Shown one piece after another: positions 1 through 64,000 of a stretch of 64,000 nt of DNA. The stretch is from Balanoglossus misakiensis (lineage: Eukaryota > Animalia > Hemichordata): assembly GCA_040954595.2 (NCBI GenBank), contig CM082578.2, positions 11,477,166-11,541,165 of the forward strand. The letters run 5' to 3'. The notes beneath the pieces are model-generated. The model had not been told where the DNA came from, did no database searches, and saw only the letters and a program-made list of their open reading frames with translations. The translations under genes and the position numbers were made by a program. Numbering within the stretch: the stretch's first letter is position 1; every line of letters begins with the position of its first letter.

Positions 1-3000
1 AAAAGAAGGACGATCGGTGATTGGAGTATTAGCGCGGTGATTACAAACAGATCGCCCCCGCTCGCTAAATTAAGACACAGTTGTGCGTGGAGGGCTGTCG
101 AAGGCCACAATAAAGAAATGTACCCCTCCGTCTGTCAGCAGGACGATATATTAAACGCTCAGATACCCTGAAGCATAAATGGACAATTTTGTCCATTTCG
201 AACAGAGGATTGAAACCCATTATCGCCGGCATTTCATCCCAAACACACGCACGCACGCACGCACGGACATGTGCCTCCCTCCGCGTGCACAAGCACACTA
301 TCGACTAAAGTGAGACGAGGAGGGTAACATTTCTTCTTCCACGTTGCATCCACTTTATCCACAAATGTCCTTTTTTGGCAGAACGGACTAAATGTCCGAC
401 AAGAATCATGATAAACTCCAACTTGTATCTTATCTAAAAATTAAAAGTCCAGGAGCTGGATTAGGTTACCGTCCAATTAAAAGCGGCGCAAGGCCGGTCG
501 GATGTTGCCGCATGCGCCATTGTCAAATGGTGGCACACCAAACATCTGTCAATGCCAAAAGCCAGTTACAGTATCTGGGCGCACAGAAGATAAGTCAAAG
601 TCCGTATATCAAAACTTGTCATCTTGTTGCCAAAGCTAAAAGTAGAATATAGAGACCGATTGCAGTTGTAATGTGGTAGTTGATCGCAATTAACCCAAAA
701 CGTCGGCTTCTCAAAGTTGGGCGCTCGTCAACTAACTCCCGATTTGCATGCGCACAAAACAACTGCACTCTCAAGTTCAAATTTCTCCCTTTCAAATGCA
801 AAAGAAGTCTGAGCTGCGAGATGAACATTACACAATGAACTGGTCTGACCAGCCCTGAAGACGTAACTCGTAATCAGAGGCTTGTTCTTTCACTAATTAC
901 AAAACGTCGAATCATCTGCCGCGATAACCACGAGTGCGTATAAAGAATTACAGGTCCCATCTACTGATTTTATGTCCCCAAGGCAACGCAGAGCGCGCAG
1001 ATTACTTGTTTAGATTAAAGATTCGACAGAATCAGGTATTCCAAATGCAGCCTGAGATTTTCCAGCGTCCGTCCAAAAGCCTAAATTAAACTGGCTGTGC
1101 TGTAAGCTACGATTTTCCGGTCAGAAGACATGAATTCTGCGGAGGCGGGCAGAAGGGGGGAAATACTTGGATATTTTGTCACCGTCTCGACTGTGAGTGA
1201 CTGCGCCATCGATGGAATGGACGTCGACGGCGTGGATGGATGGATGGATCGCCGACTTGAGAAATTTTGCAGAAAGATTTTCAGAGTCGCCGAGTTTCTG
1301 TCTTAATTGGAGGGAAGTGATTAAAATAACGCAGCGGCGCCATCGCAGTGTTTTCGCTTTATCTCTGTTAATTCTTTCAAAAGTGTGATATGAACAATGC
1401 CGGATATATCATTCGATAATCTCCGTGATTCGATTCATTTGTGAGGAGAAGAAGAAATCATGTTTACTACATTCGAGCCTTGTGGTATCAGTTATCGTCA
1501 ATTTACAGGTTTGCCTCGACATTAACAGCCATCTTATTGATTTCCCACTTCCCGAGATAACACGAAATTAAAAAACTTCGTCGTCGGTATTAAGTACTCT
1601 TCAAAAATGAAAAGCGTCGCGATGTGTTTCAGAAAAAAATGAGGGGGGAAGAAAGGGCTAGGGTAGCGGACAATAGTCTAATGATTTTTATGAATTTGAT
1701 CGGGGTGGTAGAAAACGGTAGTCGGCTGGAAATCCCGATGAAGAAAAGAGAAACAAACTCCCGACATTGAAAAAAAAATGAAAATTCATCAGCCCATGGG
1801 AAATCATCTTGAAAACTTGCCGTGGATTTCTGTTTGGAACAGGCAGGAAACAATGAAAGAAAACATAAAGCAGACAAAATTTCAATCAAAGACTGTCCAA
1901 AACACCGCCCGCAGCTACGCGCGGTTGTTTAGCTGCAACTGAAAATAACGTATAAATATTTGATAAGTGAGGGGTTTGCATTAGTGAGATTAAAACGTAA
2001 GGGAAAGCCAGCTCCACGATGAAATGAATTACAAATGAAATCAATGGTATTCATAGAAATTTAAAGCCGTGCATTTGTTACAATGATTTCAGTTGGGAAA
2101 GATGTTACCCTGCAAAAAAACATATATAGAACTCGCTGAAGATGGACCCTGTGATTATTCAACTTTCTCTAGAATCCTCGGGGAACCGAAGACTCAAATT
2201 GTGGTTTCTTATCTGAGCTGACCCTGTGTGCGTTCTGGAACTCGCAAATGACGACTGCTGCTCATTATCAGATACAAGTATGAAATGAACACGATTTTTG
2301 CACCCGGAAAAAAAACGCGCGCGGATCTTTCTTTATGAGAAAAATCGGCGGCTTCTTGTCTCTGCGTTTATGCCGTTGCCTGCACTTGGAAATATATTCT
2401 GGGACTGAAACGTACATTAGTGAAATTTACAAAACTTTACACCTAGTCGATGGAAGCGATCGATTGTAATGGTGAGATATGTCGAGATAGTTTTCACAGC
2501 TGATGGCTAGAGTTTTCTTAATTGGAGATCGCGCGAGCGCAAAGACAAACCATGGCAAGATCAGGTTGCCTTGGTGAATTAATACAGCGTCTTTTTTTCT
2601 TCTAGAGGACAACGGTCGAGACCATGCAAATGAATTATCCGCTTCTTGGCAGGGCATTGAGCGATTTCATCGGAAAATAACAAAATGATTATTTATCTAC
2701 CAGGAGTGGAGACAAAAAACGCCCATCAGTGCCGATGTGAGATAAAAGAGCATGTCGAGAGATAAAAAATTATTAAAATCAAAGTAACGGGAAGACCATA
2801 AATAAAAGATCGCGCCCTGTGTTGAAATGAACAAAGGGGGATGTATATCGATATTTGGCGATAACATATATTCTTATTTCAACAGTTTCTCAGTGTTCCT
2901 GCGCACCGGGCTTTACTGCGCTTGCTTGTTTATTTTTCACGGTGTATCTTATCGGCGAACTTTCATCTCTGACAAAAGCGGCTGTTATTCGATGTCTGAA

Positions 3001-6000
3001 AACTAGTTTTCGACAGGGAAATGGAATGTGAGCTGCCCAGCACCAAAAAGGTCACGTGTTAAAGAAAAATCAAAGCAGGGAGACCTCTCCTCGAATCCTC
3101 CACTGACCCCCCCCCCCCCCCGCCAACACTGACACTGAGCTGCGTGGTATTTACACGTGCTAAACAGCTCTGGCTTGAGAGGACACCATATAGCCGATTG
3201 ATGCTCGAGCATATACATGTATATATACAATGACGGTTTTTTGAGATATCGCAATAATTCGGCACTGCTGAAGATTCTCATTAGCGGGAGCCGTCTCGAT
3301 GCACGTGTACTCCGAGGATCAGATTTCACCAATGATCAATCGGAAGGGTCTAATTCCTATTCCCTTAACCCTATGCCCCTCTTATGAATACTGAAACCCC
3401 CTGGGGGGGGAACGAACCACCACTAAAATCGGTTATGAACCAAATATTGCACAGGAGTGCTTCAAGAAACATCGGGCGGCAGCGGTGGCAGAGGCGGGAT
3501 TTGCCACTCCCAGATGTCTACTCTCCACCAAAGGGATTGCCGTGTTCGGCAAATTGTCTCATTTAGAGGTTTTTATCCAGTTGCAGTTTTCCCTCCATCC
3601 AGCAGAAATTCAAAATGCTACGATACTGTCGTTTATTTAGGTAACGTCAGATACATTGGTTACTGACAAACTCTCCGTATATGCTATCTGTTGTTGTTTC
3701 AGGTATTATAAACTAAATACTTATTTTTGTGTGTCGTATATTTAAGTCTGCACAACAAAGGCTGGGTATGGAAAGTATGCCGTTTGGTTCTTTAGGATAA
3801 GGATAACAGTGTATGGCATACGCTGATGGAGTCAACATCATACACATGACGTAACATGCATTGTGTAGCGAAGGACGTGGCGTATCGATTGATGTTAATG
3901 GCCATGATACAGACTTGGGTCGGAGAATACTTTACAGAGAATATAGGACAGGCAAACTGATGATGAAGTGGTAGAGGAAGGGATTCTAACAAAGAATAGT
4001 GCCGAAAGGAAAATATGATAGAGAGACAGAAGCAGAGACAGACAGACAGTGGGATGGAAAGAACAGACCAGACCAGACCAGACCAGAACAGAGAGCAGAC
4101 AGGGACGAAAAGAGAAGGAGCGGGGGTTTCAAAATCCATCATAAGACGGTGTTCGCAGCGGGACTGGTGTGTTATTGTAAAGTCATTACCAGTATTTGGT
4201 ACGTGCATCCGAACGAACCCCCAAAATGAAAAATGGCTGTGGATTCAAAGGGATTAAGAAATGAAATCGATTGTGAATTGATGGCGTTCAACGCTTTCTC
4301 GTGGAGGAAATCTCACACGGGATTTTATATTCAGTCCATCTTTTTCTCCCTGTCTCTATCGGGATAGGTAGATTTTGGCTAGATATCAGAATTCCGAGTC
4401 TTAACGACAAATGCATACGATAGAGCGGTAAATCTCTGCTTTGGATTAACCTCCAACACAGCGCTGTAGAAAGATGAAAACTGCGGCATCTCGCTGGGGA
4501 GCGAATCTTTGATTAAATCATCAATAATGAATCGTGATATTATACCTAACACAGACATAAAACGATGCCATGTTTAGCCCTTCACTTGAAATTAATATCA
4601 GCGCTACAAATCCAACTTAATGCCACAGAAGAATGTGTAGTGTCGCCTGAAATGCATTCGCCATGATTACTAATTCCCTAAACGCTTTGCCCCTGACAGC
4701 TTTGGGCGGCCATATCGCTGAATGATCCATAAGTATAGTTACCGCTACTGTATAATATTAACTCCCAAATCCAGATTCGGTTTTGTCTCTTTTCTTCCAG
4801 TTGATTTGCCTATAGTCTAACTTTGCTTAATGCTCTTATGTATGTTTTTTTGCATCAATAGTTGATAAAAATGCTCGCATGGGCCAGTTTACGTTGTCTA
4901 CTACTTTTGTGCTCATTTGTTTGTTGTTATCTTGATTAGAAGATAGAATCGGGAACAGTTATGACTTTGCAACATTTCTCCCATTAATACGGGCGCGGAA
5001 AATGGACAACCAGCTTCAATTTTGGAGGAGGTGTCGCGTACCGGTGGATCAATTACCCCTCCTTATCTAGTTTACCCCCCCCTCCACTTACTTACATACA
5101 AAACAATACATACACTTTTAACGTCAGTTGCAACTAACTCATGATCATTTTAAGATGATTTGAATCCTCGTCAGATGTTTCTCCCAGACCTGTTTGCGCG
5201 ACGACATCATTCTGCTGATCGTATGCGGGCGGCAACATTTGATAGCATCTGTCTTCGGGCTTTAGGACTGCACTAAAGCTACGATGGGTGCTCCATTCTT
5301 CCAAGTATAACTTCATATTTGTAGGACTTCGGGGAAATAGCATCATCAAAGGACTCGCCCAAGGTCAGCGTGCAGTGGAGTCGGGGCGCTTGAAAAGCCT
5401 GCAAATGTTGTGAAAAACACACCGTGAAAAATTTCCATATAGACGAATCTGTATTGCGCGCCTTGCGACTCAGCTTCGGTGACTGCGCAGTGCAGTGGGG
5501 ATGACAATCTGACTGTCCACAGGCGCCGGGCAACAAAAAGGGAGAGGGGTTTCATCGCCTACCACCATTGAGACTAAATTCATATTTTTTAAAAACCAGT
5601 CTTCCGTACCAACAATGACATGTGCACGTACACGTTCACCAGCCAAATTCAGAAACACAAAATATCATTCATATCGCTACATTTCATCGGTGTCGGTCTT
5701 ATCTTTGGTCAACTCTGCCAAGGCAAATTAAATCAACTGGTCATGTTAATCAAAGTCGCCTTTTTATGGGGCGCGAGGTGTATTAAAGCAAAACCGCTGT
5801 AGACATTAAAGGGACAAAGTAGTTCACTCTTGAAATTATTTTGCCAGTTTGGTTTCTATTGATAGATTATTTGAGATGTTCTACTCATTGAAAATGCTCA
5901 ATCGCCGGTTGGTTGCAACTTAACTTGCACCCTGTATTTGATTTGTGATATTGAATACTAATATGGTGCAATTTTTAGGGCTGACCTAAAAGTAAGTGAT

Positions 6001-9000
6001 GGACGTATTCATATGTTGTGTACATGAGTTAAGACGTGACATCCGGGCAATGAGCAGAACAACAAAAATCATGAAACGATAGTACAACAAGCACAATAAT
6101 GTCAAAAGTTGATTTTAGTACACATGAAATGTTGAAATGTGAAAATGACAGTCTTATTGCAAATTTTGCTACAGGGCCCATGGTTACTTTGTGATCCCGT
6201 TGTTCACATCAAACAAGCTCTCTCTTACAAGCTCTCTGTTGATAAGCTGTGATAATACTAATCGTAGATCATCACATTTTGGTTTATGTATATTTCAACA
6301 TTAATCAGGGGGTAATTTCTCCGTGAAATTCTGATGATAAGGTGCCTGGGGCATTCCTATACAAATGATGGCATGGCATGGCAATACAGTACACCCTTTG
6401 TCTATAGCACGTAACTGTTTATTCGAAACAACATATCACATATGTGGGCCTTTCACTGTAACAAGCGGATGTCGTCTGTCAAAACTGAATGAAGAATGAA
6501 CCTTGTTTAAAATGGTGGATGCAGCGTCATTGGGCAGGGGGATTTCCTGTCACGCATCTGCGAGGGCGCTGTAAATTCAGTCAAAATCACGTTACTGCAT
6601 GGGGAAACCAGCTCAGGTTTGCCTCGACGTTGGAGCGTGTCAGTACTGACAGTCAGGATTGAAGGGGAAGAAACCACGTTTAATTTTTGAAGAAGTTTTA
6701 AAATCTCGTTTTATAATCTCCGGATGAGACACCGTTGTGCCGTACGCACAATCAATGGAAACGCTCAAAAACCGCATATTTTATCACACTCACTTCCATA
6801 CACGCCTTTTCACTAGATAATCTTTCTAAGGGCTTCGTACAGCGCTGTTTAGGCCGGAAATCTTGCTGGGATTTCCGCAGGATGTGACAATAATGAAAAT
6901 TCCCACATCACTTCTTGGTATAACAGACAAAATAGTTTCGGTGTTTGTAACTTCAGCACAAAATGTCTATAAGTAGGACAAAAACGCGCCAAAAAATCAG
7001 TTATTGCACACTTTCTAACCAATCAGAAAAGACAACCGCTGACAATCGCCAATTATAGTCACATAAACTCACTAAAACGCATCCTTACTCGAACCCACAT
7101 ATAAAGGGAACGTTAGTAATATCAATGTTTTTCCGCAAACTTATCTGACATTTACACTGTGTTCATTAAATATTTACACCGGTCATTAAAATTGAAGCCC
7201 TGGCAGCGGCATTTTTACGTCTTTTTTTTTCTTTCACACGTCACAGTGCTTTTTACTCTCAATTACACCTTTTTCAGCAATATAAACAGTGTCGGAATTG
7301 ACATGTCTAATCCGCAGTGGCCAATCCATGTGCCATATACGTTGGGGGTAAAATGAATTCAGGTTTATATTTCTCCTCCCAAGTGTAAACGCTTCCCAAA
7401 CCATAAATTTATACTGCGGCGTTTTGTTAATGAATGTAGAAAAGTCAAATATCGTTAACTGTCTGACTGGATTTTTGTTCCGTATATCCTCATACAACAG
7501 CCAGATTTCTATAAGGTTTGTGATTAGATTGAAACTCCCGCCCTGTAAACCCCGACATTCCAAAACTCTAGTCTTATTACATGCAAAACTATAACAATCT
7601 TATAGGTGCCTCACTCCATTTTTTTCTGTTCTCGATTTCCGCTCCCTCAAGCATGATGAAGTAGCCTTTATTTTGTTAAATTATATTCCGATGTCCTTGA
7701 AGACTGATGAGGAATTATTGGGCGATGAACGCTTAGAAAAGTTTGCATATGAATGGAGATAATTGCAAAAGAAGTCTTTGTTCCATCTTTGTAATCTATA
7801 CAAAAAAAATACAGTGATGTAATTAAAGGGGCAAATGTCCTTGCAAGCTTGCTGCATATATGAAATCTCCCCTCTCTTGGAAATAAGTTACGGACGCTCC
7901 CTATAGTCGCGGCACAACTCTGACACGCCTGGTTGCTTTACACTGCACGCGTGCATTAAATATAGTGACAAGCAGTACTCGAACATCAACAAACCATTAG
8001 CAGCGTGTCTTTTGTTTCGCTGAAACCACCCAAGCCATCCAAAATGTTCGCATTTACATCTCGCGCGATTTACTTGGCTAGTCACAGGTGGAACAGCGTC
8101 TGTGACACTTGATTGAAACCGACGATAGATTTTCTACATTGCTGACTGCTGAACGTTGTGTGATCGAACTATCTCAGCCACTGTGGTGAACGCCCTGGCG
8201 ATGTCTCAATTGCTTACGTTTTATTATTTTGAAAGAAAATTGTAGATCTCCGTGGCCACGTCGGACAGACCGCGACGGAACGCCGGTTATCACAACAGAC
8301 CCTCCACTCGTTATTTTGATAACTTGTAGGGTGCTGCCAATGTTATTTCAGAACCTATGGGCCCTGTGTCAACATTTTGTGTTGATTTATTATTCTTGGT
8401 GATGAGGGTTGGGGCCACCCCCTGGTGATGTCCGAAATCCACGATGTCTGAAGCAGCGAACAAAATGCTGAATTAGTCGAACGGCACGAGAAATTGAACT
8501 TAATGTTTGTTAGTCCCGCCGGAAGAAGTCGGTTGTGGTGGTGGTGGGGGGGGGGGGGTATGTATTTGCGAACAGTCCGTCCAATAGTCTGGGTTCTGAA
8601 GCAAAGATAAATGCGCAGTGTTCTCAACATCGCCTACGTGTCCACAATCGTCATTGCCAATGTTTTCATGATCGTAAGCGGGAACTATGTCATTGACAAT
8701 AACTCGTTAGATCATCGATAATATCTGAAGTGCTATACTCGGAATAAGTCAAGCGTACACGGCCCATAACACATCACGTGAGATATGAACCTATATTCCA
8801 CTTTTTTATCTGACATCAAGATGTCGGTGGAGAAGACGACCACCGAGAGGTCCTGTAAAAGGCACCCGTATCTCCGCATAAGGTCACGTATCCACACAGC
8901 GTTTATGGGATTTTGCGATAGCGGTCCCATCGCAATAAAAAAATCTCCGACTGTAGATATCGCGAGAAAATAAAATCAGATCACTGTTCCTCCTCGTGTA

Positions 9001-12000
9001 ATTATCTGCTGGTCATCCGAGTCAGAAACATTAGGAAAAGTAGACGATGACATCGTCTCCAGCCGATACTGAATGTTCAGTAATCTGGGATAAGCAGCAA
9101 TTGTTGGCTGATCGCCGACTGCATATCGTTCACTCACTCGACCCCGACTCCATTGTTTCTGCTTCTCTTGGTTTTCGACACAGCTTATTGAGCAAATCTG
9201 TTGAGTTGAGTGGAATCTAGGCGCTTAAAACGTAATTTAGTTTTGATGGATCAAAATCGGTTACCTCGCCAGGTGCAACCATCTTGAAACACCAAGTCGC
9301 ATTTTCATGTTTTTTCTCCTTGGTTGCTTTTAGACTGGTTTATATAAAAAACAATTGTATTCTTGATGCTTCGCCAAGACAGATGTTATGATTGCGAAAC
9401 ATATTTCTCCGCTGTCCGTAAACAGACAACTAGAAGGCCTCGTGTAAATTACATCGCCTGTGTATATTTCACTCAATAATACTCTCTTTACTTCCTCTTT
9501 AATGAACAATGTACGCGTACACAAGAGACAGGTCGATTTCCTCTGAAATGTACGGCAGCAGTCAATCTTTAATTCAGTGCACTATACGTGCGAGTGCAGC
9601 TTACCAGTGTCGCGATGATTAAATCAGTTAATTTCTCTAAAAGGTTGGAATGCTAAATATTGTTATCAATGCACAGTCAGTGGAGAATCCGGAGAATCGC
9701 AATATTTTCAAACATCTAGGTCAAATAAGGGATTTCTGTTGAAAGTTGACAGAAATATTCACCGACGACCATGTTTTTTTTGTTCCGTCACTGCTTTTAC
9801 AAGAACCTCTCAAAGATACTCTTTCAAAGCGTCTAACATCTTAGACTCTGCTTCTACAGAAACCGACTATGGCTCCCCACTTTGGTTCAGAGCAAAAAGC
9901 TTGAAATAAAATTCATGAAAAATACAGGCCCTGACTCAATCGAAGTGAGTGAAAAAATCTGAGATGAGCGAAATTGTGCGCGATGAGTGGGGTCAACGCT
10001 GAAGAGCACCCTCGTGTACGTACTGTTCCGTGACACAGAATTACACAAGCTCGAGTTGAGATGCTGGAATGAAACATAAACGGTGCCAGGCACTTGACAT
10101 CTCGCGTGGGAAATGAGACCAGAGTGACGGAAGGGACAAAAGAAATCTTTCAAGCTACTTTATCCTCCATTTTCCCCCCGAACACTTCGCTAAACATCAC
10201 TTTGAGCAGTGCATTGAAGATGCGCAAAATGCAATTGGAAAAGCATCATCGCTCAATTGTCATCCCGATGTATTAAGGGCCGGTGGGAGAGAATTTCTCT
10301 ATTAACTACTTCATGCTTTTTAACATATGCCCATAGAACACCCCAATTAATGCACGCCTATTAAAAAACGCTACACTGGCGGCGAAATAAAACAAGGCAG
10401 TTCGGGGTAGCGGGGCTGTGTTCGTGCCAAAGGCCAAACTAATCTATCCCGGCGCTCGACGCGTCTGCCTCTGAAAATGCCGCATAGCCATTCCTACTCA
10501 ATCTACTGGGCAAATCTCCTGTGACTAGGTGATCCGTGTACAAATAAATGAACGCTAGCTGTTGTTATTACCACTGTTGATTGCCGAGGTTAGAGGTTGG
10601 ATGGACCAGGCTCCTCGACATGGCTTCCGCGAAACACCAGAATAAAGAGGAGATAAAACAAATTCTGCCGAACGAATCGAGTGGAAAATAACATGCTTTG
10701 CAAGAGGTCAACGGTCGCTCGCTAAACACTCCGCTGTGTCGACAGTAAAAGTAAATCCGAGTTAACGCTATTTTCCTCCAATATTAGCCATTTTGAAGCT
10801 TCTGTCGTCCCATCAGCGTATTGAAGCGCGAAAAAAACAGGCAAATATATTGCCTGAGTGACAACGACATATTAAAATTTCACGTGTGGACTTAAGCGTA
10901 TTCCCTCGTATTCATGGCATGCATTAATGTCAGAACATCTATACTTGAAGTCTCCGTGTAAATCCCCGTGACCGAACTTGCACATAGGCCATAACAAGTT
11001 TCAGTCGCCATTTTGAGTATAATATGAGAAATGTGTGACGTCAGAAACTTCGCGATATGAATCTGATAATTTATCTTTATCGATATTGTCTGGTTGTAGC
11101 ATTAAATTAACCGACCGACCACACAGGTCTGTCTGTGAGATGGTCTCCTAATGATCCGTGTAGTCTTTCCCATTATCGATCGCCAGATGAGTTGAACGCG
11201 GAAATGTTCGCGAAAGTATGAAATTTAGAGAAAAAAAAGGGGGGGGGGGTATTAGCTATCTTCTTCATTGTTTTCGCTAATGGAATTCACAAATCACAGA
11301 ACTATTACATTTGTATGAATATCGGCAAATACTAGTACGTGCACACGCTGGAAGAAGGAATCTCGGTACTTCAGAAAAATAATGTTTGCATAGAACGTTC
11401 AGGTTTTTTTCAAGACAGAACAGCACCCGGCGTTACTTGAATAATTGGCATAATTCTCATTACGAAATGCCGCATCAGTGCCGGGATGTCTCTGTCGGCT
11501 ATTACGCCGAATCGCAGTAATTAATGGGAATATCTTTTGGGTCGTTGAACGAGATATTGGCTGCGGAGTAACTGACAACAAACACAGCTGGCTGACTCAG
11601 AACTGTTGGCTGAGCGACGCGACTCCGGAGAGCCAATACTTATACTTGCGTTGCACTAAATTGCAGCGCCCGGAGCGTTGAGCAATGAAATTAAGAGTTA
11701 GCAATTTCCAAGCCGAAGATTGTCGTTTCTGGTTACATCGTCCGCAGGAATTCCGATTTAATAGTCACTTGCAGCGAACGTTTCAAGTGCTCTGTCATGT
11801 TGCAACGCTGAGCCGTGGCAGGAAATTGACAAACGCCTGTCAGTTTTCTTTCTCGTGTGTGTATAATGTGTGGCAGTGCTGACTGAAAACGACTTCTGAC
11901 CCGACACTCACCTCACTCACAGAGATTCTCCCGTTTCCAACCTCTTCTTGCAGCGTGCATGGAGGAGGTTTAACATAAAAAGCTCCTACAAGCGAACGTT

Positions 12001-15000
12001 GGACCTTAAATTAGCTAGCTTTAGTGTGTTGCGCAACCGACGACACACATGCTGCACGCGGTTGATAGTGAGTGAGAGGAAAACACCGCATGTATTTGAA
12101 GGCGGCGTTGGTGTTAATTTCCGCACAGACACGGCCAACGATGGAATCGTTGGAGATGCGCGTCTTATCAGCGGTCGAGCTGGGAAGGGTTATTATCTTA
12201 TCTCGAACCCATAATAGCTATACCGTTTTGGTTTTATCAGACTCAACCCAAAGTATGCATAGCCTACCATATGCCTCGTGTCACATTTACATGCATGTAC
12301 TTTTTGTTTAGTGTTGGAATCGTTCAATCGCTTGAGAAGACCAATTTTATTTATTTACACCAGTTCGTATTACAATTACATCTTATTATGCGCTCCAAAA
12401 CAAAAAGTGATTAGCGGGATGAAGATTTATAGCCCCAATAGACTTGCCATGCATTATCTTACGACTTTTTGAGGTTACTGTATTACACGTTCGTATTTAC
12501 ATGTGTATTGCGGTGCTAAAAGATTAGCAGAATTGCATCAGTAATTTGTGGGAGAGAGTGGGAAAGAAGCTGGAGACAGGGACCAGCACTGAGACAGACG
12601 TGAGACAGACGGACAAACGGACAGACAGACAAATTTGTTAGATCCAGTAAAGAAATATAAATAACTGTATGTTTAACGTAGAATAATTTAAAGAAAAATA
12701 TAATATTTTCGGGTAAATGCGGTCCCGGTGACCCAACGACAAGTTTTGACCCGTTTAACCAAGTGGTACCGATTATAAGTGAATTCCTGGCTGTCACACT
12801 CAATCGCCAATCCTGTGGTTTGACGGCTCGAATCCAGCCCTAGAAAAACACGCGATATAGCCTAATGGCCAAACAGAAAAGCAGCGCCGAGAGGCAGTTT
12901 CGTCTGCCTCCTTTTCCAAAATAAATTTCTGCGTGTGTGTGTTTTCGCGGCTGGTCGTTGGTCTAGACGCCTAGAACACTGACTACAGCTGTCTCCGGAG
13001 CATGTCTACTCAGCTCACAGTGGCCGAGACCACCTGTTATTCAGTAACTTCAAACACGTCAAAGCATCTATGGTGTTCTCGCATGATATTCTGTTTCCCT
13101 CTCTGTCGATACGATCCGATATTCTTCTGTAATAGATTTATTAATAGATGTAATGGAATTATTTAAAATAAAATAAAACAATGCACTTTATTAAAGGAGT
13201 TATATAACCAAGTTGAATTTCGTCGTTTCAGGAACAGTTTCTATTCCAGTTGAACATGTTATCAGATCGTATATTAAATTCTGCCATTAGCCTATCTGGA
13301 AATTCCGTGCCATTTTAAAAAATAAACATGTTCACATTTGCAAATACATGTATATGATTTCACTGGCCAACGGTGCGAAAACAACACGAGTTTGTTCGTT
13401 TTGCATGGCCATATATTCCTTCATCTCCTTCACAAAAAATCAACAAAACTTTATATACTAGTACTCATTGATTTTTAAACGTTCCTTAGCAACCGTTGCC
13501 TGGCACTTTGAATCATTTGGTATCGCCTTAATTGTGTGATTTGCAGAATGAGTTTCTTCTCGTCTCCTGTTTACCCTGAATAGCCAAATGAAATTGGCGC
13601 GCTGAAAGGGAACAGAAATCCGAAACACACAATCCCCATTGTCCGCCGCTGACAAAACCACCATAAAATATTCAGGGGCACCGTCAACTTTTTTTCTCAG
13701 TATTTGTGCAGTCTCTGGTGGAGATGCATTGGTCTAATTTTAGTAATTCGCCGAGATATTAGAATGGATGCGATCGTATTACCAAGAGATGAAAGCGGTC
13801 CGACAAAGTTTGACGTTCCACACGGTTTATTCATGCCGATTTCGATTTCATAAAAAACATGAAAAAAGATATTGATTTCACTGCATGAAAATGGAAAATG
13901 CACACTCCAGATTCTTTTTTTTTTCTCCCACCCAAGTCACCACGGATGCGGTGAAATTGATAACTAGATGATAGATGGTGTTAAGTCAAAGTGATTGGAT
14001 TTGCGCGCGCGAGTCCCTTTGTGGAACATTTATGTCAATTTCATCATTTGCAGATTTCGTGTCTATTTCAAAACCATAAAAAACCGCTCCGAAGCGATAG
14101 CTATTCTGAATGTCGTAAATCGAGATATACTGCCCAAAAGTCATGATCCTCTGGGAAATTGTCATGTAATTTTTCTCCATCTGATCTCCTGGGTGTCTTC
14201 AATCCGTTTCTCCGAGACAGCTCTCCGCTGACAAACTGCCTGCAAAACAGACAGGTCAAAATTAAAGAAATATATTAATTATATAATGATAGGTCCGTTT
14301 TTGTTCGGGAAGACTGTTGCGTTTAAAAAGGTCACTCCCGGTGGACCGACACGTTTACAATCATATCTCACATTACGACGAAATGGAAACTCATATCAAT
14401 AAATATTTCACTGATTGAATTTAATTAAATCCCTGTCAGATACAAGAGGCTTGTCAATATCATCACGTTGATTGCAAAATGTGTTCATTCCCCCCCTTAA
14501 TGATACCCCGGTAGATTTCTCGACTTGTGTCACGGGATTCGAGCTCGGTTTAATGTCCCGACTTTTACCAAATTGCACTCAGTCGATTGAACTGGTGTTA
14601 CTTGTGGCGCGGTGTAAACTGACTGTAGATTTACCGGTTCGACTGCCGGTTTGATATTGAATCTTTGTTTTGCTGTAAACTTGGAGTGGGGTCACAAAAG
14701 TCGGTGCGCGGCACAAGCAAATTACAGGCCTTGCACAGAAACACCTGACAACCGCGACTGACAATGATTGAGGCGTCCTTCCGCAGTGACCCGGTGAAAC
14801 TTCGCTTATTTTCGCTTAATTAGCCGCCATAACCCACACGCGGCGATAAATGCGGGCTTTGGTGTTAGTCCTGCCTGAGTTTGCGGATTCCCATGCATCG
14901 CCGACTGCGTTGTCCATACTAAATAGCTATTTCCATATGAATGCAGCTGTCCCCCCCCCCCACCACCCATACAGGTCTGCATCCACCACTTTACATGTTG

Positions 15001-16500
15001 TCGACTTGTTAAATTGAAATAGAGTGACGCAATATTCACGTCTGTGTGACATGTAATTACGAAAGCGTGGGAAACTATTATCTTTCACACTTATTCACGG
15101 AAACTGGCACGTATGCTGCCACCTTACACAGCGTGGCTGTGGTGATATTACGAACATGTACTGCTGTCGCATGACCAGAAACATACAGCTGCATGGTAGA
15201 GCCCCGAATCATTGACATTCCGTCCGTGCTTAGTATAGTGAGACGACATATTACTGGTTGCATTACAATCAAAAAATAGTAAACAAAAGTAAACAAAAAA
15301 ACAGGAAAACATTTTTAAAATAATAGTACCAATAAAATTATGAAACTACTAAAATACACCATTTCACACCCATGGCCCTGTAAATTACACGTTCAAAGCA
15401 GGGTAAGCATATTTATATGCGCATTTAGGCATCTCGGGTAAGTGTAATACCAAGTAACGTGATATAACTTTATTTGAAACTAAAATCACGAAAATAGTGT
15501 GGAACCGAAACATAGTCGCTACAGATTTACGCCAATCCAGAAATAAAGTGTTATATGCACATTCATGCACGATCGTGAGATATACAAAAAAATCAAGTTG
15601 TATTAGTAAATTTATCTCCAATTATTGTGATGCAGGAATAAAATAAGCGCCGTGTAGTCTACTCGTGTATTTTTTAAAAATAGAGCATTTCTCCCTTGTC
15701 GTGGCTTTCTGGGAAATCAGAACAATGTTAACGGTTGCCGCTGACACTGCGGCAATAGATCAACGTATCTTTACACCGGTAACAATGATGACTACGAACT
15801 AATATTGGCCTGTCCAATTCACGTTGCGCAGACATGTCGAGCAAAACGCGTTTTAATCTACACTACATAGTGGAGGATATTGCAAACTGGCTTTTTGTCA
15901 TTAAAGTTCGGCTGTGTATTGACAGAACTTGGCCAGAGGCAGGGACTCTCGCGACATGATTGACACCTGGTGGCATTTTTTCAGACGAGTCGCTTCGGAT
16001 GATTTCTGTAATCCTACAGCCAAATCCCCCGTGATGCTTATCTCGGCTATCAAATGGCTTAGATGCAGATTATATGACCTTCTTGCTGGCTGTTAGTCCG
16101 TATCTCTCCATCGCTATTCTGGGATGATATTAGAAGGCTGATAACCATAGATACGATCTCTGACGAACCAAATTGCACATCGCATTGCAAGGGATGAATG
16201 AATGAAATGAGTGAATCAGCCGAGTCCATTCTCCGCTGAAATCAACGAGGGCGCACATCTGGCAGCAGGCAAGGGCTCGGGTCGATGGTTTCCTATTTGT
16301 AGCTAAAGAGGACGCTCGTGCAAGTTCTAAATCTCCCTAAGAAATATCAGTTGCGTGGACAACTGCGTCAATGACACATTCCACTATACAAGGGGAATTA
16401 TGGAAACGTTGCGTACTTGTCCCGAACACCATGTCCCTGATTGCACAAAAATGTATCATTGAACAGCTTCAATATATTTTCATGTTGCGAACACGTGTGG
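1..16500. other. Gene-free, CpG-rich non-coding block (putative cis-regulatory landscape)
   Basis: No ORF with recognisable protein character and no coherent exon chain. CpG is visibly frequent (about 3 per 60-nt line at 16081-16320), whereas many lines of the neighbouring SEC61A introns have none. GATA, homeodomain and CSL-like words are common. Confidence 0.55.
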
Positions 16501-17397
16501 AAACACAAACACACAACATACACCTCAATGAACACTCCGAGATAACAGAATAGTGTTTCTTAGGTTTTTAATGTTTTTGTGGGAAAAAAACTTCACATAA
16601 CTTGACAAACGTACTGACAAAGCAAATGATCTTAATCTTTCACTTTTCCAATTTCTCTTTGGCCGGTGGTATGAAAATTTGTGCCAGACATACAATGACA
16701 AACTTATTTTAATTAAAAAGAAACTTTGATTTTTTTTTGGTGTGATTGTGCTGTGTTTGGACTTCCACAAACAGTCATAACTGTAACAGACCATGATTTA
16801 AAAATATAAAGGGATGTTTCTGCTCATACTGTTGTATCTTAGCTACCAAGATAACTTCATCATGCTTATGTTTTCAGTTATGGCACCCCGCCCTACAAAT
16901 GCACTGTATGTAGAGTGGTCCAAGTTCTTGCTAATTGTTATATGGGACATACCATATGGAAATGGGTGAAAACAGGTTAATTAATGGAGAGGAAAATACA
17001 ACACAAGGCCCAATGCAGCCATGACTGGTAGCCGATTTGCCCAAGAAGTAAAAGCTCTTTTTTTTACAACTTTGCTAAGACTGTCACACACCGAGGACTG
17101 ACTGATAATGTTTACATTCATGGAAAGTTCTTGGAGTTTTGCCTCACCACATCAGATGCAAAGAGGTGGTAAATATCTCAGTGGATTTTCAGTAAATTAT
17201 TTCCTACATTTAATTTTTTTTCGTCAACTCTGCAGTTTTATGATTAATATTTCCATCCCACATTGCAACTAACCTGATGGGAACAAAACACAGATACAAA
17301 ATATTCAAAATCTGAGCTTAATATTTTTGTTGTTTTTTTTACTTGTGGATAAAATTCATTATTTCGATAATCTTTTCATAGCCAAGTCTTTTTGGTC

Positions 17398-21877
<4,480 letters not shown>

Positions 21878-22470
21878 CTTGACCTGTATCTGGTTTCAAC
21901 AAAATGTACAGAAGACAAGATCAACAGTGAAAACTGGACCAAAATCTGCCAAGCTGTGGCAGAAACAATGGCCAATATTCAAAATGGCTGTACGAAAGGG
22001 ACTGTCACGTGACCAAGCCTGTAAAACCCCCTAAGTTTTCAGAGGGTTTAGCTCCGCCGTGACTGGTATATTTTGAACTTACAACAACGTTAAAATGCAA
22101 TATTTTCAACAATATATCGTAATTTCAATAAATCATTGTACAATTTTTTTATATCCGAGGAAGCGCTGTTGTTGTTGTTTACATATATACCTAATAGCCA
22201 TATTATAAAATAGGCTCAACTTACGTAGACTTCACTTCCCCATGACGAGTGATGACGTAAAAGGATCACAAAAGATGTGAGAAAGACCCGAGAAGTGGGA
22301 ATATAGAAAGTGTGAATGGGAAAGGCGGGTGTTGCATAAAACACAAGCTGGTGTCTGCCCGTATTAATCAACTTTTGCGGCAAAGGGAAACTTTCGTGTT
22401 AATGCTGTAGCGGCCGCGACTAACATTTGTGCTCGAACTTCAGAGAAACCCAAACATCCGAAGACCAAAC
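21878..22470. promoter_or_regulatory. Bidirectional promoter region SEC61A / C2-domain gene
   Basis: Divergent ATGs ~590 bp apart with local CpG enrichment. Motifs: palindrome GTCACGTGAC (22004-22013), YY1-like CAAAATGGC (~21980), GATGACGTAA (22251-22260). Confidence 0.6.
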
Positions 22471-25115
22471 ATGGGAGGCAATATGTCTTCGAAAACAACT
22501 TCGGACCAGATTGGATCTGATCCTAACAGGGTCCAAGGAATGGCACGGCTGATGACGGCAGGGCCACGAAAGAGAAGGCCACAAAATGTGCACCCGCTGT
22601 TTAAAATGTTAGAGGCGGAAGAAGAGCAACACGACTATGAAAAGGTATACAGAATATTAATTTGAAATGGACTCAGTGAAGACGCAACAAATATAAACAT
22701 TAGTTGTCATGAAACTGCATTCTCTATTGTTTATTCATGTTTCAGAAACGACAATTTTTGAGATAGTCCACTTTAGGTTTTAGTCTGCTGGATTATCCTT
22801 TATTAACAATAATTGTATTCATAACGTGAAACATGCTGGTAACTGTGGTTCTAAAAATATCACAAAAGTCAACAGGTGTCACCATTACATGGCAAGCTAA
22901 AAATGGTTACCTCTGGTAATTTTTAGTTGTCAATTACAATGTGGAGTCACAATTCTATGTTCCTTTTTGTTATAAGAATAAATACATATATGAATACATT
23001 TTCACCATGTTTAAAGAGTCGTTTGAAGTCGTGTTTTTGAAACCATTGTTTAAAATTAATTGCCACCACGAACGTAGAATAATAACTTTGGTGATAACTG
23101 TTCATTTACTTCCTTTAGCAAAGCATGTACTTGCTGAAACATCTGTTCAAGAAGATGGACCCCACTGTGATGAAAACCATAGCAGATGTGCGGGGTGAAA
23201 TAAAACTGTCCTTCAAATATGACAAGTACAAAACTTTGTTACTGATCAAGCTAGTGAGTGCCAAGGAACTAGTTCCCAAGGATCTCAGTGGAAAAGATGC
23301 TGATCCATATGTCAAGGTTTGTTTCCTCATGTTCTGTTTTAATCAGGGATGCTGTGTTTATGGCCGGCATTAGCAGCTGACGAAACAATGTAGCTTGAAT
23401 ATGGTGTGATGCCTTCTATTGTAGCGCATGGGAATGAGCTAGCAAAGTGTTCCATTTTAAATCACAAACCAAACTGCCTTGGTTGTGCAATCATGAACTT
23501 AACATGATGGTGGTCTTTTCTTTTCAGTTTGAACTGATTCCAGATGAACATTCCGAGGGCATCAAGAAATCCAGTACAGTCGAGAACACGCTGTTTCCAA
23601 CCTACAATGAAATATTTACTTTCAAGCTGCAAGAGGAAGATTTGGCAGCTTCCAAACTGAGGGTTCAAGTGTGGGACAAGGACATTTTCGGCAAAGACGA
23701 CTTCATGGGAGAAAAAATTATCAATCTCAGTGAGGTGGACTTCAATGAAGTATTCACCAGCTGGTATGAACTGCAAGCTGAGGTATTTAATTTACATGTA
23801 TTTCCTAATTATAAAAACATGGCAGAAAATGTAAAAAAGATGGCGCATCAAGTGCCACATAAGATAACCAAAACAGTGACAAATAACCTCACTATTAAAC
23901 TCAAACTAATTTCATGCTTTAGGATGTTTAGAAGTCTGTTAATTACTCTTAGCCATGTACATAAAAATCAGCCCCACCTTTACTAATCATTTTAATTCTT
24001 GATTTTTCAGACTGATCTGAGTATCACAGGAGACCTGAAAATTACCCTTGAATACCGATTACCACAGACGATGCTTGTGACCGTACACCGTGCCCATGAC
24101 TTGGTGAGAAGAGACCCAGGACATGATCCCGATCCCTATGTCAAGATTATGGTGCCCGGCCTGCAACATATATACAAAACTACGGTCAGTAAATCTTTGT
24201 GTTTCTATTCAAATTGTTCATAGTTGAATTATAAGCACGTTCTTCATATAGACATGTAGTATCATACTCAATCTGATCTTTTTTGTTGTTATTTTTCTTT
24301 ATTTGACAGGTTTTGAAAGGCACACATGACCCTGAATGGGAGGAGACGTTTCAGTTGGATATTCCACAGGAAGAAATTACAGAAAGGTATAATTGTACCA
24401 TGGCTCCTTTTGAAGTTTGCACTCAATTTTATACGCAGCAATGTTTAACACAATGTTTGTATTATTACACTTTACCATGATGTTTAATGATCGTCTTCCT
24501 TCCCACAGATATATCGTGTTTCATATACTGGACATGAATGGTGACAATGACTCAATGGGGCAGGTGTACATCGATCTGGAAAATTTCAGCATTGATGATG
24601 GCTACAGTGGCAAGTTTGCATTAGCCGATCTGGTAAGCCACCCCTCACTTCAAAACGTTGGCCAGGTTTATGTGTATTTTTCAAACATTTCAAAGTAATA
24701 CTGAGATTAACACAACTCGCTGAGCATGACATTGTTACAGTCATACAGTGACAAGAGATTGTTTACTGTTAATTGCAGAAAAATAACTACCGTGTCAGGA
24801 GTAAGTGGTCTCAGAAAGCATTGGTCCAAGAATTGAAAGAGGCCATGTATGCCCATGCTGTGTACAAACAACCAGGTTTTCTCTTCAACAAGCAAGAAGG
24901 CAGCAAGGTCAGTGACAATGAAGAGTAGAAAACCAGTTAAATGGATCCATGTGTATGTCATTTTTATGTAAATAACTTGAACTGTTGAATGTTATGGTAG
25001 ATAGAGTTACCTCTATTGACGAAGATGATATTTTGTTTTCTAGGTTCTAACAGTTCAAAACAAGCATGCTGGAACATCAACCAAGTTACGGATTGTCGAT
25101 GGAGTACCTTTGTAA
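22471..25115 (+). CDS. Tandem C2-domain (synaptotagmin-like) protein, ~400 aa, no transmembrane segment, predicted N-myristoylated
   Basis: Eight in-phase exons: 22471-22644, 23119-23316, 23528-23782, 24011-24184, 24310-24386, 24509-24632, 24779-24907, 25044-25115. C2A: RGEIKLSFKY..KDLSGKDADPYVK..PTYNEIFTF..VWDKDIFGKDDFMG..WYEL. C2B: GDLKITLEY..DPDPYVK..DPEWEETF..ILDMNGDNDSMG. N-terminus MGGNMS. Confidence 0.88.
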
Positions 25116-25858
25116 TGAAGCAAAGCCCTACAGGCAATATTTCAGTCATTTACATTTCAAGAAGCTGTACCGTCCTGTATATGTACATTCAAAAGTATAT
25201 TGCTGAAGGCATTTTATCTAAAATTGTGTAAAAACTCGACCTGACCAGTTCACCATAATTTACTGTAGGATTGGTCATAAGCTGAGGATAACAAGGGTAA
25301 TACTGTGACAAGATCTAAAGTTTTACATTTAAATACGCTAAACCTCTTCATCCCTCTTAATGTTAATTGTTAGATTTCACTGATATACACAGAAATATGA
25401 GTGACAGGGTTAAAACTTGAGTGCTTGATATGTACATTGCATATCAATATGAATAATTGTCCATTCTACTACAAATCAGATTTCTATAACCATGAATATT
25501 TCTACCCAGATATAATTTTGTTCTTGTATAGACATAGTTATATGACAATGACATAAAGGACATTTCTGTATTCAAGTGTATTTTGTGAGTGTTTTGTCAG
25601 CCACTTGATTGAGATTGTTAAAATTGATCCTAAATCTGGTTCACAATATGTATTGACAGCTGCAATATTAGCTGAATGATTGAGGATTGACTTCTTCCAA
25701 GTGGACATTCTCAGAAAAACCTGATAAATTTTCCGACATAACTTTTAGATTGCCAGCTTTTTTATAAGTTAAACAAAAGAATATTTACTAGGGTGAAAAA
25801 ATGAAGGAGAGAAATGGATAATAAAAGAATTATTGAAGATGATGTAAATTGGACAAAG

Positions 25859-25866
25859 AAAAAAAA
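25859..25866 (-). terminator. Pol III oligo-T terminator of the tRNA gene
   Basis: T8 run on the minus strand, 12 nt downstream of the tRNA 3' end. Confidence 0.75.
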
Positions 25867-25878
25867 GATTAATTGGTC

Positions 25879-25951
25879 AGCCCCCTGTGAGATTCGAACT
25901 CACGACCCCTGGTTTACAAGACCAGTGCTCTAACCACTGAGCTAAGGAGGC
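25879..25951 (-). tRNA. tRNA-Thr(TGT)
   Basis: Reverse complement GCCTCCTTAGCTCAGTGGTTAGAGCACTGGTCTTGTAAACCAGGGGTCGTGAGTTCGAATCTCACAGGGGGCT. Acceptor stem GCCTCCT/AGGGGGC, anticodon stem CTGGT/ACCAG around TGT, T-loop GTTCGAATC; no intron. Confidence 0.97.
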
Positions 25952-26800
25952 GTCACTTGTCCAGAGCAGCAATATATCGTGACTTGAATCAAATCATTAG
26001 CTGACTACAACCATGTTTTGTGCATTAATTTTCTAGCAGGAATAAAGTCACGAGAAAACTGAATGGTCTAAGAAAGGAGATCGTCAGGAAACGTAATCTT
26101 CGCCGTCGGTTTACACCTACTGTACGGGCACCGTATATAGCGCCACGACCATAGTTGGCCACGCCCTTCACCAACAGCGCCCCCAATCGACCAGTAATCT
26201 GCATAGAAGCTCGATATCAAACCTACTTTACTATGTGAAGCATGAACAAATGTACTGATTTGAGAGTTGAAGTAGCGTCGACCAGTGGTATTTTCGAGAT
26301 TACCTTATGAAGTCGTGCCTTCCTACTTCCAAGATATACTAAAGAACATTATCCCAAGTAAATACCTTTCTGACAGATGCAATTTCTAGTATCATAATAC
26401 TACAACTGCAGATCATTCCAAGACACATACAAATGTCATCACATTTAATTTAATTCTAGAAAGATTTATAAACGACAAAAAAAGATGTTCGTGAAGGTAA
26501 ACATTTTATTTTATAGAAAATTAACACCCTGGTGCACATTTACTACTCTGTATGCATGCATGCATGCACTCATTGAAATCCAGCATTCACTGTCACTTTC
26601 ACCTCAGACACACCAATTCTCATACAAGCTTCCTGCGTCACTTCTTTCATTTCAACCATCACACTGATTTCTAGTTTGACTTCTGAGAGTATTCGTTACA
26701 ATCTTGCTACAGTATATAAGAGTCAATATTCAGAAGATGTTGATAATGTATTGCAAAGCTTACAAATTCACTCGCCCTACAGTGATTGAGCAAGTTAAAG

Positions 26801-26840
26801 CATAGACACTTGAAACAAACACCTGTTTCAAGTGTCTATG
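26801..26840. mobile_element. 40-bp perfect inverted repeat, candidate minimal MITE (P-superfamily-like ends)
   Basis: CATAGACACTTGAAACA-aacacc-TGTTTCAAGTGTCTATG, flanked by GTTAAAG and GTCAAAG (7-bp direct repeat, 1 mismatch). Confidence 0.55.
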
Positions 26841-26994
26841 GTCAAAGGCATGAGTGAATGTTGTTGTTGTTTTTATCATCAAAATCTAAATGAATAAATA
26901 CTGCCAGAAGTTCACTTCTTTATACACATTTTGTGTAAAAACACAAGATCTAAAATAGCACATTCCGCAGATTTTAAGATTCTCAATAAAAATT

Positions 26995-29747
<2,753 letters not shown>

Positions 29748-29915
29748 TTACAAATATGCGGGGAAAAACATGCGCAGCGACCTTTCACCCGAAAGAACAC
29801 ATTTCTAAATGTCGTAAAGAAAAGCGGTTGCCATTGGTTAGAATAGTCCGCCGCCATCACTTATTCTCGCGTTGGCCAATCAAACCATCCGTTCTTCCGA
29901 CTGGTAAGAAGTATG

Positions 29916-29930
29916 GTAACCCCTAGTAAC
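29916..29930. promoter_or_regulatory. RFX X-box in the RUVBL1/CCDC146 bidirectional promoter
   Basis: GTAACC-CCT-AGTAAC fits GTNRCC(N0-3)RGYAAC. Nearby: CCAAT box (~29876), YY1-like AATATGGCGG (~29736), and a probable non-coding first-exon donor GTAAGT at ~30079. Confidence 0.6.
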
Positions 29931-30576
29931 TCCCTATTTATGTTATTGTCAGCCATTTTACACGGATTTTAAACGCCTCTTACGAAAATTCCATGCGGAT
30001 AACCACGTAGTAGGGCATATCTAGCCCTTATTCAATATTTTAGGAACGTCGGCGGATCTCCGCTACGTATTTTCTGTGGTAAGTGTAAGAATGAGAACTG
30101 ATTACCCGTGGTTTGGTAGAAAAAAATCAGCCAGTCACCATCATTCACTGCACATTGCTATTGCTGGATCGACGAGCATTCGCCGTTCGCGTTGAGGAAA
30201 GGACATGCGTCGAATCTCATTCCAAAATGACACCGCCAGACAACCTTTTCGAGTAAAACGTTATTTTATTTTCTGACGACAACATTCTTTGAATAGTGGC
30301 AGTATCCGCAGTCGCGAGTGACTGAGTGACACTGACAACGTATACGAGACCACTGACCAGGCCTTTCACTGGTTGGGATCAGACATTGCCAATGCCTATG
30401 GTGATCCTAGCCAGTGATAGTGACAAAGGGTTGTTCACACTCAACGTAATGGTTTTGATTACTTCATAAACACCACAGTCCATCCCATTCTCACATTTGT
30501 CGCCAATATGTCCTAACCCCAGTCGTGATCTTTATTTCATGTCATTTCAGCTGACTGCAAAGAAGGTGTAGTCATC

Positions 30577-33500
30577 ATGAGTGCCGAGCACAGTGGAGAC
30601 GAGGGGGAGCCTCGTGAACCTGAAACAGCCATTGTGCCTGTGGCTCCAAAAGTAGTTTTACAGGAGGAAAATCAAGTGGAAGTCTCTGCAAGTCCTGCTT
30701 TCCAGTGCCTCGATGAGGTAGATCATTTACACACCTTCATACAATAACAAAAGGAAAGAATTTACATCACCATGCCAACTCTTCTAAGACAAAACATATG
30801 TTTGTCTAACTGAAACTCTGGACTTTACAGTTTGAAAAACAAGAGTTCACGTTTTGTCATTTTTGTACTTACTCTAATATCATCAAGCATAATTACTCCA
30901 CTCACTTATTATAATTCTGATCTACCCTCAGCTCTTCAAGGAAGGAAAACTGACTGGTACAAAAGTGGCCCTTTTAAAGGCCAAATACACAGACCTTTAT
31001 AAAACATTAGCAAAGTAAGTAATGTTGATTGATTTTGTTTTCCCTTTTTCTCTGTGCTCATATTAGAATCAGGATTTATAGAAACTGTCCAATCTCATCT
31101 GCCTACATTCTGGACGACATATGGAAACTCCCATAAAGTTCAGATTTCAGAACAGAGATTATGTATGATAAGGATATAATTTCATCTTTTTTGTCCTTTA
31201 TCCACTGAAACCGTATAATGTGTGTTGCTTTGTAGAACACGTGAATCTGAAGCAAGACTTCTGAAAGAGGCGAAAGAGAACACAAGTGAATTGGAGAGAC
31301 AGAGAACAGAGTTGGAGAAAGCTGACAACTTCCCAGAAAGTTCCAACACTGAAGTGACCAAACTCAGGACACAGTTGCTTAAACACAGGAACGAGTTTGA
31401 TGAAACAGAAGAAAGAAATTTTCAATATGATTTCAAAATGGAAAGGTACACCAATGGCTCTTGATTTGATGTGCACTAGTTTAGGATTAGAATTTGATCT
31501 GCTAAATCATAGATATTGGAATTTCTCAAGCGCCTATGATTAAATACATCACAGTTATTTCAATTTACTGTATATCTAGGAAAGATGCAAGTTTCTTGTC
31601 AGTAACATTCTGTACATCTGGTATGACTTACTACATACGATTTCATGTAAATGTTAACTTCATCACATTTCTTATTGTTTTCGTACAGCTTACAAGAAGA
31701 AAAAAGAATGCTGGAGAGAGAATATGCACGCATGCCCAAGAAAGAGGAAATTGACAAGCAGACCAAGGAACTGGAGAAAAATATTGGCGAATTGAGAGTT
31801 GAAATTTCACAGAGACAAGTAGAAGTGAAAAATCTCAATGAGGAATTAGATAACAGGCACAGACAGGTTGATATTGAACTGAAAGATCTGGAAAAGGAAG
31901 TTGAGAAAATGGAAAATTTGAAAGGCGAACTTGTGCAAGTGCAGACTTTACCTGGACAGTACATCAAAGAAATGGACAGAATGAACAAACAAAGAAAGTA
32001 AGAAAATTGATCACTTTTATTATACTGTGTATATTATTGTGAAATGTTTCAGAGAAAACAAAATTGTATGTTGGATAAACTCTATCCTGACCTCTGTGCC
32101 TTGCCCATCCCAACAGTGAAGTTGAGAAGAAGCTGGCTGATCAGACTGAACAGTATACCGACTTGAAATCAGCATTAGAAGATGTGGAGGGCAAGAGAAC
32201 AACGCTGGACGACGACAAGTTCGACATGGACAGTGAACTTGACAAGCAACGGGGCAAAGTTGACGGACAGCAGCGGGAATTTGACGGCCTGATGAAAGAC
32301 TACGAATATGCAAAGGAGAAGGAGGCAGTGTATCAGGGTGACAGGTGAGGCAACAGTGTCTGTGTGTTGGCATTAATTTTGAATTGAACTGCGACAGGGA
32401 AGAAACTTGTTACATTGTCGGTTTGAGGGTTTCAAGATCTCTAAATCATGCTATTACCGTACTCCTCCATATGTAAATTCTGACAACCTGGTTGATTGTC
32501 ATTGCTGATAGTCTGCGAAAATTGGACCTGGGGGTACTATGTTAAACCCGAAAATAAACTGTGTAACGATTTGCAGCTGTTCACGGTTATTCTTGTTTGT
32601 TTTTCAAATGTCACCAATTCCATTTCTGGGCTTAATACGCTTCCTGAGTGCATATATACATTTGTATTCACCATACAGAGCTACCCTAGACCTGAGTCTG
32701 AGACACATCCACCTTGAGAAGAAAAACCAGCATGACCTGCACGCCAGAAAACTCAGGGAGAAAGACAGAGACCTGAGAAATCTCAAGAAAACGGAACTGC
32801 AACTCAAAGTAGCACAGGAGAACCTGGCGCACACGCAGTCGGTGTTCGATAAAGTGAAATCACAGGCTGATGCAGCACCGAAAGATGATTCCTTGCTCGA
32901 CAAGAGAAAAGAATTGCAGAGGGAGGTGGATAACACAAAGAGGATGCTTGCTCAACAGGTGAGGATGTTGTTTTCGTGATTTGATTTTTTTACTGTAAAA
33001 AGAGAGTTAATGTGAGACAAAAAAGAAAAATGTGTTCAAGCTTCAATTTGCATCCATAACTTTGAACAATTAGAACATGACACATTGGTTAACACAAGAC
33101 AAATCTCTGAATATTCATGTGAGAAGAGTGTAACTTTATACTGAAATATTGTTGTCTTTCCGCAACGTAGAACTCACTCACTGCAGTGGAACAGGTCAAA
33201 GTTGAACAGAGCATTGCCGAGGAAGAGAGACTTCTGTATGAGCAAAGTGACTTGAGAATAGAGGTGGTAGAGTTGACGAGATTGGCGGCCATCAAGGCTG
33301 ACGAGAGAGAGCAGAAAGCCCGAGATTTTATGAGGGCTGAATTGAGGTACCACCGAGCGATCGAAGATCTGAAAACTAAAGACTTGGCTATATTAGACAA
33401 TAAGAAGAAATACAAAGAGATGACAGTCAAGTAAGAAAACTTGTTTTGTTGTTGTTGATGTTTTTTGGCTTGTATCTGTTATTGCACAGTTTTGGATTTT

Positions 33501-36228
33501 GTGAAATGCATACCAAGATGTACATGTATCATCTACAGTTACCAGTAGTGCTAACTTTGATTTCAGCACTTTAATGAGCTACTTGGAGGCGTTTGTTGCA
33601 ATGTTTACAAAAAGATTCTGCATCTACATATACATGTAGTATATCACAAATCATCCAGAACAGTCTGTGCTAAGTTCATCTTGTTTATTATCACCAGACT
33701 CAAAGACTTCGCCAAGATGTATGATGTCATCAAGAATGAACGAAACAAGTGTGTGAATCTGATCCAGACCAGCACACAGAAGGCAGCTGAGATGAGAGAA
33801 AAGATCAAGATTCTACAAAACGAAATTGAAATTCTCAGAACGTCCAGCAATGCCAAGGAAAGGTATGGTTGCACACTGTGTCTTAGTGGTGTTTCTGGTC
33901 ATAACTGACTATTAAGGAAGGCATGAAGGAATTCCCATTGAGTACATTTCCTGTGTTTGTAACGATGGGATATTTAAAGGTGAAGGTGGACAGAGATAAG
34001 TTTGTTTTGTTTTTTTGGTCAAAAATGTTTCTCCGGGCTATGTGTTAATTTTTTCCACCACAACAAATTTGTCCTTCACACAGACAATTACAGAAGGCCA
34101 AACTGAAACATGTGAACGCAGTGGTCATCAGAGATCAGCTGAGAAATGAACTTGCCAAACAGCAGAGGATCGAAGCCGAGATGAAGGAGAAACGGGAACA
34201 GCAGAGAATGGACATCAACAAGCTGAACCAGATGATCAACCAGGCCGAGGAGCAGATGGTCAAACTGAGGAAACGATACGAAAAGGCCGTGGAATATCGG
34301 AACGAAAGGTACGTGGTCACTTCATTCAGAAAGTTACATCAACACGTTGCAGTCATTAAGACAGCATCATTCATTGCAAAATCTGTCAGTTTTCAAAGTG
34401 ATGTCAAACTATCAATTAATAGCAAAATTTGAGGGTTTTTCCTGAACGTTTATATCTGAGGCACAATCTAAATACATGGATTTTTTTTTTCAAACTTTCA
34501 CAGGGGTGTGCAACTCATTCTTCGGAACGAGGAAGTCTGCATCTTTTACGAGAGAGTCAACATCCAGGATGATATGATACGGAAGGGCGACGTGGAACTA
34601 CAGGCCAGGGGGGAGGAGATACGCTTCCTCAAGATGCAACTGGGAGAAGAAAAGAGAGCAATTGATCTGCTGAGGAAGAGTTTACCCAACAAGCGAGCTT
34701 TAGACAATGAGCTTGTCACACTTCAAATCCAAGTGAGTTTGATTCAAAATTATTTGATGTTTCACTGCTCAGGAGTGGTCAGAAAAAATATATTGTTATG
34801 TCCACATAGTCACCAAAAATTTTGCATGTTTCAAATCTCATGTGATTGGTTTGTTTTCATCAACCCTTGTGCTAATATATGCTGTGTGTATACTGTTTCA
34901 ATTCCAATTCTGTTGTTGTTCTTTAGCAATAAAGACATAATTTGTTTTTTTCTGTAGCTTGCTCAATGCCAAGATCGAATGGCGGAGCTAGAGAAGGAAC
35001 TTGAGAATCCGTACAACAAACACAGAGTGCGACTACTGGAAGGAAAAGACATGACTCCGAGTGATCTGAACAACAAAATTGAAGAGGTGAGAGCGGTTTT
35101 CTTCACATTTGATTTCAGATTGGCGTTGGATGTAAGCGTGACGGCTGAGCGACTGGTGCAGCTAATGCTCAAATGTCATGCAGCGGAAATGATATTACTA
35201 ACGACAATTTTTTGGTTTTCTGTTGAGAATGTAACCAATGTTGACCCCCTCTCATTGTTTCAAGGGTGTTTAAACATTTGGAGATTATATAATATTTTTT
35301 GTGGTGAAACTTGTAGTGATGATGTTGACTTTCCAGTTGTTCCTTTCACTTACCTTACACTTACCATTTGACCATTTTTTTTTCAACAGCTGGAAGTACG
35401 GTTATCAGAGAAGGAGGAGCAGCTGCTGGAGAAAGACCTGGTCTTTGAGCAAGTGTCCCGGTTATCGGAAAGAGTGCGCAACAAGGCCGAGTCAGGCAAG
35501 CTGGACACCCTGAATCTGGCAAAGAAGGTCAACGAATTCCAGGCCAAAATCAAAGAAATCACCCGCAAGATGATGGCAATTGTGTCGGAACTCTCCATGA
35601 CGCAAGCGCAGACCATGAAACTGCAGCAGGAGACCAAAGAGAGAGAGGCCCTCCTGGAACAGAGCTACATTCGTATGGAGCAAGGCGAGGCGCCCACGGA
35701 GGAGGCCGCCGTCGAATGGGAGAAGATGTTGCGGGACGAGACGCGGCGAGTCCAAGAGGCCGAGTACAGACGCCTGGTAAGTTTTCCATCGTTTTGTTTG
35801 ATGCACACTTTCAAGCAAATTATTGGCATTGAATCAGAACAGACTGGAAAAAGACTGACTCGTTCTAGTCATTGTTAAGTCACTTTACGGCCCGGGCAAA
35901 CATTTTTCTGCAAGTCCAATATACCAAATCTGTACAAAAATCTGCTAAGAACCCCACATTCATGCACACACACAGTATTCCACTGTTACTCACTCACCTT
36001 TGTTCATGTCACGTCGTTTCTCAGGTCGAGGAGGAAGAAGAACAGTACACATTGGCCGGAGGGATCACCACAACGGCTGAGCCGCGACCAAATGCGTACA
36101 TTCCGGACGACGATGCAGAACTTCCTGTGCCAAGACCCTATGGCGTCATGGCACCCTTCAAACCACAAGAAGCAGGCTCCAGCATGAGGCATATCAGGAA
36201 ACCAGTCGTCAAACCCATAGAAATCTAG
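30577..36228 (+). CDS. CCDC146: Coiled-coil domain-containing protein 146 (axonemal, MBO2-like)
   Basis: N-terminus [42 protein letters not shown]. Long coiled coil including [17 protein letters not shown] and [16 protein letters not shown]-terminus [52 protein letters not shown] matches the remembered CCDC146 tail. Confidence 0.92.
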
Positions 36229-37086
36229 CAACACTTTTAAAAAAAACTATTTTTCAGACTGTAGATAGGTTATGAACACATTTCAAATTATGTATTTGAA
36301 GCGATTCCTTTTTAATACTTTAAGGTTGTCATATTGAAAGATTGGATTTTTTTCCGTCGGTGAGAATTCATTCCAACAATAGCAGGTATTGTGTCTTTTG
36401 GAATCCCCACTGATACTGGGTGCTACCCGTAACCCCCTGTCTCCCGTATAGGCAATACCTTAATCCACAAATTGTGTAAATTTGAATAATTTTATCGTAA
36501 CATTATGCGGTACCGTGGAAATATGTTGTGCCAGTTTCACTTACAATGGTTTTTAAAAACAAAACAGCAAAATGTACATAAATGTAATTATTTTTCCTAC
36601 AGGTATGACTTTTTAAATATGATTCTGTCTTTCAACTTGGCACTTTTACAGAGCATTGTTAATGAAATTGTGTGAATAAAACAATTAAAACTATTTATAA
36701 AGAACTCCCGTAGTGTTTAGTCAAAAGAATTCTTTTCTTTTTTCAGTACAAGAAAATAAACACTTTCTGAATGCATAGATGTTGTGTTCATGAACCTTTC
36801 TTTATTTCAAAATCACAGGAGAACCACAAGCAAATATTTCAGACAAGCTGTTTCATTCACCCTACCCTGTTAAACCGGCTGTACTTCTCGATAAATTTAC
36901 CTCAAATGTATTGATGTTAATTTTTTTCTGGTTTACTTTACTGTAAGCAGAGGGACATCAACACAAACATACATGTAAATGCATGTTACATTCTTAATAA
37001 ATTACGTAAATTAGTTCAAAAAGTTGGTGACATCATAAGACCCCCAGCACTTTCCGCATAAGGCATATTCCACTAATATTATCAGC

Positions 37087-38308
37087 CGTTGGTGGCGACA
37101 TTAACAAATTTCTATCAGAGGATTCTGTCCTGTATGTCAGAACTGAGTCTCAAAGAATTTTGTTGACCTTCCAAAGGAATCTAGACCAACAGGTGAAGAC
37201 TGTCTAGCAATGTACGCACGTTTCTAATATAAATTTAAATGTCTAGACTTCGCGGTGAACCTGGGCTATTCTGATTGGTCGATTACTCTCCGCTCACATG
37301 AATCGGGTGGACCACAGCGCTTGTGATTGGTCAATACATTCTGGGCTGTTGTAACGTAGAGTCGCCGGACCAAGTTTGTTGACCCGGCCTATAAAGTTTG
37401 TCCGCATCTCTGACCTTTCTCTGACCAACGCAGCAGACGACAAGAAATATTATCTGAGCAAAAAGTCATTCGAGGAACTTTGCTCAACTTTTTTCTCTCG
37501 CGTTTGTGTGCGACAGATTTTAGTTAAAGAATTGTTGGTGGACACTGTCTGAACATAGTTAGTGTGTGATATTTCTAAAGTAGTTTTTTGCCGTACCTGA
37601 CGTTGGTGGCGACATTAAAAAAACTCCTATCACAGAACACCGTGTGTGCATGTCAGACAGAGTCCTAATTTTGTTGACCTTCTGAAAGAACCTTTGAACC
37701 AACAGGTGCAAACTGTCTGGTAATACGAATGAGCGTTTTCAATACATATGTAAATTAAAAAGGTCACTACTTAATTAATTATTCAATGAGGACCAAGTTT
37801 GTTCACCCGGCCTATAAAGTTTGTCCGCATCTCTGACCTTTCTCTGACCAACGCAGCAGACGACAAGAAATATTATCTGAGCAAAAAGTCATTCGAGGAA
37901 CTTTGGTCAACTTTTTTCTCTCGCGTTTGTGTGCGACAGATTTTAGTTAAAAGAATTGTTGGTGGACACTGTCTGAACATAGTTAGTATGTGATATTTCT
38001 AAAGTACTTTTTTGCCGTACATGACGTTGGTGGCGACATTAAAAAAACTCCTATCACAGAACACCGTGTGTGCATGTCAGACAGAGTCCTAATTTTGTTG
38101 ACCTTCTGAAAGAACCTTTGAACCAACAGGTGCAAACTGTCTGGTAATATGAATGAGCGTTTTCAATACATACGTAAATTAAATAGGTCACTACTTAATT
38201 AATTATTCAATGAGGTCACCATTTAATTAAACATTAGTGACGTAAACTAGTACAATTTAATTAGCAAAAGAAGTTATTTGTCATATCCTCCGTTGGTGGC
38301 GACATTAA
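37087..38308. repeat. Composite intergenic repeat: four copies of CGTTGGTGGCGACATTAA plus a recent ~423-bp tandem duplication (37367-37789 / 37790-38215)
   Basis: The 18-mer is identical at 37087, 37601, 38025 and 38291. The two long units differ by only a handful of substitutions and 1-nt indels. Confidence 0.9.
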
Positions 38309-39093
38309 AAATGCCAGACCAGAGCCGCGCATGCGTAGAACTGACTCTCAATCTCTTTGCCTTTCCGAAGAAGCGCGTGTTCTATACATGCTTAGCAAAA
38401 AGATTAAAGATGATCACAATAGAATCTGCCTTGTGTTGAAAATGTTTTAATTTTTGGCTCATAAGTTTTTCAAGAAGCTTTCAAAATACACAGTAGAGAA
38501 ACACTCCTTGTGAACAAAGATTTGCATTTATTCTCACAGTCACATTGCATCAAAAATGGACGATTGAAAAAAAAAATATGGTTCTGTGAACCAAAAACTG
38601 TAGAAGAGTAAAAGTACAACTCTTGAATAAAAAAAACTTATTGGATAAAAGCTATTATATTATATCATTTAAAATCTACATATTCATGCAGTTGTCTAAT
38701 TAAATGGCAGTTACACTGCATTTTTACTTCTTAATTTTTCCATAAACAAATAGCACATTTGAACTTGGTCTGTAAAATACATATTGCACACCATGTTTAT
38801 ACATTTTTCACGAAATAGACAGGAGATGGGTTTTTTGTCTTATTTTTTGTTGAGTTTCTTCATTTATCCCCCAAAGTTCAACCCATCTGTGTAAGACATC
38901 ATTTCTAGTAATATCTGAGTTGTAAATATAAAATGATTGACAGTACTTTATCATACAATCTATCCATGCATGTCGGCATGCGTCCCCTAGAAAATGAGAA
39001 AATATGACACGCACAAACCCACTAGAAAAAGTGTACAGTTTACACATGCTGTTGTACAAATGTTACACATTGACTTGGCCAGGTGTACACAAC

Positions 39094-42000
39094 TCAGAAT
39101 GTGACGTCACTGAGGTTCTCTCCGCATTGTTCGACCGTGTAGTGAAGTGCGTGTTCCTCCACGTACTTAGAGTCGATACGCCTGGAAGTCTCGGCTCCAA
39201 CTTTTGCCATTCCCTCCTCTGCAAGAAACAAGCACAAAATCTGAGTCAAAACGAAACTATGGCATTTAAATCTAACAATGAAATTACCGCCTTTACATTG
39301 ATCTTAGAAGGGTCTTTTTTACTATTGGCATACTCCTCTTAGGGAAGCTGTAACTACCAACCTTTGCTTTCTATAAATCTGATTAATGTTGTCAAAGGTG
39401 GGAAGGTGGCAACACGAAGAACTTCAAAACTGCTGGTACCATCATCTGAAATGCAAAGTAAGTGTAAACACTATTTGCATAAACATTAAGAAAATTTTCC
39501 AGTATTTTAGCTTTAATACTAAGTAACTCAAGAGATGATCAATGTACAAAGGGACTACATAAATCATAGACATCCTCAGTCTGCATTTTTAGTGATTCAA
39601 TAATCCGTTTAATCTTTTGTGTTGCACAACACTCAGCAGTAGTGCCGTAATACAGATATAGACAAGTTACAGATTTGTTCTTATTCAGTAGTCTGTCAAA
39701 TAAGAAAATCAACATTTGACAAAAATTTAACTTACCACTGACAACACTCACGGAATTCTGCAGCTGTTCTATACAGGAATACTCTGACAAGACTCCGGCC
39801 TTGACCTTCTCCCAGTCGTCATCATTCAGTGGGTCATCTACAGAGTCACAAAGTCACAATAAGACCGGAGAAAATTCGTGGGATATCCCAGCAACGCATG
39901 ATACAGATCCCCTAGCTACAGCATCATCCAGTCTATCCAGAATTTAAAATCAAAACCCACACACACAGCCATTTTACAATAAAGCACCTGTAAATCTTGC
40001 ATCATAGCAAAGTGCACTGGACTCACCTTCATTTTCCAGCAGCACTTCTGAGACGTACTGCTGCGACAGATACCTGGATGCCATTGGATGATTCCACTCT
40101 TTCAAAGCAGATCTCATAGAAGTCTGTAAGATGCAAAGGAAAACAAATCTGTCACACACAAAAAATCAACTTTTTCATGAACGCAACAAAGACTGCAACA
40201 TCAACAACCAAAAATATCAACACAGCACTGGAAACGATGGCAGGGCACATACCTGAGGGTCCAGCCTGTTGATGATTTGAAACTTCATCCTGGCGCTCTG
40301 TTCATCGTCCTCGTCATCATCCTCTCCAAGTTCTTCCAAGAAGACTGCCAGAAACTCCTTGTTGAGTTGAAAGACACCGGCGTCAACGTACTGTAGAAAG
40401 GTCTGGTTGTCAAGGCAGTTGTATCCAAGGATGGTCAGAAGTGTGATAAAACCTGTAAATGCATCAACAATTTTGCGTTTAATAGTCTGATGTATATTAC
40501 TGTTTCTTTACTGCAATATTTGGAATTTCCCCAATCCTCTCTGTCGGTCTATTTGTCTGCCTGTCTGTTTATCTATCTGTCTCTCCAACCCTCTCTCTCT
40601 CCTCACCTGAAGGCACAGGAAAGCACAGCTCTTCAGCAGCATAGTAATACCTTTCAAGGATGTGAAAAAATGCATGGTCTTCTTCTGTTGCCTCTCTTTT
40701 GCTATAGAAAAAAAAACATACATATTTGTTCCTTGTATTAGACAATTGTCAATAACCACCTGATAAGAAATTGATTTAAATAGCAAAAAGATACTAAAAC
40801 ACAGAGAATCTGTCCTGTTCACATCATACCACCCGTAGTCTATCTGTATACTTACAGAGTGACAAGTCTACGGCTGCAATCACCATCAGCGTCATACCCA
40901 AGCGCTGTCCATATCATCTGCAGCAGAAGTTTTGATTGGCGCAACTGACACGCCACATACTCGGTTGCGATGTTGTACGTTTTCACTCTGGTCTCTCTCT
41001 TCAGGTTTCTGGACAATTGAGTAGCCAACTTGTCAACAAGCTGGAAAGACAGAAAATGCAGTTAAGCATTCTGTTATGTCTAAATGGAAGGCCTATGACA
41101 ATGTTATAGATCTTGTTTTCGACATGAAAAAACGATATTCTAACTTTCTTATAGCACATCTCATGTTGCGATTTACAAGTATGGGTGATTTTCACACACA
41201 ACTTCATTGTCACACGCAAACAGTAGATTTACTCACAAGATGAATACGGGGTTCTTGACTAGCGTCCAAGTCATCTTGCCTCTCGAGGAAGGGGATCGTG
41301 ATGCTGAAATCTTCCAGGTGAGCTCGTTTGTTGATAGCGGGCGAGGAGTAGTTTCTCCTTGGTAAGCTGGTGAGCTTGGCGTTGCTGCCACGGACACTAG
41401 AATCCTGGAAACAGGGAATCAATCCATCAGTGTTCAGAACTCAAAATTTGAAATAATAACCCGGATGCTGTGAACGCACATGATGTACCCATACATGATG
41501 TTTGTCTACATAAACCTCATCTCGGGGCACACCGAGGCATGGCATTACTCACCGTTGACCTGTGCTGCTGAGCTTCAAGTTCCTGTTTAACCAACGCGGT
41601 ATTGAATCGTCTCTGAGGATCCACGGTGGCTAACTTCAGGTGCGTCCTGATGTTGTCCCACAGTTCAATATCCGAATACTTTCTTTCTCTCTTGTCAATG
41701 GGAGGCTAAAGTGACAAACGGATCAATCGTTGATGTTAAAGTGTTTGCAACAGCGTAACCTTACAACTACTGAATTAAAATCATTCCACGTGTGGTCTTC
41801 TCACATGTCTTCTGTTTACTTTGTACAGGATCAGTATATATTAATTTACTCTAGAGATTGGTGATTGAAAAAAAAAAGAATATGGATGGATCAAGGAATC
41901 GATGGATGGACGGGTGCAGAAATGGGTGCATGTCTTGATTGATGGACACACATGGGTGGGTGCGTGTCTTGATAAAAACATATGAATAAATAGACAGAGA

Positions 42001-45000
42001 GATATACATTATTAGTATAAATAATAAACATGTAAATACTCAGAAGGCAATACCTAACACTGGATACATGTATAAGGTTTATCCTTGACAGGTATAAAGA
42101 GACAATGAGCATACATTTTTTTTTCAAAACGTTCTAATAATTGAATGGTGCAGTGTATGTGTCTGCATGTATGAATATGCTTGTGTGTGCATGAATGTGT
42201 GCAAAGTCAAATGACAGAAATTAATTAGTCAACAAGTCTTAGTAAACCTTTAATGTGACATATGGGAGACTGGGAGTGTAAGTAATCGGACTTGGGAGCC
42301 CAACTAACAAGTTTTGAGCTCAGAGAAAACATTTGGAGGTACCAGCACTCAGCTCTGGAGTGGAACATAAAGATCATAAAATATGTAAGTACATGCAGTG
42401 TTATCTTTTTAAGCTATTAGAATATGATAGATTAGAATGTCAATTTGATAGAAAGTAACATAGGTGAGACTTGAGGGTTTTCACCGACAACACTCACGAT
42501 AGCTAATCTAATGAGGCAAGGATTTTCCCCTTTGACCTTACCTCTGATTGGTCAGGGATGTCGTGCTCGGGTTGCTAGGGAAACGACAATGAGAGAACTA
42601 ATTCATGAAATTCATATAGGACTGCAAGCGCTAATGAACTGTATGATTGACCAGGATGCCGTGTGAATGCAATTTTTCATTTAGATAACTTTTGAGAAGA
42701 AGGAGCCTAGAAACAGACATAACTAAGATATTCTCCCCATATCATCTTTCTAAGTTTTTCAATGACTTGATATTAGTCCGAAGCCAAGTTATTGATAAAT
42801 TTGTTTTCACGGACAAGCTATTAATATCTACATCACTAATGTTACATTTCTTTCTTTCTTTTAAACAGCAACGAATGGCCATGCTGAAGTAGCTGCAACC
42901 ATGCATCACATTACATGTGCTGTGGTCTATCAGTAATGAGAAAGAGCAGGCTTCGTATATTCTGCACACAGTATTACCAACTGATTGTTGTTGAGAGCAT
43001 TATTTTCATTTCTGTACATCCACAGAAACAAAGAAATAGCCGTTGACACTTATCGTATCCATGCCATGACATAAAACCAGTGGCTTGCAATATGCAAGAG
43101 CCCTTTATATTTACTGCATACCATGCATAAGGCTAGAATGTACAGTTCACGTGTAATGCAGTGTTACATACATGTACATGTACTTGTTTTTATTTTGTAT
43201 TGGTGTGCCAACCACATTACTGACCTTGTTGGTGATCCCTTCCAAAAGCTTTCTTCTTGGTACATACGTGAACCTTGCCACCTGATTCCCACTGTTATCC
43301 TGTGAGAAAATTGTTGTCAATTTCATCAATTGGTGAAATGAACCACAAAACACTAACACACTACAAACAAACAACCTGTACCCACAATGCAATCCAACAT
43401 CCTGTGACATGACTAACATTACAAGAAATCTGACCTTTTCAAGGTGTCCTCTGAATGTATCAGCACAAGTGAACGGCAGATATTTCAAGATGTCTTTCTC
43501 CAGCAGTTTCCTCATGCCGTTGTACGTCGATGCCATGAGAATCTCAGACAGGAGTTCAGATGTTCCAAAGGATGTGGTACTGCTGCATATTGACACCATC
43601 AACTGTGAAAATGAAATGAAATAAAATATAAGCTTCAATGCTTTGCCGCTGAAATGGAGGGTTTTTGGTGTCTCCTTTATTCACAACTGAAATTGTGTTT
43701 TTTTTTCTAGTGAAAGTTCCATCTCAACTCAGGAAAACAGCATCAAGACAGAAAAATTTGGTTTAATACCTACCTTTTTGATTAAATCCACTTCTTTCAC
43801 ATGAAGTATCGCCAGGTGCAGGAGAGCGAGTTTGGTGGCTGGTTGGCGTGACTTTTTGAACATGTTTAACACTCCCTCCTTGTTCAGAGATACTTTGTAT
43901 GCTTTGCCAGATGCACAGTCAAGAATACTATCCCCTGAGGAATAGAAGAGTTACAAATCAGTGTTAAGAGCTAGTGATCCATTACTTGTGTTTCATGTCA
44001 TCTTTATAGTCACAATTCTGTCTTTGCAATTAGCACTCAGAAATCATCTCACTTTTCCACTATCACATTCCTTTCTCTAGGATGCAGAACATGGAAAACT
44101 GAAGTAACAATCAGCAATTGTCATGTTTCTAAAATGAATCATATATATTCTGTAACAAGTCTCTCTCTGACAATCACAAGGTTTTGACCCATCGATCCAT
44201 CCTGTACATCAAACTATACACTAGCTACGTAACAACAGCAAGCCTGCCCTACATTGCTTGCACGCTGTCCTCTCATGGAGAAAGCCCACCAGTTGTTGGG
44301 ACGTCTCCATGGCAGCAGTTAGGCCTCCTTTCATCTTTGTCGGGTACGGTACATCCGAGACTGGCAACACAATATGGTGACACGGTTCTAACTCTGCCGA
44401 CACGCTGAGCAGATGGGCCACATACCCAGGAACGTAGACCAGCAAGTAGTCGTCTGAAACAGAGAGTGAAACTGAAGAGTCAAGTTTCTTGTCGCGTTCA
44501 AACTAGATGCTTATTTCAACATGTCAAGAATTTCAGAAGAACGGCATTCTGACTTCAGCCTGGACACTAGTCAAAAAATGTACCCAGACCGAGCCATTTT
44601 TTTTGCAACATTAGATAGTCACACACAATGTTCACTTACTCAGCGAGATGAACCGCAGTTTCATTTTGACTGCGTAGTGTCTGGGAACTTTCGGAATACA
44701 GCAACGCAGAGTGTAACCGTGGTGCAGCATCAAGACAGAGTAGTAGACGTCGAGAGTTTCTGTCTCAGCGAGATCCTCCCAGTCCTCCTCCTCCTCCTCT
44801 CGCTCCCCACGGTGCCTCATTACCATCTTGGGCTTGGGTTTCAAGTAGAACAGAGGATGTTGGTAGCAAAGACACAGCCATCCTGACACACACAAAAATC
44901 AGAAAGTCAGGATGTCATCTTCTAAAAAAATGAAGGAATAGTTTGGCTTCTTTTGACTTTAGGTTAGTTTTATCTGTAAAAGGCTGTAAAGAGAGAACCC

Positions 45001-47806
45001 CTTTTGATAGGGTGGGAGTTGACAAATACAATGTAGAACATGTGGTACAGTTCTGCAGGCTGCATACTTAGATTGCAGTGTACATGCATATCTGGGTCTG
45101 TCTGTTGGTAACTATACATACCTCCTACACTGGTTATAATTTCCATGTTGATGGTCCCATCTGCAATTGAAGGGGGTACAATATGTCATGATTCTCAATC
45201 AGAGTTTAACAATAGGGCATAAAAGGAGTACGTGTACAAGTCCACAGAACATTTTCATCAAAGCACCACACTCAGAATAGAACATGGCCTAAAACATGAT
45301 CTTTTTGTGTCACAGACACTGAGACAGGAAGTTTTATAATGACATCCATACCTGTAATATGATGCCCAAAACAATGAATTTGATAGGAGTGCCTGCAATG
45401 AAAAACTATGCATAGTGAAAACTCTAACTACACTTGACTGAAAATTTCTTCCTACATTATTGTGACAGGATAGCATCACTGGGGGTCAACAGAATCAAAC
45501 TTTAATAAACATAGAACACGGTTAGACAAGCGGTAGCATACATAATAGAAGTTTTCAAAATAATTTGTTCTGTGAATCAAATACAACTTTTCGTGTTACT
45601 CTTCAAAGACGTGTAAAAAAAATAAATGCAAATTTATTGTTGTTGAATTAATCTGAACTTGGACAAGAGTAGAGCAAGGAGACAAAATAGGCTTGTCTTG
45701 TCACCCTTCTCCTGAACTAAGTGTTGATACTCACCATATTTCCTTTGGCATTGGAAGAGTCAATGGTAGATTTAACTGCAAAGGAAAAGAAAAGATACAC
45801 TTTGAGATCTTGAGTGGACATAATGTTTTCAGGACAATATTCCTATGTATCCTCAACTGATTCTTCAAGAATACTACACTAAACATTTGGCAAAAACATA
45901 CACTGACTTACCACCGCCTCGTATGTATTATCTCTAAACTCAAAGCACATCAGTTGGACGTCGTCACCGTTATCTCCATGGTTATTTTTACGCTTCCGTT
46001 GTTGCAAGAAGTAAAGTCGTTGTGCGTGCACATCCCACTGAGCCCACAGGAACTTTTTGGCGATCTGCTTTGTTCGTGGCTGGCCGCTCATGACCTAGAT
46101 GACCCAAAGCAAAATGTGGACAATTTCACAACCCATGTTCTCAACTGTCCCTGCTATTTCAAAACTAAGTATTTTGATGCCAAAGTTTATTCTCATTCAA
46201 AACTGAAAAGTATCAACGTAAATTCAGGGCTTTATTATCATTTCCTAGGTAATTTCTCCTCTGATTATATTCCTGACTGTGACAAAGCTACTTCTTCAAG
46301 GGAAATGACTTTTAAACTTACCACAGCTTTATCTCCCATTCTTGCAAGGGAAATCCTGTACTGACCAATCGCTGAAACAAAAATACATCATTTCTCACAA
46401 TGACAACTTAATCATTTCTTTAACTGTGATGAAATAATCAGAAGTGGTCTCTGAAGTGATCTAGCAAAATTATGTCCTGACTTTACTTATATCACGGTTC
46501 CGTGCTTATATTAGCTGAAATGCTGGACAATACAGTACATTTAATAGTCGTAGTAGTAGCTATAGTGCTTCAAAATCAATGGCATCAAATTCTACTCAAT
46601 GCTTTCACAGTACTTACATTCTTTGTGTAGAAAAAACAACATGTGAGTCTCCCAGCTAGGTATTTCACTGAAGCTTTTCTGTCTGCTGTACAGGAACTGG
46701 CATCTCAGGAGATTTCTCCTCTCCACATTGAGTGAAAAGATTCTGTTCTGGGGCTGCACCTCCGCCAGGAAAGATCTGTATATACCTGGAGGGAGATCGG
46801 ATCAAAATTCTTGCAAGTCAGCAAGTCCCCAGTAAATAGAACATCAACATTTCAATACTCTTTATACCTTGTAAACAACAATATAAACATCTGTGTTACT
46901 ATGGTAGCGCTGACAGCACTTTCCACACTTACCAGATGATGCTGGTTTACTTTCTTTGCTGGAACTGACATTTTCACGAGTAGTGTACGCAATTAATGTC
47001 CTTTCTTGGTTCACTGAGCATCCAACCACTTGTACCACACTGTCATAAATGAATAAAATCTGCAAAGATAATACAAAATTATGCAAGTTTAATTAAGTGT
47101 CTAAAACTTCCTTCTCTGTAATCAAAACCTTGCCAATGATACTTTACACTCAGCGTTATGTTGCAAAACAATGGTACATTCACAAGGTTTGTTTGTTTGT
47201 TTGTTTATGTGTTGATATTGACACACAAACAAATGTTCAGTGTTGCTGTTGTCATGAAGACACAAGCTTGACTTACATAGTTTTTCTGGGTTGACGGATC
47301 ATATAATCCTATGTATGTGACTTCTTCACTCTTCGACTTGCCAGCTGGTGGCAGATCATTCCAGGTGAACAGGATTTCACCATTTCTTTCCTGTCCAACA
47401 ATGGTGATGTCAATGTTCTGGTGATCTAGGAAAGGAAATGGGGTATGGCAGTTAGAACATCAGTGGAGTTTTCTGGTGGTGCATATAACTTTCAACATGG
47501 CCAACCTTACCTCTCCCCCCCCCCCCACCCCCGATCGATCAAGAGAATAGCCTCAATACATGTACTGCCAATATCTTGCATAGGTCAGTTTCAACAGTGA
47601 CCCAGTGTGCACATGTGTACGTGCCTTGCTCCCCCCCCCCCTCCCCAACAAAAATGATCGGAAACTGCTTAGTGCTATACACTTGTACGCTCACCATTTT
47701 CATCTGCTAAGTCTTCTGATTTTCCTCTTTTTCCACATCTTCTTGTTCTCACAAAATGTTTGATATCACAATCCACGTCAAAACAGATACTAAAGTCGAG
47801 CATCAT
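39094..47806 (-). CDS. GSAP: Gamma-secretase-activating protein (pigeon homolog), multi-exon
   Basis: MMLDFSICFDVDCDIK..IVGQERNGEILFTW..VVQVVGCSVNQERTLIAY..IAKKFLWAQWDVHAQRLYF..HAFFHILERYYYAAEELCFPVPSGFITLLTILG..WNHPM..FPPLTTLI..DSKYVEEHALHYT..VTF*. These blocks align in order with remembered human GSAP; TGA at 39094-39096. Confidence 0.88.
42542..42574 (-). other. Candidate 33-nt in-frame cassette microexon of GSAP (QPEHDIPDQSE)
   Basis: Minus strand reads ttctctcattgtcgtttccctag|CAACCCGAGCACGACATCCCTGACCAATCAGAG|gtaagg. The flanking exon junction is phase 0. Confidence 0.6.
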
Positions 47807-48014
47807 GTCAACATCTTGAGAGGACGTGTTGCTCAGTGTACTACACCAATAAGCACAGCCTTAAAAACGAAGATTTGCAATGTACGCACTCAAGTAGCAG
47901 TATTGTGACTTCAGAATGTGGCAAAGTTTCCTCCGATCAACTGCGATCATTCAGAATTTGGCAAAGAAGCAGCCTGGATCACAATCGATCACGAGTTTAT
48001 CATCAAGGCTGTAT

Positions 48015-48078
48015 GGGCCAAAGTTCATTGCACCTGCGCATCACGATTTGACCTGATATGACCCTGGGCAATGAGTCA
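48015..48078. promoter_or_regulatory. Nuclear-receptor DR1 and DR4 plus AP-1 motif cluster in the GSAP/IRAK4 divergent promoter
   Basis: GGGCCA-A-AGTTCA (48015-48027), TGACCT-GATA-TGACCC (48049-48064), TGAGTCA (48072-48078). Confidence 0.5.
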
Positions 48079-48649
48079 TTCTGTATCAAAGTTTTCCCCG
48101 TTCTGCGTTCGCAATCGCACTTTTACCTACCCTTCCTCGCGTGCAACAGGCGTTCCCGTTTCCAAAGTGTTTGTATGAAGATGTAACATTTGAAGTTCTA
48201 ACAGCCTATCGCTTGACATTCACTTAAACAAACGATACCGAGGGGCAGAATCCAAGGTAAGAGGTCTTGCACTGTCCCATGGCATGTACGTGTACGTGTA
48301 CCGGATCCTGCACGAAATGTTTTTCTTTGCTACATTTTACTTCCGCGTCGTCGCAAAATATTGTCGTACGACTCGTAATTGCCCTCTTTGACAGTAGAAT
48401 GTTGGCGAATCAAGTCATCTATAGCGATGTGAACTTTTGGTACCTTTGGTACTGCGTCAAACTCAAACTCGGTAGCTTTTTCGCCGGGTGGAATCGTTGT
48501 TGTTTTTGTCGAACACTTCCGCTTTTGACGTGTGAGTGGCACTTCTACATGGACCAAGTAGCCCTAATCGAGATCACTTCATTTATAAATACAATTCAGC
48601 ACCTGATTCAGGCCTTTGCTTTTATTTTGTTGTTACAGAAAACTGCACT

Positions 48650-51600
48650 ATGTCTTCAAGACAAGTGAAACCAGAAACCTACATCAGGTCAATGCCATTT
48701 GGAATATTTCGGCAGCTGTCTTATATACTGGACCTGCCCAGTCCTCTTCACCGGAACTGGGAGGCTGTAGCATCAGCCGTACCAAGGTCCAGGGGAAGTG
48801 ATCAATTGAAATATTCACCACATCAAATACTGTAAGTTTTTATCAAGCTAATCTTGATGTAATGCTGTGTTTTCTTCTTGGCTGTTGTATTGTAGGATGT
48901 AAAATTGTAAGCTCAGCCTCAGGCGATGTTTTATATGCGTTACATACATCATTAGATTAGAAATTCACAGAATTACATGTTTATTTTTCTCATTTTTGTG
49001 TTTCTAAGTATGTTTCGGCAAGAACTGCAGAGGCCGAACGGAAGCCCAACAATATCTCTGCTACAAGACTGGGGCACCCAGAATGCAACAGCTCAAGATC
49101 TAGTTGATATCTTGTTGAATGTGGAGTTATATTCAGCAGCAGAGATTGTCCTTCCTGGTAAGGAGAACTCATTAAAAAAATATCTTTTCACATTGATTTT
49201 TGTTGTCTGTTACCTGTGTCAGAGTTTGAAATTCTTCAAATATGATAAGACCATTGTAAGTTTTGTTTGAAATTGTAGTTTGATGGCAGTGGAATTAGAA
49301 TTATTTTGTTTTGTTATTTTCTTTAGAGTATACAAGGATTAAGAGACACCAGCAAGAGGAGTCACAGTTGAATGATGGTTACGCAGAACAGCCGACAGAA
49401 AACTACTCATTTCCACCTGATTCGCCTATGTCTGCAGATGATACAGACAGCAATAAAAGCTCACACATACAGGTTGAGAGCTCAAGCCCAGGATCGACCT
49501 CAGGAACTGCCAAAGTGTCGAGTTCAGAAAAAAGCGAAGTTTCTGAACGCATCGAGAGTGATTCTGTGAGTTCGCCAGATGTTGATTCATCACAGGACAG
49601 CCCGCGTCAACTGCAGACCAACCGAGACAGCACTGAAGAGAAGACGCAGGTTGATGACGTTGGCAGCACATCGACGAGAGAGCAGATCAGCGAGTCGGAC
49701 AAGGCCAAGACCAAAGAAGCTGTGGGTGAAGCCCAACAGTCCTTAGAGGAGTCTGTATCGGATGGTGGGTGTTTCGTTAGTTGCAGAGGCCCTCTAGAGG
49801 TGTTCTGGAACACTAGAATTCTTTTGTTTTTTCTCATTCAACTTTCAGCAGGTACTAGTTCAAACTATACACAGCTTACACAGAACTATATATCTAAAAA
49901 GGAATATCAAATGTTAGGCAGAGTTCACTGATATGCATCTCTGAACTTTTTTTAACTCACAGCAAAAGTATTCCCGTATTCGGTGCTGTCCCAAATGACC
50001 AATGATTTCAATGCGCTATCGGCCAGAGAAGGCGGTAACAGAATTGGTGAGGGGTCGTTTGGAGAAGTCTATGTTGGCACACAAGAAGATGGCAAGCGAG
50101 TTGCTGTGAAGAAACTCAAAGAGGTAACGTCTCCCATTGCAGATAAAAGAAACATGATAATGAATTAAAGTACCTGCACTCCACATCTCCACTGGAAACT
50201 GATCCAAATGTTCAATTCCCAGACATTCAAATATCAGTTTTATCACACACAATGACAGACTGTGGCTAAAGAAATTCATATAGGCTATTGCTCTAGTGTT
50301 AAACAACATAAAATAAAAAGCAAGACTATCCATAAAACTATTTATTTAAGGACTTAATATAAATGAAGCTCATACTAACATTTTTTGTAGTTCTGCACGA
50401 CCTTCACTTCACGTTATAATTTACCCTTTTTGTTGTTTGCAGGGCCATACAGACCACTTGAAGAAAATAGTGAACCAGTTCAAGACTGAAGTTGAAGTGC
50501 TGTCAAAGTATGTATGAGAGGTCTTGCAATCTTCACCTGTGTTGGGGTAACTGAATGAGACTGTACCTCTCCCCCAAAGCAATGTGTGATACCCATAACC
50601 GCCCCCGCCATAGCTTTGAAAATCAAGCTGTACTCGACCTACTTCCAAGAGCAACTGAGTCGATGCAAAAAACTGCACACCCACACAAACAGAAGTGAAA
50701 GTCAAAAGGTGAAGATTCTCCAAACATAGTAACTAAAGAACCATCAGTTGCTCACTGATGTCCTTAATCTTTCCATCTGACAGGTACAAACATGAGAACA
50801 TAGTCAACTTTCTGGGCTACTCCTGTGATGGTCATCGATTCTGCTTGGTTTACAAGTACATGCCGAACGGCTCGCTGGAAGACAGGTTGTGCTGCAGAGG
50901 AGGTACACGGCCGCTGGAGTGGACACTGAGGCTGAATATCGCCAGAGATGTAGCACGCGGCATCTGTTACTTGCACAGGCAAAACCTTATCCACCGAGAC
51001 ATAAAGAGGTATGCTGTTTTACAAATAACAACTAATAATGTCATTTACAGTACTGCTGGGTATATTGCATTCTACACCATAGAAAAAAATAGCAATGTTG
51101 TCATATACCACTGTGGTTCTTAGTAACAAAACAAAAATCAGAGATACTTTTGATTACATCACTATGGGTTTTTTTATTTTTCAGTGCCAATGTTCTGCTT
51201 GACGAAGACTTTGTGGCCAAAGTTGCCGATTTTGGACTGGTCCGCTCGGGTCCCACCGATCCTTCCACAAGCGTTGCTTTCACAACCACAGTGTTTGGCA
51301 CGGGACCCTATATGCCGAAGGAGGCATTCCACGGCACCGTTACAACAAAACTGGACACGTACAGCTACGGTGTGGTAAGTCAAGACACAAATATCCCTGG
51401 AAAGAGTACATGTACGTGACATGAGGAGTTCTAGTATTTGTCAAGTATTTTGGTATCGCTGGAAAATATGTATCAGTTACAACTGACATGTATCTGAATA
51501 CAGCTGACAGTGAGCAACATGCAGCATGGTGTATCTTTATTGGTGGAAATACATTTCTATACGTGTGTCCTTGAATTGGTGGGGTTGAACGTATCAATTA

Positions 51601-52280
51601 GAAACATCAATTACTGAAAATACATACTTGTATTATTGAGTAATGTCTATCATGTCGTTTCGTGTCTCAGGTACTGCTGGAAATGATGACTGGCCTGCCG
51701 GTGTACGATGACAACAGAGACAACCGAGATTTGCCATCGCACGTCGAAGATCACTGCGACTCCGATGAGGAATTCCTCAGTATTGTCGACATGAGCCTGC
51801 AGTACGACGAAATCACCATGACCAAACTCTATCAAGTTGCCGCAGCGTGCATCAACAACAATCGGAAAAGAAGGCCAGAGATGTCAGAGGTTTGTATTAC
51901 TTTATATTGTGTTAATGTCTCCCGGAAAAGTCCTGGAATTTTGAATGAGTACAGTACAGTACAGTACAGTACAGTACAGTACAGTACAGAACAGTACAGT
52001 ACAGTACAGCATTCTCACATCATGTATAAAGGCATTTAATGTAAATCCTTTGATGACATAATTTGTGCTGTGTCCCTTAAATGATGTCATCAGTGCAAGC
52101 GCTGTCAACCAATCATTTAGCATGTTCCATATGGTAGAATAACATAACTTGGAGCCAAACTCCTGCTGGGATATTTGTAATTTCTGTAGCTACATGAAGT
52201 GTCGTTGATTGAATTCTGTCTGTGATTTTCCTGTGTTTCAGGTGCTTCCAAAAATAGAGCTGATTGTAGACAGTGAGTGA
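48650..52280 (+). CDS. IRAK4: Interleukin-1 receptor-associated kinase 4-like (death domain + RD kinase)
   Basis: Death domain MSSRQVKPETYIRSMP..SPTISLLQDWGTQNATAQDLVDIL, then a Ser/acidic linker. Kinase: GGNRIGEGSFGEVY..VAVKKL..HENIVNFLGYSCDGHRFCLVY (Tyr gatekeeper)..[62 protein letters not shown]. Stop at 52278-52280; probable non-coding first exon with donor at ~48257. Confidence 0.9.
51948..52009. repeat. (AGTAC)n pentanucleotide microsatellite in the last IRAK4 intron
   Basis: About 12 units with one interruption, read directly. Confidence 0.9.
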
Positions 52281-53920
52281 GTGAGTGACGAATCCGCAGA
52301 GAAAATCATCATGTATGAGAAGACAGCTTTCGGAAAAAGACCAGATTAAATGGCGCCAGGTTTACAAGACTTAAAGGACATTTACAAGAGTAATTCTGCC
52401 GCTCGTGTGAATGCAATCATAGTCTTCTCCACTCAAAAAAAGGACTTTAATGATCGTATATAAAATGTTTTTCAACAGCTACTGATGGAGCAATCAGTGG
52501 AATTTTTAAAAATCATTCCAATTTTTATACAAATTGATAATTATATCACTACTAGAAAAATTAGATGCTATATATTAGGTGCTGTATATATATTGGGGGT
52601 TGACCGTTTTGTGAGATTTTATCATCGACAGTCTGTGTGGTGGATTGGAGAGCCAAAAAAGGTAGTCAATCATTGTTTCAAATGATGTGACTTGATTAAT
52701 GAAAGAATGATGCTTCTTGTCTATCATGGATGCTGGAGTTCTGTCTCAGCAGCTTGGAAAAACATAAGCTTGATCATTGGACAACTCCTCGGCTGGGCCA
52801 TAGGGATTTTGAAATTAGTTTTTATTGTTCAAGTCAGCAAAAAAAGTTAACAGTGAAGAATGAGTTCATACCCTATGCAACTCATGCTGCAATATCAAAT
52901 TAATGTATACAGCTCTATGTGAACATTCAGGGGTATATATGAACATGTTACAGGCCTGGATGAAATCTGTCCAACTTATACATGCAGTTGACATGGGGCT
53001 CTGGTTGAGTGACTGTAATTCTGGGTTAATATTTTATATTAAAAACACCCATTTGAGCAAATTCTCCTAAATTGAGTGAGATGACCTTGCACAGTGAGTT
53101 TTATTTAAAGGAAGACAAAAACATCTTGGGATATGTGTCCATCTTCCTGCAAACTTTTTTGTTATCACTGTTTACAGTGGCAAGGTGATCTTGTTAGCCA
53201 ATTGAACTGGAAGATTAAAGAATCATAAAGTTTGAATTCTCCTTTGTTTATTAAAATATGAACATTGATAATTGTTGTGGCAAGATTCCAACAAATCGCA
53301 CAGACTGCAAATTGCCTTGAAGTACCAATAGGGGGGTCCATCAGAGAAAGAATGTGAAGTTGCGGGCCCATCCCCGACCATGTTAACTGAATGCTTATTT
53401 TTACGCTAGTTGTGCAGTGTCACAACTTTGTTACACTAAAAAAATCACGTCTCATCCATCTCTCGTCAGATAGCCCAGTAAGGGCCCGAAACATTGACTT
53501 CACATTTAAAAAAAATAACCTCTCGGTCGCGGGCCTATGGTGACATCACCAAAAGCCAATAAACCGGGAGATTTGTAACGTGATTGTTTGTGTGTGAGCC
53601 ATCAATCTTTCGGCGCCAATATCCGATGTTTGACACAAATAACCCCGTGGTAAATTCACAACAATATCGCTGGGGTGTATGTATACACATCTCTGTATAC
53701 AAACAGTTTGCCAAATATGATCAAGGGTCTGACCCACGACACACATGTGGTCCTATAAAGGACTGGGTTAAAGTAAACCAAGGGTCACCGAAGACCAATC
53801 TTGGCAAACCTTTCTCAGTGTATAAACTGTCAGTTATCATCTACGTTTTGGCACTTGTCTCTTGTGGAAGAGGGAAGGCCCATCTGATCTCTGGCACTCT
53901 CTGGCAGTTTAGTCGAAATC

Positions 53921-56900
53921 ATGGCGAGCGGTCATCTGGTTTTCCACCTTGCAGTAACGTGCTTTCTTCTCCTGGGATCTGGTGAGTCTCGGTTGTTTAA
54001 AATCAAACAAGCGTCATATACAGTTGAATATATTGGTATTTTTTTCTTGTTGATTGTAAATATGTCAAGATTATTTTAATTTTATTGGTTTCGCGGAGTC
54101 GTATATTATTCATAGTCTGATTTTATTTCATTTGAAAAGTACATAGTGGGAAAGCAAGCGAAAATAATATGGTTCCTTCGAAAGATTCTTTTTCTGAGCC
54201 TGAGCTCAGGTTTGACGTTTGGTCGGTTTTCATTTCCAAACCACTGCAACGATTCCGTTATTTATATGCATATGTTCAAAACATATGTCTAAACCTCGGG
54301 AACTACAGCTGGATAATTTTAACCATATGCGGACTTCTTATCCATGCACAATGCATGCGAGTCTAGAACATGTGATACCGACGGGTTGAAAACAGGTTTC
54401 AAATGCATACTATATCTGCTGATCAATTTTAATGTTATTCGTGTATGTCGTGTATTGCAGCCCCGGTTTAGTAAATACTCATCCGAGCGGATGTACGTAT
54501 TTACATTGTAAATGTAATCGGCCAATGAAATGACGGAATCGCTTTTGCTCGACATCTTGAACTTTATAAAAGTGCGGCTGCAGAATGTTTTTAAACCTTG
54601 GCCGAGAGATATATTGAATGCCAATTTGTTTTTGACATGACCAATGTCAAGCGGATGGAAAGGTTATAGGCTGCTTTGATCTTTGGCCTGATAACCCTGA
54701 CTACAGATGAGAACAAACACTCTTCAGAGGTATCACTTTGGTATTTCAATGATTTTTCACGAGCAACGTTGGCAATATTCGTGAACTTCTCTATTCAGAA
54801 TCACAAGCAAACTAGCAACGTGTTCGTCAAGGCCGTCGGATCCGGCTCCTTGTTCCATCCACAAGCGCTCGCAGTGTTGCTTGGATAGTCTATCGGGGTC
54901 CTTTGGCCGGGAGGGCGAGGCCGAACCTCAGTTAGTATAGCACACGACACACACTCTAGGGTATCGGCTACCGGTAGACTTTCCATGCAAGTAACGCAAC
55001 ACTGCAAGCGTCTGTGGTTCCATTATTAAGGGCACGAGTGCAATTAGGCCTATGGTTTGAAAAAAATATGACCAGTCATCAATCATCACAAAAATCGCGC
55101 CAATGAAATAAAAACAAATCCGTGAGTTCAGTCACGCGATTAGAAACAGACCAAGCAGTTTGACGGATGAGGTATTAAGTTTTATGACTGAAAAGTATGT
55201 AGGGGGTATTCTCGTGTACGTCCTGATGAAAGATTTAAAAAACGTGATGGACAGGACATTGTTTCGTGCATGGTACGACCAACATGATATATGACTGCTT
55301 TTCTGGGTCATCTCTCCGCGAAGTTCGGACAGCTATCCAGCTTGAGGTCCGTCTCAAGTCCACCGCACCAACCAACGTACAAATTCATGTACGTTGAAAA
55401 AAAAGCATGCGCGTAATTTGATTAGGGCAACCTCTTCTTAAATTTTGTTTCTCATCGTGAACTTCTTGGCCGGAAAAGTGGGTCGGTCGGTCGCAAAAAA
55501 ATGAAAAGAAAAGACAAAACTTGATGCATGGACATATTTTGTTATCAAAATCACGGAACCTTTTAAAGTTAAACAATGCAGGGATGCAAGGAAACACAAA
55601 CCGTTAATATATGACATCTTGCGCGCAGAACGACTTCTGAAACCTGCACGCATTCCAAATTTGACCACAGAAGGTGCAATTTGGTTGTGGCCATACCCCT
55701 AAAGTAATGCCAGTTGTCTGGTAAAATAATACGGTGCAGAAAAAAGAAATACAATGATATACAATGCAACGTTCGAAAAGCGTTAATTTTGTTGTTGGCC
55801 ATCTAGTTCATTTGTCGGTTTTATGGTCCGATCGACAGCTTTCTCTGATGGCGACCTGGCTGACAACCCGCCGACTGACGTCACTGTTGAAGTTGTGACT
55901 TTATTCAAAGTGCGACTGACTTGGAATGACCCGTATGTAGATTTGGCACGAGGACCCGTTGTGTACACTATAGAATACCAAGCCGTTTATCCCGAAACGG
56001 CCTGGACAGGGTATGTGGTCTTTTCATCTTTATCAGGTCTGTGACTTCAGGAAACTGCAACGGGCACAGCACATTGTTTTTGCCGCACATTTTCTTCTTC
56101 AACATGTGCTACTTGTGCGACCATATAGACGGACCACTGTACTGGTGGATTGACTGACTACTCTGCAAAGCCTGGTATTTACTGAAAGATAATACAAGTA
56201 TGTCCAAAATAAAACCGAAGCTTCTGTATTGATCTTGGTCCACTGAAGTCAATCGAGAGTCATGGACGTGATTTTCGTCTGCCTGTCTTGTTTCTCTGTC
56301 TTTAGCCACCCGCGTCATTATATTCACCCACCCACCCACCCACCCATCCTTCCATCCATCCATCCATCCATCCATCCATCCATCCATCCATCCATCCACT
56401 AATCCGCTAATCTGACCATAGACTGACTTTGATGTTTTTGAACCTGACTGCAGTGTCAAGTACCACGAGGTTATCGATACACAGGAAACCACCCTCTCGT
56501 ACGGATTATCCCCCTTCACTCGCTATCAGTTTAGAATTCGCAAGAGCGATGATGAAGTAACGGGACCGTATGGCGAGCCCATCTATGCTACTACAGCCGT
56601 CATTGGAGGTAGGTACCTAAAGAGTCAGACATCGGGACGCTGCGTATGCCTTCTTGATCGTATGCCTTCTTGATCACTGAACAAAACTGCCGTGGACACA
56701 TGTTGTTAGAGAGGTCTAGCAATCGCGACTCACGCCCGCTTACCCGATGAAAGGTAATTACAGTAAAAGATGCGAAACTTGCCTCCAGGTTGAACGACGG
56801 GTCCTAACACAACAGATCCGAATAATTCTACTTCTCCTTCTCAGGTCGCAATTCCCCTATACTTAAACCACACGTGGTCAAAGTCGAAGAGGCTGGCAGA

Positions 56901-59900
56901 TCAGAATCGGGAATTGACGTCACAGTCACGTTTAGGTCAGTCAGTGCACGTGGGTTTGAACACACAGGTGAGAAACTGAATATTGTCAGATGAGTGCATT
57001 AAAAGAATTGTAGCTTTAGTTCAAATACTCAAAATTGACTTTGCCGCGTTCTAATCTGTTAGGCACTGAAATAATATCTTATTTTACCCTTCTTAATCTT
57101 TTCAGGGAACTTGGTATTTTATTCTGATGACTCGACTTCTCCCGACCACCTGTCTTGGCCAGTCGTTCGTGTGGACGACACGGAAAACCAGTCGCCGCTT
57201 ATCCGTGGACTGCAACCAGGGTCACGCTATGTATTCGTCGTCCAAAACTTCAACATGAGAGGAGCCGGGCCTCTGTCTGACCGACTGTACTATGACGTAC
57301 CGCCAATGCAAATGCCAGTAGAGTTGATCGGTATCTAAGAATTTAAGTTCCTGTCAAATTCATTGTCGTGCGGAATATGTTTCCGACGAGGTGGGGAGGG
57401 AAGGAGAGAGGGAGGGAGATGGGGAGGGAAGGAGCGAAGGGGTGGGATTTGGTGGATCGGTGGATGAAGCGGCTTGGATATGTCTGGATAGATTGGTGCA
57501 TGTATTGAGTAGATGATTGGATATTAATATAGTGTGCGTGTATTTCAGATTGTTTTTGAACTTCAATTACATGTATTCTTGTTTGTATCATCCTATGACA
57601 ACTACAGAGCCACCAGAAGCTTTGCCTCCAATCAAGGCTCCCTCCGGATTATCTGTCTCTTCTGGCAGTGAATCAGGCAGTGTTAACGTGCGATTTGAAC
57701 CACTGGAACTTGGGAACATCGAAGGTGGGTGTTCATTGATCGTCGCGGGGAAATGCGAAAGCAAAACAAATCTAGATGCGCGAATTGCCCTTTCACCAAA
57801 CATGACGTTTGTACTTGAGCGCACAAATGTAGAAAATTGTCAAAACCCGCTGCCATGTATGGCGCGTTCTATCTATCTGCAAATTGATTACTTTTCCGAC
57901 AGCGTACATCGTGACCTACGGAGACGACAGGGGCAGCCTACCGTCAACAATAATGATGGCCAGTACAGCGAATCCCTCCATAACCATAAGAGATCTGGTC
58001 CCACGTGCCACGTATAGCTTCAGCGTCAAGGCGATGAACAGATACGGTCATGGACCCGAATCCGCCACAGCCACATTCTCCGTTCCCCCAGGTAGGTTAA
58101 TAGTGAAATTTTACCATTGACATGTTTACTTTGCTTGAAGTTCCCTCTCACATATTTTCTGTAATAAAGTTTTCAAAATCTTCACGTTACTGGAAATTGG
58201 GAGTCAGTTGGTAGTCTTACGTTGTTTATATCTAACCATAGACAGTAAATCTACGGCCTATGATCTAACACACCTGATCTGTAAACTGCAGTCTATGCTT
58301 AGTATGGGGACCAGTATGCGCCACGCGAAGTACTGCGCATTTTATTTGACATACCTCACAAATCAACATATTAAAGAGAACGTGTTTTGTGTTTTTTTTC
58401 ATCAGAAAGTGCGCCACCGGCACCTAGATCTGGAATCTGTCCCTCCATGGACAGTTATCGAAGTTGTCTAGATGAATGTCACGTGGCCACAGATTGTTCC
58501 AATGGCAAGATCTGTTGCTACAACGGATGCGGACGAAATTGCGTTTACCCAGTCGATACCCGGCAACCGGGTAAGAATGGACCTTTAACCTCTCCCCCCC
58601 CCCCTCTTTGCCATCCCCAGTGTAATATCAGACTGCAAATCTTCGCTTTCCGATCCACCAAAGCAGGCGTCAGTTGTCACGGTCTACACAATTAAAGAAG
58701 AATCACACTGCCTCGCACGGCAATCTTCATTTAAGTGACATAGTTACTAACGTTTAGCATGTTGGGCACTCAGGCTGATGATTTTCATTTCTCTTGCCGA
58801 GTGAGTGCGCATGTAACAGGCTCCGATATATCACTTTCATTCCTTCTATCACTTTTAGAAAATGTATCACAAAAATGCAGCCTTATACGAACTTACAGCA
58901 ATCATTTCAATCGTGTTAAAGTCATGCTCAGCAAACCTAACACTATGTAACTCGTGCATCTCTGATCTTTGCGAAAGAACCCATACACGGGGCAGCTTGC
59001 CCGCAATTGCAGCCACCGGCACACGGGAGCGTCCGTTGTTCTAACGGCAACAAAATCAACTCGGTGTGCTATTACATCTGTGACCCCCGGTACATAGTAG
59101 ACGGAAGCAGCTCCCGTACCTGCAGCGGTGAACTTAAGTGGTCTGGAAGTGATTCGGTCTGCACGCCAGGTCAGGATTGCTGAAAAAGCAACCATTGCCA
59201 TCTTTGCTTGTTTTTCAGAAACAGGTGCACAGTCAACTGCTAGCATGATAAAAGTAAAAGGAAAGCTTGGAGAAGCTGAGACAAGAAATGTCAGAGTAGT
59301 TGAACAACTAAGCCCTAAACACCTATTTTTTTCTGCAAATCTTTTCACGTTAAAGCTTCGTTACTTCTGGTTGTTTTTATGGATTTTTTTTTCTGCCTGT
59401 CAACTTGTTTTTCGAATCCCTAAAGCACGCACATAAGGTGAAATGCCCAGTAAGCTTATTTTATCAACAAAGCCAATGTGTATATATACAGTATTGATAT
59501 TGCTAATAACATTTGAATTCAAGTCCTGACATGAATTAATTTACCTTCGATAACCGTACAGACTATGTTGACCGTCTGTCTATCTCGGGATTTATTTTAC
59601 CCTGTTACCAATAGGTCTCAACCTCAAAATAGGTAAAAACTCGCTTTCTTGATGAAAATGAAAAAATGATAACCGCACACACTTTTTTATATATTTACCA
59701 CATTTCTTCTTTGAATAAAGTTAATCAGCGTGGACCTCCGTCATCACCTCCGCTTAACCTGCTGGTGACAGTGCAAAGCCCAACAACAGCTCTTGTTAGT
59801 TGGACCCCTCCAGAAGGTTACGTTTCCCGTAAGTCTCATTTCCAGTCGTTTTCTGAACATTTCTGTCTTCTCGTCTTGGTTTGCATTCGAATTCTTAATC

Positions 59901-62385
59901 TCAAAAGTTATTTTTTTCCTTTGACAACGATATGAGGACGCTTGATTGTGTTTTCGTCGCAGGTTACGTCATTCACTATGCTTCTGCCTCCGATCTGAGC
60001 CAAGACCAATGGTCTTCCGTTCACGTTTCCGGCGAAAGCGTGCAGTACCAAGTAACGAATCTGACACCCAACTCTGTGTATTATGTCAAGATGCAAGCCA
60101 GCAACGAGTATGGCCAGAGTCCAATGTCAAATCTGGTCATTTTTAACACTGGAGGTAATGCGAGATATTGTTGGGTTCAAAGGGACAGTTCAGACAACTG
60201 TACAGGTGCATCAGAAATCGATACTTAGAGCAGATTTTGGTATAGTTAGGCCTAAATACTAGTAGTTCATTAACGCTTGGCCTATACACGTTATTGGGAT
60301 CCCTGAGCCACAACGAAAACGCACAGCGTCAAATTAAGACGTTCAACAATTTGCCATTTTGTAATAGTTACACTTTAAAGGCATTTCGATTGTTTTGCTA
60401 CGTTGTCCGTAATTTAATTCTGCGTCTCGCTGGCAATGAATGGCCGTCATCATTATGAAGATACGAGGCACAGACAAACGCACTAATTATTCACACATGC
60501 ATGCATGCATTTTATATCCATTGCCCAGAAACCACTTCGCAAATGTGCGATGCTCCGAACGCTCCAGAGAACGGTGGCGTTCGTTGCGAGGGAGACAACA
60601 CAGTAGGTACTACCTGTCACTTCACCTGCAACGAAGGGTTTAGGCCTACTTCGGATGATGGTTTAGTCATCAGATGTACAGATGGAGGCAGGTGGGATGG
60701 ACCTGTTCCAGAATGTGCGCAACCCGAAGGTATGATTGATAACGGTTTTTACAGTATGGTGGAATACTGGTGTGATATATCTGCAGTTACGTACATGCAT
60801 GTGCCGACGTATGTACTGTCAGGTAGGGTGTAAAGCGTTGCTGAGTTGGCCTATCTCCATGTAATAACCATCTAGAGTTCGAGACAGGTTTAGATGAATC
60901 ACACTACTATACCGCTTGTTTGTTCCAGAAACCATCTATGCTGGATGTTACGTCTTCCCAAATCCCGCGATGAATCGCCGTATGGAGAATTACAAGCCAA
61001 TCCAAGGCAGAATATTGGTATCTCAAAAGGTAACGATTGTCGTAGCAGTGTCGGTGTAGATTGTGCATATGATAATATAGGCTGCATTTGTCAAGTCGAC
61101 TACAATGATACCCCCAGTTTTTTTTTTAGAAAGCTGAGTACAGTTCTCTTTGGTTGACCTATACGTTATTTTTTATTTTTCTGGCTCTCTCTTTCCTCTT
61201 GTTTGGTATCAAAAGCAGTTCCCACCCTCCCGATAGGTACTTTAAAGTCAACATTTCCTTTGCATTGTGACTCAAACGAGTGTACGCTCTGCCGGAATCA
61301 TACAGGTGCGACACGAGGCTTGTTTTGGGCACAGGAAAACCAAACTTGGTAATTCCTCATCAATTTAATCATTACCTAGGGATATACCAATATGCCAAGG
61401 CAGCTATGCTAAGCCCAACTTAAATTTGTTTTCCTATCTGGAGTGGTGGCAAGATGAGATCCGATCCCGATATGATATAACAGCAATAACCTGACTTGGT
61501 AACATTTCAACCCAAAGGAATCCGAAGAGCAAATTGATGTCGTTCTGAACCTGGTCGGGTTTGAGGCCAATTCTACCCACGGCTTCCACGTTCACCAGTA
61601 CGGCTACATAGACGTCAGACGGGGGTGCAGCGCCACCGGTGGCCATTACAACCCCCATGGGAAAGTACACGGCGCTCCTGGAGACGAAGAAAGGTATTAC
61701 TATATTGTTAGTCCTGTGTCATTCACTGCTAAAATGTTCAGAAGACATTGGCCATTTATTTAGCACTGCAGTCAATCATTCTATTCAATAGAATTCATGT
61801 GATATATTTTGTGCATTCTGGAGAAGGATCGTTTGTCGTTAGTACTTACTTTCTCTGAAACGATCACTACCACCACCTCTGAACACTGCATTATCATCAC
61901 TGTAAATGAAGACCACAAACGAACACATGAAGCCATTTCTGATGCCCTCCTCCCTCTCTCTTAAAATCTTAGACACGTTGGTGATTTCGGTAATATCCAA
62001 AGTGACGAGAATGGAAGGGTCAGACTGACCATTTCAGATCACGTAGCCTCTCTCGTAGGCGAGTACTCAATCATTGGACGAGCCTTTGTTGTAAGTAAAT
62101 TTACAAAAATATATTTATATTGAATAACAAAATAATTCCAAAGACGAAACGCGTCGATATATAGATGCTTTTCCGTACCGATTCTCAGTGTGATTGAACT
62201 TCGCCAACGACTGTTCGTTCTAACTGATAGTAATCACTGTTAACTCTGCGTTGAATACTTTTCTCTCCTAGATTCATGCTGGAATAGACGATCTTGGACG
62301 AGGCGGTGACGAAGGCAGTCTTGCCACCGGGAACGCCGGTGCCCGCCTTGCCTGCTGTACCATCGGCCGTGTGCCTAAGCCGTAG
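53921..62385 (+). CDS. Secreted multidomain protein SP-FN3x3-WAP-CCP-FN3-CCP-Cu/Zn superoxide dismutase, ~800 aa
   Basis: 16 phase-compatible GT-AG exons: 53921-53981, 55839-56010, 56454-56608, 56845-56967, 57106-57330, 57608-57724, 57903-58091, 58406-58570 (WAP), 58978-59169 (CCP), 59721-59828, 59963-60154, 60529-60729 (CCP), 60929-61029, 61518-61693, 61973-62090, 62272-62385. SOD part: [80 protein letters not shown]. Confidence 0.85.
56325..56398. repeat. (CCCA)n/(CCAT)n tetranucleotide microsatellite, intronic
   Basis: Read directly. It explains the WMDG-repeat antisense ORF. Confidence 0.9.
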
Positions 62386-63769
62386 AAACTCGGCCATCAT
62401 GGCTGGAAATCGCCGATTTCGGCACTGGACAATTATAGTACACTTCAGATTGTTCACAATATGTAGTTTATTTCAAGCGTATGCATGCCTCAAACGTGCC
62501 TGACTTGCGGAATGTATTTTGCATGATATACCGATGCTGGCTGTCAGGGATTTCACGTACTGTATTGATGACGAAACCGTCTACAGTTATTAAAGAGACA
62601 CTTTACTCAACACAAACAGCAGTTATTTACTTGACTAACATCTAGTGAGACATGAAATAGCACAACATCTCTAGTAGAAGGATTGTGAGATGAGGATTAT
62701 GGTATAGGTCGATCTCAGTATTCCCAGGCATACCCTGTCCCAGGCCTGCAGTATCCCCTGAAATTCGACGATTTTCCAACCTGCGCTATAAAAGTAAAAC
62801 GCAAGAAGTGATATGTGTATTGTATTGTATTTCTTTTTGTCGTACATGTACTGGATTGTTGTCAGATACCGCGACAGGTTGGTAAAAATATGACCCCCCC
62901 TTCACCGCATTGATAAAATCTAACCCTTTGTCGAGATATGCTTGTTTCTAATCTGAATTGTTTATTTGCTTGTTTATCAGCGTCTTTCACAATATTGATC
63001 ACGTACACATTCAGTTTATTGAACAGATTGGGCGATACACATGGTACATGTTTTGTAACCTTCCCACCAAGCCACAGACACCAAGCCTTCCCTCTCCATG
63101 GAGGTACTAGCCATACCTCTCCACACCCTCCCCTATTTCTCTGGTTCATCCATCCCTCATTCCTCTCAGCGGGGAAGCGCCACTCTGGGCGGGGAAATCA
63201 AGCCTTTATACGGTCACCTGTATGTAAATTCAGTGGTCGAATATAAGCTGTAGTCGCTTTGCTCAATTTTGAAATCATAAAGTTTGTTGAATGTGTTTGA
63301 ACCCATAGAAAAACCATTGGCGAAAAAATGCAGATTTTTTTTGCGTCCTTAATCTGTTCAATTATATTATGTGCACAATGTGGCAAATTCTTTGAAAGTT
63401 CAGAATGAGTTTACATGTACTTCAGACAAATGAATGGGTGTGTGGAGTGACCGTGGTTGGCCGAGAATCCAACTTTACCGTGCCTCCTCTTCACGGCTGT
63501 ATCGCTTAGTATGCAAAACGCCTATGCTGCAACCACAAAATTAGCATATAATCAAGTTTGTCTGAAAAGATCGCTTATCGACCCCCTGGCCATAAATAAA
63601 CAACCCATGACCCCAGATACTTAAGAGAATCAGATAGCAAGGGTAAAGTCAGCAGATCACGGTAGGCGAACTCAACACCGGTTCTCTACAAAACAACTCG
63701 TCCTTCTGAAATCTGCGTGTAACCCAAGGCTGTGCCCAACAGTGGCTGTGAAAGTATCGACGAACCAAG

Positions 63770-63827
63770 ATGGAGCGCTTTGCTATTCTCGTAGTAGCAT
63801 GCGTGTTCTTCACTTCGTGTGCTACAG
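63770..63827 (+). CDS. Probable first coding exon (signal peptide) of a downstream secreted or membrane protein, truncated by the window end
   Basis: AAGATGG start context, translation MERFAILVVACVFFTSCAT(G), then a consensus donor CAG|GTAAGT in phase 1. Confidence 0.6.
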
Positions 63828-64000
63828 GTAAGTTTCTCTGGGGAATAATCATTTGCAGAAATCACGGCGCGTCTACCGCACAGGTACAGATTGGGGTTTC
63901 GGTGCGTAGTCTCGGTTGCCGGTTATAATCCTTACAAAAGTGTGGCTTTCTGTCTGTGCATGATGCATCCTCGCCAAATTTATGTCTGTAGGTTTTGCGC

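What the first reader, a model, noticed from the sequence alone, without database searches (positions are those of the whole stretch)
53921..62385. Extracellular Cu/Zn SOD fused to an FN3/WAP/sushi scaffold: candidate undescribed multidomain redox-defence protein
Seen: one open spliced frame runs from a signal peptide ([23 protein letters not shown]) through three FN3 domains, an 8-Cys WAP ([35 protein letters not shown]), a CCP, a fourth FN3 and a second CCP into a full SOD domain. Only a 199-nt phase-1 intron (60730-60928) separates CCP2 from the SOD exons, and I see no separate start or signal exon there. Known: animal SOD1/SOD3 are essentially single-domain; WAP domains are often protease inhibitors or antimicrobial; CCP and FN3 are extracellular binding modules. 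Inference: a matrix-, mucus- or pathogen-tethered enzyme that couples superoxide dismutation (local H2O2 production) to protease inhibition or recognition. The SOD exons are missing from the supplied ORF track in their coding frame, so the fusion is easy to overlook.
Basis: partly seen in the sequence, partly recalled or inferred. Interest (0 to 1): 0.9.

Follow-up and report, generated by a model that had tools for sequence, protein, structure and literature searches.

The report
Acorn-worm tethered multidomain superoxide dismutase
One spliced reading frame joins seven extracellular modules to an intact copper/zinc superoxide dismutase domain, a layout also predicted in two acorn-worm genomes; it likely makes a secreted antioxidant enzyme that is likely held in matrix or mucus, and no paper describing it was found.

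Summary
Sixteen exons (53921-62385, +), all with GT-AG introns, give one open 802-residue frame: signal peptide, FN3x3, WAP, sushi, FN3, sushi, Cu/Zn SOD. All metal ligands, the catalytic Arg and both cysteine pairs are present. The fusion is not unique to this window. RefSeq models from Ptychodera flava (FN3x4-WAP-sushi-SOD, 'uncharacterized') and Saccoglossus kowalevskii (FN3x3-WAP-sushi-FN3-WAP-SOD, 'mesocentin-like') share the core and the SOD junction. This is most likely an acorn-worm gene family whose middle modules have been shuffled through phase-1 exons. The WAP has 8/3 cysteine spacing, not the 6/8 of elafin/SLPI antiproteases, so protease inhibition is unlikely. SODs with added extracellular modules also occur in other organisms. 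Best reading: a secreted SOD that lacks the vertebrate basic tail and likely uses its N-terminal modules as a tether. The ligand, tissue and activity are untested, and no transcript of this gene was examined. I found no paper on it. Verdict: new variant of a known kind, interest 0.45.

The parts
53754..53826 (+). two TATA-box matches (53754, 53821) upstream of the start codon; candidate promoter
   Evidence: consensus match only
53921..53981 (+). exon 1, signal peptide, phase-1 donor
   Evidence: hydropathy 2.87; no SignalP available
55839..56010 (+). exon 2, FN3-a first half (phase 1 to 2)
56454..56608 (+). exon 3, FN3-a second half
56845..56967 (+). exon 4, FN3-b first half
   Evidence: no Pfam hit alone
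57106..57330 (+). exon 5, FN3-b second half; FN3-b is 85% identical to P. flava
57608..57724 (+). exon 6, FN3-c first half
   Evidence: no Pfam hit alone
57903..58091 (+). exon 7, FN3-c second half
   Evidence: E 1.1e-07
58406..58570 (+). exon 8, WAP domain, 8 Cys, spacing 8-3-5-5-0-3-3
58978..59169 (+). exon 9, sushi/CCP 1 (6 Cys)
59721..59828 (+). exon 10, FN3-d first half
59963..60154 (+). exon 11, FN3-d second half
   Evidence: E 1.6e-06
60529..60729 (+). exon 12, sushi/CCP 2 (6 Cys)
60730..60928 (+). 199-nt phase-1 intron at the fusion point; holds a possible alternative in-frame donor at 60823
60929..61029 (+). exon 13, SOD first strands with the extra N-terminal Cys (C640)
61518..61693 (+). 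exon 14, SOD: H691, H693, C704, H710, H718
61973..62090 (+). exon 15, SOD: H727, D730
62272..62385 (+). exon 16, SOD: H767, R790, C793, C794, stop; no basic tail
62589..62594 (+). first poly(A)-signal match after the stop
   Evidence: consensus match only

Best explanation
This is one 16-exon reading frame joining four FN3, one WAP and two sushi modules to a Cu/Zn SOD domain with a complete active site, and it likely encodes a secreted acorn-worm enzyme whose modules likely tether it in extracellular matrix or mucus, where it would turn superoxide into hydrogen peroxide. Shown: the open spliced frame, the domains, the conserved ligands, no transmembrane segment, no basic tail, and the same kind of fusion in gene models from two acorn-worm families. 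Inferred: expression as one mRNA, secretion, catalytic activity and tethering. The N-terminal modules would do the localising job that the heparin-binding tail does in vertebrate SOD3 (recalled), but by protein or glycan binding rather than charge. FN3-b is the best candidate binding site. The gene likely arose when a SOD3-like exon block starting at a phase-1 boundary was joined to an FN3/WAP/sushi scaffold before Ptychoderidae and Harrimaniidae split.
For: Open frame with GT-AG introns. Domains. Four Cu and four Zn ligand positions (one shared bridging His), Arg and four Cys are identical in the window, P. flava and S. kowalevskii. The SOD part of the P. flava paralogue folds at block pLDDT 89-98 and matches Cu/Zn SODs at TM about 0.95. 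Fusions in XP_070559063-065 and XP_070559036 (P. flava) and XP_002739501, XP_077869406 (S. kowalevskii); the two species belong to different families. In all three species the SOD begins with the same short motif, also seen in the stand-alone Saccoglossus SOD. Whole-length BLAST to the Saccoglossus model: 39% over 832 columns. The window's SOD groups with P. flava (SH-aLRT 91) in a clade with Saccoglossus (99) (quick tree). Introns 3-12 are all phase 1, matching the module gains and losses between species. FN3-b is 85% identical to P. flava, above the SOD domain's 69%. No hydrophobic segment after the signal peptide; C-terminus not polybasic.
Against: All support for the junction comes from genomic sequence and other species' predicted models; that RefSeq models rest on RNA-seq is recalled, not seen. 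The models are unstable: the two Saccoglossus versions join different SOD exons, and a P. flava tandem copy is split into two models. No ligand is known. Every module is acidic or near neutral (net charge -6 to +1), so there is no obvious heparin-binding patch. FN3-b conservation falls to 46-48% against Saccoglossus, below the SOD domain's 61-64%. The full-length fold was too poor to show contacts (pLDDT 49.5). A freely soluble body-fluid protein is not excluded.
Confidence: 0.6

Rival explanations
1. The protein is a peroxide supplier for acorn-worm chemical defence: held in epidermal mucus, it would feed H2O2 to haloperoxidases or the peroxidase-type luciferase that make or use brominated aromatics.
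For: The fusion was seen only in acorn worms among the proteins fetched. Enteropneusts hold bromophenols, bromoindoles and bromoquinones with proposed roles in deterrence and bioluminescence (PMC6315191 passages). A reference title names Balanoglossid luciferase a peroxidase (seen only in the reference list of PMC8944799).
Against: No sequence link to a peroxidase: none of the neighbouring frames I scanned matched one. Whether the worms make the haloorganics themselves is open. The taxonomic restriction rests on incomplete searches.
Confidence: 0.12
2. The protein is an immune effector: WAP, sushi or FN3 modules bind microbes or wounds and deliver local H2O2. The first reader adds protease inhibition.
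For: WAP proteins can act in host defence without antiprotease activity (PMC1459147 passage). Kunitz- and C-lectin-SOD proteins exist elsewhere. An IRAK-like death-domain kinase gene lies directly upstream. Variable module number suits a recognition protein.
Against: WAP spacing is 8/3, not the antiprotease 6/8. The WAP has net charge 0, unlike cationic antimicrobial WAPs (recalled). Neighbourhood in an animal genome is weak evidence.
Confidence: 0.14
3. The protein is an anosmin-like matrix signalling modulator: WAP plus FN3 would bind growth-factor or receptor complexes, and the SOD would set a local redox signal in development or regeneration.
For: The best PDB match of the WAP is anosmin-1, E 8e-4, with the same spacing from C2 on. 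Atlas look-alikes of FN3-b include DSCAM, Sidekick and SORL FN3 clusters.
Against: Domain order differs from anosmin (recalled layout), there is no basic FN3, and the FN3 look-alikes are generic.
Confidence: 0.08
4. Two adjacent genes, an FN3/WAP/sushi gene and a stand-alone extracellular SOD, are joined only by gene prediction.
For: Saccoglossus has a stand-alone signal-peptide SOD-SOD model whose exons a later model merges into the fusion. Intron 12 has ATGs and an in-frame donor.
Against: Only 199 nt separate the parts, with no TATA box, poly(A) signal or hydrophobic start. Reading through the donor adds no domain and stops after 33 codons. The join recurs in three species with different upstream modules.
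Confidence: 0.06

Closest known systems
Ptychodera flava XP_070559063-065 (uncharacterized) and tandem copy XP_070559035/036
   Same: Signal, FN3-a/b/c, WAP, sushi, SOD; domain identities 63, 85, 45, 63, 48, 69%
   Different: Has a duplicated FN3-c and lacks the FN3-d/sushi-2 block; sushi joins SOD directly. A predicted model with no functional name.
Saccoglossus kowalevskii XP_002739501.1 'mesocentin-like' / XP_077869406.1 (LOC100371640)
   Same: FN3x3-WAP-sushi-FN3-X-SOD; 39% over the whole length, SOD 64%
   Different: X is a second WAP, not a second sushi; the newer model carries two SOD domains. The name does not mention SOD.
Vertebrate extracellular SOD3 (PDB 2jlp)
   Same: Signal peptide, same fold (TM 0.87 by target, 38% identity for the P. 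flava paralogue), an extra cysteine pair and an N-glycosylation site (SOD3 features recalled)
   Different: No polybasic C-terminal tail; about 610 residues of FN3/WAP/sushi precede the SOD. SOD3 is paraphyletic across animals (PMC9524095).
Other SOD fusions: Kunitz-SOD, kringle-SOD, C-lectin-SOD (Corticium), thyroglobulin-SOD, TSP1-SOD; Rsod
   Same: Cu/Zn SOD domain joined to extracellular modules; Rsod is often secreted
   Different: Different modules; the four with a row in the tree (Kunitz, kringle, lectin, thyroglobulin) fall outside the acorn-worm clade, which suggests separate origins. Rsod has 2-6 SOD repeats.
Anosmin-1 (PDB 1zlg)
   Same: Secreted WAP plus four FN3 (layout recalled); best PDB match for the WAP
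   Different: WAP precedes the FN3s, no sushi, no SOD, basic heparin-binding FN3s (recalled).

Membership tests
Cu/Zn superoxide dismutase (PF00080) | Sod_Cu domain and beta-barrel fold | tested here: met
   (fold tested on the P. flava paralogue, 71% identical)
Cu/Zn superoxide dismutase (PF00080) | four Cu His, Zn ligands His/His/His/Asp, catalytic Arg, intrasubunit disulfide Cys | tested here: met
   H691, H693, H710, H767; H710, H718, H727, D730; R790; C704, C793 (roles by alignment to SOD1 and recalled numbering)
Cu/Zn superoxide dismutase (PF00080) | superoxide dismutase activity, metal loading, dimer | not testable with these tools
   needs protein
Extracellular SOD3 type | N-terminal signal peptide, no transmembrane segment | tested here: met
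   hydropathy only
Extracellular SOD3 type | extra N-terminal Cys and C-terminal CC motif (feature recalled) | tested here: met
   C640 and C794 conserved in three species; groups with 35 of 38 other CC-motif rows; the bond itself was not measured
Vertebrate SOD3 in the strict sense | polybasic C-terminal heparin-binding tail (feature recalled) | tested here: not met
   protein ends a few residues after the CC motif in 3 of 3 species
Vertebrate SOD3 in the strict sense | orthology to human SOD3 | not tested
   no vertebrate SOD3 row was in the tree
Rsod / SOD-repeat proteins | 2-6 SOD domains per chain | tested here: not met
   one SOD domain; definition from PMC9524095
Elafin/SLPI-type antiprotease WFDC | C1-C2 and C2-C3 spacing of 6 and 8 | tested here: not met
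   8 and 3 in 4 of 4 WAP domains; criterion from PMC11408880
Anosmin (KAL1) | WAP followed by four FN3, no enzyme domain (layout recalled) | tested here: not met
   order is FN3x3-WAP-sushi-FN3-sushi-SOD
Acorn-worm FN3/WAP/sushi-SOD family (undescribed) | signal-FN3a-FN3b-FN3c-WAP-sushi core plus a terminal SOD from one clade | tested here: met

The most novel reading that the evidence does not exclude
Acorn worms evolved a dedicated, splice-variable, mucus-anchored peroxide generator. A conserved FN3 pair docks the SOD onto a partner such as a haloperoxidase or peroxidase-type luciferase complex, making it the missing H2O2 source for their brominated chemical defence and light emission.
Probability: 0.1. 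Interest if true: 0.8.

Novelty: new variant of a known kind. Interest (0 to 1): 0.45.

Why it matters
It shows a second way to localise extracellular superoxide dismutation: a seven-module scaffold instead of a basic tail, kept across two acorn-worm families while its middle modules were shuffled. The database names ('uncharacterized', 'mesocentin-like') hide the SOD, so surveys of redox genes can miss it. It gives a concrete gene with which to test where extracellular H2O2 comes from in animals known for brominated defences and peroxidase-type luminescence. The chemistry is ordinary and SOD fusions recur elsewhere, so interest is moderate.

Tried and rejected
No whole genome was held, so synteny and paralogues beyond the window are unchecked. 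The run search over the whole gene listed no RNA holder; this says nothing on expression, and no reads were laid. The search of 50%-cluster representatives listed 150 of 10846 hits and contained neither acorn-worm protein, so it cannot show absence elsewhere. The profile search with alignment A1 returned 5 proteins and missed P0001, itself in the query. A metagenome scan with the N-terminal part found 126 pattern matches, none confirmed. The full-length AlphaFold model was unusable, pLDDT 49.5. ESM Atlas gave only generic FN3 clusters; best whole-protein score 0.75. An attempt to see human SOD3 among the top 60 PDB sequence hits failed; it appeared at rank 46 by fold. The careful tree did not finish; the quick tree is used. 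One search checked the bridging His one position off; corrected. Three look-ups of earlier findings were empty. No complex was predicted: a SOD homodimer would pass by likeness to solved structures and no other partner is known. Rejected: protease inhibitor, Rsod, anosmin orthologue, separate SOD gene.
Full report
Observation. The window is eukaryotic DNA. Splicing 16 exons between 53921 and 62385 (+) gives 2409 nt, 802 residues and one terminal stop; 15 of 15 introns are GT-AG with phases 1,2,1,1,1,1,1,1,1,1,1,1,0,2,0. Pfam hit 12 of 15 exons scanned singly: fn3 on six half-domain exons, WAP on exon 8, sushi on 9 and 12, Sod_Cu on 14-16; exons 4, 6 and 13 had no hit. Exons are richer in GC than introns (0.52 against 0.40). 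The intron before the SOD is 199 nt and phase 1. Of 83 ATG-to-phase-1-donor combinations over 52100-64000, 15 were hydrophobic; only exon 1 and one at 63770 pair that with a strong consensus donor, and none lies in introns 9-12.

Relatives. Exon 5 found one protein among 31 candidates: P. flava XP_070559064.1, 742 residues, 84% identical over the match. A search with its SOD domain among proteins of 408-1299 residues gave 342 hits; 2 of the 120 listed carry FN3/WAP/sushi, this one and S. kowalevskii XP_002739501.1. Of 277 proteins scanned with my own HMMs, 212 had a SOD domain and 7 had SOD plus FN3, WAP or sushi: the window model, four P. flava models and two S. kowalevskii models. Layouts: window FN3x3-WAP-sushi-FN3-sushi-SOD; P. 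flava FN3x4-WAP-sushi-SOD; S. kowalevskii FN3x3-WAP-sushi-FN3-WAP-SOD, with two SODs in the newer model. The species belong to Ptychoderidae and Harrimaniidae. The window's organism is inferred to be an acorn worm closer to Ptychodera. Restriction to acorn worms is not shown, because two searches missed known members.

Reliability of the fusion. It rests on genomic sequence and predicted models. For: three species keep a SOD at the end of the same core, starting at the same motif, with different modules just upstream. P. flava isoform X3 lacks 64 residues, the size of one half-FN3 exon (63 residues for exon 7 here). Against: the two Saccoglossus models join different SOD exons, a stand-alone signal-SOD-SOD model exists there, and a P. 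flava tandem copy is split in two. I put the single-gene reading above 0.9.

The SOD domain. All Cu and Zn ligands, the catalytic Arg and the disulfide cysteines are present and identical in the three species (roles from the SOD1 alignment and recalled numbering). An extra N-terminal Cys and a CC motif match the SOD3 pattern (recalled). The P. flava paralogue folds confidently over its SOD part and matches Cu/Zn SODs at TM about 0.95, human SOD3 at 0.87. In a quick tree of 154 SOD domains (158 hits over 130 bits, 4 short ones dropped) the window groups with P. flava (91) in an 11-row clade (99) with Saccoglossus and one unnamed protein, P0191, which I labelled by similarity only. That clade lies on a 46-row side (91) with 35 of the 38 other CC-motif rows; no vertebrate SOD3 was included.

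The scaffold. There is no transmembrane segment, RGD or basic tail; modules have net charge -6 to +1. FN3-b is 85% identical to P. flava, above the SOD's 69%, but 46% to Saccoglossus. All 4 WAP domains have 8/3 spacing; the antiprotease pattern is 6/8 (PMC11408880, one passage; PMC1459147, one passage). Of 7 PDB matches at E up to 1, the best is anosmin-1. The full-length fold was too poor to use.

Mechanism. Shown: anatomy and conservation. Inferred: secretion, activity and tethering. The simplest account is an extracellular SOD localised by its N-terminal modules in matrix or mucus, removing superoxide and releasing H2O2 (0.60). Rivals: immune effector (0.14), peroxide supply to halogenation or luminescence (0.12), anosmin-like signalling modulator (0.08), prediction artefact (0.06). 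For the second I saw passages of PMC6315191 and two reference titles in PMC8944799, nothing more.

Literature. Ten searches of the open library listed no paper on this protein; I saw titles and abstract starts, and some searches listed only part of their hits (16 of 18, 25 of 42, 30 of 34). PMC11721785 (passages) describes Sod3 as a SOD domain plus signal peptide and does not mention sushi or fibronectin. PMC9524095 (passages) reports extra domains on 10 Cu/Zn SODs from 7 species and calls SOD3 paraphyletic; its five supplements hold none of six search terms for these modules or Saccoglossus. Supplements of PMC11721785 were not read and may list these sequences. Subscription journals were not searched.

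Verdict. A real, conserved and apparently undescribed architecture built from ordinary parts, already present in RefSeq under uninformative names. New variant of a known kind; interest 0.45.

Noticed in passing
window 48700-52000 (+): Multi-exon gene with a death domain and a protein kinase domain, IRAK/Pelle-like by layout (family name recalled), ending about 1.9 kb upstream of the SOD gene.
   Followed up: partly
window 63770-63827 (+): Signal-peptide exon with a strong phase-1 donor, likely the start of the next gene. It could be a tandem stand-alone SOD like Saccoglossus XP_002739488.1, but the window ends first.
   Followed up: partly
window 32500-35900 (+): Coiled-coil exons with a weak CFAP58 hit (E 4.7e-06), probably a ciliary coiled-coil gene.
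   Followed up: partly
window 23438-23983 (+): C2-domain exon, E 4.3e-17.
   Followed up: no
window 60823: In-frame phase-1 donor inside intron 12; its use would add 31 residues between sushi 2 and SOD.
   Followed up: partly
window 56325-56400: Tetranucleotide microsatellite in intron 2.
   Followed up: no
window 37355-37990: Two near-identical open stretches about 435 nt apart, suggesting a local duplication.
   Followed up: no
proteins P0009, P0025, P0043, P0061, P0066, P0081: Other SOD fusions with Kunitz, kringle, thyroglobulin, C-lectin or TSP1 modules, and His-rich long SODs (P0045, P0077): a recurring theme that may merit its own survey.
   Followed up: partly
proteins P0090, P0134-P0140 and related rows: A large clade of metagenomic proteins of 400-1250 residues with one eukaryote-like SOD domain inside unrelated sequence, many from ENA/JGI contigs.
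   Followed up: no
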